Shown here one piece after another: positions 1 to 64,000 of a stretch of DNA of 64,000 bases. The notes beneath the pieces are model-generated. The model saw nothing but the letters and a program-made list of their open reading frames with translations. It did no database searches and had not been told where the DNA came from. The translations under genes were made by a program, and so were the position numbers. Numbering within the stretch: position 1 is the first letter of the stretch; the number at the start of each line of letters is the position of its first letter. The stretch is from an uncultured Planctomycetia bacterium (GTDB lineage: Bacteria > Omnitrophota > Gorgyraeia > 2-02-FULL-51-18): NCBI GenBank assembly GCA_964373505.1, contig CAYJVC010000001.1, positions 41,630 through 105,629 of the forward strand, in the 5' to 3' direction.

Positions 1-1311
1 GTCGAATGCCACAAGAAAGGGCAGCCGGTGCTCGTGGGCACGATATCGATCGAGAAATCCGAGCATTTGAGTTCGATGCTCCGAAAGGCCAATGTGCTCC
101 ACAACGTGCTGAACGCAAAATACCACGAAATGGAGGCCGAGATCATCAAACAGGCCGGCCAACCGAGTACGGTCACCATCGCGACGAACATGGCCGGACG
201 CGGCACGGACATCGTGCTGGGCCAGGGCGTGAAGGAGGCGGGAGGGCTGCACGTGGTCGGCACCGAGCGCCACGAGGCACGGCGCATTGACAACCAGTTG
301 CGCGGCCGCTCGGGCCGGCAAGGCGATCCCGGCTCTTCACGGTTTTATCTTTCGCTCGAGGATGACCTGATGCGCATTTTCGGCTCCGAGAAGATCTCGG
401 GCCTCATGCAGAAACTCGGCATGGAGGAGGGCCAGCCCATCGAGCATCCTTTCATCACGCGCGCGATTGAAACCGCGCAGAAGCGCGTTGAGGGCCGTAA
501 TTTTGAGATCCGCAAGCAGCTTCTTGAGTACGACAACGTGATGAACAAGCAGCGCGAGGTGATCTATTCGGAAAGAAAAAAGGTCCTCGAGGGCGAGAAT
601 TTGAGGGAGCACTACCTCGGCATGATCGAAGAGGTGATGGATTCGGTTTGTACCGGCCACAATCCCGATGAGGAAGGCGCATTCAAAACTCTTTCCGATA
701 GGGTGAAAAATGTATTCCCGATTTCGCTCGAAGGACTGCAGGCAGAATCGGGCGAACTCCTTGTGAACGGCCTGATCGAGCGCGCGAAGGCCGCGTATGA
801 GAACAAGGAGAAAGAAATAGGCGCGGACTTCATGCGGCACCTGGAACGTATGATCCTTCTCGACGTGGTGGACTCCAAATGGAAAGAACACCTGCGCAGC
901 ATGGACAATTTGAGGGAAGGGATAGGCTTGCGCGCTTACGGCCAGAAGGACCCCCTCGTCGAATATAAACGCGAGGCATTCGAGGCGTTCCAGGCGATGA
1001 TAGCCATTATTAAGGAGGACGCCTTGGGGTTCATTTTCAGGGTCCAACCGGTGCCCGGTGAAACGGTTCGGGAGCTTCCGGCCGAACGCGTGGCGCCTTT
1101 GCAGTTTTTGCATCCCGAGGCGGCCTCGGCCATGAATCAAAGGCCGCAGGCACCACTCATGCCTTCCGAGCTCTTAGAGGCCGAGGAAGGATCGGTTCCG
1201 TCCGACGGCGTCCGGCCCTCGCCAATGGCTCACGCGGAAAAAAAGGTGGGGCGAAACGACCCCTGTCCCTGCGGCAGCGGCAAAAAATATAAGAAGTGTC
1301 ATGGGCGATAG
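1..1311 (+). CDS. secA: Preprotein translocase SecA, C-terminal part (5' end cut by window edge)
   Basis: Frame of ORF 28..1311 is open back to base 1 ([21 protein letters not shown]...). SecA scaffold/wing region and C-terminal Zn-binding tail [14 protein letters not shown]. Confidence 0.9.
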
Positions 1312-1349
1312 GAAGAAGTACGCCTTGCTACCCATCACGGGTGTTTAAA

Positions 1350-2930
1350 ATGCCTCGTCGCTTTCGAGATATTTTTCTAATCTTGGTCTCCTCAGCTTTA
1401 CTCGCACTGCCTTATCACTTCGATGGGTTGTGGCCGCTGGCTTATGTTGCCTTCGTGCCTTATTTTTTTGCGCTTGAGCGCCAATCGTCCGGCGCCGTCT
1501 TTAAATATTCCTATTTTTTTGGTTTTCTTTTCTTCTCGTTCGTCGGTTACTGGCTCACCCATGTAAACTGGCTCGGGTTTATTCTGCTGGCCGCGTACCT
1601 GGCGCTTTATTTCGCGTTCTTCGGGCTCGCAAGCGCGCGTTTGCTCTATCCGTCCGACGAGACGGAGCGGCTCGATTCCAAAAAAACGCTCCGGGCGGTG
1701 TTCTTTGTTGCGGCGTTTTGGGTGGTCGGGGAGTACTTGAGGGGATGGCTATTGAGCGGGCTTCCCTGGGCGCTTTTGGCCTACAGCCAGTGGAAGAACC
1801 TCCTGGTGATACAGATCTCAGATATCACCGGCTGTTACGGCGTGTCCTTTTTTGTGATGAGTGTGAATCTCTTAATTTATAGAGTTTTAGGGGCCCTTGG
1901 TCCGTCCCGTGCAAGGCTCATCAAGAACGCGCTGGTTTTAATGACGGTTTTTGCCTTGGTGGTTTGTGTGTATGGAGCCGCTGTTTTGAACAGGGGGTCC
2001 GCCCCTCAGAGCGCCACGCGGAAGAAGGAGGTCCGAGTTTCCGTGCTGCAGGGCAACATTCCACAGGAGCAAAAATGGGACCGGAAGATCAAGAACATTA
2101 TTTTTGAAAAATACAAGCGGCTCATGTTCATGAGCGCGCTGGAGAAGCCGGACCTCATTGTTTGGCCTGAAACGTCATTCCCCGGTTACCTGGAGGACGA
2201 ACCCCTCTTGGCATCGCAGCTTCGCGGCGCGATCCGGCAGGCCCGCACGGACGTATTGGTCGGTACGCCGACGCTGGGGGATATGGAGAAGGGCCTTCGG
2301 TTCTACAACAGCGCGATCCTGTTCAGCCCCGACGGGGAAGAGCGAAAAAGATATGACAAAGTGCAGCTAGTGCCGTTCGGGGAGTACGTGCCGTTTGAGC
2401 CTGTGCTTGGCTTCCTCCGCCGGTTTTTCGCCATCGGTCACTTCAGTCCCGGCCGCGAAAAGACCCTCTTTGAGATTAAGACGCGCAACCAAAGTCCGAA
2501 CCCTTCGCTTAAATTCGGTGTTTTAATCTGTTACGAGGATATCTTTCCGGGCCTTGTGCGGGATTTTTGCCGCAATGGGGCGGATTTTATGATCAACATG
2601 ACCAATGACGCCTGGTTCGGAAAAACGGCTGCGCCCTATCAGCATGCGCAGGCGTCCCTTTTCCGCGCCGTGGAAAACCGCGTGCCGGTGGTCCGCGCGA
2701 CTAACACGGGCCTGTCCTGCTTCATTTCACCCGAGGGCAGGATCCTGGCCTCTGTGAAAGACAACGGAAAAGAGATCTATGTAACCGGCCATCAAGGCTA
2801 CAATCTAACCCTCCGGAAAACCATTTCCTTCTACACGCGATTCGGCGACGTTTTTATGGCTTTGATGTTCGGCTTTTGTTTCCTCGCTTACCGTCACCGT
2901 TCCCGCCAGCGCACCTATTCTGACAACTAA
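1350..2930 (+). CDS. lnt: Apolipoprotein N-acyltransferase (CN-hydrolase domain, multi-TM N-terminus)
   Basis: ORF 1296..2930. Likely ATG start at 1350 just after secA stop. Polytopic N-term plus C-N hydrolase core (VLICYEDIFP, NMTNDAWFG). Confidence 0.85.
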   Translation: MPRRFRDIFLILVSSALLALPYHFDGLWPLAYVAFVPYFFALERQSSGAVFKYSYFFGFLFFSFVGYWLTHVNWLGFILLAAYLALYFAFFGLASARLLYPSDETERLDSKKTLRAVFFVAAFWVVGEYLRGWLLSGLPWALLAYSQWKNLLVIQISDITGCYGVSFFVMSVNLLIYRVLGALGPSRARLIKNALVLMTVFALVVCVYGAAVLNRGSAPQSATRKKEVRVSVLQGNIPQEQKWDRKIKNIIFEKYKRLMFMSALEKPDLIVWPETSFPGYLEDEPLLASQLRGAIRQARTDVLVGTPTLGDMEKGLRFYNSAILFSPDGEERKRYDKVQLVPFGEYVPFEPVLGFLRRFFAIGHFSPGREKTLFEIKTRNQSPNPSLKFGVLICYEDIFPGLVRDFCRNGADFMINMTNDAWFGKTAAPYQHAQASLFRAVENRVPVVRATNTGLSCFISPEGRILASVKDNGKEIYVTGHQGYNLTLRKTISFYTRFGDVFMALMFGFCFLAYRHRSRQRTYSDN

Positions 2931-2955
2931 CTTTTGTTGTGGGGTGTCGAAGTCT

Positions 2956-2984
2956 TTGACAGCAATTCACCGTGCCTATATAAT
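2956..2984 (+). promoter_or_regulatory. Consensus sigma70-type promoter TTGACA-N17-TATAAT upstream of lysS leader element
   Basis: ttgaca(2956-2961), 17-nt spacer, tataat(2979-2984) in an AT-rich 100-nt gap after lnt. Confidence 0.5.
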
Positions 2985-3024
2985 AAAGCAAACTATTTTA
3001 TAAGTTTACGGAAATAAATAGGTT

Positions 3025-3140
3025 ATGACCCCACCCCCTCATTTTGAGGCGGACTGTTTTTGGGGTTTTTTGAGTCGTATTTGATTCGCCTCGACGCGCT
3101 TTGCGCCTCGGCGCGTAGCGCAAATGAGGGGGTGGGGTGA
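3025..3140 (+). repeat. Structured intergenic element copy E1: arms CCCCACCCCCTCATTT / AAATGAGGGGGTGGGG, right arm contains lysS GTG start
   Basis: 16-bp perfect inverted repeat (3029-3044 vs 3122-3137) flanking ~77 nt of GC hairpins. ATGACCCC at left, GGGGTGA at right. Confidence 0.8.
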
Positions 3141-4600
3141 CAGAACCAAACGATCTTATTAGCGAACGCCGGAAGAAGCTTGAGGCGATCAAGTCCATGG
3201 GGCTGGAGCCTTTCGGAGGCAAGTTCCATAAGCCGCACCTCATCGCATCGGTGGTTGAAGGCTACGAGGAGAGTAAAAAGGTGAGCGTCGCGGGGCGCCT
3301 ATCTTCGATCCGCCTCATGGGCAAAACCGCATTCTGCGACCTAAAGGATGAAAGCGGCCGTATCCAGCTTTACATCAAGCGGGAACTTCTGGGGGAACAG
3401 GGGTTGAAACTTTTTGAACGGCTGGATCTGGGCGATATTGTCGGCGCGGAAGGTGCGCTTTTTAAAACCAAGACCGGCGAGATCTCGATCCACGTCGACA
3501 AACTGACTCTGCTGGCCAAGAGCCTGAGGCCCATGCCTGAAAAATGGCACGGACTTAAGGACGTCGAACAACGGTACCGCCAGCGTTACCTCGACCTCGC
3601 ATCAAATGACACGACCAAAGAGATCTTCAAGAAGCGTTCTTTCGTGATCCGCTCGATCCGCAGGATGTTGGACGAGAAGGGCTATTTGGAGGTGGAAACG
3701 CCCATGATGCATCCGATCCCCGGAGGTGCCGCCGGCAAGCCCTTTAAAACACACCACGAGGCGCTGAACATGACCCTCTATTTACGGGTGGCGCCCGAAC
3801 TTTACCTTAAAAAACTGCTCGTCGGCGGCTTTGACAAAGTGTACGAGATCAACAAAAGTTTCCGGAATGAAGGGATCTCCACGCGCCACAACCCCGAATT
3901 CACGATGCTGGAGGTGTACACCGCGTATGACGATGTGAATGACGTGATGCATTTGACCGAGGAGCTCCTCAAGGGCGCGGCGCTCAGCACGCTCGGTGCC
4001 TTGACCGTCCCCTGGGGTGAGGGGACCCTGGACCTTTCGAAGTGGCCGCGCGTGTCGTTCGCCGACCTCATGAAGAAGAATTTTGACATCAACCCGGAAG
4101 ACCCTGAGCGGGTCTGGATCGAGAGGATGAAAAAAAAAGGCGTGAAACTGGAATCTCAGGACGGCCACGAGCTTTCGCGCACGCAGCTTATCAATATCGT
4201 CGGCGAGATCCTGGAGCCCGGCACGCATCTTTCGCGGAACGGTCACCCTGTTTTTGTGACGGATTATTTCACGGAGCTTTGCCCGCTCGCCAAGAAGAAC
4301 AGGCGGAATCCCCATCTGAGCGACCGTTTTGAGCTTTATATCGGCGGCATGGAGATCGCGAACGGTTACTCGGAGCTTAACGACCCTCTCGAGCAGCGGG
4401 AACGGCTGCTGCGGGAACTGGAGGAGAAGGGCAAACAAAGTACGTTCGAGAGCCTCGATGAGGATTTTTTAAGGGCGCTTGAGCATGGCATGCCTCCGGC
4501 CGGCGGACTCGGCATTGGGATCGACCGGCTCGTGATGATTTTGACCAATCAGCCGTCGATCCGCGAGGTGATCCTTTTTCCTCAGATGAGGAAAGAATAA
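3137..4600 (+). CDS. lysS: Lysyl-tRNA synthetase (class II)
   Basis: 487 aa. N-term ...RRKKLEAIKSMGLEPFGGKF, class II motifs (FRNEG, GGLGIGIDRLVM). GTG start inside element E1. Confidence 0.95.
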   Translation: MTEPNDLISERRKKLEAIKSMGLEPFGGKFHKPHLIASVVEGYEESKKVSVAGRLSSIRLMGKTAFCDLKDESGRIQLYIKRELLGEQGLKLFERLDLGDIVGAEGALFKTKTGEISIHVDKLTLLAKSLRPMPEKWHGLKDVEQRYRQRYLDLASNDTTKEIFKKRSFVIRSIRRMLDEKGYLEVETPMMHPIPGGAAGKPFKTHHEALNMTLYLRVAPELYLKKLLVGGFDKVYEINKSFRNEGISTRHNPEFTMLEVYTAYDDVNDVMHLTEELLKGAALSTLGALTVPWGEGTLDLSKWPRVSFADLMKKNFDINPEDPERVWIERMKKKGVKLESQDGHELSRTQLINIVGEILEPGTHLSRNGHPVFVTDYFTELCPLAKKNRRNPHLSDRFELYIGGMEIANGYSELNDPLEQRERLLRELEEKGKQSTFESLDEDFLRALEHGMPPAGGLGIGIDRLVMILTNQPSIREVILFPQMRKE

Positions 4601-4601
4601 G

Positions 4602-5792
4602 TTGATTTTTATGCATTACGAATGGCTGATCGCGCAGCGCTACCTCTGGTCGAAACGCCGCCATCCGTTCGTGGGCGTGACCAGTACGATCTCTATTGTG
4701 GGGATCTCGGTGGGCGTGGCCGCGCTTCTTGTGGTGTTGGCCGTGATGAACGGATTTGACGGGGAACTGAAAAAAAGGATCATCGGCACGCGCGCGCATT
4801 TGGTCATCGAAAAAGACGGCGCCCTTAGCAATTACGCGCCTTTGTCGGCGTCGCTTCTGAAGCTCAAAGGCGTGGCGGGCGCCTCGCCGTTCGTGGAAGG
4901 CCAGGCGCTGATTCAAAAAGGCGAATGGGGAACGGGAGTGCTCGTGCGCGGCATCGACCCGGCTCTTGAGGGATCGGTGTCGAATTTCCATGAATACCTG
5001 AAAGAGGGCACGCTCTCGGGACGCGAAAAGTTCGCGGTCGTCGGTTCCGAGCTTGCGCGCCGTTTCAACCTGACCGTCGGCTCGAAATTCTCGGTCCTTT
5101 CGCAGTCCACAAAAAAACCGCTGGAATATGCGGTGGAGGGGATCTTTACTTCGGGGCTCTACGAGTACGACGCGAATCTATTGTTCCTGAATTTAAAGGA
5201 CGCTCAGGAGCTTTTTGAAATGAACAACGCGGTGTCCGGTATTTCGCTCAAACTTCAAAATGCCGAGGAGGCCGATCTCTATAAAAGGGGAATTCAAAAT
5301 AAATTGAAATACCCGTATGTCGTACGCACCTGGATGGACATGAACAGGACGCTTTTCGGGGCTCTCAAACTCGAAAAGATCGTGATGTTCCTGATCCTGG
5401 CGCTCATCATCCTTGTGGCCTGCCTCAACATCGCGGGGAGCCTCACGATGCTCGTGATGGACAAAACAAAGGACATCGGGATCCTGAAGGCGCTGGGCGC
5501 GACGCCCGGGGGTATTCTCAAGATATTTGCGCTTGACGGCCTTTTTATCGGGCTCTTCGGCGTGGGCGCGGGTTTCCTGACGGGAATGACGCTGTGCCTG
5601 GTCTTGGCCCACACCTCCTTCATTGATCTGCCGAAGGAGATTTATTACGTGGACCGGCTGCCTGTGAGCATCGATCCGCTCGACATCACGCTCGTGCTCG
5701 CGCTGGCCGTTATTTTAAGTTTTGTTTCTTCGCTTTACCCCGCTTGGGTGGCGGGCAGGCTTACTCCGGTAAAGGCGCTTCGTTATGAGTGA
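4602..5792 (+). CDS. lolE: Lipoprotein-releasing system permease, LolC/LolE (FtsX/MacB-like) family
   Basis: 396 aa, N-term TM, periplasmic domain, C-term FtsX-like 3-TM bundle. Immediately followed by lolD. Confidence 0.8.
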   Translation: MIFMHYEWLIAQRYLWSKRRHPFVGVTSTISIVGISVGVAALLVVLAVMNGFDGELKKRIIGTRAHLVIEKDGALSNYAPLSASLLKLKGVAGASPFVEGQALIQKGEWGTGVLVRGIDPALEGSVSNFHEYLKEGTLSGREKFAVVGSELARRFNLTVGSKFSVLSQSTKKPLEYAVEGIFTSGLYEYDANLLFLNLKDAQELFEMNNAVSGISLKLQNAEEADLYKRGIQNKLKYPYVVRTWMDMNRTLFGALKLEKIVMFLILALIILVACLNIAGSLTMLVMDKTKDIGILKALGATPGGILKIFALDGLFIGLFGVGAGFLTGMTLCLVLAHTSFIDLPKEIYYVDRLPVSIDPLDITLVLALAVILSFVSSLYPAWVAGRLTPVKALRYE

Positions 5793-6546
5793 CCTCGTTG
5801 CCTCTTCCAGCGCCGTTTTGGCGGCCGATGACCCAAGGGTAGGTTCTTCGAACGAAGAAGCGGGAAGCGGGATCGAAGCGATCGGCTTGCGTAAGGTTTA
5901 CTCGGACGGCGAGCGCGAACTTCAAATATTCAACAATTTGTCTCTTAAGATCCGCAAAGGCGAAGGCGTGGCGATCCTGGGCCCCTCGGGGTCCGGCAAG
6001 ACGACGTTCTTGAATCTCCTTTCAGGCCTGGACGAGCCGGAATCAGGGCAGGTACTATTGAACGGCGTTTCGATCCACGAGCTCAAGGCCACGGAAAAGG
6101 CGCGTTTTATCAACGGGAATGTCGGTTTCATTTTCCAGTTTTATCATCTACTCCCGGAATTCACGGCGCTTGAGAATGTGATGCTCCCCATGCAGATCAG
6201 CAAGCGGCCGGCCCTGCTTCCCGGGGCACGGAAGCGGGCCAAGGAGCTTTTGGACCGCGTGGGATTGGTGGAGCGCATGAAGCATTTCCCGAGCGAGTTG
6301 TCGGGCGGTGAGCAGCAGCGCGTCGCGATCGCGCGAGCGCTCATCCACGAGCCGCCATTTTTATTCTGCGATGAGCCGACCGGAAACCTTGATATTCAGA
6401 AAGGGCTTGAGATCGCGGAGCTTTTGAAGCGTTTGTTCGCCGAAGAGCGCAGGACCGTATTGATAGTGACGCACGACGAGAGAATTGCTAAAATGACGGA
6501 TCGCGTCTGGAATATCGTGGAGCAGCGCTGGGAGAAGAATTCATGA
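5785..6546 (+). CDS. lolD: Lipoprotein-releasing system ATP-binding protein LolD
   Basis: Walker [10 protein letters not shown], signature [15 protein letters not shown], Walker [13 protein letters not shown]. Confidence 0.85.
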
Positions 6547-7421
6547 GCCTTAAGATATTTTTAAATGACCGATTGGTGGACAAAGAGGACGCGAAGGTGA
6601 GCGTGTTCGACCACGGTCTTTTGTACGGCGACGGTGTGTTCGAGGGCATTCGCTCCTACAACGGCCTCGTGTTCAAGCTGGACGAGCATCTGGACCGACT
6701 GTTCGAATCCGCGCACACACTGATATTGGAGATCCCGATGACGAAGTCCGAGCTTGAGAAAGCGATCATTCGCACCTTAAAAGCCAATCGTTTGAAGGAC
6801 GCGTACATACGGCTCGTCGTGACGCGCGGCGTGGGAGACCTAGGGCTTGACCCAAGAAAATGCCGCCGCTCGACACTTTTCATCATTGCGGACAAGATCG
6901 CGCTGTACCCGAAGGAATATTATGAAAAGGGACTCGAGATCGCCACGGTGCCGACCGTACGTAACCACCCGGAGGCGTTGAATCCGCAGCTCAAAACATT
7001 GAATTACCTGAACAATATTTTGGCGAAGATCGAGGCGACGAGCGCCGGCGTGGATGAAGCAATCCTGCTGAACAGCCAGGGCTATGTCACCGAGTGCACG
7101 GGCGAGAATATATTTTATGTGAAGGGCCGGTCGATTATCACGCCGCCGCCCTATGTCGGGATCTTGAAGGGGATCACGCGCAGCGTTGTCATGCGCCTCG
7201 CCCGGCAGCTCGGGTTCAACGTGAAGGAAGATGTGTTCACGCGGCATGAGCTTTATACGGCGGACGAGGTTTTCCTCACCGGCACGGCGGCCGAGATCGT
7301 GCCTGTCGTCCAGATCGACAATCGCCGGATCGGGAACGGGAAGCCGGGCAAAACAACAGGGATTCTCACAAAGGAATTCAGAAAGCTGACGCCCAAAGAA
7401 GGAGTGAAGTACCGGGTATGA
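6543..7421 (+). CDS. ilvE: Branched-chain amino acid aminotransferase (class IV PLP fold)
   Basis: 292 aa. DHGLLYGDGVFEGIRSYNG, ...EAILLN..G.V.E....N.F.V motifs of class IV aminotransferases. Confidence 0.75.
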   Translation: MSLKIFLNDRLVDKEDAKVSVFDHGLLYGDGVFEGIRSYNGLVFKLDEHLDRLFESAHTLILEIPMTKSELEKAIIRTLKANRLKDAYIRLVVTRGVGDLGLDPRKCRRSTLFIIADKIALYPKEYYEKGLEIATVPTVRNHPEALNPQLKTLNYLNNILAKIEATSAGVDEAILLNSQGYVTECTGENIFYVKGRSIITPPPYVGILKGITRSVVMRLARQLGFNVKEDVFTRHELYTADEVFLTGTAAEIVPVVQIDNRRIGNGKPGKTTGILTKEFRKLTPKEGVKYRV

Positions 7422-7945
7422 GCTGCGACGAATGCGGAAAAAATAAGGCGACCGTTCATCTCACCGAGATTATCAACGATCAGATCACGAAGCTGAACCT
7501 CTGTGAGACCTGCGCGAAGGAGAAAGGTTCGGACGTGGAACAGCATTTCGGAATCGGAGACCTTTTGGCCGCGCTCTCCGACACGCACACAGCCTCGGCG
7601 ACCGCGGAAGCGCCGGCGATGAAAGGCCGATGCGCGCAGTGCGGGCTGACGTATGATGATTTTAAGAAAATCGGCCGCCTCGGCTGCAGTGACTGCTACA
7701 ACGCTTTCAAACCGAGCCTTGCGCCGCTTCTTAAGAAAATTCACGGATCCAATCAGCATTTGGGCAAGTCCCTTAGCCCGCAGGCGCTCAGTGAACTCAA
7801 GGTTTCTTCCAAGCATCACGATGAGCTTGAGCTCGTGAAGCAGGAGCTTCAAAAGGCGGTGAAGAATGAGGAGTTTGAGGAGGCGGCCGCGCTCCGCGAC
7901 AAGATCAAGTTTCTGGAAAAGAAGATAAAAGAGGGCAAGGCATGA
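7418..7945 (+). CDS. mcsA: McsA-like protein (CxxC zinc-finger pairs + UVR domain), activator of protein-arginine kinase
   Basis: CDECG, CETC, CAQCG, CSDC motifs then UVR motif EEFEEAAALRDKIKFLEKK. Directly upstream of mcsB. Confidence 0.7.
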   Translation: MSCDECGKNKATVHLTEIINDQITKLNLCETCAKEKGSDVEQHFGIGDLLAALSDTHTASATAEAPAMKGRCAQCGLTYDDFKKIGRLGCSDCYNAFKPSLAPLLKKIHGSNQHLGKSLSPQALSELKVSSKHHDELELVKQELQKAVKNEEFEEAAALRDKIKFLEKKIKEGKA

Positions 7946-8058
7946 CCCCATCCCCTCCTTTTTTATTTAGAGAATTGATGAATCCGCCCGCGGCGGGTTC
8001 ATGCGCCGTTTCCCGGATGATGAGTATTGAAGCGGCGCAAAAGGAGGGGATGGGGTGA
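7942..8058 (+). repeat. Structured intergenic element copy E2: arms CCCCATCCCCTCCTTTT / AAAAGGAGGGGATGGGG, bridges mcsA stop (ATGA) and mcsB GTG start (GTGA)
   Basis: 17-bp perfect inverted repeat (7946-7962 vs 8039-8055). Inner hairpins GCGCCG..CGGCGC, ATGAA..TTCAT. An element-spanning 38-codon ORF runs from ATG 7942 to TGA 8056. Confidence 0.8.
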
Positions 8059-9113
8059 GCGTCAAAGTGGACTCCTTATTGAAGCAGACCTGCGAGTGGT
8101 TGAGGGGCACCGGGCCCAATTCCGAGATCGTCCTGAGCTCCCGCGTGCGGTTGGCAAGGAATCTCGAGAAGGCATCGTTTCCCCATTGGGCCACGAAAAA
8201 GCAGGAGAAGGAAACACTGGAGCTTCTGGATGCGGCGCTGCGGCACGTGGACCTCATGAAAGGGAGCTTGTTCGTCCGCATGACGGAGATCGATGACGTG
8301 GACAAGCAGTTCCTCTTGGAAAGGCATTTGGTGAGCCGTGAGCACATGATGCACGCGGAATCCAAGGCGGTCGTGATAGGTGATAAGGAAGTGATCAGCA
8401 TCATGATCAATGAAGAGGACCATCTGAGGATCCAGGTGATCCAGTCCGGGTTTAACCTGCAGGAATGTTGGCGCATCGCCAACCGCCTCGACGACGGGCT
8501 TTTAAAAAGAGTGAAGTTCGCGTTCCATCCGGAATGGGGTTATTTGACGACATGCCCGACCAACACGGGAACGGGCCTTCGGGCGTCTGTGATGCTGCAC
8601 CTGCCGGCGCTCGTGATGACCAAACAGATCTCGCGCGTGGTCCAGGCGATTTCGAAACTCGGCATGACGGCGCGCGGCCTTTACGGGGAGGGCACGGAGG
8701 CCGAAGGAAATTTCTTCCAGATATCCAACCAGGTCACGATGGGATCGCCTGAGGAGGACACGATCGATAACTTGGAGCGCATTATCCGCCAGGTGATCGG
8801 GCATGAGGAAAACGCGCGCAAGACCCTGATGAAACAGAATCGCGAGGTGCTTCAGGACAAGATCTGCCGCGCGAACGGCACTTTGAAAGCCGCGCACATT
8901 ATCAGCACCAAAGAGATGATGGGTCTGCTCTCTATGGTGAGACTTGGCGTGGACATGGGGGTGATCGCCGACATCGACCGCCGGGCTGTCAACGAGCTTT
9001 TTATTTTGACGCAACCGGCGCATTTGCAAAAGATCGAGGGGAAAATGCTCAGCTCCACGCAGCGCGACGTTAAAAGAGCAAATTTGATCCGTCGGCGTCT
9101 TGAGGGACGGTAG
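8055..9113 (+). CDS. mcsB: Protein arginine kinase McsB (ATP:guanido phosphotransferase)
   Basis: 352 aa. N-term ...GPNSEIVLSSRVRLARNLEKASFP, phosphagen-kinase catalytic CPTNTGTGLRASVMLHLPAL. Confidence 0.85.
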   Translation: MSVKVDSLLKQTCEWLRGTGPNSEIVLSSRVRLARNLEKASFPHWATKKQEKETLELLDAALRHVDLMKGSLFVRMTEIDDVDKQFLLERHLVSREHMMHAESKAVVIGDKEVISIMINEEDHLRIQVIQSGFNLQECWRIANRLDDGLLKRVKFAFHPEWGYLTTCPTNTGTGLRASVMLHLPALVMTKQISRVVQAISKLGMTARGLYGEGTEAEGNFFQISNQVTMGSPEEDTIDNLERIIRQVIGHEENARKTLMKQNREVLQDKICRANGTLKAAHIISTKEMMGLLSMVRLGVDMGVIADIDRRAVNELFILTQPAHLQKIEGKMLSSTQRDVKRANLIRRRLEGR

Positions 9114-9139
9114 TCCTCCTTCGCGAAGGCTTCGGAGGA
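9114..9139 (+). other. GC hairpin with alternative foldings immediately after mcsB stop (possible terminator/stabiliser)
   Basis: TCCTCC-TTCGCGAAGG-CTTCGGAGGA. CCTTCGCGAAGG is a perfect palindrome, and CGAAGgCTTCG is an alternative stem sharing CGAAG. Confidence 0.4.
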
Positions 9140-9146
9140 TAAAGTT

Positions 9147-9180
9147 GTTTTGAATTCATTTTTGTAATGTTATGATAAAG
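9147..9180 (+). promoter_or_regulatory. Possible promoter with extended -10 (TGtTATGAT) upstream of clpC
   Basis: AT-rich 60 nt between hairpin and clpC ATG. tgttatgat with weak -35 candidates (tttgaa/ttttga). Confidence 0.25.
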
Positions 9181-9201
9181 AACATCCAGGGGCCTTAAGT
9201 C

Positions 9202-11682
9202 ATGTTCAACAAATTTACGGAACGGGCCAGGAAAGTGATCCTGCTGGCCAAGCAGGAGGCCAAGCGTTTCAATCACGATTACATCGGCACCGAGCACATT
9301 TTGCTCGGGCTTTTACGCGAGGGTGAGGGTGTCGCGGCCGCGGTGCTTCAAAGCCTCGGCATGAATCTCAACAATATCCGGCTCGAAGTGGAAAAATTAG
9401 TACAGTTGGGGCCCGCCACCGTGGTGTCGGGTGACCTGCCTTTCACGCCGAAGGCCAAGAAGGTGATGGAGATCGCAATGGAGGAGGCCCGAAACCTCGG
9501 CCACAATTATATCGGCACTGAGCATTTGTTGCTGGGGCTCATTCGTGAAGGCGAAGGAGTCGCGAGCCAGGTTTTCATGAACATGGGCCTTGACCTTGAA
9601 AAGGTGCGGGAAGAAGTGATCAAGCTTTTGGGTTCCACGACCCCCGGTTCGCAATACGGCCCCGGGCCCGCTCAAGGGCCTACGCCTTCAGGGCCTCCTT
9701 CTTCCTCTAAGACTAAAACACCGGCGCTGGATGCGTTTGGACGCGACCTGACACGGCTTGCGCGCGATGGGAAATTAGATCCTGTGATCGGCCGTGACGA
9801 GGAGATCGACCGCGTGATGCAAACACTCTCGCGCCGCAGGAAAAATAACCCCGTGCTTCTCGGCGAGGCGGGTGTGGGAAAGTCCGCGATCGTCGAGGGC
9901 TTGGCGCAGAAGATCGTGAGCGGCGACGTGCCGGAAATCTTGAAAAATAAACGGCTCATCACTCTGGACCTGGCGCTCATGGTAGCCGGGACGAAGTACC
10001 GCGGGCAGTTCGAGGAACGCATCAAGGCCGTGATGGATGAGATCAAGCGCTCGGAAAATATCATCATGTTCGTGGATGAACTCCACACGCTCGTCGGCGC
10101 GGGCGGCGCGGAAGGCGCGATCGACGCCGCGAATATTCTGAAGCCCGCGCTGGCAAGGGGCGAGATCCAGTGCATCGGCGCGACGACATTCGACGAATAC
10201 CGCAAGTACATTGAAAAGGACACCGCGCTTGAGCGGAGGTTCCAGACGATCATGGTGGATCCGCCGTCGGTCGAGGAGACGATCCTCATCCTGAGAGGGC
10301 TTCGGGACAAGTACGAGGCGCACCACAAGGTAAAGATTACGGATATCGCGCTTGAGGCGGCCGCCAAGTTTTCGGACCGCTACATTGCTGGCCGATTTCT
10401 GCCGGACAAAGCGATCGACGTGATCGATGAGGCCGGCGCTTACGCGCGTCTTTCGACCCACACCACGCCTCAGGATGTAAAGGAGCTTGAGAAAAAACTC
10501 GAGCTCTTAAGGCGGGAGAAAGAAGACACGATCAAGGAGCAGGATTTCGAGAAAGCCGCGGCCTTGAGGGACCAGGAGCGCGAGATACGGCGGCAGCTGG
10601 ACAAGACCAAAAAGGAATGGATGGAGTCGCGATCGAAGATAGAGCTTGAGATAGGCGAGGAGGATATCGCTCGGGTCATCGCGAAGATCACAGGAATTCC
10701 GATCTCAAGGCTCGAGGAAAAAGAAACCTCGCGCTTGTTGCGTATGGAAGAGGAGATCAAGAAGCATGTGATCGGCCAGGATGAGGCGATCGCCGCGATT
10801 TCCCACGCGGTCCGCCGTTCGCGCGCGGGGCTCAAAGATCCCCGCCGGCCGATCGGTTCGTTCATTTTCCTGGGGCCCACCGGCGTCGGCAAGACGCTTT
10901 TGGCCAAGGCGCTCGCAGAGTTCATGTTCAACGATGAGAGCGCGCTCATCTCGTTCGATATGTCGGAATACATGGAGAAGTTCAACGTCTCGCGGCTCGT
11001 GGGCGCGCCGCCCGGCTACGTGGGCTACGAAGAGGGCGGCCAGTTGACCGAGAAAGTAAGGCGTCGTCCGTACTGCATTGTGCTTTTGGATGAGATCGAA
11101 AAAGCGCACCCGGACGTGTTCAACATGCTGCTTCAGGTGCTGGAAGAAGGTCGCTTGACGGACTCGCTGGGCCGAAAGGTCGATTTCCGGAACACGGTGC
11201 TGATCATGACGTCCAACATTGGCGCGGAACTTCTGAAGAAACAGGGCAGCATCGGTTTTAAAGCGCAAGAGCAGTCCACCGACTACAAGGAAATGAAAAC
11301 GCGTCTCTTGGAAGAGACCAAGAAGGTCTTCAAACCTGAGTTCATCAACCGCGTGGACGATATCATCGTCTTTCAGAAACTCACCAAAGAGGACCTCGAC
11401 AAGATCATCGATATTGAGGTTGAAAATTTGAGAAAGAGACTCGGTGAGCGGGGCATTGAGATCCAACTCGATCAGAAGGCCAAAGATTTTCTGATCGCCC
11501 GAGGTTTTGACCTGATGTACGGAGCGCGCCCGCTGAAGCGCACGATCCAGCGTTACTTGGAGGATCCGCTCGCCGAAGAGATCATTTCAAAGAAGATCCG
11601 CACGAATGAAATGGTTCAGGTCACGGTCAAAGACGACGACCACCTCGTTTTTGAGCAGAGCGCGAAGATTTCAACATCCTAA
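9202..11682 (+). CDS. clpC: ATP-dependent Clp protease ATP-binding subunit ClpC (two Clp_N repeats, two AAA+ modules, UVR linker)
   Basis: 826 aa. Clp_N repeats, Walker A GEAGVGKS and GPTGVGKT, middle-domain UVR motif. Confidence 0.9.
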
Positions 11683-11686
11683 GCGA

Positions 11687-13132
11687 GTGCAATCCTATTC
11701 AGTCAAGAGTCGAACCCGGTTCTGGATCAAAGGCGCGGCGCTGGTCCTGGTTATGATCGGCGTGTTTGTGTTCCTGAGGGAGCGCAAAGAAGCGCTTGTG
11801 CGGGAATGTGTCCGCTTGATCGAAAAAGGCTTAAGCCAATCGAGTCAAACCCGGGTCAAGATCGGGAGGGTCCGGGGGAATTTGCTCGGGTTTATCCGGT
11901 TTGAGAACGTGGAGGTCGGCGGGCTCGGGATCGCCGAATCCGAGCCTCCGGCGTTCAAGATCCAGGAACTGGAACTCCGCTTCCGCTTCCTTGATTTTTT
12001 ATCGAAGAGGTTCGATTCAAAGATCGTGCTGATCGTAAAAAATCCGGAGGTTCGCTGGAAGCCGTACCTGGGGATCCGGGTCCCCCAATTTCCTATTTTC
12101 GGATGGATGCGTGAATGGGCCAGCTCCCAGAAAAGTAATTTCCTCCTGAAGGTGGAAGGCCTGTCGCTGTCTTTCGAGGGTTACAAGCCGTTCCGATTGA
12201 GTGGAATAAACGCGCAAGCCGAAGGAGAAACGTTCCACATGGAGCTGCCCGTTTCGCATGTTCCAATGGGCCGGTCGGACGTTACTTCGGTGATCGTAGT
12301 CGACGGAAAATTTGACCCAGGTCCGCGCGCCGACGAGGACATACTCGTGGGTCGGATCCACACCGAGGGCACCGTGATCGACTGGAAACCGGTTTCCCAG
12401 GAGTCGGTGTTTAATTTCGTGTTCACTCAGGAGGCATTTCGCTTAAGTTCAGCCAACTTTGTCGGCGGGATCCAGATAGATGGACAGGTTGATTTTACGA
12501 ACGATTATGAGCTGTCCCTTTCCATCTACGCCAAGGACGTGCCTATGCGTGAGCTTGGATTTTTTCTGAAACTCGATAAAAGCCTTGCTTCTGCCGGTCG
12601 TTTTGACCTGGAGGTCAATTTTGAGGGCAATTTTTTGGCGCCTCAAATGGAAGCTCACGCGAGGATCTACGATGGTTTTATAGGCGCCCGCGCATTTAAA
12701 ATGATGGACCTGAACGCCGAAGGGGTTTATCCCACCGTGCGCCTGAACAATTCCAGGATATTGCTTGAGGATGGTTCGACGATGCGTCTTGCGGACGATG
12801 TGCTGGAGATCGGGGATCTTCTTCGCAGCTCCACGTTCCATTCGCTGATCTCCGGGTCGCAGCAGGACACCGTGGTGTGGGGTGACTGGGAATTCAGCCG
12901 CCCGACCGACGATGAGGCCAGACCCGAATTTCTCATGCAGCGCCTTTTTGGAGAGCACGCGCGCGTACATTTCAAGAAAATGAATGAGGACCCGGAGGAA
13001 TTTCAGGATCGCCGGTCCCAGGACATGGAAGTCGGTTTTGAATACAAGCTTCGCTCTGAAAACTCCTTAAAACTGGAATACCGGGACGACCAGGAAGTGG
13101 TCGGCGTCATAGAAAGGAAATCGAGGTTCTAG
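11687..13132 (+). CDS. Hypothetical membrane-anchored protein (single N-terminal TM, large beta-rich domain), possibly AsmA-like. Start uncertain (GTG 11687 or ATG 11753)
   Basis: ORF 11606..13132 overlaps clpC 3' end. First in-frame start after clpC stop is GTG 11687. Hydrophobic helix ALVLVMIGVFVFL. No recognisable catalytic motif. Confidence 0.45.
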   Translation: MQSYSVKSRTRFWIKGAALVLVMIGVFVFLRERKEALVRECVRLIEKGLSQSSQTRVKIGRVRGNLLGFIRFENVEVGGLGIAESEPPAFKIQELELRFRFLDFLSKRFDSKIVLIVKNPEVRWKPYLGIRVPQFPIFGWMREWASSQKSNFLLKVEGLSLSFEGYKPFRLSGINAQAEGETFHMELPVSHVPMGRSDVTSVIVVDGKFDPGPRADEDILVGRIHTEGTVIDWKPVSQESVFNFVFTQEAFRLSSANFVGGIQIDGQVDFTNDYELSLSIYAKDVPMRELGFFLKLDKSLASAGRFDLEVNFEGNFLAPQMEAHARIYDGFIGARAFKMMDLNAEGVYPTVRLNNSRILLEDGSTMRLADDVLEIGDLLRSSTFHSLISGSQQDTVVWGDWEFSRPTDDEARPEFLMQRLFGEHARVHFKKMNEDPEEFQDRRSQDMEVGFEYKLRSENSLKLEYRDDQEVVGVIERKSRF

Positions 13133-13923
13133 TGACGGCGGCTTTTAAGCAGACATTTCAGAGGATGGGCCAGGGGGTGATGGACGCCGTGGGTTATGCG
13201 GGCGGCGTGGTCACGCTTTTTTTTCAAACGCTTTTTTGGATCGCGGCACCTCCGTTCAGAAGCCGACAGGTTTTCGAGCAGATGGTCAAAGTCGGCGTAA
13301 GCTCAGCGCTGATCTCTACGCTCACGAGTTTTTTTATCGGCGTCGTGATCGCGCTCCAAAGCGCCTATCAGATGCAGAAAGTCGGCGGCGAGATGTATAT
13401 CCCGAGTCTCGTGGCTATTTCCATGACGCGCGAGATCGGTCCGCTTTTGACGGCGCTCGTGGTGGCCGGCCGCGTCGGCGCCTCGATCGCGGCGGAGCTG
13501 GGAAGCATGAAGGTGACCGAACAGATCGACGCCCTGGAAACTTTGGCGACGCATCCGGTGAAATACCTCGTGGCGCCGCGCTTTATCGCGCTTTTCACGA
13601 TGCTTCCGCTTCTCACCGTGTACGCGGATTGTGTGGGGATCCTGGGTGGTTATCTCGTGTCCGTGTACAAGCTTGGCTTGTCCCATTCGCTTTATGTCCG
13701 GATGACATTCGACCCGCTCGTGTTGAAAGATATTTTTACGGGTCTTTTCAAAACGCTCGTGTTCGCGTCGATCATCTGCATGATCTCCTGTTATGAAGGG
13801 ATGAAGGTGGAAGGCGGCGCGGAAGGCGTCGGCGGAGCCACGACCCAGGCGGTCGTGACCTCGATCATTCTAATCATCGCGTCGGACGCCTTTTTTACGG
13901 TGTTGTTTTATTTCATCATCTAA
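13132..13923 (+). CDS. mlaE: Phospholipid ABC transporter permease MlaE
   Basis: 263 aa MlaE/YrbE family. ...MKVTEQIDALETLATHPVKYLVAPR... conserved block. Confidence 0.85.
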   Translation: MTAAFKQTFQRMGQGVMDAVGYAGGVVTLFFQTLFWIAAPPFRSRQVFEQMVKVGVSSALISTLTSFFIGVVIALQSAYQMQKVGGEMYIPSLVAISMTREIGPLLTALVVAGRVGASIAAELGSMKVTEQIDALETLATHPVKYLVAPRFIALFTMLPLLTVYADCVGILGGYLVSVYKLGLSHSLYVRMTFDPLVLKDIFTGLFKTLVFASIICMISCYEGMKVEGGAEGVGGATTQAVVTSIILIIASDAFFTVLFYFII

Positions 13924-13946
13924 CGACTTATGGGACCGGCCAGACG

Positions 13947-14735
13947 ATGATAGAGGCGAAGAAGATCACGAAGTCCTTTAAGGGACGTATGGTGCTGGAT
14001 CAGCTCAGTCTCCAGGTGGACAAAGGCGAGACGCTCGTGATCATCGGGCGATCCGGCTGCGGAAAAAGCGTTCTTTTAAAACACATCATTGGGATCATGA
14101 AACCCGACGAAGGGGAGATCTTTGTGGACGGCGTGGGCGTGGAGGCCTTGGCGACGAAACAGCTGAACCAGTTGCGGCTCCGGTTCGGGATGTTGTTCCA
14201 GAGCTCGGCGCTGTTTGATTCGATGACGGTCGGCGAGAATGTCGGGTTCAACCTGATCGAACACACGGCGCTGAGCGAGCGGGCGATCCGCGAACGCGTG
14301 GAGGAGTCGTTGGAACTGGTGGGTTTGAAAGGGATTCAGGATCTGAAACCTTCGGAGCTTTCCGGCGGCATGAAGAAAAGAGTGGGTTTGGCGCGCGCGA
14401 TCTGCATGCGGCCCGAGATCCTTCTGTATGATGAGCCCACGACGGGTCTTGACCCGATCATGGCGGACGCAATCAATGAGTTGATCATTGAACTCCATGA
14501 TAAACTGAAGGTCACCTCGATCGCGGTCACGCACGACATGAAAAGCGCTTATAAGGTGGGGACGCGCGTCGCGATGATGTATCAGGGAAAGATCATTGAA
14601 ACAGGGACCCCGGACAAGATCCGGAATACCGGCAATCCTATTGTGCAACAGTTCATCACAGGATCCGCTGCGGGGCCCATGACGGACGTTCAGGTGAGGA
14701 GCTTGGAGGAAATACAAGGAGGTTCTAAATCGTGA
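13947..14735 (+). CDS. mlaF: Phospholipid ABC transporter ATP-binding protein MlaF
   Basis: Walker A GRSGCGKS, signature LSGGMKKRVGLARA, Walker B LLYDEPTTGLD. Confidence 0.85.
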   Translation: MIEAKKITKSFKGRMVLDQLSLQVDKGETLVIIGRSGCGKSVLLKHIIGIMKPDEGEIFVDGVGVEALATKQLNQLRLRFGMLFQSSALFDSMTVGENVGFNLIEHTALSERAIRERVEESLELVGLKGIQDLKPSELSGGMKKRVGLARAICMRPEILLYDEPTTGLDPIMADAINELIIELHDKLKVTSIAVTHDMKSAYKVGTRVAMMYQGKIIETGTPDKIRNTGNPIVQQFITGSAAGPMTDVQVRSLEEIQGGSKS

Positions 14736-15487
14736 AAAAAGAAAGCCTGGAATGGAGAGTGGGATTGTTCGTCTTCATCGCGTTGGCGGCGCTCACCCTG
14801 CTCGTCGTAAAAGCCGGTGATTTTTATTTGAAACCAGGTTATTCGATCCGGATCGTGTTCAACCAGGTGCAAGGCATCGATAAGGGCGCGCCGGTGAAAC
14901 TCGCGGGCGTCAGTGTCGGGGAACTCACTTCGATCAGCGCGGTCAGGAACGAAGCCGGCGAAACAAAAGTCGAGGCGATTGCAAGGATCGATCAAGGCAT
15001 TTATCTTGAACAGGACGCCGAGATCCGCATCAACAGCTCCGGGCTCCTGGGCGAAAAGTACGTCGAGATCCTGCCGGGAACCGCCGGGAGTTCCACGGTC
15101 TCGGAAGGGAGCGTCCTGGTTGGGAGGCCCCCGGTGGGACTGGAAAAAGTGACGGAATCCGGAAGCCTGCTATTGGACAAACTTCAGCTCACGGCCGACA
15201 GCATCAATTCGGTCGTCACGGACCCGGAATTCAAAACTTCGGTGAAAAGCACGTTCGGGAAGGCCGCCAACACGTTCGGACACGCGGAAGTGGTCGCCCA
15301 GAATTTATTGGAGGTCAGCGAAGACATGAAGGACGCCGTTCGCTCGGCGAAAATGGTCCTGGCGCGGCTGCGGGACGGCGAGGGGACCGTGGGCCGGCTT
15401 CTCAAGGATGACACGATCGCCAAGGACCTGGAAGCGTTCGTGAAAGAGATCAAAGAGCATCCCTGGAAACTTCTAAAGAGGAATTGA
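14732..15487 (+). CDS. mlaD: MCE-domain substrate-binding protein MlaD
   Basis: N-terminal anchor + MCE domain (VKLAGVSVGELTSI). Follows mlaE-mlaF. Confidence 0.8.
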   Translation: MKKESLEWRVGLFVFIALAALTLLVVKAGDFYLKPGYSIRIVFNQVQGIDKGAPVKLAGVSVGELTSISAVRNEAGETKVEAIARIDQGIYLEQDAEIRINSSGLLGEKYVEILPGTAGSSTVSEGSVLVGRPPVGLEKVTESGSLLLDKLQLTADSINSVVTDPEFKTSVKSTFGKAANTFGHAEVVAQNLLEVSEDMKDAVRSAKMVLARLRDGEGTVGRLLKDDTIAKDLEAFVKEIKEHPWKLLKRN

Positions 15488-15491
15488 CGCA

Positions 15492-16496
15492 ATGACGTTC
15501 GGATTCATCAGAGTATTGTTCGTTTTGCTGAGCGCCGTTGTCGGGTTTCAGCTTGGAAGCGCGTTCGGCGGAGTGGCAAGCGCGTCGGGCCTCTTGGGGG
15601 CCGGCGCCGGGTTTGTGACGGCCGTTTTCGTGATCATTTTCGAGCACGCGGTAGGCAAGGTGTCGCTTCGCGGCCTCTCGGCCGCCGTCTTCGGATTGTT
15701 GTTCGCTCTCATCGTATCACAGTTCCTGTCGGGCGCTATCGATCTCATTCCGGACATGAATCCCGGCCTTGCGTCGGCCTTCAAACTTGTCATAGTGCTC
15801 GTACTCTCGTACCTGGGCATGGTATTCGCAATGCGTGGCCGCGATGAGTTCAATTTGATCATTCCGTATGTCAAGTTCGACCGGCAGGATCAGAAAGACA
15901 CGATCCTCATCTTGGATACGAGCGTGATCATTGACGGGCGGGTTCTGGATATTTGCCAGACAAAATTCCTGGAAGGCCGTTTCGTGATCCCGCGGTTCGT
16001 TCTAAAAGAGCTGCAGCAGGTGGCGGATTCGCAGGATGGTCTCAAGCGCGTGCGCGGGCGCCGGGGGCTCGATATCCTGAATAAGCTCCGTAAAAACACG
16101 CACATAAGCGTGAAGATCCATGAGGAGGATTTCCCGGAGCTTGGCTCCGTCGATGAAAAGCTCGTGAAGCTCGCGAAGGTGCTCAGCGCGAAGATTTTGA
16201 CTAACGATTTTAATTTGAATAAGGTTGCGGAGTTTCAGGGCGTCACGATCCTCAATATCAACGAACTGGCGAACGCCCTGCGGCCTGTGGTGCTGCCCGG
16301 CGAGGCGCTTGAGGTGCACCTTGTGAAAGAAGGCAAGGAACACAATCAGGCGATCGCGTACCTGGAGGACGGAACGATGGTCGTGGTCGATAATGCCAAG
16401 CGTCATTTAGGCTCCGACCAGAAAGTGACCGTAACCTCGGTCCTTCAAACAGCCGCGGGCCGCATGATCTTCGGAAAGCTGGATCCGGAGAAGTGA
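15492..16496 (+). CDS. PIN- and TRAM-domain membrane protein (YacL-like)
   Basis: N-terminal TM helices, PIN core ILDTSVIIDGRVLD, C-terminal TRAM-like beta barrel. Conserved position upstream of ispD-ispF as in Bacillus yacL. Confidence 0.7.
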   Translation: MTFGFIRVLFVLLSAVVGFQLGSAFGGVASASGLLGAGAGFVTAVFVIIFEHAVGKVSLRGLSAAVFGLLFALIVSQFLSGAIDLIPDMNPGLASAFKLVIVLVLSYLGMVFAMRGRDEFNLIIPYVKFDRQDQKDTILILDTSVIIDGRVLDICQTKFLEGRFVIPRFVLKELQQVADSQDGLKRVRGRRGLDILNKLRKNTHISVKIHEEDFPELGSVDEKLVKLAKVLSAKILTNDFNLNKVAEFQGVTILNINELANALRPVVLPGEALEVHLVKEGKEHNQAIAYLEDGTMVVVDNAKRHLGSDQKVTVTSVLQTAAGRMIFGKLDPEK

Positions 16497-16510
16497 AGTG
16501 AGGAGGTGAG

Positions 16511-17203
16511 GTGAGGGTTGCGGCGATCGTTCCTGCGGCCGGGTCGGGAAAGCGGCTTGGGTCGTCCGTCCCGAAGGCCTTCATCCGAGTGCGAGGAAAA
16601 CCACTCTTCATCCACACCCTTCGTGGTCTGGACCGGGCGTACGGATTCCGGGAATTCATTCTCGTAGTCCGGAAAAACAAGATGCGTGAGGCCGAGCGCC
16701 TGCTTCGGCAGTTTCGCATCAAAAATTTTAAGGTCGTCCCGGGCGGCGCCACACGCGCGGAATCCGTGTGGAAGGGGCTTCAGGCAGTCTCGAAAAGCGC
16801 GGGATGGGTGCTCGTGCATGATGCTGCCAGGCCCCTCGTCTCTCGGGGGCTTGTGAGGCGTCTTCTTCAAAAAGCAAAGGAGTCGGGCGCCGTGATCTGC
16901 GGATTGCCCTCGGAGGCGACGCTCAAGCGCGTAGACACTCGTAACCGAACCGTCCGGAATACGGAAGACCGGAACAGCTTGTACCTGGCGCAGACGCCGC
17001 AGGTTTTCAGAAAAAATTTGATAGCCGGGCGTTACGAGGCGCTCGGCAAGAAAGCTTACGGATGTACGGACGAGGCGGCGCTTTTTGACGGCACTTCGGT
17101 GAGCGTGAAAATGGTTGCCGGAGACCCGGCCAACATCAAGCTCACGGTCCCGGAAGATCTGAAACTTTTGGAGTTTTACCTTGCGAGTCGGCATCGGGTA
17201 TGA
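16511..17203 (+). CDS. ispD: 2-C-methyl-D-erythritol 4-phosphate cytidylyltransferase
   Basis: AAIVPAAGSGKRLG N-terminal motif, 230 aa. Confidence 0.9.
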   Translation: MRVAAIVPAAGSGKRLGSSVPKAFIRVRGKPLFIHTLRGLDRAYGFREFILVVRKNKMREAERLLRQFRIKNFKVVPGGATRAESVWKGLQAVSKSAGWVLVHDAARPLVSRGLVRRLLQKAKESGAVICGLPSEATLKRVDTRNRTVRNTEDRNSLYLAQTPQVFRKNLIAGRYEALGKKAYGCTDEAALFDGTSVSVKMVAGDPANIKLTVPEDLKLLEFYLASRHRV

Positions 17204-17654
17204 TATTCACCCACTGAAAAAGGGTCGGAAACTGCTGTTGGGCGGGGTCCGGATACCGTTCGCGAAAGGCCTTGGCGGGCATTCGGACGGGGACGTGTTG
17301 CTCCACGCCGTCGTCGACGCGGTGCTGGGAGCGATGAGCGCGGGGGACATCGGAGAACATTTTCCAAGCCAAGACAGCCGTACTCGGGGCGCGAACAGCC
17401 TTTTATTCGTGAAAAAGGCCGTGGAAATTCTAAAGCGCAGAAAGCTGAAGATCGCGAACATCGACGCCGTGCTGATCGCGGAAGCGCCGAAGCTTTCAGG
17501 TTATAAAGCCGCGATCCAAAAGGCGGTGGCCCGAGCTTTCGGGATCACGGTTTCTCAAGTAGGCATCAAAGCCAAAACGAACGAGGGTTTCGGCCCTATC
17601 GGAAAAAATGAGGCGATCACCTGTTTCGCGGTGGCAAGCCTTAGGAGCGCGTGA
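17181..17654 (+). CDS. ispF: 2-C-methyl-D-erythritol 2,4-cyclodiphosphate synthase
   Basis: [10 protein letters not shown]..., [11 protein letters not shown] motifs. 157 aa. Confidence 0.9.
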
Positions 17655-17655
17655 G

Positions 17656-18381
17656 ATGGAAATGTTAAAAACTATTCTGATCCTGGTCTTTATTTTGATC
17701 GTCGCCAAGCTATTCGTGTACAAGCTATTCTTTAAGGAAGAAATCCGGGCGGCGCTTGAGCGGGACCCCGCCGCCACGAGCGCTCTGTCGGTGATCCTGA
17801 CCTACCCGGGGCTGCACGCTCTTTGTTATTACCGCGTCGGGCACGCGCTTTATGGACGAGGCCTTCCCTTTTTTGCGAGGGTGATCTCTCAGCTCGGCCG
17901 CTGGTTGACCGGCGTTGAGATCCATTCAGGAGCCAAGATCGGCAAGGGCCTCTTTATCGATCACGGGGCAGGGGTCGTGATCGGGGAAACTTCCATTATC
18001 GGGGACAATGTGACGCTCTTCCAGGGCGTGACGTTGGGCGGCACGGGCAAGCAGAAGGGCAAGCGCCATCCGACACTCGGGAACAACGTAGTCGTGGGCG
18101 CCGGCGCCAAGGTTTTAGGGGACATCCACATTGGTGACAATGTGAGCGTGGGCGCCAATGCGGTGGTGGTGCGCGATGTGCCGGCCAACTCCACGGTCGT
18201 AGGCGTTCCCGGGCGGATCACAAGCCGCGAGGGCAAGAAGGTGCCCGGCATCAACCTGGACCATACGAGCCTTCCGGACCCCCTGACGCAGGCGCTTGAG
18301 AAGCTGCAGCATGAGATCGACAAGATCGAGAATGAGCTCAAGGATTTTCACGGCGAGGGCAAGGACAAAAAGCCTAAGTAG
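17656..18381 (+). CDS. cysE: Serine O-acetyltransferase (hexapeptide-repeat). Start uncertain (ATG 17656 or GTG ~17716)
   Basis: N-terminal SATase helix domain ([12 protein letters not shown]...), left-handed beta-helix hexapeptides ([22 protein letters not shown]...). Confidence 0.8.
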
Positions 18382-18594
18382 TTACTGCTCCAGATTCCGT
18401 ACATGAAGAAAACCCCCTTCTCCGCTTAACGGACTTTTTCTCGCGTGGATCCTTGAGTAAAGGGTGGGGAGTCCCCTCGCCAAAAATCGGAATCGCCGCG
18501 ATGGACGTAGACTACATTGAAGATCAGAGGTTTTCTTGATCTGGCGTCAGAATTCCAAGCATCTTTTTCTATAACTTCCCTACCTTAAAGTAGA

Positions 18595-18600
18595 TATAAT
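18595..18600 (+). promoter_or_regulatory. Perfect -10 box TATAAT 7 nt upstream of cysS ATG (possible leaderless transcript)
   Basis: tagaTATAATactcaacATG. No SD between -10 and ATG. -35 weak. Confidence 0.3.
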
Positions 18601-18607
18601 ACTCAAC

Positions 18608-20071
18608 ATGGCGCTGAAAATCTATAACTCGCTTACGAATCAGAAAGAAGAATTTAAGCCGCTGAATGCACCTGATGTGAAAATGTATGTTTGCGGCCCG
18701 ACGGTTTATGACGAGCCGCACATCGGGCATCTACGATCGGCACATGTATTCCAGGTCATAAGGAATTATCTGAAATACAAAAAGTACAATGTTACATTTG
18801 TGCGGAATGTTACAGACATAGATGACAAAATCATTGATAAAGCAAGGGAGCTCAAGAAAGCAGACCTAAATAATGCCGTTAAAGAGGTATCCGAAGTATA
18901 TTACAAAAAATATAAGGATGCGCTTTATGCGTTGATGGCTGACATAAAAGATCCACCCGACCAGGAGCCGAAAGCCACCGATCATATCCAAGACATGGTG
19001 CTATTGATCAAGGGCTTGATAGGAAAAGGCTATGCTTACGCTATCAATGGCGACGTATATTTTGAGGTCGATAAATTTGCCGAGTACGGAAAGCTTTCCC
19101 ACCAGAAGAAGGAAATGATGATGGATGGAGTGCGGATCGACCCCAATGAGAGAAAAAAAAGTCCGCTCGATTTCGCTTTATGGAAAGAGGCGAAGGAGGA
19201 AGAGCCATCTTGGCAGGGACCGGTAGAAGGTAAGTTCGGCAGACCTGGCTGGCATATCGAATGTTCGGCCATGAGCATGAAGCACCTCGGCGGCACATTG
19301 GATATTCACGGAGGCGGGCGCGATTTGATTTTTCCTCATCATGAAAATGAGATCGCTCAATCTGAGGCAAATACGGGGGGGATTTTTGCCAGGTATTGGC
19401 TGCATCACGGGCTTGTCACCATCAACGGACAGAAAATGTCAAAATCATTGAAGAACTATTTGACACTTAGTCAAATTAAAAATAATTATCCCTACGGCGA
19501 AGAATTGCTAAAACTACTTTTTCTTAATACTCACTACCGGGCCCCTTTGGATTTTTCTGACGATCGGATGGCAATGCAGGAGTCCATATTTCATAAATTG
19601 CGAGTTTTTTTTGACACGGTTCAGCAATTGAACATTCAGAAAATAGTGAACTTAGTGAAAAATAGCGAGTTGGAGAATATAGAAGCAAATTTTATGAACG
19701 CCATGGATGATGATTTTAATACCCCACTGGCTTTTTCAAAGCTGCAGGAGATGATGCATTATTCGTGGAAGAGTAATGATCCAACCGTCATGATGGCAGC
19801 GGCTGAGAAAATAAGCCGTCTTGGTAAACATGTATTCTCGCTTTTTACAGGGTGGGATATATCTGCCTTCTTTAACCCTGATCGAGGTGTTAGGGATAAT
19901 AAAGATCTTAAGCTTGACAGAGAAGTTCAACCCGAAATTGAAAGACGATATGAAGCGAGGAAAAAGAAGGATTTCAAACTGGCCGACGAAATTCGTGAAA
20001 ATTTGCGAGTTCGCTATCAGCTTGAACTCGTTGATTGGAAAGACGGTCGAACTACCTGGAGAAGTTTATGA
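18608..20071 (+). CDS. cysS: Cysteinyl-tRNA synthetase (class I)
   Basis: HIGH (HIGHLRSAHVFQV) and KMSKS motifs, Zn-binding Cys. The gene is markedly AT-rich relative to its neighbours. Confidence 0.95.
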   Translation: MALKIYNSLTNQKEEFKPLNAPDVKMYVCGPTVYDEPHIGHLRSAHVFQVIRNYLKYKKYNVTFVRNVTDIDDKIIDKARELKKADLNNAVKEVSEVYYKKYKDALYALMADIKDPPDQEPKATDHIQDMVLLIKGLIGKGYAYAINGDVYFEVDKFAEYGKLSHQKKEMMMDGVRIDPNERKKSPLDFALWKEAKEEEPSWQGPVEGKFGRPGWHIECSAMSMKHLGGTLDIHGGGRDLIFPHHENEIAQSEANTGGIFARYWLHHGLVTINGQKMSKSLKNYLTLSQIKNNYPYGEELLKLLFLNTHYRAPLDFSDDRMAMQESIFHKLRVFFDTVQQLNIQKIVNLVKNSELENIEANFMNAMDDDFNTPLAFSKLQEMMHYSWKSNDPTVMMAAAEKISRLGKHVFSLFTGWDISAFFNPDRGVRDNKDLKLDREVQPEIERRYEARKKKDFKLADEIRENLRVRYQLELVDWKDGRTTWRSL

Positions 20072-20697
20072 GCGAAAGGGGTATTTTGATCACATTTGAG
20101 GGCGGGGAAGGCAGTGGCAAGTCCACTCAGGTGAAGCTGCTTTACCGCTATTTGAGGAAACGTGGTCGCCGTGTTTTCTTGACGCGTGAGCCGGGCGGCA
20201 CGAAGATCAGCGACAAGATCCGTAAAATCCTGCTGGATAAAAAACACAATCGGATGACGCCACTTTGCGAAACGCTGTTGTACATGGCAAGCCGCGCGCA
20301 GTTGGCCGAGGAAGTGATACGCCCGAAGTTTAAGCGGGGTTTTATCGTGCTGTGCGACCGGTGGCTCGACGCGACACTGGCTTACCAAGGGTACGGCGCC
20401 GGCGTGGATATCCGCTGGATTCAGTCTTTGGGCCGGACCGCGACCGCGGGCATCAAGCCTAAATTGACCGTTTTTCTGGACCTGCCGGTCGAGTTGGGGT
20501 TGCGCCGCGCCAAAAACCACGGGCCCGCGGACCGGATGGAAAGGAAGGCGCTTTTGTTCCATAAAAAAGTACGCGCCGGTTATCTTGCCATTGCTAAGAA
20601 AGAACCAGGCCGCATACGCCGTGTTCTGGTAAGGCCCAGGGATAGCGCGCACGAAGTATTTGAGAAAGTGAAAAAGGCGGTTCGCCGTGTCATTTAG
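20068..20697 (+). CDS. tmk: Thymidylate kinase
   Basis: ILITFEGGEGSGKSTQ P-loop, TREPGGT, LID region. ATGA-type overlap with cysS stop. Confidence 0.9.
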   Translation: MSERGILITFEGGEGSGKSTQVKLLYRYLRKRGRRVFLTREPGGTKISDKIRKILLDKKHNRMTPLCETLLYMASRAQLAEEVIRPKFKRGFIVLCDRWLDATLAYQGYGAGVDIRWIQSLGRTATAGIKPKLTVFLDLPVELGLRRAKNHGPADRMERKALLFHKKVRAGYLAIAKKEPGRIRRVLVRPRDSAHEVFEKVKKAVRRVI

Positions 20698-21559
20698 GGA
20701 ACTCAAAGATCAGCCGAACGTCATCCCGGCGATCAAGGCTGCGCTCGAAAAGGGGCGTTTGGGGCACGCGCTTTTGTTTCAGGGGGGTTCCGATTCGGCC
20801 TCCCGCGAAACAGCGATGGAGCTTGCAAAAGCGCTTTTCTGCGAGGATCTCAAAGAATGGGAGTCTTGTGACGCGTGCCGCCCCTGCCGGCTGGTGGTCC
20901 GCAACGCGCATCCGGATTATCTCAAGGTGTCCCCGCTCGAAGGTTCCGAGGTCGTGAAGATCGGGCAGATCCGGGAGCTTGTGGCGACAGCCAATCTCAA
21001 GCCTTTTGAAGCGCGCTCCAAGCTCTTTGTGATCGATCCGGCCGAGGCGATGAATGAAGAGGCGCAGAGCGCATTCCTTAAGACGCTCGAGGAGCCTCCG
21101 GGGTCCACGCGCTTTGTTCTCATCACCCGGAATCCGGCGGGACTTCTCGAAACCATTCGCTCGCGCTGCCGGCTATTTTCTTTTGCGCCTTCGCGTGAAG
21201 CAGCCTCGAAAGACCCGGAGCTTGAGGGCCTGAAGCGGGAGGCGACCGAGATTTTTCTATCACGAGGCGAGCGGCGTACGCCGGGTCTTCCGGATCTGGC
21301 CAAGTTTGAGCGGGAAGAGGTTCAGGAGCTTTTAGACACGCTCATGGAGTATTTCCGGGATTGTCTCCTCATCCGGGTGGGGGCGGACGCGATGCTTTCG
21401 GGGGAGGAAGATCTTAGCCGCAAACGCAGGGTTGCCGGCGAACGAAGCGAGACCGAGCTTCAAGACTTGATCCAATTTTTTTCAGAAATAAAGGAAAAAG
21501 TTTCCGAAAAGGTGAACTTGAAGCTTGTGGCGTCGGCGCTTTGGGAGGCGGCACCGTGA
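20687..21559 (+). CDS. holB: DNA polymerase III delta-prime subunit
   Basis: AAA+ clamp-loader fold with degenerate Walker A, Zn module CxxC..C..C, SRC-like arginine finger motif SRCRLFSF. Confidence 0.75.
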   Translation: MSFRELKDQPNVIPAIKAALEKGRLGHALLFQGGSDSASRETAMELAKALFCEDLKEWESCDACRPCRLVVRNAHPDYLKVSPLEGSEVVKIGQIRELVATANLKPFEARSKLFVIDPAEAMNEEAQSAFLKTLEEPPGSTRFVLITRNPAGLLETIRSRCRLFSFAPSREAASKDPELEGLKREATEIFLSRGERRTPGLPDLAKFEREEVQELLDTLMEYFRDCLLIRVGADAMLSGEEDLSRKRRVAGERSETELQDLIQFFSEIKEKVSEKVNLKLVASALWEAAP

Positions 21560-21628
21560 CCCCGCCCCCTGATCGTAACGGTCGCGAAGCGATCGGTCGC
21601 CATGGCGACCGATCAGGGGGTGGGGTGA
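21556..21628 (+). repeat. Structured intergenic element copy E3: arms CCCCGCCCCCTGATCG / CGATCAGGGGGTGGGG (one G-U wobble), between holB stop (GTGA) and metG GTG start
   Basis: Arms 21560-21575 vs 21610-21625. Inner perfect 24-bp palindrome GATCGGTCGCCATGGCGACCGATC shares CGATC with right arm. Element length 69 nt keeps left GTG in frame with metG. Confidence 0.8.
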
Positions 21629-23187
21629 AGTGCTACCTGACGACCCCGCTTTATTACGTGAATTCGAAGCCACACATCGGGCATTCGTACACGAATATCG
21701 CGGCCGATACGCTGGCGCGCTTCAAGCGGCTCCAAGGGAATGACGTGCTTTTCCTGACAGGCACCGACGAGCATGGTCAAAAAATAGTCAAGGCGGCGCA
21801 AAGCGCCGGCATGGAGCCGGGCCCCTTCACGGATAAGATGTCGATGACATTCCGCGATCTTTGGAAAACGCTCGGCATTTCCCACGACGATTTTATCCGG
21901 ACGACGGAGCCGAGACACCGGGAGGCCGTGCGCCACGTTTGGACAGAGCTTCAAAGAAAAGGAGACATTTATACGGCGGCCTATAAGGGCTATTACTGTA
22001 CGCCCTGTGAGACATTTTTAGCCGACGAGTACGTGCGCCAGCAAAAGGCGGCGGGGCAGGAAATCGTTTGCCCGGACTGCAAGCGTCCGGTCGAGCGGAT
22101 TGAGGAGAATAATTTCTTTTTTAAAACATCACCATACCAGGACTGGTTGATCGGCTGCGTCGAGAAAAACGAGCCGATGAAGGTCCTCCCCGACACGCGC
22201 CGCAACGAAATACTCGGGTTTTTGCGCACGAACAAACTGGAAGACCTTTGTATTTCAAGGCCGAAGAGCCGGCTCGCCTGGGGTATCGAGTCGCCGCTTT
22301 CACAGGAGCACGTGACCTACGTCTGGTTCGACGCGCTCATCAATTACATTTCCGCCTGCGGTTACGGGGACCCCAAAGCCGCAGAGAGGTTCCAAAAATG
22401 GTGGCCCGCCGATGTGCACGTCATCGGCAAGGACATCCTGCGCCAACATGCGGTTTACTGGCCGATCCTGCTGCACGCGCTCGGGCTCGACCTTCCAAGA
22501 CTGATCTTTGCACACGGTTGGTGGGTGCAAGGCGGCGAGAAAATGTCAAAATCCAAGGGTAATGTTATAGATCCCGCCGAGATAGTAAGGTGTTACGGCG
22601 TTGACGCGTACCGTTATTTTCTCTTGAGTGAAACACCCTTTGGGCAAGACGGTACTTTTAGCGAGGAAGCTTTGACCCAGCGTTTTAACCGTGATCTTGG
22701 CAATGACCTGGGAAATCTTTTGCACAGAACACTGACTATGTGTGAAAAATACTTTGAGGGGGAGATCCCGAAAGGGATTTCAGCCCGATGCGACGGCCAG
22801 CTTCGGCAGAGCGTGAATGAACTCGCGCCGGCGCTCGGACCGATGATGGAAAGGCTTGCGTTTTCAGAAGCGCTTTCGGTGGTCTGGTCGCTCGTGAACC
22901 AAGCCAACAAGTCGATAGAAGCAGCGGCGCCATGGACTTTGTACAAAGAAGGTAAAACCCAAGAGCTTAAAGCCGCCGTTGTGTCATGGCTTGAAGCATT
23001 GAAGGCCATTGCGCAGGCGGTGTGGCCTTTTATGCCGGCTACCGGCGAAGCCATTTGGAACCAGCTCGGCATAAAGGAAAAACTTTGGAAAGAGCCGTTT
23101 AAGGAAAACCTATGGGGTTTTTTTGAAAAGGGCGGCCGCATTCAAAAGGGTGCGCCGCTTTTTCCCCGCATAGAAACTAAGAAATAA
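21625..23187 (+). CDS. metG: Methionyl-tRNA synthetase (short form, no C-terminal tRNA-binding extension)
   Basis: VKCYLTTPLYYVNSKPHIGHSYT (HIGH region), KMSKS (KMSKSKGN), Zn knuckle CTPCE..CPDC. ORF caller start 21541 is an N-terminal over-extension through element E3. Confidence 0.9.
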   Translation: MKCYLTTPLYYVNSKPHIGHSYTNIAADTLARFKRLQGNDVLFLTGTDEHGQKIVKAAQSAGMEPGPFTDKMSMTFRDLWKTLGISHDDFIRTTEPRHREAVRHVWTELQRKGDIYTAAYKGYYCTPCETFLADEYVRQQKAAGQEIVCPDCKRPVERIEENNFFFKTSPYQDWLIGCVEKNEPMKVLPDTRRNEILGFLRTNKLEDLCISRPKSRLAWGIESPLSQEHVTYVWFDALINYISACGYGDPKAAERFQKWWPADVHVIGKDILRQHAVYWPILLHALGLDLPRLIFAHGWWVQGGEKMSKSKGNVIDPAEIVRCYGVDAYRYFLLSETPFGQDGTFSEEALTQRFNRDLGNDLGNLLHRTLTMCEKYFEGEIPKGISARCDGQLRQSVNELAPALGPMMERLAFSEALSVVWSLVNQANKSIEAAAPWTLYKEGKTQELKAAVVSWLEALKAIAQAVWPFMPATGEAIWNQLGIKEKLWKEPFKENLWGFFEKGGRIQKGAPLFPRIETKK

Positions 23188-23210
23188 AGCTCGCCGGATC
23201 GGATGAATTT

Positions 23211-24374
23211 ATGGAAGTTTATCTAGATTATAACTCGACCACTCCGCTGGACCCGATGGTCCTCGAGGCCATGAAGCCGTTCCTTGTGAGCGAATTCGGC
23301 AACGCCTCGAGCTTTCATAAAAAAGGTCAGGCGAGCCGTCACGCCGTGGAGTCCGCCCGGGAGACGATCGCGGGCGCGTTGGGCGCCGAGCCCGGCGATG
23401 TCATTTTCACCTCGGGGGGCACCGAGTCGGACAATCTGGCCGTGAAGGGAGCGATGGAAAGCTTTGCCGGTAAAAGAAATCACCTCATTGTATCATCCAT
23501 CGAACATCAGGCGGTTCTGCACCCGGCGCAGTTTCTCGAGAAAAAAGGCGCGCGCGTGACCTATCTGCCGGTGGACCACGAAGGCCGGGTGGATCTGGAC
23601 GCTCTGAAAGCGAGCGTTTCGCCAGACACGGCGCTTGTGAGCCTCATGCATGTGAACAACGAAACGGGATCGATCCAGCCCATCCGTGAAGCGGCGCGCC
23701 TGGCGCACGAGAAAGGCGCCTGGTTCCATACCGACGCCGTGCAATCTTTCGGAAAGATCGGGATAGACATCGACGAAACAGGAGCGGACCTTGTCTCAAT
23801 GTCCGCGCATAAGATCTGCGGCCCCAAGGGCGCGGGTGCGCTTTATGTTAAAAAAGGGATCAAACTGAAGGCTTTGACGCATGGGGGACATCAGGAGAAG
23901 AATTTAAGACCAGGCACGGAAAATGTCACGGCGATCGTGGGGTTTGGGAAAGCTTGTGAGCTGGCTCTCAAATGCGGCACCCAGGAGTCTGCGAGAGTGT
24001 TGAGTCTGCGCGAGAAACTTCATCACGGTCTTTTGAACGCCGTTCCTGATCTGGAGCTGAACGGCCATCCGGTGCAGCGGATCTACAACACACTGAACGC
24101 TTCGTTCCCAGGTCTAGACGGGGAAACGCTGCTGATGAATTTAGATCTCAAGGGGATCTGTGTTTCCACGGGCTCCGCCTGCACGGCCGGGTCTATCGAG
24201 CCATCCCACGTGCTTTTGGCGATGGGGTTATCCCAGAAGCGGGCGCGGGCTGCGATCCGCTTCTCCCTCGGCCGGTTTACGCAGACTCAGGAGATCGATT
24301 ATGCGCTCGCCGAGATCCCGCCTGTCATTCATAGGTTAAGGAGCGCTTCCACGGAAAGGGTCAAAGGGAAATGA
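23211..24374 (+). CDS. iscS: Cysteine desulfurase (NifS/IscS family, class V PLP)
   Basis: LDYNSTTPLDP, SAHKICGPKGAGALYV (PLP-Lys), active-site loop STGSACTAGSIEPSHVL. Confidence 0.85.
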   Translation: MEVYLDYNSTTPLDPMVLEAMKPFLVSEFGNASSFHKKGQASRHAVESARETIAGALGAEPGDVIFTSGGTESDNLAVKGAMESFAGKRNHLIVSSIEHQAVLHPAQFLEKKGARVTYLPVDHEGRVDLDALKASVSPDTALVSLMHVNNETGSIQPIREAARLAHEKGAWFHTDAVQSFGKIGIDIDETGADLVSMSAHKICGPKGAGALYVKKGIKLKALTHGGHQEKNLRPGTENVTAIVGFGKACELALKCGTQESARVLSLREKLHHGLLNAVPDLELNGHPVQRIYNTLNASFPGLDGETLLMNLDLKGICVSTGSACTAGSIEPSHVLLAMGLSQKRARAAIRFSLGRFTQTQEIDYALAEIPPVIHRLRSASTERVKGK

Positions 24375-25156
24375 TCGTAGACACCCATTGTCATCTTTTT
24401 TTTGACGCGTTCGACGCTGACCGTGAAGCCGTGATCAATCGCGCGAAAGAATTCGGCGTAAAATACATGGTGAACGTGGGCACGGACCCTGAGGCGAACC
24501 AAAAAGCCCTGGGCCTGTCAAAAAAATACGCGGGCCTTTTCTGGACCGCTGGCATGCATCCGCACTCTGCGCACCTGGCGACGGAAGAGGTCTTGGAGGA
24601 GCTGGGCCAATTTATAAAACGTGAAAAACCCTCGGCTGTCGGCGAGATAGGCCTCGATTACTTTAAGAGCGAAGCTCCACCTAAAACCCAGAAAAAAGTC
24701 TTTGCGCGCATGCTCCATATCGCCATGGAAAACAAACTGCCCGTTATCGTTCACTCGAGGAATGCTTTTAAAGACACCCTAGATATTGTCATGGCCGAGG
24801 CAAACGGTGGCCTGAAAGGCGTCATGCACTGCTTTTCCTATGACTTGCAGGCATTGGAAGAGCTCCTGAGGATCGGATTTTTAGTTTCCTTCACCTGCAA
24901 CGTCACTTTTAAGAATGCGGGCGCGCTCCTTGAAGTGGCAAAGAATGCGCCTTTAGACCACATCATGCTTGAAACGGATTCACCGTATCTGGCACCCCAG
25001 ATCTACCGGGGGAAACGAAACGAGCCCTCTTGTCTCGCGCACCTGGCGCAGATCCTGTCGGAGGCTAGGAATATTTCTCTGGAAGAACTGGAAGCGGCTA
25101 CGACAAAAACCGCCGTCAATTTTTTCAAGTTGCCTGCTATCCCGCCGTCCGCATGA
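24371..25156 (+). CDS. tatD: TatD-family metal-dependent hydrolase/DNase
   Basis: IVDTHCHL, GEIGLDY, HSR, LETDSPYL motifs. Confidence 0.85.
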   Translation: MIVDTHCHLFFDAFDADREAVINRAKEFGVKYMVNVGTDPEANQKALGLSKKYAGLFWTAGMHPHSAHLATEEVLEELGQFIKREKPSAVGEIGLDYFKSEAPPKTQKKVFARMLHIAMENKLPVIVHSRNAFKDTLDIVMAEANGGLKGVMHCFSYDLQALEELLRIGFLVSFTCNVTFKNAGALLEVAKNAPLDHIMLETDSPYLAPQIYRGKRNEPSCLAHLAQILSEARNISLEELEAATTKTAVNFFKLPAIPPSA

Positions 25157-26199
25157 GATCCTTTACGGCGATGATCCGGTCTAACCGGGCGGCCTTTGGC
25201 ATGCTTGCGTTCACGCTGATCGTTTATTTATTTCTTTTCGCCGTGGGCCGCGCCGCCGAAAAGAGCGTTGAAACGCCGGAGACGCAAATCCAGGAGAAGC
25301 TCTCGAAAGAGGAGCTGAAACAAAAGGAGGAAGCATTTAAGGAGAATATCCGGCGGTATCCCGCACTTGCCGGCTTCGTAACGCTCGCATTTCTTCTCGT
25401 TTTATTCGCGGGGATCGGACTTGACGCTTATTTTGCGATCCGGAAGTTCCGGGGGTTACCGGGCCTTAAAGGCCAGGCGACGGAAACGACCGTCGCGTGG
25501 GGGCTTGGGGAAGTGGCACATCTTTTCATTTTTTTGTTCTTCATGGAAGCGCTGATCGTGTTCGTCGAGCTTGTCACGGCTTCGTTCGTGGATCTCCTGC
25601 ACTGGAATAAGGATGCGATCCTCATGGGCAATAGTTTCCTACGAAATACGGGCGCCGCGCTTTGGGTGATCGCGCGTGTCGCCGGACATTTTCGGGCACC
25701 GCTTGCCTCGATAGGGCTCACGACGCGCTCATTCTGGAAAAATGTTAAAATAGGGATGGTGGGGTACCTCGCCGTGATCCCTCCGCTTTTGGGCACCCTG
25801 GCGGCTATGGCGTGGGTTGCGCAGCTTTTTTCGTACGAACCCGAGCCGCAGACGATCGTACAGATCTATTTGAAGAGTTCTTCGGACAATTACCTTCTTT
25901 ATTTTACCCTGTTCGTGGCGCTTGTCGGGCCCGTGATCGAGGAGATCTTTTTTAGAGGCTTTACCTACACGGCTTTCCGGCACCGCTGGGGTGTGAAGTG
26001 GGCGCTTGTCGGGTCGTCAGGGCTTTTTGCGCTGATGCACCTGGATCTCATCACTTTTTTTCCGATCTTTGTGCTGGGTATTTTCCTGGCATATCTGTAT
26101 GAAAAAACGGGCTCGCTCGTACCGTCGATGGTCGTGCATGTGACGCACAATTTTTTGATGGTGAGTGCAACGCTGTTCTTCAAAGGAGTCGCCGCGTGA
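25153..26199 (+). CDS. CPBP (CAAX/Abi) family intramembrane metalloprotease
   Basis: Multi-TM with EEIFFRG and FALMHL motifs typical of Abi/CPBP. Confidence 0.7.
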   Translation: MRSFTAMIRSNRAAFGMLAFTLIVYLFLFAVGRAAEKSVETPETQIQEKLSKEELKQKEEAFKENIRRYPALAGFVTLAFLLVLFAGIGLDAYFAIRKFRGLPGLKGQATETTVAWGLGEVAHLFIFLFFMEALIVFVELVTASFVDLLHWNKDAILMGNSFLRNTGAALWVIARVAGHFRAPLASIGLTTRSFWKNVKIGMVGYLAVIPPLLGTLAAMAWVAQLFSYEPEPQTIVQIYLKSSSDNYLLYFTLFVALVGPVIEEIFFRGFTYTAFRHRWGVKWALVGSSGLFALMHLDLITFFPIFVLGIFLAYLYEKTGSLVPSMVVHVTHNFLMVSATLFFKGVAA

Positions 26200-27113
26200 C
26201 CCTCACGCTTAAAGAGACGGGGGAGTTCGGGTTTATCGACCGCATCCGAAAAATGCTTCCGTGCGGGACAGGCGTGGAGCGGGGCATCGGGGACGATGCC
26301 GCCGTCCTCAGAATAGGAAATAAAAAGGTACTTTTTACGACGGACATGATCCTCGAGGACAGGCATTTTGTTTTGGGTGAAGCATCCGGGTTCGAGATTG
26401 GCTGGAAAGCGCTCAGCGTTAATTTAAGCGATATCGCAGCAATGGGAGGCGTGCCGACGCATGCAGTGGTGGCGCTCGGAATGCCGGCAAGGTTGCCGCT
26501 CCGGTTCGCCGTTGATATCACCAAGGGGATCTGTGCGCTTGCCCGCCGTTTTCGCGTGAACGTTGTGGGCGGGGACACCAACGCCTCGGAAAAGCTTATC
26601 GTGTCGGTGGCGCTTCTCGGTGAAGCCCCGCACGGCCTTGTCACGACGCGATCCGGTGCGAGGCCCGGCGATATCGTTTTTGTGAGCGGCTTTTTGGGGG
26701 GCTCGGCCGCCTCACGGAAGCACCTTCGCTTTATTCCTAGGTTACGCGAGGCTGGTTTTTTAACCGCTCATTTTAATGTGCACGCGATGATGGATATTTC
26801 GGACGGCCTCGCATCGGACATCCACCGGCTCTGCGAACAAAGCGGGACCGGCGTCTGTTTGTCCGAAGAAGCAATACCTAGACAGGCGACAGTAACCCTC
26901 AAACAAGCGTTAACGGACGGTGAGGACTTTGAGCTTCTCTTTACGCTTTCTGCCAAAGACGCTGCGAGACTTGTCCTTTTCAGACCAAAGCGGTCCTTGA
27001 CGCCTTTTCATGAGGTGGGAAAGATCATGCCGAAGCCCTATGGGATCCGCCTCGTCACCGCCGACGGCGCTTCGCGGCCGCTGAAACCCGCAGGTTTCGA
27101 TCATTACCGATGA
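26196..27113 (+). CDS. thiL: Thiamine-monophosphate kinase
   Basis: AIR-synthase-related fold. GEFGFIDRIR, GDDAAVL, TTDMILEDRHF motifs. Confidence 0.85.
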   Translation: MTLTLKETGEFGFIDRIRKMLPCGTGVERGIGDDAAVLRIGNKKVLFTTDMILEDRHFVLGEASGFEIGWKALSVNLSDIAAMGGVPTHAVVALGMPARLPLRFAVDITKGICALARRFRVNVVGGDTNASEKLIVSVALLGEAPHGLVTTRSGARPGDIVFVSGFLGGSAASRKHLRFIPRLREAGFLTAHFNVHAMMDISDGLASDIHRLCEQSGTGVCLSEEAIPRQATVTLKQALTDGEDFELLFTLSAKDAARLVLFRPKRSLTPFHEVGKIMPKPYGIRLVTADGASRPLKPAGFDHYR

Positions 27114-27571
27114 ACTCGAAGCGACACAGGGAGTGGCTGAGCAGATCGGCGGCCGCGACAAAGAGGATCGGGAAAGTTATTAGTGGTTTATTGAAGAAAG
27201 GAGACGTGGTGGCGCTGTTCGGAGAGCTAGGCGCCGGAAAAACAACCCTTGTGAAAGGAATGGCCAAAGGACTCGGCGTCAAGCATGAGTCCCAGGTAGC
27301 GAGCCCAACCTATACCCTGATCCATGAATACCAGGGACGGTGCAGGCTCTTTCATATGGATTGGTATCGGCTGGACTCGCTGAACGGAGCCGATAGAGAA
27401 CTGGCCGAAGAGCATTTTGGTGCGCAGGGGATCACACTGATCGAATGGGCGGACCGCGGCCAAAGTATTCTACCTGAACAACACTTACGTATTGACATCG
27501 AACACAAAGGCCCGCGCAAGCGGCGTATCCGCCTGCATGCGGTAGGCCATACCCGCGATCTTTCCAAATGA
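27110..27571 (+). CDS. tsaE: tRNA t6A37 biosynthesis protein TsaE (YjeE ATPase)
   Basis: GDVVALFGELGAGKTT, SPTYTLIHEY motifs. Confidence 0.85.
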   Translation: MNSKRHREWLSRSAAATKRIGKVISGLLKKGDVVALFGELGAGKTTLVKGMAKGLGVKHESQVASPTYTLIHEYQGRCRLFHMDWYRLDSLNGADRELAEEHFGAQGITLIEWADRGQSILPEQHLRIDIEHKGPRKRRIRLHAVGHTRDLSK

Positions 27572-28197
27572 AAATTTTGGCTTATGATACTTCAAGCGAT
27601 GTGTTGAGTGCTGCGCTCTTTGACGGTCCGAAAAGACTTGCGCAGTCGGGCACGCCGCTTTTTACAAGGCATTCGGACGGCCTTGTCCCGGCGATAGAAA
27701 AACTGCTAAAAAAAGCGCATTGCAACCTAAACGCGCTCGAGTGCATCGCGGTGGGGCTCGGTCCGGGGTCCTTCACCGGCCTGAGAGTCGGTATAACCAC
27801 CGCCAAGTTTTTGTCCTATGCGACAGGTGCCAAGCTCGTCGGCGTCCCGAGCCTCGAGGTCATCGCTTGTCAGGCGAAGTCCTCCGGTAAGAACGTTGCG
27901 GTGATGCGGGATGCAAAAAAGGGGAAGGTCTATGCGGCCATCTACCGGATAGACCCCGCGGGCGTGCCGCGAACCGTTTCTAAACCGCAACTGACCCAGG
28001 AAAAAGATTTCCTGGAACGGTTACGAACGCCGTATGTTCTGATTGAGAAGGATGTGTTTCCAAATGCTACGGACCTGGCCCGTATCGCCAGGGGATTGAT
28101 ACGGCAGAAAAAATATGAAGACCCAAGGAGGCTTGTGCCGCTGTACCTTCATCCTCGGGATTGCAACGTGACGCAACAAAAAACGCATGGCCGGTAA
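27568..28197 (+). CDS. tsaB: tRNA t6A37 biosynthesis protein TsaB (YeaZ, inactive Kae1 paralog)
   Basis: MKILAYDTSSD..., GPGSFTGLRVGI motifs, 209 aa. Confidence 0.8.
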   Translation: MKILAYDTSSDVLSAALFDGPKRLAQSGTPLFTRHSDGLVPAIEKLLKKAHCNLNALECIAVGLGPGSFTGLRVGITTAKFLSYATGAKLVGVPSLEVIACQAKSSGKNVAVMRDAKKGKVYAAIYRIDPAGVPRTVSKPQLTQEKDFLERLRTPYVLIEKDVFPNATDLARIARGLIRQKKYEDPRRLVPLYLHPRDCNVTQQKTHGR

Positions 28198-29335
28198 GCG
28201 CGTGAATTCCCCCCTTTGTACGGCGTGGGTCGAAGTCGACCTTGGCGCGCTACGGAATAATTTGAGACTTATCCGGAGGCGCATTCGGAAGGGCCGGACG
28301 CAAATACTCGCGGTGGTGAAAGCGGACGCCTATGGGCACGGAATGAAGTCCGTCGCAAAGGCGCTGGCCCGGGAGGGTGTGGGTTTTTTTGGTGTCGCCA
28401 ATATTGACGAGGCCATGGAGCTGCGGAGCGTCTGCCCCAGGCAAAAAATCCTCGTGCTCGGGAGCTTTCACGCGAGTCAACTGCTTTTTTTCATTCGCCA
28501 CCGCATCCTGCCGACTGTTTCTTCGGTCGGGGACATCCGGACCTTGGCGCGCACGTTAAGATCTCGAACGTCCCCGTTTCCGGTCCACGTGAAGATCGAC
28601 ACGGGCATGGGCCGGTTGGGGGTTTGGCACGAGGAGATCGAGCCTTTTTTTAAAATTTTAAAGCAGAATCCGAACGTGGGGGTCGAAGGTATTTACACGC
28701 ATTTTTCAAGCGCCGACAAAAAGGATAAAAGATTCACCCGGAAACAGCTCACGGACTTCGGCCGCGCGGTCCAAAAAATAAAGACGCTTGGCTTCCACCC
28801 CCGGTATATTCATGCAGCCAACAGCATGGGCCTCCTCCGCTTTACGAACGCGCATCTTAATCTTGTGAGGCCCGGGATCGTTTTGTATGGTGTTCAGCCC
28901 GATCGGCGCCTGGCGAAACTAGCGGGACTTAAACCCGTTATGTCGCTTAAAACACGGGTGTGCTTCCTTAAGGATGTGAAAAAGGGCTCGAGCATCAGTT
29001 ACGGCGCTTCGTATGTCACGCCCCGCGCGACGCGGATCGCGACGCTTCCCATCGGTTACAGCCATGGTTACCGTGTCGGATTTTCCAACAAGGCGTTTGT
29101 GCTGATCCGTGGCCGGAGGTATCCGGTGGTGGGGCGGGTGACGATGGACCAGACACTTGTGAACGTGGGCCCCGGGGCACGCGTCCGTCGTTGGGAGACG
29201 GTGACCCTTATCGGGCGTGATAACGGAGCGGTTATTTCAGCCGAAGATCTTGCGACGTTGGCGGGAAGCATCCCCTACGAAGTTGTTTGTTCCATCCACA
29301 GCCGCATCCCGCGGCTCTACAAGGGTGTTCGCTAG
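28187..29335 (+). CDS. alr: Alanine racemase
   Basis: PLP-Lys motif VVKADAYGHG, C-terminal beta domain. Confidence 0.9.
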   Translation: MAGKRVNSPLCTAWVEVDLGALRNNLRLIRRRIRKGRTQILAVVKADAYGHGMKSVAKALAREGVGFFGVANIDEAMELRSVCPRQKILVLGSFHASQLLFFIRHRILPTVSSVGDIRTLARTLRSRTSPFPVHVKIDTGMGRLGVWHEEIEPFFKILKQNPNVGVEGIYTHFSSADKKDKRFTRKQLTDFGRAVQKIKTLGFHPRYIHAANSMGLLRFTNAHLNLVRPGIVLYGVQPDRRLAKLAGLKPVMSLKTRVCFLKDVKKGSSISYGASYVTPRATRIATLPIGYSHGYRVGFSNKAFVLIRGRRYPVVGRVTMDQTLVNVGPGARVRRWETVTLIGRDNGAVISAEDLATLAGSIPYEVVCSIHSRIPRLYKGVR

Positions 29336-29405
29336 CCCCATCCCCTGTTTCCTGCGATCGCAAAGCGATCGGTCCACAGAGCGGAGGAAACAGGGGATGG
29401 GGTGG
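29333..29405 (+). repeat. Structured intergenic element copy E4: arms CCCCATCCCCTGTTTCC / GGAAACAGGGGATGGGG, followed by T-rich tract (terminator-like) after alr
   Basis: 17-bp perfect inverted repeat (29336-29352 vs 29384-29400). Inner TGCGATCGCA palindrome. Shares 12-mer AAGCGATCGGTC with E3. GTG in right arm not followed by a plausible gene. Confidence 0.8.
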
Positions 29406-29414
29406 TTCTTTTCT

Positions 29415-29443
29415 TTGGACAGCACTTTATTTCATGTTATAAT
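29415..29443 (+). promoter_or_regulatory. Near-consensus sigma70-type promoter TTGGAC-N17-TATAAT for the ilvB operon, in an AT-rich 130-nt leader
   Basis: ttggac(29415-29420), 17 nt, tataat(29438-29443). 11-bp palindrome ATTTACTAAAT at 29450-29460 near predicted TSS. T8 run at ~29492-29500. Confidence 0.5.
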
Positions 29444-29539
29444 AACAAGATTTACTAAATTCACCTGATATTAACCAGGCGAATAAGTGCTTTTTTTTGT
29501 CATTTAATCTTTTAACAGTAAAGGACTTAGGAAACTTCG

Positions 29540-31216
29540 ATGGCGAAAATGTCCGGCGCTCAGGCGGTTGTGGAAGCGTTCTCAAAAGAAGGGGTAGAGT
29601 ACGTGTTCGGCCTGCCCGGTGGCGCCTGTCTGCCTCTTTTTGATGCGCTGTACGACGCCAAGTTCAAGGTGATCCTTGTGCGCCATGAACAGGGCGCCGT
29701 GCATATGGCCGAAGGGTATGCGCGCTCAACGGGCCGGCCCGGCGTCGTGGTGGTGACTTCGGGCCCCGGCGCGACGAACACCGTGACCGGCATTGCCGAC
29801 GCTTACATGGATTCAATACCGCTGGTGGTGGTCACGGGCCAGGTGAAGACATTTTTGATCGGCAATGACGCGTTTCAGGAAGCGGATGTGACCGGCATTA
29901 CGCGCCCGGTCACGAAACATAATTACCTCGTAAAAGACGCCGCGGACCTGCCACGCGTGTTGAAAGAAGCGTTTTATATCGCCACGCACGGTCGTCCGGG
30001 GCCGGTGTTGATCGATTTTCCGTCGGATGTGAGCTTGACAGAGATCGATTTTGAGTACCCGTCGAGCGTGAATGTCCGTGGATTCAAGCCGGTGCTTTTG
30101 GGCCATCCCGGTCAGATCCGGAAGGCGTTCGATCTCATCATAAAGTCAAAACGCCCCGTGGTTTACACAGGGGGCGGCGTGATCGTCGCGAACGCTTCGA
30201 AGGAACTCATCGAGTTCGTGCAAAAGACGAATGCTCCTTGCACGAACACGCTCATGGGACTCGGCGGCGTGCCGGGGACGCACCCGCTTTTCATGGGGAT
30301 GCTCGGCATGCACGGCACCGTTTACGCGAATAAGGCCGTGAACGAATGCGATCTTTTGATCGCGGTGGGCGCGCGCTTTGACGACCGGGTGACGGGGGAC
30401 CTTACGAAGTTCGCTCCGAAGGCCAAGATCATCCACATCGACGTCGACCCCTCGGCGATCGCCAAGAACGTGAAGGTCGATGTGCCGATCGTAGGCGATG
30501 TGAAGCAGGTGCTTCAGGAACTCAACAAGATGGTGGGCCCGGTCGATACGAAGGAATGGCTTACGCAGATCGCCGCCTGGAGAAAGGAAAGCCCGCTTCG
30601 TTACGGCAATGACGGCGAGGACGTCCGCCCGCAGTATGCAATCCAGAGGCTTTGTGATATTTTGGGGACTGATGCGATCGTTTCGACGGATGTGGGCCAG
30701 CACCAGATGTGGGCCGCCCAGTATTACGTGTTGAGCGGACCGAACCAATTCCTGACGAGCGGGGGGCTAGGCACGATGGGCTACGGTTTTCCGGCGGCCA
30801 TCGGCGCGCAGTTCGCATTCCCGAAGAAGACGGTGCTCTGTATCACCGGCGACGGATCGTTCCAGATGAATATCCAGGAGATGGCCACCGCGGTGTACAA
30901 CAAGTTGCCCGTAAAGATCGCGATCATCAATAACAATTACCTGGGCATGGTGCGGCAGTGGCAGGAGATCTTTTACAAGCACCGTTATTCCAGTTCCGAG
31001 ATGAGCGGGAATCCTGATTTTGTGAAACTCGCCGAGGCTTATGGCGCCAAAGGCATTCGTGCGACAAAAATGAAAGAGGTGGACGACGCCATTCGATTCG
31101 CGCAGTCGGTGAAGGATGTGCCCTGCGTGATCGATTTTATTGTAAAGGAAGAGGAGAACGTTTACCCGATGATCCCGTCGGGCAAGTCACTCGATCAGCT
31201 GATGGATATGGCCTGA
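29540..31216 (+). CDS. ilvB: Acetolactate synthase large (catalytic) subunit, ThDP-dependent
   Basis: 558 aa. ThDP-binding GDGSFQMNIQEMATA..NN motif, FAD-binding middle domain. Confidence 0.95.
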   Translation: MAKMSGAQAVVEAFSKEGVEYVFGLPGGACLPLFDALYDAKFKVILVRHEQGAVHMAEGYARSTGRPGVVVVTSGPGATNTVTGIADAYMDSIPLVVVTGQVKTFLIGNDAFQEADVTGITRPVTKHNYLVKDAADLPRVLKEAFYIATHGRPGPVLIDFPSDVSLTEIDFEYPSSVNVRGFKPVLLGHPGQIRKAFDLIIKSKRPVVYTGGGVIVANASKELIEFVQKTNAPCTNTLMGLGGVPGTHPLFMGMLGMHGTVYANKAVNECDLLIAVGARFDDRVTGDLTKFAPKAKIIHIDVDPSAIAKNVKVDVPIVGDVKQVLQELNKMVGPVDTKEWLTQIAAWRKESPLRYGNDGEDVRPQYAIQRLCDILGTDAIVSTDVGQHQMWAAQYYVLSGPNQFLTSGGLGTMGYGFPAAIGAQFAFPKKTVLCITGDGSFQMNIQEMATAVYNKLPVKIAIINNNYLGMVRQWQEIFYKHRYSSSEMSGNPDFVKLAEAYGAKGIRATKMKEVDDAIRFAQSVKDVPCVIDFIVKEEENVYPMIPSGKSLDQLMDMA

Positions 31217-31354
31217 TGAATAAATCCGAAGCACGAAATCCGAAATCCGAAACACAAAATTCAAAACAAAGGTTTCGGTCATTCGAATTTAGGGTTTCGA
31301 ATTTGTTTCGTGCTTCGTGCTTCGAATTTAGGATTTAGCACGAAAGGAGGATTT
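31217..31354 (+). repeat. AT-rich repeat-laden spacer between ilvB and ilvN: tandem CGAAATC x3, TTCGAATTT x3, TTCGAATTTAGG x2, forming a ~35-nt imperfect inverted repeat
   Basis: Left half AATCCGAAGCACGAAATCCGAAATCCGAAACAC is near-reverse-complement of right half GGTTTCGAATTTGTTTCGTGCTTCGTGCTTCGAATT. GC ~35% vs ~58% flanks. Confidence 0.6.
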
Positions 31355-31867
31355 TTGGCGATACATGACGTTACCCCCATTACTGAGCATATATTATCGG
31401 TGCTTGTGGAGAACCGGGCCGGGGTGCTGTCTCATGTTGTCGGGCTTTTCTCGGCGCGCGGATTCAACATCGATTCACTCGCGGTTGGTGAAACCGAAGA
31501 CCCGACGATGTCACGCATTACGCTCGTGACGCAGTGCGATCTGAAGACCTTTGAGCAGGTCAAGAAGCAGCTCAACAAGCTGATCGACACGATCAAGGTG
31601 CAGGACCTCACCGAGGAGGGCTATGTGGACCGTGAGCTCATGATGGTCAAGCTCGCGAACTCTGAAGAGACCCGGCGCGCGCTCGAGGGCCCCTTGAAAC
31701 AGTACCGTGTGCAGGTGGTCGCACAGAACGAGAAGCTTGTGATCTTGGAGAGCACGGAGTCGCGGGAAAACTCCAAGAAGATATTCGAGATTTTCAGGAA
31801 ATTGGGGGTTAAGGAAGTGGCGCAGACCGGGGTGGTCGCGCTTTCAAAAAAGACCCCGAAGGAATAA
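31355..31867 (+). CDS. ilvN: Acetolactate synthase small (regulatory, ACT-domain) subunit. Probable TTG start 8 nt after GGAGG
   Basis: [37 protein letters not shown] motif. ORF-caller start 31310 lies inside the repeat spacer. SD aaaggagg at 31343-31350. Confidence 0.8.
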
Positions 31868-31881
31868 GGGAAAGGCTGGAT

Positions 31882-32868
31882 ATGGTAAAGATCTATTACG
31901 ACAATGATGCGGACTTGTCATTGATCCGGAGTAAGGCAGTAGGGATGATCGGGTACGGCATTCAGGGGCGCGGTCAGGCGCTCAACTTAAGGGACAGCGG
32001 TGTCCGGGTGATCGTGTCCCAAAGACCCGGCGGGCCGAACCACGCGCAAGCCGTGAAGGATGGTTTCGACCCCGTGGAGGCCTCGGAGCTTGCCGGAAAG
32101 TCCGACGTGATCATCGTCCTGGCGCAGGATCCGCTGCAGGCCGAGATCTACAAAAAATCGGTCGCGCCGCATCTGACAAAAGGCAAGGCACTGGCGTTTT
32201 CGCACGGATTCAATATCCATTTCAAGCAGATCGTCCCGCCGAAGTTCGTGGACGTTTTCATGGTGGCCCCGAAGGGGCCGGGCAGCCTTGTGCGGCGCCT
32301 TTACGAAGAGGGTAAAGGCGTTCCGTGCCTCGTGGCCATCTACCAGGACGCTACGAAAACATGTAAGGAGCTCGCGCTTTCCTACGCGAAGGCGCTCGGC
32401 GGCACGCGCGCCGGCGTGATCGAAACCACGTTTAAAGAGGAGACCGAAACGGATCTTTTTGGCGAGCAGTCGGTGTTGTGCGGCGGCACGAGCGCTCTCA
32501 TCAAGGCGGGTTTTGAGACGCTCGTGAAGGCCGGTTACCAGCCGGAGGTCGCGTATTTCGAATGTTTGCACGAGCTGAAACTTATCACGGACATGATATA
32601 CGCCACGGGCATTCAGGGCATGAGAAAACGAGTGTCGGACACGGCCGAGTACGGCGACTTGACGCGCGGCCCGCGCATCGTGAACCAGAAAACGCGCGCC
32701 CAAATGCAGAAGATCCTCAAGGACATCCAATCGGGGAAATTCGCGAAGGAGTTTTTGGCGGACTATCACAAGGGCAAAAAGAATTTTGAGAAATTGCGCC
32801 ATGCGGATGACGACCATCCCATTGAAAAAGTAGGAGCGAAGCTCCGCGGAATGATGCGCTGGTTATAA
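31882..32868 (+). CDS. ilvC: Ketol-acid reductoisomerase (class I, short form)
   Basis: Rossmann [17 protein letters not shown], catalytic C-terminal knotted domain, 328 aa. Confidence 0.95.
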
Positions 32869-32874
32869 GATCAT

Positions 32875-32983
32875 TGTGACGTTCACGGGTGACGCGAGGC
32901 GGGGCGCCCCATTCGCGCGCAGCGAACCTCAGTTACGCGAGCAAGAATGGGGCTGCCGAGCGGCAGGACCCGTGAACGTCACA
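32875..32983 (+). repeat. Nested palindromic intergenic element (family 2) between ilvC and leuA: outer 16-bp perfect arms TGTGACGTTCACGGGT / ACCCGTGAACGTCACA enclosing three GC hairpins
   Basis: Arms 32875-32890 vs 32968-32983. Inner GGGGCGCCCC (32901-32910), GCCCCATTC..GAATGGGGC (32906-32914/32945-32953), CTGCCGagCGGCAG (32953-32966). Confidence 0.75.
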
Positions 32984-32996
32984 TAGAGAGTGTTTT

Positions 32997-34553
32997 ATGG
33001 ATGATAAAAACAAAATCTACATATTTGACACGACGCTTCGCGACGGCGAACAATCGCCGGGTGCCAGCCTCGACCAAAAAGGAAAGCTCGAGATCGCCCG
33101 GCAGCTGGCCCAGCTACGCGTAGACGTGATCGAGGCGGGTTTCCCCGTGACCTCTCCCGGGGATGCCGCAGCCGTGAGATCCATCGCAAAAGAAGTGAAA
33201 GGCCCCGTTATTTGTGCGCTGGCGCGCACGGTCCAAAAAGACATTGACATTGCCCTCGAGTCTTTAAAGCCCGCGAATCGGAGCCGTCTCCACGTTTTCA
33301 TCGCGACCTCTGAGATCCACCGCAAATACAAATTAAACAAGGCCAAGGAAGAGATCGTCCGGATCGCGACCGCGTCCGTGAGGTACGCGAGGGAACGTAT
33401 CGGCGAGGTTGAGTTCTCTCCGGAGGATGCTTCTCGCACCGAACCGCCTTTTTTGTACGAGGTGCTCGAGGCCGTGATCCAAGCCGGCGCACGGGTGCTG
33501 AACATCCCGGACACCGTCGGCTATGCAACCCCGTTCGAGTTCGGGAACCTGATTAAAGGCATTTTTGAGAATGTTCCCAGTATCGGCAAGACGATCGTGA
33601 GCGTCCACTGTCACAACGACCTGGGTCTGGCGGTCGCCAATTCACTCGCGGCCGTGAAGTTCGGCGCGCGCCAAGTCGAGTGCACCGTGAACGGCATCGG
33701 CGAGCGCGCCGGGAACGCGGCCATGGAAGAGGTCGTGATGGCTCTCGACACGCGCCGGGACATCTTTGGCGACAAGGTCACCCAAGTCCGAAAAGACCAG
33801 ATCTGCAAGACGAGCCGTCTGGTGAGCTCGCTCACCGGCATGATGGTCCAGGCGAACAAGGCCGTCGTGGGGCGCAACGCATTCACGCATGAGTCGGGCA
33901 TCCATCAGGACGGCCTTTTGAAGCTGAGAAAGACCTATGAGATCATGCGGCCCGAGGAAGTGGGATTCGGTGAGACACAGCTCGTGCTCGGCAAGCACTC
34001 GGGGCGGCATGCGCTCGAAAATCGTCTGGCGAAGCTCGGTTACAAATTGAACCCGAAAGAGCTCGAGACGGTGTTCGAAAATTTCAAACACTTGGCCGAC
34101 AAGAAAAAAGAGGTATTTGACGACGACCTGGCCGCGCTTGTGGACAAAGAGATCGTGTCCACGCCAAAAACCTATGAGCTCGTGTATCTCAGCGCACTGA
34201 CCGAATCGGAAAAAGCCCCGAAGGTCTCACTTAAGATCAAGCACAAGGACCGTGTGCTGTCCGCGGCCGGCACCGGCTCGGGCCCCGTGGACGCCGCCTA
34301 CAAAACGATCGACAAGATCTTGAAGTCCAAGAGCACGCTTTTGGATTATAAGATCCGCTCCGTGACCGTCGGCAAGGACGCGCAAGGCGAGGTGACCGTG
34401 AAAGTTGAAGGTTCCCGCGGCGAGGTGGCGATCGGGCAGGGTTTGAGCACCGACGTCATAGAGGCTTCCGTCAAGGCGTATTTGGCGGCACTCAATAAAC
34501 TTCATCAAAGGTCGGCGCCGCCAGGCAAAGAAAAAACGGCGCATGGCGTTTAG
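32997..34553 (+). CDS. leuA: 2-isopropylmalate synthase (long form with C-terminal LeuA regulatory domain)
   Basis: [29 protein letters not shown] (TIM-barrel metal site), ~150-aa C-terminal regulatory domain. Citramalate synthase not excluded. Confidence 0.8.
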
Positions 34554-34558
34554 CCCCC

Positions 34559-35422
34559 ATGCATGGTCCGGAAATGATCCTTAATGCCCAGACCCACGTG
34601 TACGGGATTTTCGGCCATCCGGTGCATCATTCGCTTTCGCCGCTTCTGTACAACACGCTTTTCCGCGAGCTTAAGATGAACGCCGCGTACATGGCGTTTG
34701 AGGTTCGACGCGAATCGTTGGTGCTCGCGTTTGAGGCGATCCGCGCGCTGGGTTTGAAAGGCGTGAACCTCACGATCCCGCACAAGGAAGCGGCGATGGA
34801 CCTCGTGGATGAAGTGCCCGAGGATATTGACCGCCGCATCGGCGCGCTCAATACGGTCGTCAATAGGAACGGGCGACTTTTCGGTTATAACACCGACGGC
34901 AAAGGTTTTTTAACGGCGTTGCACGAAGAGCTTTTATTCCAACCCGAGGGAAAGACCGTGCTGGTTCTAGGCGCGGGAGGCGCGGCGCGGGCTGTGGTTT
35001 TTTCTATCGCCTGCGCACACGCGGACCGGATCCTGATCTACAACCGGACCCGGGCGCGCGCCCGGGGACTGGGGGATTACCTGGAAGATTATTTCCCGGA
35101 AACCGAGATCGATCTCCCCGAGAGCCTCGAGGAACTTAAAAAGGAAAAGATATCCCTGGTCGTGAACGCGACTTCGCTCGGCATGCGCGGAACCGATGAG
35201 TTGCCCGCGGACCTTCGTTTTCTCTCCGCCAAGGCGAGCATTTATGACCTTGTATACGCGCCCGCCGAGACCAAGTTTTTGCAGCTTGCGAAAAAACTCG
35301 GGCTTCCGTGCGCGAATGGGCTCGGCATGCTGGCGGCGCAGGCGGCGTTCGCGTTTGAACTCTGGACCGGTAAAAAGGAAGGGGTGCGGGAGTGGATGCT
35401 TGAGGCCCTGAAACGATGTTGA
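34559..35422 (+). CDS. aroE: Shikimate dehydrogenase
   Basis: YGIFGHPVHHSLSP, NLTIPHK, GAGGAARAV (NADP Rossmann) motifs. Confidence 0.85.
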   Translation: MHGPEMILNAQTHVYGIFGHPVHHSLSPLLYNTLFRELKMNAAYMAFEVRRESLVLAFEAIRALGLKGVNLTIPHKEAAMDLVDEVPEDIDRRIGALNTVVNRNGRLFGYNTDGKGFLTALHEELLFQPEGKTVLVLGAGGAARAVVFSIACAHADRILIYNRTRARARGLGDYLEDYFPETEIDLPESLEELKKEKISLVVNATSLGMRGTDELPADLRFLSAKASIYDLVYAPAETKFLQLAKKLGLPCANGLGMLAAQAAFAFELWTGKKEGVREWMLEALKRC

Positions 35423-36198
35423 ACCTGGCCGCTTTTGCGTTCGGCGCGATCGTAGGAAGTTTTCTGAACGTCTGTATTTTCCGTCTTCCCAAGGAGGAAT
35501 CGGTGGTGTTCCCGGGGTCGCACTGCACCCGCTGCGATCACGCGATCGCCTGGCACGACAACATCCCGATCGTGAGCTTCTTTGCGCTGAAAGGCAAATG
35601 CCGCCATTGCGGGTCCGGGATCTCCCGGCAATACCTGGTGGTTGAAATTCTGACGGCGGGTTTGTTTGTTTTCTTTTATCAGTTCTTCGGGCTGTCCGTG
35701 AAGGGCGCGGTGTATCTTTTGCTGACGCTGGCGCTCATCGTGGAGAGCGCCATCGATTTCAGGCACCGGATCATTCCGGACAGCATCACGCTTCCGGGGA
35801 TCGCGGTGGGCCTAGCGCTCTCGACGGCCTTTCCCTCGCTACAGGCCGAGACGATTTTTTGGAAGGGTTTGTTGCGGGCGCTTTTGGGGATGATCGTGGG
35901 CGGAGGATTTCTTTACCTTACGGGAACTCTGGCCGAATTTATTCTGAAAAAAGAAGCGATGGGCGGCGGGGACGTGAAGCTTTTGGCGATGATCGGCGCT
36001 TGTTTGGGCGTGAAGGCTGTCCTGTGGACGATCTTTGTCTCGTCGTTGGTCGGTGCCGTCATCGGGTTGTTCCAGCGCCTCCGGGGCGGGGAGGAAAGGA
36101 TCCCTTACGGGCCGTACCTGGGCCTGGCGGCGGTGCTGTACATGTTCTTCGGCGGCCCGGTGATCGCTTGGTATATGAATTCATTGAGATTCAGTTGA
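35416..36198 (+). CDS. pilD: Prepilin (type IV pilin) leader peptidase / N-methyltransferase, A24 family
   Basis: N-term CxxC..CxxC Zn module (CTRCDH, CRHCG), catalytic Asp-containing TM core (GGGDVKLL). Confidence 0.85.
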   Translation: MLNLAAFAFGAIVGSFLNVCIFRLPKEESVVFPGSHCTRCDHAIAWHDNIPIVSFFALKGKCRHCGSGISRQYLVVEILTAGLFVFFYQFFGLSVKGAVYLLLTLALIVESAIDFRHRIIPDSITLPGIAVGLALSTAFPSLQAETIFWKGLLRALLGMIVGGGFLYLTGTLAEFILKKEAMGGGDVKLLAMIGACLGVKAVLWTIFVSSLVGAVIGLFQRLRGGEERIPYGPYLGLAAVLYMFFGGPVIAWYMNSLRFS

Positions 36199-36217
36199 TA
36201 AGACAGGAGAAGAGCTT

Positions 36218-37342
36218 ATGCTTCGTTTTTTAACCGGGGGTGAATCGCACGGCAAGTGTTTGTTGGCCATCCTGGAAGGGATGGTGGCCGGTCTTACGGT
36301 CGACGAGAAAGATATCAATTTTGAGCTCTCGAGACGGCAGGAAGGTTACGGCCGCGGCGGCCGCATGGCGATCGAAAAGGATCGCGTGGAGATCCTGTCG
36401 GGGGTCCGTTCCCGCAAGACGATCGGCGGCCCCATCGCACTCATGGTGCCGAACAACGATTTCAAAATCCATGAGCTTCCGGCGGTGAAGCGACCGAGGC
36501 CCGGGCACGCGGATCTGGTGGGTGCCCTGAAATACGGCCGCGAAGATGTCCGTGATGTTTTGGAGCGTGCGAGCGCTCGGGAGACGGCCGCGCGTGTGGC
36601 CGTCGGCAGTGTGTGCATGCTTTTCTTAAAGGAGTTCCACGTGGACATCCTGAGTCACGTAGTTTCGGTCGGAGGCGTCACGGCCGACACACGGGGTTTA
36701 AGTTTCGAGGAGATCCAAAAAGAATCCATGGCGTCTCCGATGCACTGTGCGGACAAGGCCGCCGCCAAGCGCATGATGGCGCGCGTGGACGAGGCGCGTG
36801 CCTCAAAAGACACGATCGGCGGCATCTTTGAAATCATTGTCCGCGGCGCGCCCGTGGGCTTGGGCAGCTTCGTTCATTATGACCGAAGGCTTTCGGGAAG
36901 GCTCGGCGCGGCACTTTTGTCGATCCAGGCCGTGAAAGGCGTCGAGTTCGGCATGGGCTTCAAGGTCTCCGAAGTGCTGGGCAAGTACGTGCATGACGAG
37001 ATCTTTCATGACAGGACGAAGGGCTTCCACCGAAAGACCAACAACGCCGGCGGTTTGGAGGGGGGCGTCACCAATGGCGAGAACCTTGTGCTTCGCGCGG
37101 CCACCAAACCTTACGCGACCCTGATGAAACCGCTGAGCTCCGTGAATATTGACTCGAAAAAAAAAGAAGCGGCGACCGTCGAACGTTCCGATGTCACGGC
37201 CGTGCCGGCCTGCGGGGTCGTCGGCGAAGCGATGGTCGCTTTTGAGCTTGCGAACAGTTTCCTCGAGAAGTTCGGCGGCGATAGCCTCCAGGAGACCCGG
37301 CGCAATTACAAAGGCTACCTCAAACAAATTTCAAGGTTCTGA
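36218..37342 (+). CDS. aroC: Chorismate synthase
   Basis: MLRFLTGGESHG..., GRSSARETA-like and RSDVTAVPA motifs, 374 aa. Confidence 0.95.
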   Translation: MLRFLTGGESHGKCLLAILEGMVAGLTVDEKDINFELSRRQEGYGRGGRMAIEKDRVEILSGVRSRKTIGGPIALMVPNNDFKIHELPAVKRPRPGHADLVGALKYGREDVRDVLERASARETAARVAVGSVCMLFLKEFHVDILSHVVSVGGVTADTRGLSFEEIQKESMASPMHCADKAAAKRMMARVDEARASKDTIGGIFEIIVRGAPVGLGSFVHYDRRLSGRLGAALLSIQAVKGVEFGMGFKVSEVLGKYVHDEIFHDRTKGFHRKTNNAGGLEGGVTNGENLVLRAATKPYATLMKPLSSVNIDSKKKEAATVERSDVTAVPACGVVGEAMVAFELANSFLEKFGGDSLQETRRNYKGYLKQISRF

Positions 37343-37863
37343 TGCTCGAGGATCGCAACATCGTGCTGGTCGGCTTTATGGGGACGGGGAAGACGAGCGT
37401 CGGGAAAGCTCTCGCGAAGAAGCTGAAACGGTGTCTCGTGGACGTGGACCGCAGGATCGAAGAAAAGGAAAAAAGAATGATCCGCGAGATCTTCGAAAAG
37501 GAAGGTGAACCTTACTTCCGGAAATTGGAAGCGGAGGTCATTCGCGAAGTCTGTCGCCAAAGAGGCGTTGTGATCACGACCGGCGGCGGCGCCGTGCTCG
37601 ATCCGGCCAATGTCGCCGCGCTGAGAGAAAGCGGGATCCTCGTGTGTCTGTCTGCGCGACCGGAAACTATTTTTAAACGCGTGAAGAATTCCGAAAAACG
37701 CCCACTGCTTCCGACCGGCGACAAGCTTGCCCAGATCAAAAAGCTTCTGGACGCGCGCGAACCTTTTTATGAAATGGCGGATCACCGGATCCAGACGGAC
37801 GAGCAGTCACCCGAAGAAACGGCCGCGTGCATCATCGGGTTTTTGGGGAGCGCAGGCACGTGA
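37342..37863 (+). CDS. aroK: Shikimate kinase
   Basis: P-loop GFMGTGKTSVG, shikimate-binding ITTGGG. Confidence 0.9.
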   Translation: MLEDRNIVLVGFMGTGKTSVGKALAKKLKRCLVDVDRRIEEKEKRMIREIFEKEGEPYFRKLEAEVIREVCRQRGVVITTGGGAVLDPANVAALRESGILVCLSARPETIFKRVKNSEKRPLLPTGDKLAQIKKLLDAREPFYEMADHRIQTDEQSPEETAACIIGFLGSAGT

Positions 37864-38960
37864 AGGCCGACGAGGAGCTTCGGGAGACCATTGCGCTGAG
37901 TCTGGCTGATAGTTTGGGCCCGGTGGCATTCAAAGCGCTTATTGGAAAATACAAAAAACCTTCACGGATCTTAAAAGCCCGCGGATCGGATCTTCGTAAA
38001 GTGACGGGACTCAAGGATGCGGCCGTGAAAGAGATAAAAGATGCGAAACTGCTCGAAAAGGCCGACCGGGAGATCGAGAAGGCGCTCAAGCAGGATGTGC
38101 ATATAGTCACCTGTTTTGACGAGGCTTATCCGGAAGAGCTGAAAGCAATCTATGACCCGCCGATCGCGTTGTATGTGAAAGGGCGCCTGCCCGACGCGCG
38201 CCTTCCAAAAGTGGCCGTCGTCGGCTCAAGGGTATGTTCGCTTTACGGCAGGGGCATGGCGCACGGCATTTCGGAGACGTTGGCCCATAACGGCGTCGTG
38301 GTGGTGAGCGGCCTGGCGCTCGGGATAGACAGCGCCGCGCATGAGGGAGCTTTGTCGGGGGACGGGATCACGATCGCGGTATTGGGCGGCGGACTTTCGA
38401 AGCTTTATCCACCGGACAATAAGCAATTGGCGGCAAAGATCGTCGAAAAAGGCGCCGTCATTTCCGAATACCCTATGGAAATGGAGCCGCTCAAGCAATA
38501 TTTTCCCAGGAGGAACCGCATCATCAGCGGCCTGTCGTGCGGCGTGCTCGTCGTGGAGGCCAAAGAAAAAAGCGGCGCGTTGATCACCGCGAATCTCGCG
38601 TTGGAAGAAGGGCGCGATGTTTTTGCGGTGCCGGGCAACGCCGATTCGGCCCGTTCGCAGGGCACCAATTCGCTTTTGAAACAAGGCGCAAAGCTTGTCA
38701 CTTCGGCCGCGGACATTTTGGAGGAGCTCGAACTGTCGGCTCGCCGACTGCCGCTGAAAAAGAAGGCGCCGGCGCCCTCGCATCCGGTCAGCGCGGATGA
38801 AGAAACAATCTTGTCCATGGTGGACGGCGACGCGCGGCATGTGGACGACTTGATCGAAGGCATCGGCTGGCCTTCGGCGCGGGTCATCGCCGCGCTTTCG
38901 CTTTTGGAGATCAAGGGGTTGGTTCGGCAACTACCCGGAAAGCATTTTGTTACGGCATGA
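37860..38960 (+). CDS. dprA: DNA-processing protein DprA (Smf), Rossmann-like DNA-binding domain + C-terminal wHTH
   Basis: SGLALGIDSAAHEGAL core. Probable GTG start overlapping aroK stop (GTGA). Stop overlaps next ATG (ATGA). Confidence 0.85.
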   Translation: MKADEELRETIALSLADSLGPVAFKALIGKYKKPSRILKARGSDLRKVTGLKDAAVKEIKDAKLLEKADREIEKALKQDVHIVTCFDEAYPEELKAIYDPPIALYVKGRLPDARLPKVAVVGSRVCSLYGRGMAHGISETLAHNGVVVVSGLALGIDSAAHEGALSGDGITIAVLGGGLSKLYPPDNKQLAAKIVEKGAVISEYPMEMEPLKQYFPRRNRIISGLSCGVLVVEAKEKSGALITANLALEEGRDVFAVPGNADSARSQGTNSLLKQGAKLVTSAADILEELELSARRLPLKKKAPAPSHPVSADEETILSMVDGDARHVDDLIEGIGWPSARVIAALSLLEIKGLVRQLPGKHFVTA

Positions 38961-39157
38961 TCACGATACGGCTTAACGGAGAGAAGAAGACGCTGGAAAG
39001 GACGCTCACGCTTGCCGAGCTTCTTTCGGAAATGGGTGTGCCGAAAGAAAAGGTGGTCGTCGAGCGAAACCTCGAGATCATACCGAGGGATCGCCTCGAA
39101 GCCGTTTGCTTGGCGGAAGCGGACGAGGTGGAGATCGTTCATTTCGTCGGCGGCGGT
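38957..39157 (+). other. thiS: ThiS-type sulfur-carrier (beta-grasp, ubiquitin-like) domain forming the N-terminus of the topA ORF
   Basis: MITIRLNGEKKTL...VVVERNLEIIPRDRLEAVCLAEADEVEIVHFVGGG: canonical ThiS length and C-terminal GG(G). No stop codon follows. Confidence 0.85.
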
Positions 39158-41200
39158 GCGGGGGAAAAAGTACTCGTCATCGTGGAATCGCCCGCCAAGT
39201 GCAAGACCATTCACAAATACCTGGGCGACAGTTTTGAAGTGGCCGCCTCGATGGGCCATGTCGTGGACCTGCCTAGAAGCAGGATGGGTATTGACATCGC
39301 GCATAATTTCCAGCCGCAGTACATCGTCGCAAAGGACCGTAAGAAAACCCTGGCGGAATTGAAGAGGAAGGCAAAAGGCAAGAGCGCGATCTACCTGGCC
39401 TGCGACCCTGACCGCGAGGGGGAGGCCATCAGCTGGCATCTAAAGAACCAGCTTGGGAAAGGCAAGAAAGTCGTGCGCGTCGTATTCAATGAGATAACCA
39501 AAGACGCGGTGCAGGAGGCTTTCAAGCACCCTTCCGGCATTGACATGAATCTCGTGGGCGCGCAGCAGGCGCGCCGGGTGTTGGACCGCATTGTCGGCTA
39601 TTCTCTAAGCCCGCTTTTGTGGCAAAAGGTCGGCCGCGGCCTTTCGGCGGGCCGCGTGCAATCCGTGGCGCTTCGTCTCGTCGTTGACCAGGAGCGTAAG
39701 ATCGGGTCATTCGTGGCCGAGGAGTACTGGACGGTTGAGGCCGGGCTTAAGAAGCAGAAAGGCGACACGAAGCCGTTTGTTGCGAAGCTTGAAAAGATCG
39801 GGGACAAAAAGGCCCAGATCCAGGACGGTAAAACCGCCTCTTGGGTCGCCGAGAAAGCCGCAAAGCTTCCGTTCGTCGTCCGGGAAGTCAAAAAGCAAAA
39901 GAAAAAAAGGAACCCCACTCCTCCGTTCACGACCAGCAAACTCCAGCAGGCCGCTTACAATCTTTTAAAGTTCCCAGCCTCCAAGACGATGCGGATCGCG
40001 CAGACGCTTTACGAAGGGGTTGAGTTGGGGAGAGAGGGAAGCGTGGGCCTGATTACCTACATGAGGACCGACTCGGTAAGGTTGTCGGATGTGGCCATTG
40101 AAGAGACGCGCGGGCTTATTGTGAAGCAATATGGGAAGAGCTACCTGCCGCCCCGGCCTAATATTTACAAGTCCAAGAAAGGCGCGCAGCAGGCGCACGA
40201 AGCGATCCGTCCGACCTCGGTGTTCCGCCAGCCGAAGGAGATTGAAAAATACCTGACGCCGGACCAGAATAAATTGTATGCGATCATCTGGCGGCAGGCA
40301 GTTGCCAGCCAAATGACGCCGGCCGTCATCGCGCAAGAGACGGCGGACATCGCCGCAGGCGAGTACTTGTTTCGCGCGACGGGCAGCCGCGTGGAATTTC
40401 CCGGGTGCCTGGCAGTCCAGGGGAAGACGGAGAGCGAGGAGAATGTTCTGCCGAGCCTTTTGCCTGACGAAAAACTCACGCTTTTAGGTTTGAAACACGA
40501 GCAGCATTTTACAAAACCGCCTGCCCGATTTACGGACGCGTCGCTCGTGAAAGCACTTGAAGAAAATGGGATCGGTCGGCCTTCCACCTACGCGCCGACC
40601 CTCCAGACCTTGACCGAGCGGGATTACGTCCGACGCGACGGCGGGAGCCTCGTACCTACGGAGCTTGGCATGCTGGTGACGGACCTTCTTGTGAAGCATT
40701 TTTCAAAAATTCTAGACTTTGAGTTCACGGCCAAAATGGAGGAGGAACTTGACGAAGTGGAAGAGGGCCAGACGGATTGGGTGAGCGTGGTGAGGGAATT
40801 CTACGGCGTGTTCAACGGCCAAATGGACCTTGCGAAGGTCCAAATGGAAACCGTGAAGCGTGTGGCCGAACCCACGGATGAAATCTGCGACCACTGCGGC
40901 AAACCCATGGTGATCAAGTGGGGACGCCGCGGGCGGTTCATGAGTTGTTCGAGCTGGCCGACCTGCCGGAACGCAAAATCCATTTCCACGGATGTGGTAT
41001 GCCCTCAGTGTGGCAAGGGAAAGCTTGTGGCGCGCCGCGCTCGCTCGGGGCGCGGCCGGCCTTTTTTTGGATGCACGGCTTACCCGACGTGCACATTCAT
41101 CACAAACCGCTTGCCTAAAGACGGCGCGCTGCAGACGGCACCCAAAAACCCCGCGGAAGCTGAGGCGGAGCCTTCCGAGACGGAGGGAGAAGGTCAGTGA
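38957..41200 (+). CDS. topA: DNA topoisomerase I with in-frame N-terminal ThiS-like domain (ThiS-TopA fusion ORF)
   Basis: After ThiS GGG and a 4-aa AGEK linker comes the Toprim start KVLVIVESPAKCKTI. Continues through full TopA core and C-terminal Zn-ribbon repeats (CDHCG..C..C, CPQCG..C..C). Confidence 0.9.
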   Translation: MITIRLNGEKKTLERTLTLAELLSEMGVPKEKVVVERNLEIIPRDRLEAVCLAEADEVEIVHFVGGGAGEKVLVIVESPAKCKTIHKYLGDSFEVAASMGHVVDLPRSRMGIDIAHNFQPQYIVAKDRKKTLAELKRKAKGKSAIYLACDPDREGEAISWHLKNQLGKGKKVVRVVFNEITKDAVQEAFKHPSGIDMNLVGAQQARRVLDRIVGYSLSPLLWQKVGRGLSAGRVQSVALRLVVDQERKIGSFVAEEYWTVEAGLKKQKGDTKPFVAKLEKIGDKKAQIQDGKTASWVAEKAAKLPFVVREVKKQKKKRNPTPPFTTSKLQQAAYNLLKFPASKTMRIAQTLYEGVELGREGSVGLITYMRTDSVRLSDVAIEETRGLIVKQYGKSYLPPRPNIYKSKKGAQQAHEAIRPTSVFRQPKEIEKYLTPDQNKLYAIIWRQAVASQMTPAVIAQETADIAAGEYLFRATGSRVEFPGCLAVQGKTESEENVLPSLLPDEKLTLLGLKHEQHFTKPPARFTDASLVKALEENGIGRPSTYAPTLQTLTERDYVRRDGGSLVPTELGMLVTDLLVKHFSKILDFEFTAKMEEELDEVEEGQTDWVSVVREFYGVFNGQMDLAKVQMETVKRVAEPTDEICDHCGKPMVIKWGRRGRFMSCSSWPTCRNAKSISTDVVCPQCGKGKLVARRARSGRGRPFFGCTAYPTCTFITNRLPKDGALQTAPKNPAEAEAEPSETEGEGQ

Positions 41201-42081
41201 TGAGCAGTTCCGTTAAAAAATTTTTGACCTACCTCAGTGTTGAAAGGAATTATTCCGAACACACGGTAACCGGTTATTCGCACGATCTGCGCGAGTTTTA
41301 CGGCTTCTTGGGCAAGACCGCGCTCGAGGATGCGGACGTGCTTTTATTAAGAAAGTACTTGGTGATCCTCAGGGACAAGAGCCTTTCGAAAAAGACCGTC
41401 GCGCGGCACATGGCAGCGCTCAGGAGTTACTTTAAATTTCTCATGAGAGAAGGATTGTTAAAAAAAAATCCCATGGGCCTTTTAAGGATCCCGAAACTCG
41501 CCAAGCGCCTGCCGGTGGTGCTGGATGAGAAAGAGGTGGATGCGCTTTTAGGCGCGCCTGAGGATGACCTTGCGGGCCGTCGTGACAGAGCGATCTTCGA
41601 AACGCTTTATTCGGCGGGAATGCGCGTATCCGAGCTTGTGCAGCTCGATGTGGACGGCGTCGATTTTATCGGGGGGGTGTGCCGCGTGCTTGGAAAGGGC
41701 CGCAAAGAGCGGCTTTGCCCCATCGGCGAACAGGCACTCACGAGCATTCGCCGCTACTTGGAGCTGAGGGATCGCCAGGAAAGAAGCAAGTCCCCCGCTT
41801 TGTTCCTGAATCATTCGTCGAATAGATCCGGCTCGCGGCTCACGTCCCGCAGTGTGTGCCGGCTCCTGGAAAGATACATTCAGCGTACCTGCCGCAAGGA
41901 AGGGGTGTCGCCGCACACGCTTCGTCATTCATTCGCGACACACCTTTTGAACCGCGGAGCGGACCTGCGGTCCGTGCAGGAGCTTTTGGGACATGAAAAT
42001 CTGTCAACGACCCAGATCTACACGCACGTTTCGACACAACGTCTGAAAGAGGCTTATGACAAAGCGCATCCGAGAGCGTGA
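41197..42081 (+). CDS. xerC: Tyrosine site-specific recombinase XerC/XerD family
   Basis: N-terminal SAM-like core-binding domain. Catalytic R..HxxR..Y (HTLRHSFATHLL, ...TQIYTHV). dprA-topA-xerC synteny. Confidence 0.8.
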   Translation: MMSSSVKKFLTYLSVERNYSEHTVTGYSHDLREFYGFLGKTALEDADVLLLRKYLVILRDKSLSKKTVARHMAALRSYFKFLMREGLLKKNPMGLLRIPKLAKRLPVVLDEKEVDALLGAPEDDLAGRRDRAIFETLYSAGMRVSELVQLDVDGVDFIGGVCRVLGKGRKERLCPIGEQALTSIRRYLELRDRQERSKSPALFLNHSSNRSGSRLTSRSVCRLLERYIQRTCRKEGVSPHTLRHSFATHLLNRGADLRSVQELLGHENLSTTQIYTHVSTQRLKEAYDKAHPRA

Positions 42082-42133
42082 CGGCATTCGCGGGTCCTGC
42101 CGCTGCGGCAGGTCGCCGTCACCCGCGAATGCC
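42078..42133 (+). repeat. Nested palindromic intergenic element (family 2) between xerC and waaA: outer arms GGCATTCGCGGGT / ACCCGCGAATGCC, inner hairpin CCTGCCGCtGCGGCAGG, alternative pairing GTGACGGC/GCCGTCAC
   Basis: Perfect 13-bp outer arms (42083-42095 vs 42121-42133). Perfect 8-bp inner stem (42096-42112). Left arm shares TTCRCGGGT core with the ilvC-leuA element. Confidence 0.75.
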
Positions 42134-42147
42134 ACCGGGCCATCCGT

Positions 42148-43452
42148 ATGAGAATGATATATAGTTTTTGTCTTGCAGTTTTTTCAATTTTTTATTTGCC
42201 GGTTTATTTGTTGAAAGGCAAACACAAAAACGGTTTTATGTCGCTTTTCGGGTTTGTTCCCGAAGAAACTCGAAGGGCGCTGCGAGGGCGTCGCGTGATC
42301 TGGGTGCACGGCGTATCCGTCGGGGAAGTGGTCCAGGCGTTCCGTTTGGTCCGGTCGCTCAAGAAAAGGCTGCCCTCCGCGAGGTTTTTGGTGACAACCA
42401 CGACCCTCGCAGGAAAAGAGGTGGCTTTGAAACTCAGATCCGCGGAGGACCGAGTACTCACTTTCCCGGCGGATTTCGTAGGCAGCATGCGCCGGTTCCT
42501 CCAAAGCGTCGAACCGGCCGCTTTGGTGCTCGTAGAGACTGAAATATGGCCGAATCTTTTGTCGGAGGTTTCCAAACAACGCATTCCGGCCTTCATCGTG
42601 AACGGCCGGATCTCAGACAAGACCGTTTCAAAATACCGGAACGTACGATTTTTTCTCGGGCCGATCCTCAACCGCCTTCAGGCGATCGGCACGCAGGACG
42701 ACCTGATGAGAGAGCGTTTTGTGGGCTTGGGTGCGGATCCGCGGATCGTTTCAGTGACCGGGAACATGAAATTCGACTGGCAGCCTGGTTTGTCCGACGC
42801 GGGGCTCCTAGGCTCGCTCCAAACAGCGCTTCACCCGGCCGGCAGCTTTCTTTTGGTCGCGGGCAGCACTCACGAGGGCGAGGAGGGGATTCTTTTCGAG
42901 GTTTACCGACGAGTGATCGGGAGGCATAAAAACTTTAGACTTTTCATTGCTCCCAGACATTTGGACCGTATGGATTCGATCGAACGGCAGGCTTCCGAAA
43001 GCGGCCTGACAGTTATCCGGATCTCACAATTTCGCCGCGAAGGGCGCCAGGCGCTGTCGACGGACGGCCGGATCGTTTTCTTGCTGGACTCGATGGGGGC
43101 GCTCGCCGATTTCTACCGCGATGCGGACGCTGTTTTTGTCGGTGGGAGCCTTGTGCCGACCGGCGGCCATAATCTGGCGGAGCCGGCGTACTTTGAAAAG
43201 CCCGTTCTTTTCGGCCCCCATATGGAAAATTTCAGCCAGATGGCCGCGGAATTCAAGAAAAATTCCGCCGGAATTGAAGTGAAAAATGCCAAAGAACTGG
43301 GGGCGCGTATCGAGGAGCTCATCGAACACCGGGATAAGGGCCGTCTGTTGGGGCAAAAGGCCAGGGAGCTGGTGTCGCGCCATCAGGGCGCCACGGAGCG
43401 GAATGTGAGCGTGCTTTTAGATAATCTGTCGAGTGCGGGGGTGAAGCTGTGA
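42148..43452 (+). CDS. waaA: 3-deoxy-D-manno-octulosonic acid (Kdo) transferase
   Basis: N-terminal anchor, WVHGVSVGE motif, GT-B fold C-terminal domain (GGSLVPTGGHNLAEPA). Confidence 0.85.
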   Translation: MRMIYSFCLAVFSIFYLPVYLLKGKHKNGFMSLFGFVPEETRRALRGRRVIWVHGVSVGEVVQAFRLVRSLKKRLPSARFLVTTTTLAGKEVALKLRSAEDRVLTFPADFVGSMRRFLQSVEPAALVLVETEIWPNLLSEVSKQRIPAFIVNGRISDKTVSKYRNVRFFLGPILNRLQAIGTQDDLMRERFVGLGADPRIVSVTGNMKFDWQPGLSDAGLLGSLQTALHPAGSFLLVAGSTHEGEEGILFEVYRRVIGRHKNFRLFIAPRHLDRMDSIERQASESGLTVIRISQFRREGRQALSTDGRIVFLLDSMGALADFYRDADAVFVGGSLVPTGGHNLAEPAYFEKPVLFGPHMENFSQMAAEFKKNSAGIEVKNAKELGARIEELIEHRDKGRLLGQKARELVSRHQGATERNVSVLLDNLSSAGVKL

Positions 43453-44429
43453 AAAAGTTTATAGGGAATTTCCTTATGTCGGTTTACAAAGCGGGCCTGC
43501 TTTTCAGCCAGCGCAGCTACCGTTCTTCGCCCTCCCGTGTGAAAAGGGTGAATGCGCGCGTGATCAGCGTCGGCAACATCACCTGGGGCGGCACCGGCAA
43601 AACGCCTTTGGTGGCGATGCTGTCTCGAGCGCTTCTGGAGAGCGGCAATAAAGTCGCGATCTTGACGCGCGGTTACGGGAAAGATGAGGTGGAAGAGCTT
43701 CGGAAGAAACTGCCCGACGTTCCGATCGTTGTGGGCCGCGATCGCATTAAGACCGCGCAGGAAGCGATCCACAAGCACGGCGCTGGTTTTTTGATCTTGG
43801 ACGACGGTTTTCAGCATATTCGTCTTCACCGCGACGTGGACGTCGTGAATATCAATTCCACCCTGCCATTCGGCCCGGGAGGGTTGATCCCGGTAGGCAC
43901 TTTAAGAGAACCGATCGAGCATCTGGCACGCGGGCATATCTTTGTGCTTGCCAAAAGCGATATCGGCTCCAAAAATGTACACTGGATCCGTCAGAGGCTG
44001 TTGGCGGTCAAACCCGATGCCGTGATCTTTGAGGCCAGGCACCGCCCCGTCGGGCTTTGGGATTTTAAAAGGAACCGGGAGGTCCCGCTCCAGGAGCTCC
44101 AGGGCAAAAAAGTCGCCGCGATCTCCGGAATAGGCGATCCCTATTCCTTTGAAAAGACGCTCGAAAATTTGGGGGCCAATATCGTGTTTGCCGCGCGCTT
44201 CGATGACCACCACGCGTACACGGAATCGGAACTCAAAGATTTTGCCGCGCGTTGCCGGGAGCTCGACTTGAGAGAAGTGATCACCACCGAGAAGGATTTT
44301 TTCAGGCTTCAAGCCCTTCTTACGAGAAAAAAGAGCGAGAACGACCCGCCGCTTAATTTCAACGTGTTACGGATAGAATTTGAGATGAACGATGAAGAAG
44401 ATTTTATTAGAAGATGCATTAATCCTTAG
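43449..44429 (+). CDS. lpxK: Tetraacyldisaccharide 4'-kinase
   Basis: P-loop GNITWGGTGKTP, 326 aa. Confidence 0.85.
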   Translation: MKKFIGNFLMSVYKAGLLFSQRSYRSSPSRVKRVNARVISVGNITWGGTGKTPLVAMLSRALLESGNKVAILTRGYGKDEVEELRKKLPDVPIVVGRDRIKTAQEAIHKHGAGFLILDDGFQHIRLHRDVDVVNINSTLPFGPGGLIPVGTLREPIEHLARGHIFVLAKSDIGSKNVHWIRQRLLAVKPDAVIFEARHRPVGLWDFKRNREVPLQELQGKKVAAISGIGDPYSFEKTLENLGANIVFAARFDDHHAYTESELKDFAARCRELDLREVITTEKDFFRLQALLTRKKSENDPPLNFNVLRIEFEMNDEEDFIRRCINP

Positions 44430-46359
44430 CGCGGCCAAAGTCGCGCGGTGGATCGTTCACCGGCTTCCACTGAAGCAGTCCTTGTTTCTGGCCCGCGTGA
44501 TCGGCCGAGTGATCTATGCTTTCAACAAACGTAAGCGAGTGGCCTATCAGAATTTAAGGGCGGCGTTCGCGGGCGAGAAGTCCCCGTCCGAGCTTAAGGC
44601 AATCTCAAAAAAGTCGTTTGAGAATCTCGTGATGGCGATCGCGGAGTTCCTGCGCGTGCCGGACATGGACCGCGCCTATTTGGACAAGCACGTGCGCTTC
44701 ATGGGACTTGAGAAATTCCGAAGCCGCTTGCAAGAGAAAAAGGGTCTTATTTTTCTGGCTGCGCACTTTGGGAACTGGGAGCTATTGAGTGTCGCGGGCA
44801 GCATCCTGGGATTTCCAATGGTCGCGCTTGCGCGGGTCCAAAAACATCCGCGATCCGACGCGTTCCTAAATTCCTTAAGGACATGCAAAGGCGCCTCCGT
44901 GATCCACAAGGGCATGCCGCTGCGGGAGATCCTGCGGTCGCTTAAAGACGGCAAGATTGTCGGGATCTTAAGCGACCAGGACGGCGGGCGGAGCGGCACT
45001 TTCGTGAAGTTCTTTAGTCGCTGGTCGTCGACACCGGGAGGCGTGTCGACATTTGCGATGCGCACGGGCTCGCCTATTTTCCCGGTGTTCATGTTCCGCG
45101 AAGGGATCACCGAGCATCGTGTGGAGGTAGAAGGGCCTCTCCAGATGCCGGCCGAGAACTTGAGTCATGAAAAATGCGAGAAAATGGTCCTGCAGCAATT
45201 TGCGGACCTGCTTGAAAAAAAGATCCGGAAAAGCCCTGAGCAATGGCTTTGGGCGCATCGCCGCTGGAAGTCGACTCCGGACCGCTCGGTGATCCTCTTA
45301 AGCGACAAAAAGCAAGGACACCTGAACCAGTCGTTGGCCGTGTTAGAGGCGATCAGGAAGGAGCGTGCCACAAAAGGCTGCGGGCCGGAACATACGCGCT
45401 CCCAAATCCTCGAGGTCCAATACCAAAACCCACGGCGCGAGAAGCTGTTCAGGGCCCTGGCCATTTTATTTTCCGGGCATATTCCCTTTAAATCAAAGAT
45501 ACTCCGGTGGGTGTTGTCGGACCCTACCTACGCCGCGGTCACCCGCACTTATGCGGACATCGTGATCTCCTGCGGCTCGTCACTCTCCGCGCTGAATCTA
45601 CTCGTTAAAGATCTGAACGTTGCCAAATCCGTCGTGATCATGAAACCTCCTTTTTCAACGAAACGTTTTGATCTGGTGATCGCTCCCGGGCATGACCGCT
45701 TAAAGCCGTCCGGCAATGTGTTTGTCACCCGCACAAGTCCTTCACTCGTTTCGGAAGGATACCTGAAAGAGCGGGCCGAATATTTTGCTAAGAGCCTGGA
45801 GGAGCTCAACGGTTCCAAGCGCATTGGTCTTCTCGTAGGCGGCGACACAGAGCGCCTGAAATTTTCAAAAGAGTATTTGGAAAAATTCTTGGAACGTCTG
45901 GGCCGTTTCGGCGCCGAGTCCGGCGCTCTCATCTTAGCGACTTCCTCGAGGCGCACGCCGGCCTGGGCGGCCCAGCTCATGAAAGAATTGTTCAAGGACC
46001 GTAAGCGATGTCCGCTTCTTGTGATCGCGAACGAATCCAATGCCGACGGGGTTGTCGGCGGCATTTTGGGCTTATCCGATGCGGTCGTGGTTTCCGGCGA
46101 GTCGATATCCATGGTGTCGGAAGCGGTCTCTTCGGGGAAACCCGTACTCGTATTCATGCCTTCGGACCGGACGCGTGTAAAGCCTAAACACGAGGACTTT
46201 TTGAGACGCCTGGAGAAGGAAAGATTGATCGTGCGGGCCGGCCCGGACAATATTTCGGGGGCCTTGGAGAACTCCCTGAGCCGACCGGAGCGCGCGACCC
46301 CGGTGTTCTCGGGGGATCTGGATGTGTTGAGTGAAGCGGTGAAAAAGGTGGCGGGATGA
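44392..46359 (+). CDS. Bi-domain protein: lipid A late acyltransferase (LpxL/HtrB family) fused to an ELM1/DUF1022-like domain
   Basis: N-terminal ~290 aa LPLAT acyltransferase (HFGNWE catalytic HX4D-like), C-terminal ~350 aa ELM1-like putative nucleotide-sugar transferase (GHLNQS..., VIMKPP). Confidence 0.65.
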   Translation: MKKILLEDALILSAAKVARWIVHRLPLKQSLFLARVIGRVIYAFNKRKRVAYQNLRAAFAGEKSPSELKAISKKSFENLVMAIAEFLRVPDMDRAYLDKHVRFMGLEKFRSRLQEKKGLIFLAAHFGNWELLSVAGSILGFPMVALARVQKHPRSDAFLNSLRTCKGASVIHKGMPLREILRSLKDGKIVGILSDQDGGRSGTFVKFFSRWSSTPGGVSTFAMRTGSPIFPVFMFREGITEHRVEVEGPLQMPAENLSHEKCEKMVLQQFADLLEKKIRKSPEQWLWAHRRWKSTPDRSVILLSDKKQGHLNQSLAVLEAIRKERATKGCGPEHTRSQILEVQYQNPRREKLFRALAILFSGHIPFKSKILRWVLSDPTYAAVTRTYADIVISCGSSLSALNLLVKDLNVAKSVVIMKPPFSTKRFDLVIAPGHDRLKPSGNVFVTRTSPSLVSEGYLKERAEYFAKSLEELNGSKRIGLLVGGDTERLKFSKEYLEKFLERLGRFGAESGALILATSSRRTPAWAAQLMKELFKDRKRCPLLVIANESNADGVVGGILGLSDAVVVSGESISMVSEAVSSGKPVLVFMPSDRTRVKPKHEDFLRRLEKERLIVRAGPDNISGALENSLSRPERATPVFSGDLDVLSEAVKKVAG

Positions 46360-46442
46360 CCCCATCCTCTCCTTTGAAATTTTCAATTTTAGCGCGGTGC
46401 GCTGAGGCGACTTTGTCGCCTCGAAAGGAGGGGATGGGGTGA
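46356..46442 (+). repeat. Structured intergenic element copy E5: arms CCCCATCCTCTCCTTTG / CGAAAGGAGGGGATGGGG (one U-G wobble), bridges acyltransferase stop (ATGA) and GT4-GT9 GTG start (GTGA)
   Basis: Arms 46360-46376 vs 46422-46439. Inner perfect hairpins AGCGCggtGCGCT and GAGGCGACtttGTCGCCTC. An element-spanning 28-codon ORF runs from ATG 46356 to TGA 46440. Confidence 0.8.
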
Positions 46443-48559
46443 ACGTCCTTCAGATCCTCCCGGAGCTCAAAACAGGCGGCGTTGAGCGCGGTACCGTCGA
46501 CTTGGCAAAATACTTGAAACAAGAAGGGCACAAATCGGTCGTGGTGTCCGCGGGCGGCCCTTTGGTGGGCGATCTGACGTCGGCCGGCGTGCTGCATTAC
46601 ACGCTTCCAGTCCATAAGAAAAATCCGTTCGCGATATTCCGCTCCGTTCGGACACTCGCCAAGATCGTCAAGCGCGAGGACATCGACATCCTGCACGCAC
46701 GAAGCCGCGCCCCGGCGCTCGTGGCTTATTTCGTAAGCCGCAAGACGCATGTGCCATTCGTCACAACCTGCCACGGCTTTTATAGCAAACATTTCCTGAG
46801 CCGTGTGATGGGATGGGGAAAGCTCGTGATCGTGGCCAGCCATGTGATCGGCAGACGTATGCGGGACGATTTCGGCGTGCCGCACGCCAAGATACGCCTG
46901 ATCCACCGCGGCGTGAACTTGGAGGAGTTTAAAAGCAAGCTGGAGCACGAGCCTGTCAAGAAGAAGGAGATCATCGTGGGCATGATCGGGAGGCTCACAC
47001 CGATCAAAGGGCACCCGCTTTTCTTGAAGGCCATGGCGCGCGTGAGCCGAGTCATACCCCACCTTAAGATCCGGATCATCGGCGAAGCGCCCAAGCTTCA
47101 GTACAAGGAAGAGCTGATGATGCTGACGCGGAGGCTCGGCTTGTCACACGCGGTTGAGTTTTTAGGCACGCGGTACGACATCCCGGAGCTTTTGCCGGGC
47201 CTGGCCATTCTCGTGATGCCCTCCGTGGGGGAAGAGGCGTTCGGCCGCGTGGTGATCGAAGCCGGCGCCTGCGGCGTGCCCGTGGTGGCGACCCGCATCG
47301 GAGGGCTTGTCGACATTATTGAAGACGGAAAAGACGGCTTGCTTGTGCCGACGGATGATCCCAAGATCCTCGCGGATGCGATCATTCGCATTTTGAAAGA
47401 TCCGGCGCTTGGCCAAACGCTCGCTCTGGCACTTCATGAAAAGGTGCGGAAGGAATTCAGCCTTGAGCTTATGTTCCGGAAAACATTGGAGGTTTATCGG
47501 GAGGCGCTGTCAAGAAAGAGGATCCTCGTGATCAAATTGAGCGCCGTCGGCGACGTGATCTTAAGTATTCCTTCGATCCGCGCGTTGCGGGAAAAGTTTG
47601 CCGACGCCTGGATATCGGCTCTCGTGGGCCGGAAATCAAGGAAGATCCTCCGTAATTGCCCGTATCTGAATGACGTGATCGTTTATGAGGAGGCAAGCGG
47701 GAAAAATCACTTCCTGAATATTTTGCAGACCGCGCGGCTTCTCGCTAAAGAAGACTTCGATATCGTCGTGGACCTGCAGAATAACCGGATGAGCCACCTG
47801 TTGGCCTTTTTGTCCGGCGCCCGCGTGCGCGTCGGACACAACAACCGCAAATGGGCTTTTTTGTTGAACCGGAAGCCGGCCGATGCCTCCAGCGCCGGCG
47901 TTTCACCGCTTGAGCATCAATTCCGAGTCCTCAAACTGTTGGGCCTAGAGGGCTTTGACAAGCGGCTTGAGCTTTGGGCGGACAACGATGAGGAAGCGGG
48001 AATGAAAAATTTCCTCGCGTCCCAATGGGTTTCGCCAAGCCAGACGCTCGTCGGGATCAACCCAGGTTCGTCGCTGCGCTGGCCCACGAAACAATGGGGC
48101 GTCGAGAACTTCGCACGACTCTGCGATGAGCTGGCAAAAAAAAATATACGAGTGGTGATCACCGGCACCGAAGAGGATGCACCGCTCGCGACCGAACTCT
48201 TTCGCCTCACAAGAAATAAACCGATCAATGCGGTCGGCCGAACCACGATCACGGAGCTTGTGGCGCTCATCCGCCGCTGCCAGACGTTCGTAAGCTCGGA
48301 TTCGGCGCCGATGCATATTGCGTCAAGCGTGGACGTGCCGCTCGTGGCGATTTTCGGGCCCACAGACCCCAAGCGGCACTTGGCGCCTCCTTCGCACTAC
48401 CAGGTCTTTTGGAAAGAAGTCCATTGCAGCCCCTGTTATCTGCGGAGTTGTCCGATAGGGCTTATTTGCATGAAGAAGATCGGCGTGCAGGAAGTGCTGG
48501 ACGCGGTCTGTCATCTGGCGGAGGCGCAGCGACCCAAGTCCGCCAAAACCCCTCTATGA
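46439..48559 (+). CDS. Bifunctional LPS-core glycosyltransferase: N-terminal GT4 domain fused to C-terminal GT9 (heptosyltransferase-like) domain
   Basis: GT4 N-half (VNVLQILPELKTGGVERGTVDLA..., EAFGRVVIEAGACGVPVVAT). GT9 C-half from ~aa 350 (RILVIKLSAVGDVILSIPS..., DSAPMHIASS). Confidence 0.75.
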   Translation: MNVLQILPELKTGGVERGTVDLAKYLKQEGHKSVVVSAGGPLVGDLTSAGVLHYTLPVHKKNPFAIFRSVRTLAKIVKREDIDILHARSRAPALVAYFVSRKTHVPFVTTCHGFYSKHFLSRVMGWGKLVIVASHVIGRRMRDDFGVPHAKIRLIHRGVNLEEFKSKLEHEPVKKKEIIVGMIGRLTPIKGHPLFLKAMARVSRVIPHLKIRIIGEAPKLQYKEELMMLTRRLGLSHAVEFLGTRYDIPELLPGLAILVMPSVGEEAFGRVVIEAGACGVPVVATRIGGLVDIIEDGKDGLLVPTDDPKILADAIIRILKDPALGQTLALALHEKVRKEFSLELMFRKTLEVYREALSRKRILVIKLSAVGDVILSIPSIRALREKFADAWISALVGRKSRKILRNCPYLNDVIVYEEASGKNHFLNILQTARLLAKEDFDIVVDLQNNRMSHLLAFLSGARVRVGHNNRKWAFLLNRKPADASSAGVSPLEHQFRVLKLLGLEGFDKRLELWADNDEEAGMKNFLASQWVSPSQTLVGINPGSSLRWPTKQWGVENFARLCDELAKKNIRVVITGTEEDAPLATELFRLTRNKPINAVGRTTITELVALIRRCQTFVSSDSAPMHIASSVDVPLVAIFGPTDPKRHLAPPSHYQVFWKEVHCSPCYLRSCPIGLICMKKIGVQEVLDAVCHLAEAQRPKSAKTPL

Positions 48560-49320
48560 AATTTTTAAAAAAAAGAATCTTTCTCGGAGTTCTTTTTATT
48601 GCGATCTTTATTTTATTCGCCCGCGCTCACACCGAGGTGCCCATTTTGATGTACCACCACGTGGGGGACGCAACGGACAAATCTTCGGCGAATGTTTCCA
48701 CGGCGGTCTTTGAATCGCAGATGGAGTTCCTCAAGATCCATCGTTACCGCGTGATGCCGCTTGAGGAGCTCTTGGAACGCCTTCGCCGAAAGGAACCACT
48801 GCCTCCGAATACGGTATCGCTCACTTTCGACGACGGGAATCTGGACAATTTGAAGAACGCGTTCCCGATCTTAAGAAAGATGCGGTTTCCGGCGACAATT
48901 TTCATGATCACCCATAATATCAATCAAGAGGGTTGGCTGTCCGAAGAGGATTTGAAAATCCTGGACGGCGCCGGCATTGCGATCGGAAGCCATACGGCGG
49001 ATCACGCGTATCTGCCGGGCCTTTCAAGGAAGGAGGCGCTTCGTGAATTGCAGGATTCACGGAACCGTTTGGAAAAGATCCTGGGCCACCCCGTATTCTT
49101 GTTCAGCTACCCGGCAGGCGGTTTTAACGAAGAGGTGAAATCGCTCGTGAAAGAAGCCGGTTATCACGGCGCGGTCACCACGAACCGGGGCAGAGACCGC
49201 CACGATCCTTATGCGCTGCGCCGGATCAAGATCACCGAAGGCGGCGGAAGCCTGTTCAATTTCTGGGCCAAAACAAGCGGATTATACCGCCTTGGGAAAT
49301 CGGTCAAAGAGCCCTCATGA
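48556..49320 (+). CDS. Polysaccharide deacetylase (NodB homology domain) with N-terminal signal/anchor
   Basis: TFDDG, HTADHAYL motifs. ATG 48556 overlaps upstream stop (ATGA). Confidence 0.75.
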   Translation: MKFLKKRIFLGVLFIAIFILFARAHTEVPILMYHHVGDATDKSSANVSTAVFESQMEFLKIHRYRVMPLEELLERLRRKEPLPPNTVSLTFDDGNLDNLKNAFPILRKMRFPATIFMITHNINQEGWLSEEDLKILDGAGIAIGSHTADHAYLPGLSRKEALRELQDSRNRLEKILGHPVFLFSYPAGGFNEEVKSLVKEAGYHGAVTTNRGRDRHDPYALRRIKITEGGGSLFNFWAKTSGLYRLGKSVKEPS

Positions 49321-50342
49321 TCGCGATCGGAAAAAGGATCCTCGTTGTCGGCGCCCATTGGCTGGGGGATGTGCTTTTTTCGACGCCGGCGCTGCGGGCG
49401 CTGCGCAAAAGCCTTCCCGAAGCCTATATTGCCTGCGCGGTTCCTCCGCGCTGCGCGCCGATACTTCGGAACAACGCCTTCTTGAATGAAGTGGTTCCTT
49501 GGGAGGACAAGCTATTTTTCTGGACCCCGCTGAGATCCCTGAAAGTCATAAGATCGCTCAAGGAAAAGCGATTTGATACAGCCATTTTTTTTCATCGGTC
49601 CAAAACGAAAGCGCTTGTGGCAATGCTCTCCGGAATAGGGCAGCGCATAGGTTATGAAGCGCCCTTCCGGAAAAAATTTTTGACAGTGTGTCTGCCGCCT
49701 CCCGAAGACCCGCCGCATCGCACGGACTATTTTCTCGGTTTGATACAGGCGCTTGGGTTGCCGGCGACCGGGCGGACGCCTGACTTTTTCCCGGATCCGG
49801 AAGCGGCGGGGGAGCTGGAACGGGTGTTGGCGCGGAGGGGCGTGGGCGCGGACGAGGCCTACGTGGTCGTGCACGCGGGCGGCAATTGGGAGCTGAAACG
49901 TTGGCCGGTCGAACATTTTGTGCGCTGGATCGGTCTCTTCCTTGAACGATACCCGATGAAAGTGGTGCTCTGCGGCGCGGCTCCGGAGCGCGCACTTTCC
50001 GAGACGATTATTTCCCGTTTTCCGGGAGGCCGTGTGGTCTCGCTTTGCGGCGAGACATCCCTGGACGCGCTCGCGCACCTGCTTAAAAAGTCGAAGCTTC
50101 TTCTGTCGAACGATTCGGGGCCGATCCATCTGGCTGCGAGCCAGGGAGCCAGGATCCTGGGCCTTTTTGGACCCACGTCGGCCGGTCAAACAGGCCCCAT
50201 TTCAAACGCACCGATGCGACTTTTGCAGAAAGATGTGGGCTGCGAAGTGCCTTGCTATTTTCGCTCCTGCCGCTCGCGCGTGTGCATGGAATGGCTCGGG
50301 CCGGAAGAGGCGTTTTCAGAGGCCGCGGAACTTCTCCAATGA
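49317..50342 (+). CDS. ADP-heptose:LPS heptosyltransferase (GT9)
   Basis: RILVVGAHWLGDVLFSTPALRAL N-term, C-terminal DSGPIHLAAS motif. Confidence 0.75.
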   Translation: MIAIGKRILVVGAHWLGDVLFSTPALRALRKSLPEAYIACAVPPRCAPILRNNAFLNEVVPWEDKLFFWTPLRSLKVIRSLKEKRFDTAIFFHRSKTKALVAMLSGIGQRIGYEAPFRKKFLTVCLPPPEDPPHRTDYFLGLIQALGLPATGRTPDFFPDPEAAGELERVLARRGVGADEAYVVVHAGGNWELKRWPVEHFVRWIGLFLERYPMKVVLCGAAPERALSETIISRFPGGRVVSLCGETSLDALAHLLKKSKLLLSNDSGPIHLAASQGARILGLFGPTSAGQTGPISNAPMRLLQKDVGCEVPCYFRSCRSRVCMEWLGPEEAFSEAAELLQ

Positions 50343-52315
50343 TCAGGGACCTCGGATCCGTCCGAAAAATATTGATCGTCACGCTCTCGAATCTCGGCGA
50401 TGCCGTATTGACGCTCCCGGTGTTTCGGTCCGTGAGCGAGCGTTTTCCGGGGGCCTCGGTCCACGTGGTTGTCGGCGAAAGCTCCCGCGTCGTTTTTGAA
50501 AACGAGCCGGGTATCCAAAAGATCATCCTCTACGACCGCCGAATACCTTGGGCCCGGAAACTCAGCTTTCTTCTCGGAATAAGGGGGGAAAGCTATGACC
50601 TTATCCTGGACCTGCGCCACTCGTTCGTAGGCCTTTTGGGCGGCGCGCGAAGCCGCAATCGCTATTTTTACTTTCATCGCCGGCCCAGGCACAAAGCGCT
50701 GAGGCATTTGGAGGCGCTGGAGGGCTTGTTTGAGCCGGTTCCGCCTAAACAATTTTTTTCATCGGAGGGCAAAGAAGCCAGGCCTGTGGTGGTGGCGGCT
50801 GTCGGATCCAAGAGCGATATCAAAAAATGGCCCGCCGGGTATTTTGCCAAGCTTCTTGACCGTCTGGCCCTAGAGAAGGGTTGCCGGACCATACTCGTGG
50901 GGGATAAAAATGACTCCATGGATTGCGCCCAAGTGCTTAAAGCCATGAGGGCCCCGGCAACGGATCTCTCGGGTAAAACAAGCTTCAAGGAGCTTTGCTC
51001 TATTTTAAAATCGGCTTCGCTTGTTGTCACCAACGACAGCGCGCCTCTCCACATCGCGGACGCGTTCCACACACCGACCTTGGCGCTCTTCGGGCCCACG
51101 GATCCCGGGAAATACGGGCCGCGGCGCGGCGAGAGCCTGGTGGCGCGGCGAGAGCTTTTCTGTTCGCCCTGCGAGAGGCCGCAGTGCCGCTTCGGGCATG
51201 AATGCATGAAAGAGCTTGGTGTCGATGAAGTGTATTTCAAGGCTCTGCAGATCTTGAATCATGAGCTTCGCCCCAAAAAGCTTAAGATCCTAATAATTCG
51301 TCTGGACCGCATTGGCGATGCGGTCCTGTCGCTGCCGGCGATCGAAGCGGTTAGGAGCCATTTTCCTGATGCTTGGATCTCCGTGATGGTGAGGCCCGGG
51401 GTACGCGAGATCATGGAGGGACATCCGTCGATTGACGAGGTGATACCCTATTTCTACGAAAACAAAGGGCGTCACAGCTCCCTTTTTGGGAACCTGCGCT
51501 TTTTAAAGGAGACAAGACGCCGCCGTTTCGACATTTGTTTCATCCTTCACCCGAGCGTGCGTTCGCATTGCGTGCCGTTTGTGGCCGGGATCCCGTACCG
51601 TATCGGGTTCGGTTCCGCCCTCGGGTTTCTCTTGACTCAAAGCGTTCGTGATCTGCGGCATCTGGGATTGAAGCATGAATCCGAGTACGCGCTGGATATC
51701 GTCCGCGTCCTGGGAGCCGAGGCCTCGGGGGGGGAGAGTCGCGGTGTGACGTTTTTTACCGAACACTTGAGGAAAACGGAAAGGCTCTCCGGACAGAAGA
51801 TCGTGGCGGTGCATCCCGGTTCCAGTTGCGCTTCGAAAAGATGGCCCATCGGTCGCTACGCGGAGCTTGTACAAATGATCTTGCGCAACACCCCTTTTCA
51901 CGTGGCCGTCATAGGCGGCAAAGACGAGAAACTTCTTGGGGAGTTTTTAAAAAAACAGAATGCCGCCCGGGTCGAGGATCTCACCGGTGAGCTGGACCTC
52001 AAGGAGCTGGCCGCGTTTTTTTCCAGGTGTGAGCTCCTTATTTCGAACGACTCGGGGCCCGTGCACATCGCCTCCAGCGTGGGGGCGAAAACACTCGTGA
52101 TATTCGGCAGGAATAAAGCCGGGTTGAACCGCGAGCGATGGAGGCCCCTCGGCAATACACACCGCGCGATCCAGAAAAATGTCGGCTGTGTCACGTGCCT
52201 CGCGGACGCCTGCACGATTGATTTTGAATGTTTAAAGGCCGTGAGCGTAGAGGAAGTGTATAAGCTATTTGCCGAAATGACGGCACCCCGCGAGTCATTC
52301 GTAAAAACGCATTGA
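50339..52315 (+). CDS. Tandem double GT9 heptosyltransferase (two complete GT9 modules in one polypeptide)
   Basis: Module 1 from VRKILIVTLSNLGDAVLTLP (DSAPLHIADA). Module 2 from KKLKILIIRLDRIGDAVLSLP (DSGPVHIASS). Start likely ATG ~50339 (ATGA overlap). Confidence 0.7.
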   Translation: MIRDLGSVRKILIVTLSNLGDAVLTLPVFRSVSERFPGASVHVVVGESSRVVFENEPGIQKIILYDRRIPWARKLSFLLGIRGESYDLILDLRHSFVGLLGGARSRNRYFYFHRRPRHKALRHLEALEGLFEPVPPKQFFSSEGKEARPVVVAAVGSKSDIKKWPAGYFAKLLDRLALEKGCRTILVGDKNDSMDCAQVLKAMRAPATDLSGKTSFKELCSILKSASLVVTNDSAPLHIADAFHTPTLALFGPTDPGKYGPRRGESLVARRELFCSPCERPQCRFGHECMKELGVDEVYFKALQILNHELRPKKLKILIIRLDRIGDAVLSLPAIEAVRSHFPDAWISVMVRPGVREIMEGHPSIDEVIPYFYENKGRHSSLFGNLRFLKETRRRRFDICFILHPSVRSHCVPFVAGIPYRIGFGSALGFLLTQSVRDLRHLGLKHESEYALDIVRVLGAEASGGESRGVTFFTEHLRKTERLSGQKIVAVHPGSSCASKRWPIGRYAELVQMILRNTPFHVAVIGGKDEKLLGEFLKKQNAARVEDLTGELDLKELAAFFSRCELLISNDSGPVHIASSVGAKTLVIFGRNKAGLNRERWRPLGNTHRAIQKNVGCVTCLADACTIDFECLKAVSVEEVYKLFAEMTAPRESFVKTH

Positions 52316-53106
52316 AAACGATCGTCGCCATTTTTATTTGTATTGCGTTTTTTTTGGCGCAAGCGCCTGTCTTTGCCGCCGTGAACTTTGCGGAAGATAA
52401 ATCCGGTGACGCGAGCCATTCGATAGAGCCGGCTTCCGGAAAGCTGCGCGTCGGGGAGCGTCTCGAATTCGATGTGTATTGGATGGGGCTTCACATCGGC
52501 CTTGGGACCCTTGAGGTGAACGAGATCGCCAGCCGCAACGGCCGGCCCGCTTACCACGTGATCGCCGTCGCGCGCACGAACGACACGCTTTCGAAGATCT
52601 ACCCGCTCCATGACGAGATCCATTCGTACATCGACACGGAAGGGTTTTATTCCCATGAATTCTCGAAGAGCCTGAAGGAGGGTCGGTACCGCGCGGACGA
52701 GAGAGTGTTGTTTGACCATGACAAACAAATGGGGTTTTACGAGTCATTCCTGAACAAGAACAAAAGAGAATTCAAGATCCCGCCGCGCGCGCAGGATTTT
52801 TTAAGCCTGTTCTACTGGTTTCGCGTGCAGCCCATCGAGGTGGGCCAAAGCGTCCGCGCCGTGCTGAGCGACAAAGGGAAAGATTATGATGTGCAGCTGG
52901 AAGTTCTAAGGAAGGTAAAAAAAGAACTGCGGGGCGGACGCGTGGTTTGGACGGTCGAGGTAGAACCGCGAACGCACTACCAAGAGGTGCTTTACCGAAG
53001 AGGCCGTGGTTGGGTGAATTTCACGACGGAGGGGGAGCGCATTCCGGTATTCATCCGGATCAGCACGCCGTTCGGGCCCGTCATGGGCGTGTTGAAGAAT
53101 GTATAA
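52312..53106 (+). CDS. DUF3108-like secreted protein (signal peptide)
   Basis: Signal peptide AIFICIAFFLAQAPVFA, beta-rich. DUF3108-type pattern (FDVYWMGLHIGLGTLEV). Confidence 0.5.
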   Translation: MKTIVAIFICIAFFLAQAPVFAAVNFAEDKSGDASHSIEPASGKLRVGERLEFDVYWMGLHIGLGTLEVNEIASRNGRPAYHVIAVARTNDTLSKIYPLHDEIHSYIDTEGFYSHEFSKSLKEGRYRADERVLFDHDKQMGFYESFLNKNKREFKIPPRAQDFLSLFYWFRVQPIEVGQSVRAVLSDKGKDYDVQLEVLRKVKKELRGGRVVWTVEVEPRTHYQEVLYRRGRGWVNFTTEGERIPVFIRISTPFGPVMGVLKNV

Positions 53107-53107
53107 A

Positions 53108-53136
53108 TTGAACTTTTTTATCGCCGGTGTTACAAT
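53108..53136 (+). promoter_or_regulatory. sigma70-type promoter TTGAAC-N17-TACAAT upstream of the hldE/kds/lpt gene string
   Basis: ttgaac(53108-53113), 17-nt spacer, tacaat(53131-53136) in AT-rich 54-nt gap. Confidence 0.45.
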
Positions 53137-53160
53137 CACAAAATATTCGAATCAAAACTT

Positions 53161-54177
53161 ATGACATCATTCAAGTTTTCCCGGCTCAGGGAGATTATTT
53201 CCGGTTTCGGCAAAGCCAAAGTGCTGGTGGTGGGGGACCTGATCCTGGATGAGTTCATCTGGGGCAAAGTGAGCCGCATTTCTCCCGAGGCGCCGGTGCC
53301 CGTCGTGTGGGTGGATTCCGAAAACTTCATGCCCGGAGGCGCGTCGAATGTGGCCAATAATATCCGGTCGCTCGGGGGTGAAGTGTTTCTGGTGGGCGTG
53401 GTGGGAGAAGACTCAAGGGGTGATGTGCTTCAGGCGCTCCTCAGGAGAAAAGGTATCCATTGTGAAGGTATTTTTACGGACCCGCACCGGCCTACCACCC
53501 AGAAGACGCGCGTGATCGCTCACCACCAACAGGTGGTGAGGATCGACCGGGAGATCCTGCGGCCGGTGTCGGACGTTTTGTTGAAACAAATGCTGTGCTT
53601 CATCGCGTCTAAAATAAAGGAGGTTGACGCGCTCATCATTGAGGATTACGGAAAGGGCGTGATCGTGCCGCAACTCGTGCAGGGGATCGTGCGGCTCGGG
53701 AAAAAATACCGGAAGATCGTCACGGTCGACCCCAAGGAGACCCATTTTTCATATTACCGGGGCGTCACGACGATCACGCCCAACCACCACGAGGCCGGCT
53801 CTGCGGCAGGGATCGTTATCCGGGACGATGCCACACTTCTTGAAGCGGGCCGCAGGCTCCTGGAAAAGGTGCGCTGTGAAACCGTGCTCATCACGCTCGG
53901 TGAGAACGGCATGAGCGTGTTTCAGCGCGGCAAGCCGATGGTGAAGATCCCCACGGTGGCGCGGGATGTGTTTGACGTCTCGGGCGCCGGGGACACCGTG
54001 ATCAGCGCCTACACGATGGCGCGCGCGGCGAAGGCCAATGCCCAAGAGGCGGCACACCTGTCCAACATGGCGGCCGGGATCGTGGTGGGCAAAGTAGGCA
54101 TCGCGGTGACCACGTGCGAAGAGCTTACGGAAGCAGCTAAAAAAAATGGAGCTAGAGGGCTGACATGGAAGCCGTAG
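53161..54177 (+). CDS. hldE: D-glycero-beta-D-manno-heptose 7-phosphate kinase (HldE kinase domain only, RfaE domain I)
   Basis: PfkB ribokinase fold. KVLVVGDLILDEFIWG..., DVSGAGDT motif. No adenylyltransferase domain attached. Confidence 0.8.
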   Translation: MTSFKFSRLREIISGFGKAKVLVVGDLILDEFIWGKVSRISPEAPVPVVWVDSENFMPGGASNVANNIRSLGGEVFLVGVVGEDSRGDVLQALLRRKGIHCEGIFTDPHRPTTQKTRVIAHHQQVVRIDREILRPVSDVLLKQMLCFIASKIKEVDALIIEDYGKGVIVPQLVQGIVRLGKKYRKIVTVDPKETHFSYYRGVTTITPNHHEAGSAAGIVIRDDATLLEAGRRLLEKVRCETVLITLGENGMSVFQRGKPMVKIPTVARDVFDVSGAGDTVISAYTMARAAKANAQEAAHLSNMAAGIVVGKVGIAVTTCEELTEAAKKNGARGLTWKP

Positions 54178-54905
54178 GTATAATCCCCGCGCGATACGGC
54201 TCGACGCGCTTCGAAGGAAAGGTGTTGAAAGACCTCTGCGGAAAACCGGTGATCCAGCATGTGTATGAACGCGCGAAGAAGGCCAGGCTTCTCGATGAGC
54301 TGATCGTCGCGGCCGATGACGACCGTATCATTCAGGCTGTCGAGCGGTTCGGCGGGAAGGCGGTTTTTACCTCGAAGTCGCACAGCACGGGCACGGACCG
54401 CCTGACCGAGATCGTGAACGAGATGGATGTCCGCGTTGTCGTCAACATTCAGGGCGATGAGCCGCTCATCAACCCGCTGGTGATAGACGACTTGGTGCGC
54501 ACGATGCAGGATGACCCGGCCCTTGTCATGACGACGGTCGTGAAGAAGAGCCATTCGCCGGAGGAATTTAGGAGCCGCGACGTCGTGAAGGCCGTCGTGA
54601 ACCAGGAAAATTTTGCGATCTATTTTTCAAGATTACCGATCCCCACGTATCTGAAACCGGCACCCAATGGGAGCTTTTTTTATAAACACGTCGGCATTTA
54701 CGCGTACAACAAGGATTTTCTGTTCACGTTCAAAAAACTGCCGCCTTCGTATTTGGAAATGCACGAAAGGCTTGAGCAATTGCGGGCGCTGGATCACGGT
54801 TATAAGATCAAGGTGATCGAGACAAAATTCGAAACGGTGGGCGTGGACACACCCGAAGACCTGGAGCTTGCGAAAGGGCTTTTGGAGAAGGAGTCGAATG
54901 CCTAG
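54165..54905 (+). CDS. kdsB: 3-deoxy-manno-octulosonate cytidylyltransferase (CMP-Kdo synthetase)
   Basis: [15 protein letters not shown]-term, IQGDEPLI motif. Confidence 0.9.
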
Positions 54906-56511
54906 GTACATCTTCATCACGGGGGGTGTCGTATCGAGTTTGGGGAAGGGGATCGTGTCCGCCTCCATCGGAAAGCTTTTAGAGGCGCGCGGACTGCGCG
55001 TGATCCTCCTGAAATGCGATCCGTACCTGAATGTAGACCCCGGCACGATGAGTCCTTACCAGCACGGCGAGGTGTATGTGACCGAAGACGGCGCCGAAAC
55101 GGACCTGGACCTGGGGCATTACGAGCGCTTCACGGGCACTTCGATCGGCAAGGCCAATAACATCACGACGGGGCAGATCTATTATTCGGTGATCACGAAG
55201 GAGCGCCGCGGCGATTACCTGGGCGCCACGGTCCAGGTGGTTCCGCATGTGACCGACGAGATCAAGGACGCGATCCGGCGAGTGTCTCACAACCAATCGG
55301 TGGATGTGGTGATCTGCGAGATCGGCGGCACGGTGGGCGATATTGAAAGTCTCCCTTTTTTGGAGGCGATCCGCCAGTTCCGCCAGGACGTAGGACGCGA
55401 CCACGCGATCAATATTCATCTGACGCTCATTCCCTATATTCGTGTCGCGGATGAGATCAAGACCAAACCCACGCAGCATTCGGTCGGGAAGATGCGCGAG
55501 ATCGGCATTCAACCCGATGTCCTGGTCTGCCGTACGGAGAAAAAGATCTCGAAGGAAATGCGTGAGAAGATAGGCCTCTTCTGCAACGTATCCACTGAGC
55601 AGGTCATCCAGGCGCTCGATGTGCAGGATATCTACGAGGTGCCCTTGGCGCTTAAGGAGGAAGGGCTGGATGATATCATCATCCGACTTCTGAAACTCAA
55701 TTGCGACGACGGAGATGCGAAACTGAAAGCCTGGAAAACCAACGTCGTGGACAAGGTTTTGAGCCCTTCAAAACATACAATCATCGCCGTGGTGGGCAAG
55801 TACATGGAGCTCCAGGACGCTTATAAGTCCATTTACGAGGCGCTGAAACACGGCGGGATCGCCAATGACGCGAGGGTCGAGATCCGCAAGGTGGACGCCG
55901 AGGAAGTGATGGCGCACGGTCCTGAGAAATTCCTGAAGGACGTGAGCGGCATCCTTGTGCCGGGTGGTTTCGGCGACCGCGGCATTGAAGGGAAGATCAA
56001 GGCGATCAAGTTCGCGCGAGAGAGCAAGACGCCGTTTTTTGGCGTGTGTCTCGGGATGCAGTGTGCGGTCATAGAGTTCGCGAGGAACGTCTGCAGTTTA
56101 AACCGGGCCAATTCCACCGAGTTCAATAAGACAACGCCGTTCCCCGTGATCAGCCTGCTCCAAGAGCAGAAACAGGTGAAAGATCTGGGTGGCACCATGC
56201 GGCTCGGCTCGTATCCGTGCACGCTTAAAAAAGGCACGAAAACTTACAAAGCGTACATCAAAGAGTCGATCCATGAACGCCACCGGCACCGCTACGAGTT
56301 CAACAACAAGTACAAAGTGAGAATGGAGACCAATGGGCTGGTCGTTTCCGGAACAAGTCCCAACGGGCGACTCGTGGAGATCGTCGAGTATGTGAATCAC
56401 CCGTGGTTTGTGAGTTGTCAGTTCCACCCGGAGTTCAAATCCAAGCCCGACCAGGCACACCCGCTTTTTAGGGATTTCGTGAAAGCTTCTCTGACCAATA
56501 AAACGGACTGA
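54898..56511 (+). CDS. pyrG: CTP synthase
   Basis: [18 protein letters not shown] synthase domain. GATase triad region GVCLGMQ...H..E. Confidence 0.95.
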
Positions 56512-56524
56512 TCGGCCTAATAAG

Positions 56525-57391
56525 ATGACCCGTTCTATGAAAGCGAAACCCCAGGTTGTTCGCGCAGGGAATGTCACCCTCGGGCACGGACGGGGTCTTG
56601 CGCTGATCGCAGGTCCATGCGTGATCGAAAACACGGACTCGGCGCTCCGACACGCGCGCGCGATCCAAAAGATCACAAGGCGTCTGGGCATTCCTTTCAT
56701 CTATAAATCCAGCTACGACAAAGCGAATAGGAGTTCTTTAGGTTCATTCCGGGGCGAGGGTATCGACAAGGGGCTTTTGACATTGCAGAGGGTCAAGGAA
56801 GAAACGGGGTTGGCGGTCTTAACCGACGTGCATTCTCCGGAAGAGGCCGAAAAAGCCGCGAGCGTTGCGGACGTGCTGCAGATCCCCGCGTTCCTGTGCC
56901 GTCAGACGGACTTGCTCTTGGCGGCGGGAAAGACCGGGAAGGCTGTGAACGTGAAAAAGGGCCAGTTCATGGCGCCCTGGGAGATGGGCAATGTCATCGA
57001 AAAGATCTGTTCGACGGGGAACCGCCGGGTGCTGCTCACCGAACGCGGCACTTTTTTCGGTTACCATGCGCTCGTGAATGACTTTAGGTCTATTCCGATC
57101 ATGAAGTCCTTTGGTTTTCCGGTGATCTTCGACGCCACGCATTCGGTCCAGGCACCCGGCGCGCTCGGCAAAAGCTCCGGCGGAGATCGCCGGTTTGTTC
57201 CCGTGCTGGCTCAGGCGGGGGTTGCGGCCGGCGTAGATGGAGTTTTTATGGAGGTTCACGAGGCCCCGGACCGCGCGCCCAGCGACGGACCCAACATGGT
57301 TCCTTTGAAGGCGCTTGAGAGGCTTCTGGAGCGGCTTCTGAGACTAAGAAAGGCGATCAGTGGCGATCCAATCGGCAAGACGAGTTCTTAG
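56525..57391 (+). CDS. kdsA: 2-dehydro-3-deoxyphosphooctonate aldolase (Kdo8P synthase)
   Basis: TIM barrel. LIAGPCVIE, KSSYDKANRSS, FDATHSVQ motifs. Confidence 0.9.
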   Translation: MTRSMKAKPQVVRAGNVTLGHGRGLALIAGPCVIENTDSALRHARAIQKITRRLGIPFIYKSSYDKANRSSLGSFRGEGIDKGLLTLQRVKEETGLAVLTDVHSPEEAEKAASVADVLQIPAFLCRQTDLLLAAGKTGKAVNVKKGQFMAPWEMGNVIEKICSTGNRRVLLTERGTFFGYHALVNDFRSIPIMKSFGFPVIFDATHSVQAPGALGKSSGGDRRFVPVLAQAGVAAGVDGVFMEVHEAPDRAPSDGPNMVPLKALERLLERLLRLRKAISGDPIGKTSS

Positions 57392-58319
57392 GATCGAACG
57401 CGACGCGCTCACGCGGCTCCTCGGCCGCGTCGACGGCAATTTCAAGAAAGCCTGCCGGCTTATCATGAAGTCAAAAGGGCGTGTCGTAGTGACCGGGATG
57501 GGCAAACCCGGTTTTGTCGCGCAGAAAGTCTCTGCCACCTTGTCGTCCACAGGCACGCCGTCGCTCTTCATGCATCCGGCCGAGGCGCTTCATGGGGATT
57601 TGGGGCGCGTGATGAAAGAGGATGTGGTGATCGCATTTTCCAACAGCGGCCAAACGGAGGAGATCGTAAAGCTCCTGCCTCTCGTGAAAAAAATAGGCGC
57701 CAAGCTCATCGCGTTCACCGGCAATCCACGCTCCCTCTTGGCGCAGCACAGCGATGTGGTGCTCAACGTGGGGGTGCATAAAGAGGCCTGCCCGCTCAAT
57801 CTGACACCGACCGCTTCTACCACCGCAATGCTTGCCATGGGGGACGCGCTCGCAGTAGCTCTTTTGGAGATGAAAGGTTTTAAGTCGGAGGATTTTGCGT
57901 TTTACCACCCCGGCGGGAATATCGGCCGGAAGTTGCTTCTCAAGGTGGGGGATATCATGCGCACCGGCAAAGCCAATCCACTTGTTCCCGAGAGCCTCAA
58001 GGTGAAGGACGCGCTTTACCGCATTACGCAGTCCCGCGCGGGTTCCGCAACGGTTGTGGACAAAAAGGGGAGGCTCAGCGGGATCTTTACGGACGGAGAC
58101 CTGCGCCGGCACTTGAAGGAGGGCCGGAATATTCTGGAGGAAACAGTATCTGCCGTCATGACAAAAAAACCTGTTGTGATCGCGGCGGACCGCCTGGCCG
58201 CCGAGGCGCTTGAGATTTTAAGGCGCTTTCGGATCGACGAAATGCCTGTGGTGGACAAACAATCCCGCCCGATCGGGCTTTTGGATGTTCAGGACCTCCT
58301 AAAGGCGGGGATCGTATGA
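57360..58319 (+). CDS. kdsD: Arabinose-5-phosphate isomerase (SIS domain + tandem CBS)
   Basis: SIS GRVVVTGMGKPG, C-terminal CBS pair. Confidence 0.85.
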   Translation: MAIQSARRVLRIERDALTRLLGRVDGNFKKACRLIMKSKGRVVVTGMGKPGFVAQKVSATLSSTGTPSLFMHPAEALHGDLGRVMKEDVVIAFSNSGQTEEIVKLLPLVKKIGAKLIAFTGNPRSLLAQHSDVVLNVGVHKEACPLNLTPTASTTAMLAMGDALAVALLEMKGFKSEDFAFYHPGGNIGRKLLLKVGDIMRTGKANPLVPESLKVKDALYRITQSRAGSATVVDKKGRLSGIFTDGDLRRHLKEGRNILEETVSAVMTKKPVVIAADRLAAEALEILRRFRIDEMPVVDKQSRPIGLLDVQDLLKAGIV

Positions 58320-58849
58320 GTTACGAAGAGGACCTCCATGCGAGGCTCCGGAAACTAAAGCTTTTTATCGCGGACATCGACGGTGTGTTGACCGACGGAC
58401 GCATTATCTTCGGAAATTACGGCGATGAGCTCAAATTCTTTGACGTGCACGACGGTTTCGGCCTTGTCATGCTGCGCCGCGCGGGGTTCAAAACGATCAT
58501 CATCACCGCAAAAAAATCGCGCATCAACGCCAAACGCGCGAAAGAGGTCAACGCGGTCAAGCTCTACCAGAACGCGAAGGACAAACTGAAGGTTTTTGAA
58601 AAAGTTTTGAAACGCTTCCACGCGGAGCCTTCGGAGGTATGCTTCGTGGGCGACGACCTTATCGACGTGCCGGTGCTGAAGCGCGTGGGGTTGGCTGTGG
58701 TCGTCCAAAACGCGGTCCAGGAAGTGAAGGAGTTCGCACATTATGTGACCCAAAAAAATGGCGGCCGAGGCGCGGTGCGCGAAGTGGCGGATATGATCCT
58801 AAGAGCCCAGGGTAAATGGGTGGAAGCCACCGCGAACTATTTAAAGTGA
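58316..58849 (+). CDS. kdsC: Kdo8P phosphatase (HAD superfamily)
   Basis: HAD motif I IADIDGVLTDG, C-terminal GDD motif. Confidence 0.85.
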   Translation: MSYEEDLHARLRKLKLFIADIDGVLTDGRIIFGNYGDELKFFDVHDGFGLVMLRRAGFKTIIITAKKSRINAKRAKEVNAVKLYQNAKDKLKVFEKVLKRFHAEPSEVCFVGDDLIDVPVLKRVGLAVVVQNAVQEVKEFAHYVTQKNGGRGAVREVADMILRAQGKWVEATANYLK

Positions 58850-58852
58850 TCC

Positions 58853-59659
58853 GTGAAAAACATTTCAAATAAAAAATACTTCCCGCCGATCTTTTTGGTG
58901 CTGGCCGCCGGGCTCTTCGGGGCTTCGCTCTTTTTTTTCACTCACCACGCTGAGCCTAAAAGACCAAGCAGCCTCGCGTCGCTTTTGGACCCCTCGGCCA
59001 GTTCAGGGCCCAACCAGGAACTTCAGGAATTCAACCTGACCGGATTCGACAACGAGGGAAAAAAATTTTGGAACCTAAAGGGAGACACGGCCAAGATCGA
59101 GCCTGGCCAAACTGTTTATCTTGACCAAAATGTCACGCTGAGACTCCGCGATGATACCGTGGTCCGGACTGACCATGTGCAATGGTCGCAGGACGGCGGC
59201 ACTTTGACGACGGATTCGCCCGTGGTGGTTGACCACCAGAACGTGAAGATCAAAGGCATGGGCGCGCTCGGAAGACCCGGCGACAGCTTCATCCAGTTAA
59301 ACCGCGATATCCGTATGCTGATAAATCCGGCGACGACGCTTACCTGCAAGGGCCCGATGAAGATCTTTTACAAGGAAAACAAGATCGTGTTCTACCGGCA
59401 GGTGAAGGTGGCCGACGAAAAGGGCGTGTTGACCTCCAACCGCATGGAGGTTCTCTTTGATCCGAATGAGAAAAAGATCACTCAGATCATCGCGATGAGC
59501 AATGTCATCATCCAGCGCGGGACCGACACGACGCGCTCCGCGCGCGCGATTTATTCCGTCGAGACCGGCTCCGTTCGTTTAGAAGGGGATCCTGAGATCA
59601 CAATCCACCAGGAAGGCTCGAAGCTGCTCGATGGCGCTTTTAGAAACCCGCGCTCTTAA
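58853..59659 (+). CDS. lptC: LptC-like (possibly fused LptC/LptA, OstA-like) LPS export protein
   Basis: N-terminal TM anchor, OstA-like beta-jellyroll. At 268 aa it is longer than typical LptC. No separate lptA follows. Confidence 0.55.
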
Positions 59660-60353
59660 AAAATCCTACGGCGGCCGCACGGTCGTGAACGGGGTCGAGC
59701 TTTCCATCAACCAGGGAGAGATCGTGGGGCTTCTGGGGCCGAACGGCGCCGGCAAGACCACGACCTTTTACATGGTCACCGGGGTGGTGAGACCCGACAG
59801 CGGCAGCATCCTCTTTGACCACCGGAACATCAGCCGGTACCCCATGCATAAACGAGCCCGGCTTGGGATCGGCTACCTTTCACAGGAGCCGTCGATCTTC
59901 AGGAAACTGAGCGTCGAAGAGAACATCCTGGCGATCCTGGAGACGCTGAACTTGCCGCGCGCCGAGAGGAAAAAGAGATTGGAAGAGCTTTTGAATGAGC
60001 TCGGGATCGCTCATTTAAGAAAGTCCCGCGCGCTGACCCTTTCCGGCGGAGAACGCCGCCGGCTTGAGATCACGCGCGCGCTCGTGACGCACCCGCTCTG
60101 TATCCTTCTGGACGAGCCTTTTTCAGGCATTGATCCGATCGCGGTTTCGGATTGTCAGCACCTGATCCAAGAGCTCAAGAACAAAGGACTTGCGATCCTT
60201 CTCACCGACCACAACGTGCGTGAAACGTTGGCCATCACGGACCGCGCTTACATCATGTACGAAGGCAAGATCCTGATATCAGGCACCAAGGAGGAGCTTT
60301 TGACGAGCCAGGAAGCCAGGAGAATATATCTCGGCGAGAAGTTTACGATGTGA
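59631..60353 (+). CDS. lptB: LPS export ABC transporter ATP-binding protein LptB
   Basis: Walker [10 protein letters not shown], signature [15 protein letters not shown], Walker [11 protein letters not shown]. Confidence 0.9.
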
Positions 60354-60387
60354 TGGAAATATGATAACATAGGACGCTCCAAAGACC

Positions 60388-60430
60388 GGTCAAGGCTCCG
60401 CAGCATCCCGAGCCTTGACCTTTCGTTTGA
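60388..60430 (+). terminator. Rho-independent terminator after lptB: 11-bp perfect stem GGTCAAGGCTC/GAGCCTTGACC + TTTCGTTTG
   Basis: Stem 60388-60398 / 60410-60420, 11-nt loop, T-rich tail. Followed by SD aaaggaaa for hpf. Confidence 0.6.
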
Positions 60431-60443
60431 GAAAGGAAACCGT

Positions 60444-60761
60444 ATGGAGATCGATATCAGCGGCCGCCATTTTCACGTGACCGATGCGCTTAAAGACATG
60501 GCGACCGAAAAGATCAAAAAACTGGACAAGTACTCCTTAAAGATCGAGACCGTGCACGTGGTGTTGGAGGTCCAGAAGTTCCTGCACATAGCCGAAATCG
60601 TGCTCAGAGGGAAAAATCTGCACGTGACCGCCAAGGCCGAGAGCACCGACATGTATGCGGCATTCGACAAAAGTTTCGGAAATATCCAGCTTCAGATGAG
60701 CAAGCTCCACGAAAAACGAAAGGACCATAAGGCGAGGCGTTACGAGGCCGAAGAAGCGTGA
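60444..60761 (+). CDS. hpf: Ribosome hibernation promoting factor (short form)
   Basis: 105 aa. MEIDISGRHFHVTDALKD..., typical HPF/YfiA beta-alpha-beta fold sequence. Confidence 0.9.
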   Translation: MEIDISGRHFHVTDALKDMATEKIKKLDKYSLKIETVHVVLEVQKFLHIAEIVLRGKNLHVTAKAESTDMYAAFDKSFGNIQLQMSKLHEKRKDHKARRYEAEEA

Positions 60762-62023
60762 CTTTGAAATCGAACATCAAAAAACTCAAGGACTGCAAGA
60801 TACGCATGACCGTCGAGGTGGAAGCAAAACTCGTCGAGAACCGCTTTCTAGAGGTGCTTCGCGGCACTCAGCGCTCCGCCACACTTCCCGGTTTTCGCCA
60901 AGGCAAGGCGCCTTTGGAGCTGGTGGAAAAACAGTTCATGAACGAGGCCACGGAAGAAGTCCTGAAGTCGTTGGTGCCCGAGGCTTACCATCAGTCGGTC
61001 ATCTCCCAAAAGATTTTACCGGTGTCCTTGCCGTCCATTTCAGATATCAAGATGTCGCGCGGTTCTGCCTTAAGCTTCATCGCGGAGTTTGAAAATGCAC
61101 CCGCTTTCAGTCTTAAGAACTACAAAGGAATCAGGATCCGGAAAATACCCGCCGAGGTTTTGCCGGCGGATGTGGAAAAAAGCATCTCCTCGCTTCTCGA
61201 GGCCAGGGCGGAGCTTGTGCCGGTTTCAGAATCGCGCGGGGTCCGGGAAGGTGACATCGTGCTCACCGATGTTGGTCTGTGGAAAGACGGCCGGTACGTG
61301 GAAGGCCGCCGGGGTGTGGCACTTTCCGTTAAACCCAATCCGGGCGATGATTTTTTTGAAAAGACCGTGGGAGCCGAAGTGAACCAGACCCTCGAGGTTT
61401 CCGCGGAGCCCAGCGAGGAGGAAAAAAGTCAGGGAGTGGTCGGTCGCAAGCCCATCTACAAGATCACGATCCTCGGTATTCAAGAAAGACGGGTGCCTCT
61501 TTTAGACGATGCGTTGGCCAAGAGTTTCGGGAAAGAGACCGTCGAGGAATTGAAAGAGGCCGTGCGCAAGGATATGGCCGAGTATAAAAAAAATGAATCC
61601 TACGAAAATATGAAAGCGCAGCTTTCTGAAAAGCTCCTTGCGATCGCGCATTTCGAGCTTCCCTTAGGCCTGGTCGCAAAGCAAAAGGAGGCGCTGATCG
61701 CGCAGTCCCAGAGGGAGCTTGAGAGGTTTGGCGTTCCGCATGACCAAAGAGAAGCGTTGGAAAAGAAAGTGCGCGAAGAGGCGGAAACGAAGGCGGCGAG
61801 CCAGGTGAAGCTTTATTTTATTTTACAGAAAATCGCCGGTCTCGAAGAGATCGTAGCGGATGAAGCGGAGCTGGAACACCGCTTGAAAGCCTTGGCGGAA
61901 GAATCCGGCCGGCCGATCGATGAGACGCGCCGTGTCTTTGAGGAAGATATCCGGGAAAGTATGAGGGAAAGTAAAACGGTTGAATTTTTACTTGCGAACG
62001 CAAAACTGGAGGAGACCCAATGA
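60758..62023 (+). CDS. tig: Trigger factor
   Basis: N-terminal ribosome-binding signature [12 protein letters not shown]-like middle domain, C-terminal arms. 421 aa. Confidence 0.9.
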
Positions 62024-62619
62024 GCATCTTGATCCCCATGGTCATCGAGCAAACCGGCAGGACGGAAAGGGCCTACGATATTTATTCGCGTCTTTTGAAA
62101 GACAGGGTCCTTTTCATAGGCACGCCGATCGACGACAATGTCGCGAACCTTGTCGTTGCGCAGCTTCTATTTTTGCAGATGGAGGACTCGGAGAAGGAGA
62201 TACACCTCTATATCAATTCACCCGGCGGATCGATCACGTCGGGCCTTGCGATCTACGACACGATCCAGTTCTTAAAGTGCGACGTGTGCACTTATTGCAT
62301 CGGCCAGGCGGCCAGCATGGGCGCCGTGCTTTTGGCGGCGGGCACGAAAGGCAAGCGGTACGCGCTGCCGAATTCACGGGTGATGATCCATCAGCCTTGG
62401 GGAGGCGTGCAGGGCGTTGCGACCGACATCAATATTCAGGCCAAGGAAATACAGAACCTCAAGAACCGGTTGAACGAGATCCTCTCGAAGCATTCCGGCC
62501 AGCCGGTCCAGAAGATCGAAAAGGACACGGATCGTGATTACTTCATGTCTGCCGCCGAATCGAAAGAGTACGGTCTCGTGGACGAGGTGGTGACCAACAT
62601 CCGTGCGATCAAAAAATGA
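62020..62619 (+). CDS. clpP: ATP-dependent Clp protease proteolytic subunit
   Basis: Catalytic Ser (GQAASMG), His (MIHQP), Asp. 199 aa. tig-clpP synteny (clpX not adjacent). Confidence 0.95.
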
Positions 62620-63707
62620 GTGATTTCCTGCTTTTAACGCCGGGGCCCACGGGTGTCCCCAAGAGGATCCTGGAGAAATTAAGCCTGCCTCTGATCCACC
62701 ATCGCACCAAAGAATACCAGGCGATCCTCGAGCGGGTGAATGCGAATCTCGGGAAGGTGTTCCTGACGAAGCACCCGGTCATGACCTTCGCGTCCTCCGG
62801 CACGGGTGCCATGGAAGGATCCATCACGAATTTGTTTTCGAAGGGGGACCTCGTGCTTTCCTTTTCGGCGGGAAAATGGGGTGAACGTTACCGCGATATT
62901 GCGCGCGCTTACGGCTTGGATGTGAAAAGTTATGAGAAAAAGTACGGCGAGGCTTTCGAGGCCGGCGAAGTCTCGGCCGCTCTTAAGGATCATCCGAGCG
63001 CCAAAGGCGTTTTGACGGCGCTTTGCGAGACCTCGACGGCCGTGGTTCATCCGCTCGAGGCGATTGCGAAGGTGGTGCGTTCCACGCAGGCGATCTTGCT
63101 GTTGGATGCGATCAGCGGCCTGGCCTGCGATCCTTTGAAAATGGATGAATGGGGTGTGGACGTCGTGGTGTGCGGGAGCCAGAAGGGCCTGATGTTGCCG
63201 CCGGGTTTGGGTTTCGTCGCCGTGAATGCGCGCGCGCAAGCATTTATTTCAAGATCCAGCCTGCCCAAATACTATTTCAATTTTTCGGAGACGCTCAAGG
63301 CGATGGCCAAGAATGATACGCCGTTCACTCCGGCGATCAGCCTCGTACGGGGCCTGGAAGAGGCGCTCGTGATGATCCTTGAAGAAGGAATTGAGAACGT
63401 GTGGATGCGGCATGCCACGATCGCGCGCACGGTGCGCTCAAAGGCGGCCGAAATGGGCCTCGGGATCTTCGCGAAGTCGCCTTCGAATGCCGTCACGGCC
63501 GTCCGGATGCCCGAGGCGGTCGCCTCAAAAGACGTGATCAAGGAAATGCGGGACACGCACCGCGTGGTGATGGCTGACGGGCAGGGAGAGCTTCAGGGAA
63601 AGATCGTACGTTTCGCGCACATGGGCTGCTGCACGATGCCAGATGCCGAGCGGGGCCTACACGCGTTTCAAGAGGCCATGGCAAAAGTGGGCAAGGTGAA
63701 AATATGA
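62616..63707 (+). CDS. Class V PLP aminotransferase (serine-glyoxylate/phosphoserine aminotransferase-like)
   Basis: [11 protein letters not shown]-term, PLP-Lys region [17 protein letters not shown]. Adjacent serA suggests SerC-like role. Confidence 0.7.
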
Positions 63708-64000
63708 CGAAAGTGCTTGTGTGCGACGACCTGGCTGACGAGGGGTTAAACCTTTTTCGCGGTGAAAAAGGCTTGGAAGTGGTCGTCAAGACGAAGCTGT
63801 CGGCGGCGGAGCTGAAAAAAGAGATCGCAGACGTCGACGCGTGCGTGGTCCGCTCCGGGACCCAACTCACCGCGGAAATTATCGATGCCGCACACAAACT
63901 TAAGGTGATCGGCCGGGCCGGCGTGGGTCTTGACAATGTGGATGTGGAAACCGCCTCTAAAAAGGGAATTGTCGTTATCAACACGCCGGGAGGCAACACG
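63704..64000 (+). CDS. serA: D-3-phosphoglycerate dehydrogenase, N-terminal part (3' end cut by window edge)
   Basis: [18 protein letters not shown]...VIGRAGVGLDNVDVETASKKGIVVINTPGGN. Not in ORF table because there is no stop within the window. Confidence 0.8.
   Translation, partial: MTKVLVCDDLADEGLNLFRGEKGLEVVVKTKLSAAELKKEIADVDACVVRSGTQLTAEIIDAAHKLKVIGRAGVGLDNVDVETASKKGIVVINTPGGNT

What the first reader, a model, noticed from the sequence alone, without database searches (positions are those of the whole stretch)
38957..39200. Intact ThiS sulfur-carrier domain fused in-frame to the N-terminus of DNA topoisomerase I (dprA-thiS::topA)
The topA ORF begins with a 67-residue sequence that is an unmistakable ThiS: MITIRLNGEKKTL...VVVERNLEIIPRDRLEAVCLAEADEVEIVHFVGGG. 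Length, beta-grasp pattern and the C-terminal Gly-Gly(-Gly), normally the thiocarboxylated end, are all canonical. Instead of a stop codon, GGG is followed by AGEK and then directly the Toprim start KVLVIVESPAKCKTI of TopA. No in-frame ATG/GTG/TTG could give a separate TopA start. A single indel cannot separate the two, because both are in the same frame. The thiS ATG overlaps the dprA stop (ATGA), and the dprA-topA-xerC synteny is otherwise conventional. Either this organism makes a Ub-like-domain-tagged topoisomerase, or ThiS is released by a JAMM/MPN+-type peptidase cleaving after GG, as for eukaryotic Ub fusions and some bacterial CysO/QbsE precursors. I am not aware of a described ThiS-TopA fusion. 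thiL is nearby (26196) but no thiF/thiG/thiO is in the window.
Basis: seen in the sequence. Interest (0 to 1): 0.85.

Follow-up and report, generated by a model that had tools for sequence, protein, structure and literature searches.

The report
ThiS sulfur carrier fused to TopA
In this Omnitrophota bacterium and about a hundred relatives, the essential enzyme DNA topoisomerase I is made with a complete ubiquitin-like sulfur-carrier protein (ThiS) joined to its front end, which probably has to be cut off after an unchanging Gly-Gly, much as ubiquitin fusion proteins are in eukaryotes.

Summary
One 747-codon ORF (38957-41200, +) encodes a full-length canonical ThiS (aa 1-67, ending FVGGG), a 4-residue linker (AGEK) and a complete, catalytically intact TopA. 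It is not an assembly error: identical DNA occurs in two independent assemblies. 99 of the 120 closest TopA homologues (55-80% identical; every hit that carries an organism name is Candidatus Omnitrophica/Omnitrophota) have the same architecture.

The origin is clear. Sister lineages carry a separate thiS gene between dprA and topA, so the fusion arose by loss of the thiS stop. Fused and split states are interleaved on the TopA tree.

- The terminal GG is invariant in 99/99 fusions, while the linker is hypervariable (4-35 aa).
- The residue after GGG is Ala or Ser in 93/99.
- ThiS diverges at the same rate whether fused or free.
- All 21 free-standing thiS genes of this group carry 1-5 extra residues after GGG (A, AA, AF and others).

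I therefore favour a precursor model: ThiS is released by a Gly-Gly-specific peptidase, leaving TopA with a normal N-terminus. No peptidase, thiF or thiG could be located, so this is inference (about 0.5). The main rival is a permanent ThiS domain on TopA. I found no publication describing this. It is a new variant of known ThiS/MoaD fusions and capped carrier precursors.

The parts
37827..38960 (+). dprA (DNA_processg_A + DprA winged helix); its TGA stop overlaps the ATG of the fusion ORF (ATGA), implying translational coupling
38957..41200 (+). single ORF encoding ThiS-linker-TopA (747 aa + stop)
   Evidence: exact protein found on two independent assemblies
38957..39157 (+). ThiS domain, aa 1-67, beta-grasp fold, ending EIVHFVGGG (GGG = 39149-39157)
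   Evidence: TIGR01683 at 72 bits, full length; PDB 1TYG_B aligned to its very C-terminus; AF2 and Foldseek match to ThiS structures; GG invariant in 99/99 fused homologues
39158..39169 (+). linker Ala68-Gly-Glu-Lys71; the proposed cleavage site is between Gly67 and Ala68 (39157|39158); predicted flexible
   Evidence: AF2 pLDDT <50 for residues 64-69; linker 4-35 aa and hypervariable in homologues, first residue after GGG is Ala 75/99 or Ser 18/99
39170..41200 (+). DNA topoisomerase I: Toprim (aa 72-180; Glu77, Asp150/Asp152), Topoisom_bac (195-612; catalytic Tyr368 in LITYMRTDS), two C4 zinc ribbons (about 642-715), acidic C-terminal tail
   Evidence: invariant columns; Foldseek match to E. 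coli, S. mutans and M. tuberculosis TopA
41197..42081 (+). xerC-type tyrosine recombinase; its start overlaps the topA stop

Best explanation
The gene encodes a precursor polyprotein. Translation starts at the ATG coupled to the dprA stop and produces ThiS-AGEK-TopA. A Gly-Gly-specific endopeptidase, not yet identified, then cuts after Gly67. This releases (a) a 67-residue ThiS with the free Gly-Gly carboxylate that ThiF-type adenylation and thiocarboxylation chemically require, and (b) TopA beginning at Ala68 (AGEKVLVIVESPAK...), the same N-terminal length as ordinary TopA (E. coli MGKALVIVESPAK, from my own knowledge). The fusion arose when the stop codon of a thiS gene lying between dprA and topA was lost. 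It was tolerated, and recurred or reverted several times, because this lineage already trims residues from the C-terminus of ThiS. Shown here: the fused ORF, its origin, its distribution and the conservation pattern. Inferred: the cleavage itself, the peptidase and the downstream sulfur acceptor.
For: (1) The ThiS part is canonical ThiS by sequence and fold.
(2) The terminal GG is invariant in 99/99 fused homologues, preceded by G in 97/99. The linker right after it is hypervariable in length (4-35 aa) and sequence.
(3) The first residue after GGG is Ala 75/99 or Ser 18/99, against 26% Ala in the rest of the linker (binomial p about 1e-24). This looks like a cleavage-site preference.
(4) At matched TopA divergence, ThiS identity is the same in fused and unfused pairs (for example 0.50 vs 0.51 and 0.74 vs 0.72), with the same invariant residues, so constraint was not relaxed after fusion.
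(5) Unfused sister clades have a separate thiS between dprA and topA (L005, L088, L089, L090). All 21 free ThiS proteins of this group carry 1-5 residues after GGG (A x7, AA x6, AF x3, AV, YE, C, R, ARLAR), so even the free form needs trimming to expose GG.
(6) Fused and split states are interleaved on the TopA tree, as expected if the two are functionally equivalent.
(7) 73/99 linkers contain no Met, Val or Leu, so TopA cannot be started separately.
(8) AF2 predicts residues 64-69 (VGGGAG) as a flexible, exposed tether.
(9) Precedent: the capped sulfur carriers QbsE (GG-CF) and CxnE (GG + 10 aa) are described as exposed by the JAMM peptidases QbsD and CxnF (PMC5925218). Iyer et al. 2006 proposed JAB cleavage for ThiS/MoaD fused to other proteins (PMC1779556).
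Against: No candidate peptidase was found. There is no JAMM motif in the window or in 16 related Omnitrophota loci, and Iyer et al. note that JAB proteins are absent from thiamine operons. I could not establish whether the same genomes encode thiF, thiG or thi4, or a second thiS. A 2026 preprint reports thiG in only 38 of 176 complete Omnitrophota genomes. At least one MAG, assigned to Omnitrophota only because its Thi4 is 95% identical to that of Omnitrophica bin.255, has a different carrier: MoaD/SAMP-like, with a free GG end, next to an E1 enzyme and Thi4 (L093). The thiazole pathway may therefore not depend on this ThiS. Some Omnitrophota have no thiS at the dprA-topA locus (L010-L012, P0088). 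The caps and fusions could instead mean that a free C-terminus is no longer needed.
Confidence: 0.5

Rival explanations
1. Permanent domain. ThiS is not cleaved and has become an N-terminal ubiquitin-like module (or, in the split lineages, a small subunit) of TopA. It might mediate protein-protein contacts or regulate the enzyme, and it no longer carries sulfur.
For: thiS-topA adjacency or fusion is conserved over deep divergence in the phylum, the classic sign of a functional link. Caps on free ThiS and fusions both block the C-terminus, consistent with a free carboxylate being unnecessary. TopA tolerates N-terminal extensions of 10-85 aa in relatives. Another carrier with a free GG end sits beside E1 and Thi4 in one apparent Omnitrophota MAG. 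No peptidase was found.
Against: A tail with no function should decay, yet GGG is invariant in all 99 fused and all 21 free forms while the next residues vary. The domain still scores 62-80 bits on the thiS equivalog model in every clade (cut-off 37.45) and is 50-55% identical to free ThiS proteins of other organisms. Linker length of 4-35 aa and low complexity argue against a fixed docking geometry. P0088 lost the domain inside the fused clade.
Confidence: 0.3
2. Neutral read-through relic. The stop codon was lost, ThiS function is gone or redundant, and the domain simply rides along on an essential protein.
For: thiS is absent from the locus in some Omnitrophota. thiG is uncommon in the phylum.
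Against: The fusion persists down to 55% TopA identity in at least three clades with no relaxation of ThiS constraint. The GG motif and the residue after it are conserved.
Confidence: 0.1
3. Two proteins made by separate translation (internal initiation for TopA, or recoding or termination after GGG) rather than by proteolysis.
For: An in-frame GTG exists at Val76. In split relatives the two genes are tightly coupled, from a 4-nt overlap to a 2-nt gap in three of four loci.
Against: The GTG lies inside Toprim strand 1, next to the catalytic Glu77. 73/99 linkers have no Met, Val or Leu codon at all. The hypervariable linkers leave no room for a conserved recoding signal. Internal initiation would not in any case free the ThiS C-terminus.
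Confidence: 0.03
4. Sequencing, assembly or gene-calling artefact that hides a stop codon.
For: The source is a metagenome-assembled genome.
Against: The gene DNA is identical in two independent read sets. 99 distinct homologues from NCBI, JGI, ENA and Logan share the architecture. GC and GC3 are uniform across the junction.
Confidence: 0.01

Closest known systems
ThiS-ThiG and MoaD-MoaE natural fusions (Iyer, Burroughs & Aravind 2006, PMC1779556)
   Same: A sulfur-carrier beta-grasp domain with conserved Gly-Gly is joined through a variable linker to the N-terminus of the next protein, so the carboxylate needed for activation is blocked. I retrieved 77 ThiS-ThiG loci with the same logic: EIVHFVGGG-DH-variable linker-ThiG, with Asp after GGG in 77/77.
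   Different: In those cases the partner is the carrier's own sulfur-transfer enzyme. Here it is an unrelated essential DNA enzyme. Neither that survey nor Burroughs et al. 2007 lists a topoisomerase partner.
Capped sulfur-carrier precursors trimmed by JAMM peptidases (QbsE/QbsD in thioquinolobactin, CxnE/CxnF in chuangxinmycin)
   Same: Extra residues follow the Gly-Gly and must be removed before adenylation (PMC5925218). Free ThiS in the sister Omnitrophota clades has 1-5 such residues.
   Different: In those systems the JAMM gene lies in the same cluster. Here no peptidase gene is nearby. The 'cap' in the window is a 680-residue enzyme, and the carrier is a canonical thiamine-type ThiS rather than a secondary-metabolite carrier.
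Eukaryotic ubiquitin fusion genes (ubiquitin joined to ribosomal proteins eL40 and eS31; polyubiquitin with a capping residue); from my own knowledge
   Same: A ubiquitin-fold protein ending in Gly-Gly is synthesised as an N-terminal fusion to an unrelated housekeeping protein, or with a short C-terminal cap, and is released by Gly-Gly-specific proteases.
   Different: Processing is demonstrated in eukaryotes and only inferred here. ThiS is a sulfur carrier, not a protein modifier. The two arose independently.
Archaeal SAMP1-MoaE linear fusion cleaved by HvJAMM1
   Same: A prokaryotic ubiquitin-like carrier is released from a C-terminal fusion partner by a metalloprotease.
   Different: It is archaeal, the partner is the cognate synthase subunit, and the JAMM enzyme is known.

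Membership tests
ThiS sulfur carrier (TIGR01683 / PF02597) | Full-length sequence match above the curated cut-off | tested here: met
   TIGR01683 at 72 bits (cut-off 37.45), model positions 1-64/64; PF02597 at 47.6 bits. Fused domains of other clades and free neighbours score 62-80 bits.
ThiS sulfur carrier (TIGR01683 / PF02597) | Beta-grasp fold like solved ThiS structures | tested here: met
   AF2 domain model has pLDDT 91. The best Foldseek hits are ThiS structures 3CWI, 1TYG_B, 1F0Z and 1ZUD_2 (TM 0.73-0.85).
ThiS sulfur carrier (TIGR01683 / PF02597) | Gly-Gly at the end of the domain | tested here: met
   FVGGG at aa 63-67 aligns with the very C-terminus of B. subtilis ThiS. It is invariant in 99/99 fusions.
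ThiS sulfur carrier (TIGR01683 / PF02597) | Free C-terminal carboxylate on the last Gly in the gene product | tested here: not met
   GGG is followed in frame by 680 residues. Free homologues in sister clades also carry 1-5 extra residues. This could be met only after proteolysis.
ThiS sulfur carrier (TIGR01683 / PF02597) | Cognate ThiF-type E1 and a thiazole synthase (ThiG or Thi4) in the same genome | not testable with these tools
   None was recognised in the 64-kb window and whole genomes could not be read. Matching contig lengths among Thi4 hits found nothing.
Bacterial DNA topoisomerase I (TIGR01051) | Toprim + Topoisom_bac + zinc ribbons with the catalytic Glu, DxD and Tyr | tested here: met
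   TIGR01051 at 776 bits (cut-off 456). Glu77, Asp150/Asp152, Tyr368 and the Cys4 motifs are invariant. Structural match to 4RUL, 6OZW and 1ECL.
Ubiquitin-like precursors processed after Gly-Gly | Ubiquitin-like domain whose Gly-Gly is followed by a cap or an unrelated protein | tested here: met
Ubiquitin-like precursors processed after Gly-Gly | A dedicated Gly-Gly-specific peptidase (JAMM/MPN+ or other) in the genome | tested here: inconclusive
   No JAMM motif in the window or 16 related loci. Only about 64 kb plus flanks could be examined. An Rce1-like protease sits next to thiL, but nothing links it to ThiS.
Ubiquitin-like precursors processed after Gly-Gly | Cleavage demonstrated | not testable with these tools
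   Needs protein-level data.
ThiS/MoaD fused to its own partner enzyme (ThiS-ThiG type) | The fusion partner is the carrier's sulfur-transfer partner | tested here: not met
   The partner is TopA.

The most novel reading that the evidence does not exclude
A large Omnitrophota lineage runs a ubiquitin-style precursor system. Canonical ThiS is always made with its Gly-Gly blocked, either by 1-5 residues or by the entire essential TopA enzyme. It is then freed by a still-unknown Gly-Gly-specific hydrolase. This would be a bacterial counterpart of the eukaryotic ubiquitin-ribosomal-protein fusions, and it would tie production of a sulfur carrier 1:1 to production of a topoisomerase.
Probability: 0.45. 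Interest if true: 0.8.

Novelty: new variant of a known kind. Interest (0 to 1): 0.62.

Why it matters
If ThiS is cut from TopA, bacteria outside the known secondary-metabolite clusters have a housekeeping 'deubiquitinase-like' activity that matures a primary-metabolism sulfur carrier, and the enzyme responsible is unknown and could be found. The same unknown step would explain how the widespread ThiS-ThiG fusions can work at all. It would also be an independent bacterial example of the eukaryotic habit of making ubiquitin as a fusion to an unrelated essential protein, which bears on how ubiquitin precursor processing evolved. If ThiS is not cut, TopA in this phylum carries a ubiquitin-like domain of unknown role, which would be a new kind of accessory domain for type IA topoisomerases. 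Either way, current annotation ('type I DNA topoisomerase') hides what may be the only canonical thiS in these genomes, so thiamine-pathway reconstructions for Omnitrophota may miscount it.

Tried and rejected
Only five Omnitrophota loci were usable, and the scan could not be repeated.
(2) I tried to test for thiF, thiG, thi4, a second thiS or a JAMM peptidase in the same genome. No tool reads whole genomes.
- I recovered 131 aa of an Omnitrophica Thi4 from a preprint supplement and searched with it, hoping to match contig lengths with fusion-bearing contigs (1,594,128; 510,541; 464,360 and others). None matched.
- Its nearest hit led to a Thi4 cluster with a MoaD/SAMP-like carrier, not ThiS.
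(3) The supplementary KO tables of Seymour et al. 2023 are stored truncated and could not be interpreted per genome.
(4) A metagenome scan with the Rce1-like protease next to thiL found no relatives, so conservation of that adjacency is untested.
(5) P0289, the only uncapped near relative of the free ThiS, lies in an unrelated context with neither thi genes nor topA.
(6) Literature searches for 'ThiS' are swamped by the word 'this'. Targeted combinations found no ThiS-TopA report.
(7) Simple ORF calling around the ThiS-ThiG loci failed because of their 66-68% GC, so their neighbours were not examined for a peptidase.
(8) Rejected: artefact (identical DNA in independent assemblies), recent horizontal insertion (GC 56-57% and GC3 70-71% in both parts) and an internal TopA start.
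Full report
**What is in the sequence**

The window has a single ORF at 38957-41200 (+), 747 codons. Its ATG overlaps the dprA stop (ATGA) and its stop overlaps the xerC start.
- Residues 4-67 match Pfam ThiS (PF02597) and, over the full model length, the NCBIfam thiS equivalog TIGR01683 (72 bits, cut-off 37.45).
- Residues 73-676 match TIGR01051 topA_bact (776 bits), with Toprim, Topoisom_bac and two zinc ribbons.
- The domain ends EIVHFVGGG. That is identical to the C-terminus of B. subtilis ThiS in the ThiG-ThiS crystal structure 1TYG and aligns to its last residue.
- An AlphaFold2 model of the domain (pLDDT 91) finds solved ThiS structures as its best matches (3CWI, 1TYG_B, 1F0Z, 1ZUD).
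- The full-length model (pLDDT 85) matches E. coli, S. mutans and M. tuberculosis TopA. No solved TopA among those matches aligns over the N-terminal ThiS part, though I did not inspect the individual alignments.
- Catalytic Glu77, Asp150/Asp152 and Tyr368 are present and invariant among homologues.
- GGG is followed by Ala-Gly-Glu-Lys and then the first Toprim strand.
- The only in-frame start-like codon nearby is GTG at Val76, inside that strand, so TopA cannot start on its own.

**It is real and widespread**

The gene's DNA is identical in two independently assembled read sets. GC and GC3 do not change across the junction. Of the 120 best TopA homologues, 99 carry ThiS + Toprim + Topoisom_bac + zinc ribbon. 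They are 55-80% identical to the window protein, and every hit that a source names is Candidatus Omnitrophica/Omnitrophota. Public annotation calls them simply 'type I DNA topoisomerase'.

**Origin**

The neighbourhood aroC-aroK-dprA-[thiS::topA]-xerC-kdtA-lpxK is conserved. In unfused relatives the same neighbourhood holds a separate 68-75-codon thiS between dprA and topA:
- L005: 2-nt gap between thiS and topA.
- L088: 4-nt overlap.
- L089: 67-nt gap.
- L090: 1-nt gap.

The fusion is therefore the loss of the thiS stop codon plus a frame adjustment. The Lys/Ala/Pro-rich N-terminal tail of unfused TopA corresponds to the linker.

Other Omnitrophota have dprA directly followed by topA, with no thiS within 5 kb (L010-L012). 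One member of the main fused clade, P0088, has replaced ThiS with a low-complexity tail.

A neighbour-joining tree of the TopA core places the fused sequences in several groups:
- Fused groups: a large clade; a group with P0093, P0095, P0097, P0100 and P0101; a group with P0092, P0094, P0098, P0103, P0110, P0111 and P0117; and P0115 alone.
- Interleaved split sequences: a split clade plus P0104, P0109 and P0120.

So fusion, fission or both happened more than once. The tree is a quick distance tree; the number of events is not settled.

**Conservation pattern**

- The terminal Gly-Gly is invariant in 99/99 fusions, and the preceding residue is Gly in 97.
- The linker that follows ranges from 4 to 35 residues (median 6) and is rich in Ala, Lys, Gly, Ser and Pro. 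Its sequence is otherwise unconserved.
- The first residue after GGG is the exception. It is Ala in 75 and Ser in 18 of 99, against 26% Ala elsewhere in the linker (p about 1e-24).
- 73 of 99 linkers contain no Met, Val or Leu, which excludes a separate TopA start in most genes.
- The three residues before the Toprim strand have the consensus Ala-Lys-Ala, like ordinary TopA N-termini.
- AlphaFold2 gives pLDDT below 50 only for residues 64-69 (VGGGAG) between two confident domains.
- At equal TopA divergence, ThiS identity is the same for fused pairs and for split pairs. The same positions are invariant: Asn7, Gly8, Leu23, Val33, Glu36, Asn38, Asp56, Glu59 and the tail.
- Fused domains from three clades and free neighbours all score 62-80 bits on the thiS equivalog model.

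**The free-standing ThiS proteins are capped**

The four thiS genes read next to topA end GGGA, GGGC, GGGARLAR and GGGR. A search with the L005 protein returned 20 hits. The 18 closest all carry one or two residues after GGG (A, AA, AF, AV, YE). Of the two most distant, one (P0290) ends GGGTA and one (P0289) ends at GGG, and P0289 lies in an unrelated genomic context. Five of the hits share contig lengths with unfused TopA hits, which is consistent with adjacency. Counting L088-L090 plus the 18, all 21 free ThiS proteins of this group are capped. Canonical ThiS ends at the Gly whose carboxylate is adenylated by ThiF and converted to the thiocarboxylate (established biochemistry; restated in PMC1779556). 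A capped ThiS is therefore inactive until it is trimmed.

**Mechanism**

I think the most likely reading is a precursor. This lineage has an activity that cuts after the ThiS Gly-Gly, which makes a one-residue cap and a 680-residue 'cap' equivalent. That would explain the invariant GG, the preference for a small residue after it, the unrelaxed ThiS constraint, the free-form caps and the repeated switching between fused and split states.

There is precedent. QbsE and CxnE have residues after GG that are described as removed by the JAMM peptidases QbsD and CxnF (PMC5925218). Iyer et al. 2006 proposed JAB cleavage wherever ThiS or MoaD is fused to another protein.

The same unsolved problem exists for ThiS-ThiG fusions. 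I retrieved 77 loci with EIVHFVGGG-DH-variable linker-ThiG, again with an invariant residue after GGG.

**What weakens the precursor model**

- I found no peptidase. There is no JAMM motif in the window or in 16 related loci.
- I could not read whole genomes to ask whether thiF, thiG or thi4 are present, or whether this is the only canonical thiS.
- Published surveys say most Omnitrophota encode thiamine biosynthesis (PMC10066038). A 2026 preprint finds thiC, thiE, thiL and iscS nearly universal but thiG in only 38/176 complete genomes.
- Some Omnitrophica use Thi4 clustered with thiS- and thiF-like genes (PMC13325395). When I reached such a cluster (L093), its carrier was a 90-residue MoaD/SAMP1-like protein with a free AGG end beside a MoeB/UbaA-like E1, Thi4 and DUF6775. 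It was not a canonical ThiS.

So the acceptor served by the topA-linked ThiS is unknown, and a permanent, non-cleaved role on TopA cannot be excluded. I put processing at about 0.5, a permanent domain at about 0.3, a neutral relic at about 0.1, and the other explanations below 0.05.

**Comparison and novelty**

Fusions of ThiS or MoaD to their own partner enzymes, and capped carrier precursors, are known kinds. A canonical ThiS fused to an unrelated essential DNA enzyme is not in the two systematic beta-grasp surveys or in anything my literature searches found. The same is true of the conservation of that fusion across a phylum-level lineage and of the systematically capped free ThiS in its sisters. 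The search was limited because 'ThiS' cannot be told apart from the word 'this'. I class it as a new variant of a known kind. The closest functional analogy is the eukaryotic ubiquitin-ribosomal-protein fusions.

Noticed in passing
window 25153-26199 (+), with thiL at 26196-27113 and a cysteine desulfurase at 23211-24374: An Rce1-like/CPBP intramembrane protease (PF02517, 81.6 bits) has its stop overlapping the thiL start. A NifS/IscS-type cysteine desulfurase lies two genes upstream. Rce1-type enzymes trim C-terminal residues, which is suggestive in a lineage whose ThiS carries C-terminal caps, but these genes are tightly packed and the adjacency may mean nothing.
   Followed up: partly
L005 9792-9998, L088 3798-4004, L089 3464-3682, L090 2555-2782; proteins P0271-P0288: Free-standing thiS genes next to topA in unfused Omnitrophota all end GGG plus 1-5 residues (A, AA, AF, AV, YE, C, R, ARLAR) instead of ending at Gly-Gly.
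   Followed up: yes
L093 (GCA_964590995.1, CAZPYY010000023.1) 4685-11609: A sulfur-relay/thiazole cluster: Rrf2, ThiI-like, PALP, HcyBio, NIL/ferredoxin, a 90-aa MoaD/SAMP1-like carrier ending AGG, a MoeB/UbaA-like E1, Thi4 and DUF6775. Thi4 is called as two pieces (210 + 57 aa), possibly a frameshift. The MAG is taken as Omnitrophota only because its Thi4 is 95% identical to that of Omnitrophica bin.255. This is a second carrier system, distinct from the topA-linked ThiS.
   Followed up: partly
L094-L173 (metagenome contigs), the ThiS-ThiG junction in each: 77 ThiS-ThiG fusions have the junction EIVHFVGGG-DH-variable linker-W(T/S)VAG...SRLIVGTGKY, with Asp after GGG in 77/77. L121, L157 and L161 carry tandem repeats of a GGGDHxxAG unit in the linker.
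   Followed up: partly
protein P0103 (fused homologue), linker: The linker contains a degenerate partial duplicate of the Toprim start (SLGIVKSPAKSKTIHRKS followed by LVIVESPAKSKTIH).
   Followed up: no
protein P0088 (ENA/NCBI contig of 7,685 bp; no DNA available): Inside the main fused clade, this TopA has no ThiS. It has instead an N-terminal tail of about 100 low-complexity residues, with dprA directly upstream. It is a natural loss of the domain.
   Followed up: partly
proteins P0096-P0120 (unfused Omnitrophota TopAs), N-termini: These TopAs have Lys/Ala/Pro-rich N-terminal tails, mostly about 10-70 residues and reminiscent of histone H1 or basic DNA-binding tails, before the Toprim strand.
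   Followed up: no
window 1-64000: No Rfam family reaches its gathering score anywhere in the 64 kb on either strand. There is no tRNA and no TPP riboswitch near thiL or the thiS::topA gene.
   Followed up: no
L006/L007 9282-9968: In the P0095 clade a PIG-L family deacetylase gene is inserted between dprA and the fused thiS::topA, so there the fusion ORF is not translationally coupled to dprA.
   Followed up: no

What the first reader, a model, noticed from the sequence alone, without database searches (positions are those of the whole stretch)
46356..46442. Element-spanning micro-ORFs form a stop/start relay (ATGA ... GTGA) between flanking genes in copies E2 and E5
In E5 the upstream gene ends ...GGATGA, so its TGA overlaps an ATG at 46356. 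From that ATG a 28-codon ORF (MTPSSPLKFSILARCAEATLSPRKEGMG*) runs through the entire hairpin. It ends at a TGA (46440-46442) that overlaps the GTG start (46439) of the GT4-GT9 gene (GTGA). E2 behaves identically. mcsA's TGA overlaps ATG 7942, and a 38-codon ORF (MTPSPPFLFRELMNPPAAGSCAVSRMMSIEAAQKEGMG*) ends at TGA 8056-8058, overlapping the mcsB GTG 8055. Both peptides begin MTPS(P/S)P and end KEGMG because these are encoded by the conserved arms. A ribosome terminating on the upstream gene could re-initiate on the micro-ORF, melt the helix that occludes the downstream SD/GTG, and hand over to the downstream gene. This would be a modular translational-coupling cassette. Only 2/5 copies have this exact phase. 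E3 instead keeps its left GTG in frame with metG, and E1's uORF stops internally. Chance (1/3 per copy) is therefore not excluded.
Basis: partly seen in the sequence, partly recalled or inferred. Interest (0 to 1): 0.75.

Follow-up and report, generated by a model that had tools for sequence, protein, structure and literature searches.

The report
Mobile hairpin inserted at start codons
A small mobile hairpin element in an Omnitrophota genome has landed exactly on gene start codons, and comparison of about 20 copies suggests the gene stays translated because ribosomes starting at the old start codon read through the hairpin and either continue in frame or stop and restart on a new GTG.

Summary
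In E5, ATG 46356 opens a 28-codon ORF through the hairpin. Its TGA (46440-46442) overlaps GTG 46439 of the GT4-GT9 gene. E2 does the same between mcsA and mcsB.

Each element (16-bp arms CCCCAYCCCCT.../...AGGGGRTGGGG) is an insertion flanked by a duplicated TGA. Close relatives have empty sites at both junctions (...ATGAGCGTC..., ...ATGAACGTC...). So the "micro-ORF ATG" is the downstream gene's ancestral start codon. The new GTG is the element's last G plus the duplicated TG.

In the window alone, chance is not excluded. A metagenome scan gave about 18 further independent copies, and all have a left D-TGA flank. Element length mod 3 is 0 in 11 copies, 2 in 8 and 1 in 1 (P=0.003). The old-start frame is stop-free in 19 of 20, against about 10 expected. 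The relay phase itself is not enriched (8/20). What is avoided is the third phase and internal stops. Two solutions survive: in-frame fusion or stop/start relay.

Translation through the hairpin therefore looks selected, but it has not been shown experimentally. Mycobacterial MIRUs are a described precedent, so this is a new variant of a known kind.

The parts
46360..46439 (+). Element E5 (80 nt): 16-nt arms 46360-46375 and 46424-46439 (one U.G pair), enclosing two clear GC-rich hairpins plus a weak AU-rich third stem that is absent from the centroid structure
   Evidence: dG -58.3 kcal/mol, z -7.3; absent from the orthologous junction in L167, L168 and L169
46356..46359 (+). ATGA: ancestral start codon of the GT4-GT9 gene (ATG 46356-46358), overlapping the stop TGA (46357-46359) of the lpxL-like gene; left copy of the duplicated TGA
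   Evidence: relatives read ...CTTCATGAACGTCCTG... and ...GGCGGGGTGAACGTTCTT... with no element
46356..46442 (+). 28-codon micro-ORF (relay class; element length mod 3 = 2) running from the relic start to the right-hand TGA
   Evidence: no internal stop
46425..46431 (+). Shine-Dalgarno-like AAGGAGG inside the right arm, 7 nt before GTG 46439; base-paired to the left arm in the predicted fold
46439..46442 (+). GTGA: new start codon GTG (last G of the element plus TG of the duplicated TGA), overlapping the micro-ORF stop TGA 46440-46442
   Evidence: the N-terminus VNVLQILPELK matches homologues that start M-N-V-L-Q-I-L-P
7946..8055 (+). Element E2 (110 nt, relay class) between mcsA and mcsB; relic ATG 7942, micro-ORF 7942-8058, SD 8041-8047, new GTG 8055
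   Evidence: empty site in L111 (McsB 92% identical)...GGCAAGCCATGAGCGTCAAGG...; also empty in L112 and L114
21560..21625 (+). Element E3 (66 nt, fusion class): relic GTG 21556 overlaps the holB stop; it reads in frame through the element into metG (new GTG 21625)
   Evidence: NCBI's own MetG call (P0241, 543 aa) starts at the relic GTG
3029..3137 (+). Element E1 (109 nt, the only mod-3 = 1 copy) on the lysS start; relic ATG 3025; its ORF stops inside the element; new GTG 3137
   Evidence: the lysS genes of relatives start ATGA with no element
29336..29402 (+). Element E4 (67 nt), the exception: it follows the alr stop TAG, has right flank TGG, has no gene start at its end, and is followed by a promoter-like site for ilvB

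Best explanation
E1-E5 belong to a family of short (63-113 nt), non-autonomous, hairpin-forming mobile elements.

Structure: each has a 16-bp closing stem with conserved ends, 5'-CCCCAYCCCCU and AGGGGRUGGGG-3'. The stem encloses two or three small perfect hairpins whose sequence is free but whose layout is conserved.

Insertion: the elements insert at D-TGA and are flanked by a duplicated TGA. Nearly all surviving copies sit on a start codon followed by A, often the ATGA/GTGA overlap between two genes.

What insertion leaves behind:
- On the left, the old start codon with its old ribosome-binding context.
- On the right, a new GTG made of the element's last G plus TG, preceded by an SD-like stretch of the arm. 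Both the SD and the GTG are locked in the closing helix.

How the gene stays expressed (inferred): ribosomes start at the old codon, either by coupling to the upstream gene or at the old RBS. They translate into the element and unwind it. There are then two outcomes:
- If element length mod 3 = 0, they continue in frame and make an N-terminally extended protein.
- If it is 2, as in E2 and E5, they stop at the UGA that overlaps the GUG and re-initiate there. This is a -4 nt termination-reinitiation overlap.
Copies in the third phase, or with internal stops, are purged.

Shown here: the insertion with TGA duplication, the phase bias, the stop-free frame, and the predicted occlusion of SD and GUG.
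Inferred only: actual translation of the micro-ORF, re-initiation, and the transposition mechanism.
For: Insertion:
- Precise empty sites exist at the E2 junction in a relative with 92% identical McsB. They also exist at the E5 junction in relatives with 81-82% identical GT4-GT9.
- The lysS genes of relatives start ATGA without an element.

Family:
- The metagenome scan imposed only the two arms and the right-hand TGA.
- All hits that proved to be family members (12-16 bp perfect arms) have the left flank D-TGA: A 15, G 4, T 3, C 0, counted together with the window copies.

Phase (20 independent elements):
- Length mod 3 is 0 in 11, 2 in 8 and 1 in 1 (P(mod 1 <= 1) = 0.0033).
- These span 12 different lengths between 63 and 113 nt.

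Open frame:
- The relic-start frame is stop-free in 21 of 22 unique elements (19 of 20 independent).
- The five control frames are stop-free in 27-68% of elements.
- Interior shuffles give a mean of 10.2 and a maximum of 17 of 20 in 2000 trials. The Poisson-binomial P is about 3e-6.

Context:
- The right-hand GTG coincides with recognisable N-termini of CoaE, LptF/G, Dxr, Fmt, BolA, PstB, AroK and GT4-GT9.
- One copy is an in-frame insertion inside sucD. This shows the frame is translatable.
- MetG homologues in two other genomes carry element-encoded N-terminal extensions at the same junction.

Occlusion:
- Predicted folds are -50 to -72 kcal/mol, with z from -7.3 to -8.5. The SD and the first base of GUG lie inside the closing helix.
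- G.U pairs are commoner on the sense strand (32 against 8).

Against: - No expression data of any kind exist.
- The relay phase alone (8 of 20) is not above 1/3.
- E1 (mod 1, internal stop) and E4 (no gene start) show the rule is not absolute. The lysS gene behind E1 must be translated some other way.
- Elements are not fully independent. Shared lengths of 66, 78 and 84 nt could be inherited from common masters, which would inflate the phase statistic.
- The metagenome sample required TGA on the right, so copies like E4 were excluded by design.
- Only 64 kb of the source genome could be examined.
- Two copies (L142, L164) lie in high-GC DNA where the coding frame is ambiguous, and one (L144) is intergenic yet still has an open frame. 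Openness may therefore be partly an intrinsic property of the family rather than selected at each site.
- Reading through a helix of -50 to -70 kcal/mol would be slow.
- No transposase partner was found.
Confidence: 0.7

Rival explanations
1. The micro-ORFs are incidental. The element is a selfish or structural hairpin, and the downstream gene is translated by independent initiation at the element-borne SD and GTG when the helix breathes. The ATGA...GTGA geometry is just the footprint of insertion at a stop/start overlap.
For: The geometry does follow automatically from insertion with a TGA duplication. In the window alone the phases are 1, 2, 0, 2. The relay phase is not above 1/3 in the family. 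E1 works without a relay.
Against: This does not explain 19 of 20 stop-free relic frames against about 10 expected. It also does not explain the near absence of the mod-1 phase. A 16-17 bp G+C-rich helix burying the SD and GUG makes free initiation unlikely.
Confidence: 0.1
2. The phase and open-frame pattern is inherited, not selected at each site. The family descends from a few master copies that happened to be open and of length 0 or 2 mod 3, as RPE families carry an intrinsic ORF. Copies are too young to have decayed.
For: Lengths cluster at 66, 78, 84 and 107-110 nt. Stems are almost perfect Watson-Crick in most metagenome copies, which suggests youth. The intergenic copy L144 is also open. 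L118, L119 and L131 are clear paralogues.
Against: Interiors share no sequence between most copies, even with identical arms in one genome (E2 against E5; L118 against L154). Lineages have therefore turned over completely while keeping frame and openness. Twelve distinct lengths were seen, and only one is mod 1. An intrinsic ORF in exactly the frame set by xTG-A still implies selection for being translated from a start codon.
Confidence: 0.12
3. The RBS is unlocked by RNA processing. RNase III or another endonuclease cuts the 16-bp closing stem, which separates the cistrons and frees the SD and GUG, as with RNase III sites in phage mRNAs and Correia elements.
For: The closing stem is perfect and has a constant length of 16 bp in nearly all copies. 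That looks like a measured protein or nuclease substrate.
Against: Processing would put no constraint on reading frame or stops, yet both are seen. It would also not fit the in-frame sucD copy or the MetG extensions. Sixteen base pairs is short for canonical RNase III (own knowledge).
Confidence: 0.06
4. The RBS is unlocked by leader-peptide stalling. The left arm of G-type copies encodes M-T-P-P-P, an EF-P-dependent stall motif. A ribosome paused on the 5' arm would keep the helix open and let a second ribosome start at the GUG, as in erm-type control. This would make expression sensitive to EF-P or proline supply.
For: MTPPP is encoded by CCCCACCCCCT in 15 of the 22 unique elements. It would explain how E1 functions in spite of its phase.
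Against: The A-type copies (E2 and E5, the copies of this finding) encode MTPSP or MTPSS, which is not a strong stall motif (own knowledge). Stalling alone would not require an open frame or a particular phase.
Confidence: 0.05

Closest known systems
MIRUs (mycobacterial interspersed repetitive units; Supply et al. 1997, as summarised in the J Bacteriol 2025 review PMC12548453)
   Same: Both are short repeated elements that appear mobile and sit on start codons. [quoted passage not shown] The accepted reading is the same: insertion with little damage to expression.
   Different: MIRUs are mycobacterial and often occur as tandem direct repeats. They are not described as hairpins (own knowledge). 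The present elements are single copies and form a 16-bp closing stem around 2-3 hairpins that buries the new SD and GTG. They have a TGA duplication and come in two phase classes (relay and in-frame fusion). They occur in Omnitrophota and in metagenome contigs of 45-71% G+C. No sequence similarity to MIRUs was tested.
Rickettsia palindromic elements (RPEs)
   Same: Both are palindromic, non-autonomous repeats that are tolerated inside reading frames because they keep an open frame, and that add residues to host proteins (PMC10969869). The fusion class is comparable: E3/metG, the sucD copy in L126, and the MetG extensions in L171 and L172.
   Different: RPEs are about 100-150 bp, have conserved sequence and a conserved peptide within each family, insert at many internal positions and are confined to Rickettsia. 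Here only the 11-nt tips are conserved. Insertion is almost always at the start codon. Nearly half of the copies use a stop/start relay instead of a fusion.
Bacterial MITEs that fold in mRNA (Correia/CREE, ERIC, RUP and similar)
   Same: All are short, with terminal inverted repeats, a short target duplication and multiple copies. They are co-transcribed with neighbouring genes and fold into hairpins.
   Different: Typical MITE copies share their whole sequence and can often be traced to an IS with the same ends. Here interiors are unrelated between copies, and no autonomous partner was found. The reading-frame constraint is not a MITE feature.
Synthetic bicistronic design (leader ORF whose stop overlaps the start of the gene of interest, with the SD inside the leader ORF)
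   Same: The logic matches the relay class. A translated leader delivers ribosomes and removes the effect of RNA structure at the second RBS. The same review section mentions this.
   Different: The synthetic design is engineered and not mobile. Here the structure to be melted is brought in by the element itself.

Membership tests
MITE (miniature inverted-repeat transposable element) | Short, non-coding for a transposase, present in multiple copies | tested here: met
   63-113 nt. Five copies in 64 kb. About 18 further independent copies in metagenomes.
MITE (miniature inverted-repeat transposable element) | Terminal inverted repeats | tested here: met
   16-nt arms, perfect or with one wobble pair.
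MITE (miniature inverted-repeat transposable element) | Target-site duplication, shown against an empty site | tested here: met
   TGA is present on both sides and single in the empty sites of L111, L167 and L168. Insertion 3' of xTGA by an element that itself ends in TGA cannot be told apart from a duplication.
MITE (miniature inverted-repeat transposable element) | Copies share sequence along their whole length, or derive from an IS with the same ends | tested here: not met
   Interiors are unrelated except within the L118/L119/L131 subfamily. No pair of ends 0.2-4 kb apart was found in any family locus. Only about 0.5 Mb of relevant DNA could be checked.
MIRU | Element ORF whose ends overlap the stop and start codons of the flanking genes; located at start codons | tested here: met
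   E2, E5 and eight metagenome copies.
MIRU | Mycobacterial host, MIRU consensus sequence, frequent tandem arrays | tested here: not met
   The host is Candidatus Omnitrophota (names on homologues). Copies are single, not tandem. Sequence comparison with MIRU consensus was not run.
RPE | In-frame insertion that adds residues to a host protein | tested here: met
   Fusion class: E3/metG, sucD in L126, MetG in L171 and L172.
RPE | Conserved element sequence and peptide; Rickettsia host | tested here: not met
   Only MTP(P/S)P and G(G/D)GV or EG(M/V)G, which the arms encode, recur. The host is different.
REP/BIME with RAYT | 20-40 nt imperfect palindrome with a GTAG or CGTC head; extragenic | tested here: not met
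   The elements are 63-113 nt with heads CCCCAY, and they sit on start codons.
IS200/IS605-type derivative (PATE) | Insertion 3' of a fixed tetra- or pentanucleotide without duplication; similar subterminal hairpins at both ends; TnpA (Y1) partner | tested here: inconclusive
   The flanks fit 'insert 3' of DTGA, element ends in GTGA'. However, the internal hairpins differ from each other and between copies, and no TnpA was seen.
Any Rfam RNA family (riboswitch, thermometer, leader) | Match to a curated covariance model | tested here: not met
   No hit at gathering score in the whole window. No hit at E <= 1 around E5.

The most novel reading that the evidence does not exclude
This may be a previously undescribed family of structured mobile elements: a 16-bp stem closing a three- or four-way junction of perfect hairpins, conserved only at its 11-nt tips.

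On this reading the family does more than survive at start codons. It targets them or is retained there, in Omnitrophota and other uncultured bacteria, and it makes translation of essential genes strictly dependent on translation of a leader. The genes affected include aminoacyl-tRNA synthetases, McsB, LPS enzymes, Dxr and Fmt. The element would then be a natural, transposable 'locked RBS plus bicistronic key'.

The host could use such a device to tie expression to upstream translation. In the MTPPP-encoding copies it could also tie expression to EF-P or proline status.
Probability: 0.2. Interest if true: 0.8.

Novelty: new variant of a known kind. Interest (0 to 1): 0.6.

Why it matters
Practical consequence for annotation:
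- In these uncultured lineages, start codons at such junctions are ambiguous.
- NCBI's MetG call includes 23 element-encoded residues, while McsB is called from the new GTG.
- Pipelines will alternately create false N-terminal extensions or miss leader ORFs.

Biological interest:
- It would be a second, independent case of a mobile element that lives on start codons by carrying or keeping a coupled ORF. The first is MIRUs.
- That would suggest a general way for selfish DNA to colonise compact genomes in which about 40% of gene junctions are ATGA/GTGA overlaps.
- The two-solution pattern (fusion or -4 relay, with the third phase purged) is natural comparative evidence of two things. Termination-reinitiation at 4-nt overlaps works across a very stable helix. 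A ribosome crossing a start site out of frame is harmful.
- The unexplained part is the strict 16-bp stem and the hairpin layout that is kept while the sequence turns over completely. That points to an unknown structure-specific transposition or processing machinery.

Tried and rejected
1. The genome-contig scan with CCCCRYCCCCT...AGGGGRYGGGG was too loose. A full census of the source genome was therefore impossible.
2. I tried to reach the rest of the source contig (106,992 nt according to P0001 and P0241) through the look-up of encoding contigs. This returned only 2-kb Logan contigs.
3. Rfam gave no hits at gathering score (whole window) or at E <= 1 (E5 region).
4. A literature search for the arm sequences found nothing relevant. 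A search for Omnitrophota repeats also found nothing relevant.
5. No autonomous element with the same ends was found.
6. No target motif longer than DTGA was found. An apparent similarity between the right arm and the original RBS in the MAFFT alignments was not borne out across copies.
7. E5 is not an intrinsic terminator or a promoter. No plus-strand terminator and no promoter were found.
8. 'Target = TGA stop codon' was rejected. Many copies have no upstream gene ending at the left TGA. All 12 copies that do have one also have a gene start there, whereas only about 62% of TGA stops in the window overlap a start.
9. A conserved functional peptide was rejected. Only the arm-encoded ends recur.
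10. A ribozyme was rejected. The interiors share no conserved nucleotides.
Full report
**1. The observation**

The sequence at 46356-46442 is as described.
- The upstream gene (44392-46359; NCBIfam: lipid A lauroyl-acyltransferase family) ends GGATGA.
- ATG 46356 opens a 28-codon ORF, MTPSSPLKFSILARCAEATLSPRKEGMG*.
- Its TGA (46440-46442) overlaps GTG 46439, the start of a 706-aa GT4+GT9 (heptosyltransferase II-like) gene.

E2 has the same geometry between mcsA and mcsB (ATG 7942, TGA 8056-8058, GTG 8055).

Both ORFs run through an element with 16-17 nt inverted arms, CCCCATCC(C/T)CTCCTTT and AAAGGAGGGGATGGGG. The window holds five such elements:

| Element | Coordinates | Length | Position |
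|---|---|---|---|
| E1 | 3029-3137 | 109 nt | lysS start |
| E2 | 7946-8055 | 110 nt | mcsA/mcsB |
| E3 | 21560-21625 | 66 nt | holB/metG |
| E4 | 29336-29402 | 67 nt | after the alr stop |
| E5 | 46360-46439 | 80 nt | lpxL-like/GT4-GT9 |

Predicted RNA folds are very stable (-50 to -72 kcal/mol; z from -7.3 to -8.5). They place the SD-like AAGGAGG and the first base of the GTG inside the closing helix.

**2. Where the ATGA...GTGA geometry comes from**

In E1, E2, E3 and E5 the element is flanked by TGA on both sides. The base before the left TGA completes a start codon (ATG, ATG, GTG, ATG).

The organism is a Candidatus Omnitrophota bacterium (names on homologues).

Empty sites in relatives:
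- E2: the closest relative I could reach (McsB 92% identical, L111) reads ...GGCAAGCCATGAGCGTCAAGG... at the mcsA/mcsB junction. This is a plain 4-nt overlap with no element. Two more distant relatives are the same.
- E5: relatives with 81-82% identical GT4-GT9 proteins read ...CTTCATGAACGTCCTG... and ...GGCGGGGTGAACGTTCTT....
- E1: the lysS genes of relatives start ATGA with no element.

So each element is an insertion with a TGA duplication (or an insertion 3' of xTGA by an element that ends in TGA). The 'micro-ORF ATG' is the ancestral start codon of the downstream gene. The new GTG is the last G of the element plus the TG of the repeat.

This explains the geometry with no appeal to function. 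At that stage I expected the relay to be a by-product.

**3. The family-level test**

My genome-contig scan was wasted on a loose pattern. The metagenome scan used both arms plus the right-hand TGA only.
- It returned 50 loci.
- Apart from an unrelated family whose palindrome extends into TCA...TGA, it gave about 18 non-redundant elements with perfect arms (mostly exactly 16 bp, a few 12-15 bp).
- Every one has D-TGA on the left, which was not imposed. With the window copies the count is A 15, G 4, T 3, C 0.
- The loci range from 45 to 71% G+C, so the family is spread over diverse organisms.

Results for 20 independent elements:
- Length mod 3 is 0 in 11, 2 in 8 and 1 in one (E1). P(mod 1 <= 1) = 0.0033. 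Twelve different lengths are represented.
- All mod-0 copies are open in-frame fusions of the old start with the downstream ORF.
- All mod-2 copies are open up to the right-hand TGA.
- The old-start frame is stop-free in 21 of 22 unique sequences (19 of 20 independent).
- The five other frames are stop-free in 27-68% of elements.
- Shuffling the interiors gives a mean of 10.2 and at most 17 of 20 open in 2000 trials. A Poisson-binomial estimate from per-element control rates is about 3e-6.

The relay phase by itself (8 of 20) is not above one third. The signal is the near absence of the third phase and of internal stops.

**4. Genomic context**

From the right-hand GTG the ORFs begin with recognisable N-termini:
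- CoaE
- a GT4 enzyme
- LptF/G
- Dxr
- Fmt
- TrpD
- a GT2 enzyme
- BolA
- PstB
- AroK
- in L159, the orthologue of E5's own GT4-GT9 gene, carrying a different element. This is an independent hit on the same start codon.

About a third to half of the copies have no upstream gene ending at the left TGA. The association is therefore with start codons, not with stop codons.

In the window, 37 of 58 genes end in TGA. The script scored 21 of these as overlapping the next start, and the displaced E2 and E5 junctions raise that to about 23. Yet all 12 copies with an upstream gene are at overlaps.

Exceptions:
- L126/L163 is an in-frame 27-codon insertion inside sucD.
- L144 is intergenic.
- L142 and L164 are ambiguous.
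- E4 follows a TAG stop and precedes a promoter.

Among 120 MetG homologues, the window's own NCBI call starts at the old GTG and includes the element (P0241, MTPPPDRNGREAIGRHGDRSGGGV-KCYLTTP). Two other genomes carry different elements at the same holB/metG overlap. L171 has 78 nt. L172 has 66 nt with co-varied arms, CCCCACCACTCGATTT and AAATCAAGTGGTGGGG.

**5. Anatomy**

- Only the 11-nt tips are conserved.
- Positions 12-16 of the arms co-vary between copies.
- The interior is two or three perfect hairpins (6-8 bp stems, 3-5 nt loops) with almost no unpaired junction bases.
- The layout is kept while the sequence is completely different, even between copies with the same arms in one genome (E2 against E5; L118 against L154).
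- Three paralogues (L118, L119, L131) differ mainly in loops. RNAalifold counts two pairs kept through changes on both sides, one of them a clean G-C to A-U swap.
- G.U pairs are four times commoner on the sense strand (32 against 8; 16 against 1 in the window copies). Sense folds are slightly more stable (Wilcoxon p = 0.046). This fits selection on the sense RNA, but a transcription-linked C-to-T bias could give the same result.
- No Rfam family matches. No autonomous partner was seen. No target longer than DTGA was found.

**6. Mechanism**

The best-supported reading is a mobile hairpin that survives on start codons because translation from the old start codon is preserved.
- The ribosome opens the helix.
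- It then either runs on in frame or terminates at the UGA overlapping the GUG and restarts, helped by the SD in the arm.
- A third-phase ribosome would cross the new start out of frame. An early stop would let the helix re-form. Both are purged.

Shown: the insertion, the phase bias, the open frame and the predicted occlusion.
Inferred: translation, re-initiation, and how the element moves.

Rivals are scored in the report sections:
- pure by-product
- inheritance from master copies
- endonuclease unlocking
- PPP stalling

**7. Comparison with known systems**

[quoted passage not shown] 1997). That is the same behaviour.

RPEs are the precedent for in-frame palindromic insertions (PMC10969869).

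The present family is not a member of either. The host, the sequence, the single-copy hairpin architecture, the locked RBS and the two phase classes all differ.

It meets the size, inverted-repeat, duplication and copy-number criteria of a MITE. It fails the criterion of shared internal sequence.

**8. Verdict**

- It is a new variant of a known kind and of moderate to good interest.
- The strict stem and the hairpin layout remain the unexplained part.

Noticed in passing
window 21556-23187: NCBI's protein for this MetG (P0241, 543 aa) starts at the relic GTG and includes 23 element-encoded residues. McsB (P0001, 352 aa) is called from the new GTG. Start-codon annotation at these junctions is inconsistent.
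   Followed up: partly
L126 8942-9019 on the minus strand as analysed (same element in L163): A 78-nt family member sits in frame inside sucD, between ...FIKTR-M and [26 protein letters not shown]. It adds 27 residues near the conserved CoA-ligase core.
   Followed up: partly
L159 397-479; L171 10005-10082; L172 about 1206-1271: The same start codons are hit repeatedly in different genomes by different elements. The GT4-GT9 gene is hit in L159 and in the window (E5). The holB/metG overlap is hit in the window (E3), L171 and L172. These are either insertion hot spots or old insertions whose sequence has turned over.
   Followed up: partly
window 31221-31330 and L171 6961-7064: A second hairpin family has arms containing AAGCACGAAAT(C/T)CGAA. 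It lies downstream of ilvB in the window and upstream of cysS in a related Omnitrophota contig.
   Followed up: no
window 32875-32983: A third hairpin has perfect 16-nt arms, TGTGACGTTCACGGGT and ACCCGTGAACGTCACA, 77 nt apart. It lies in the spacer before the gene starting at 32997. It has the same overall size and stem length as E1 and E2 but different ends.
   Followed up: no
L171 5546-5741: A 196-nt inverted-repeat element with perfect 22-nt arms (GCAGTTTGCTGAAAAAACCTCA) fills the gap between ispD and ispF in a related genome. In the window these two genes overlap.
   Followed up: no
L001-L109 (genome scan) and L117, L123, L125, L127 and others: Unrelated C4/G4-rich palindromes are very widespread in Bacteroidota, Chloroflexota, Sphingomonas, Streptomyces and others. 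One example is CCTCACCCCCGYCCCCTCTCC...GGAGAGGGGRCGGGGGTGAGG. Another is ...CCCCATCCCCTAAAGGGG.... They share the CCCCRYCCCC core with the present family but not its flanks.
   Followed up: no
L118 2191-2297, L119 3303-3409, L131 8826-8932: In the 107-nt subfamily, the first hairpin (loop and adjoining stem bases, CCTACGG) is complementary to CCGTAGG (CTGTAGG in L119 and L131) in the third hairpin. GAAACC/GGTTTC also occurs twice. This suggests a loop-loop contact or an alternative fold.
   Followed up: no
window 3029-3044 and all G-type copies: The left arm CCCCACCCCCT read from the relic start encodes M-T-P-P-P, a polyproline motif that usually needs EF-P. The left arm of E2 (CCCCUCCUUU) also mimics the 3' end of 16S rRNA.
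   Followed up: no
window 2955-2985 and L112 upstream of lysS: A near-consensus promoter (TTGACAGC...TATAAT) precedes lysS and is conserved in a relative. E1 therefore lies in a short 5' leader, not between two cistrons.
   Followed up: partly
window, whole: Every gene-sized ORF I counted is on the plus strand. TGA is the main stop codon (37 of 58), and about 40% of junctions are ATGA/GTGA/TTGA overlaps. This genome therefore offers unusually many xTGA start sites.
   Followed up: partly
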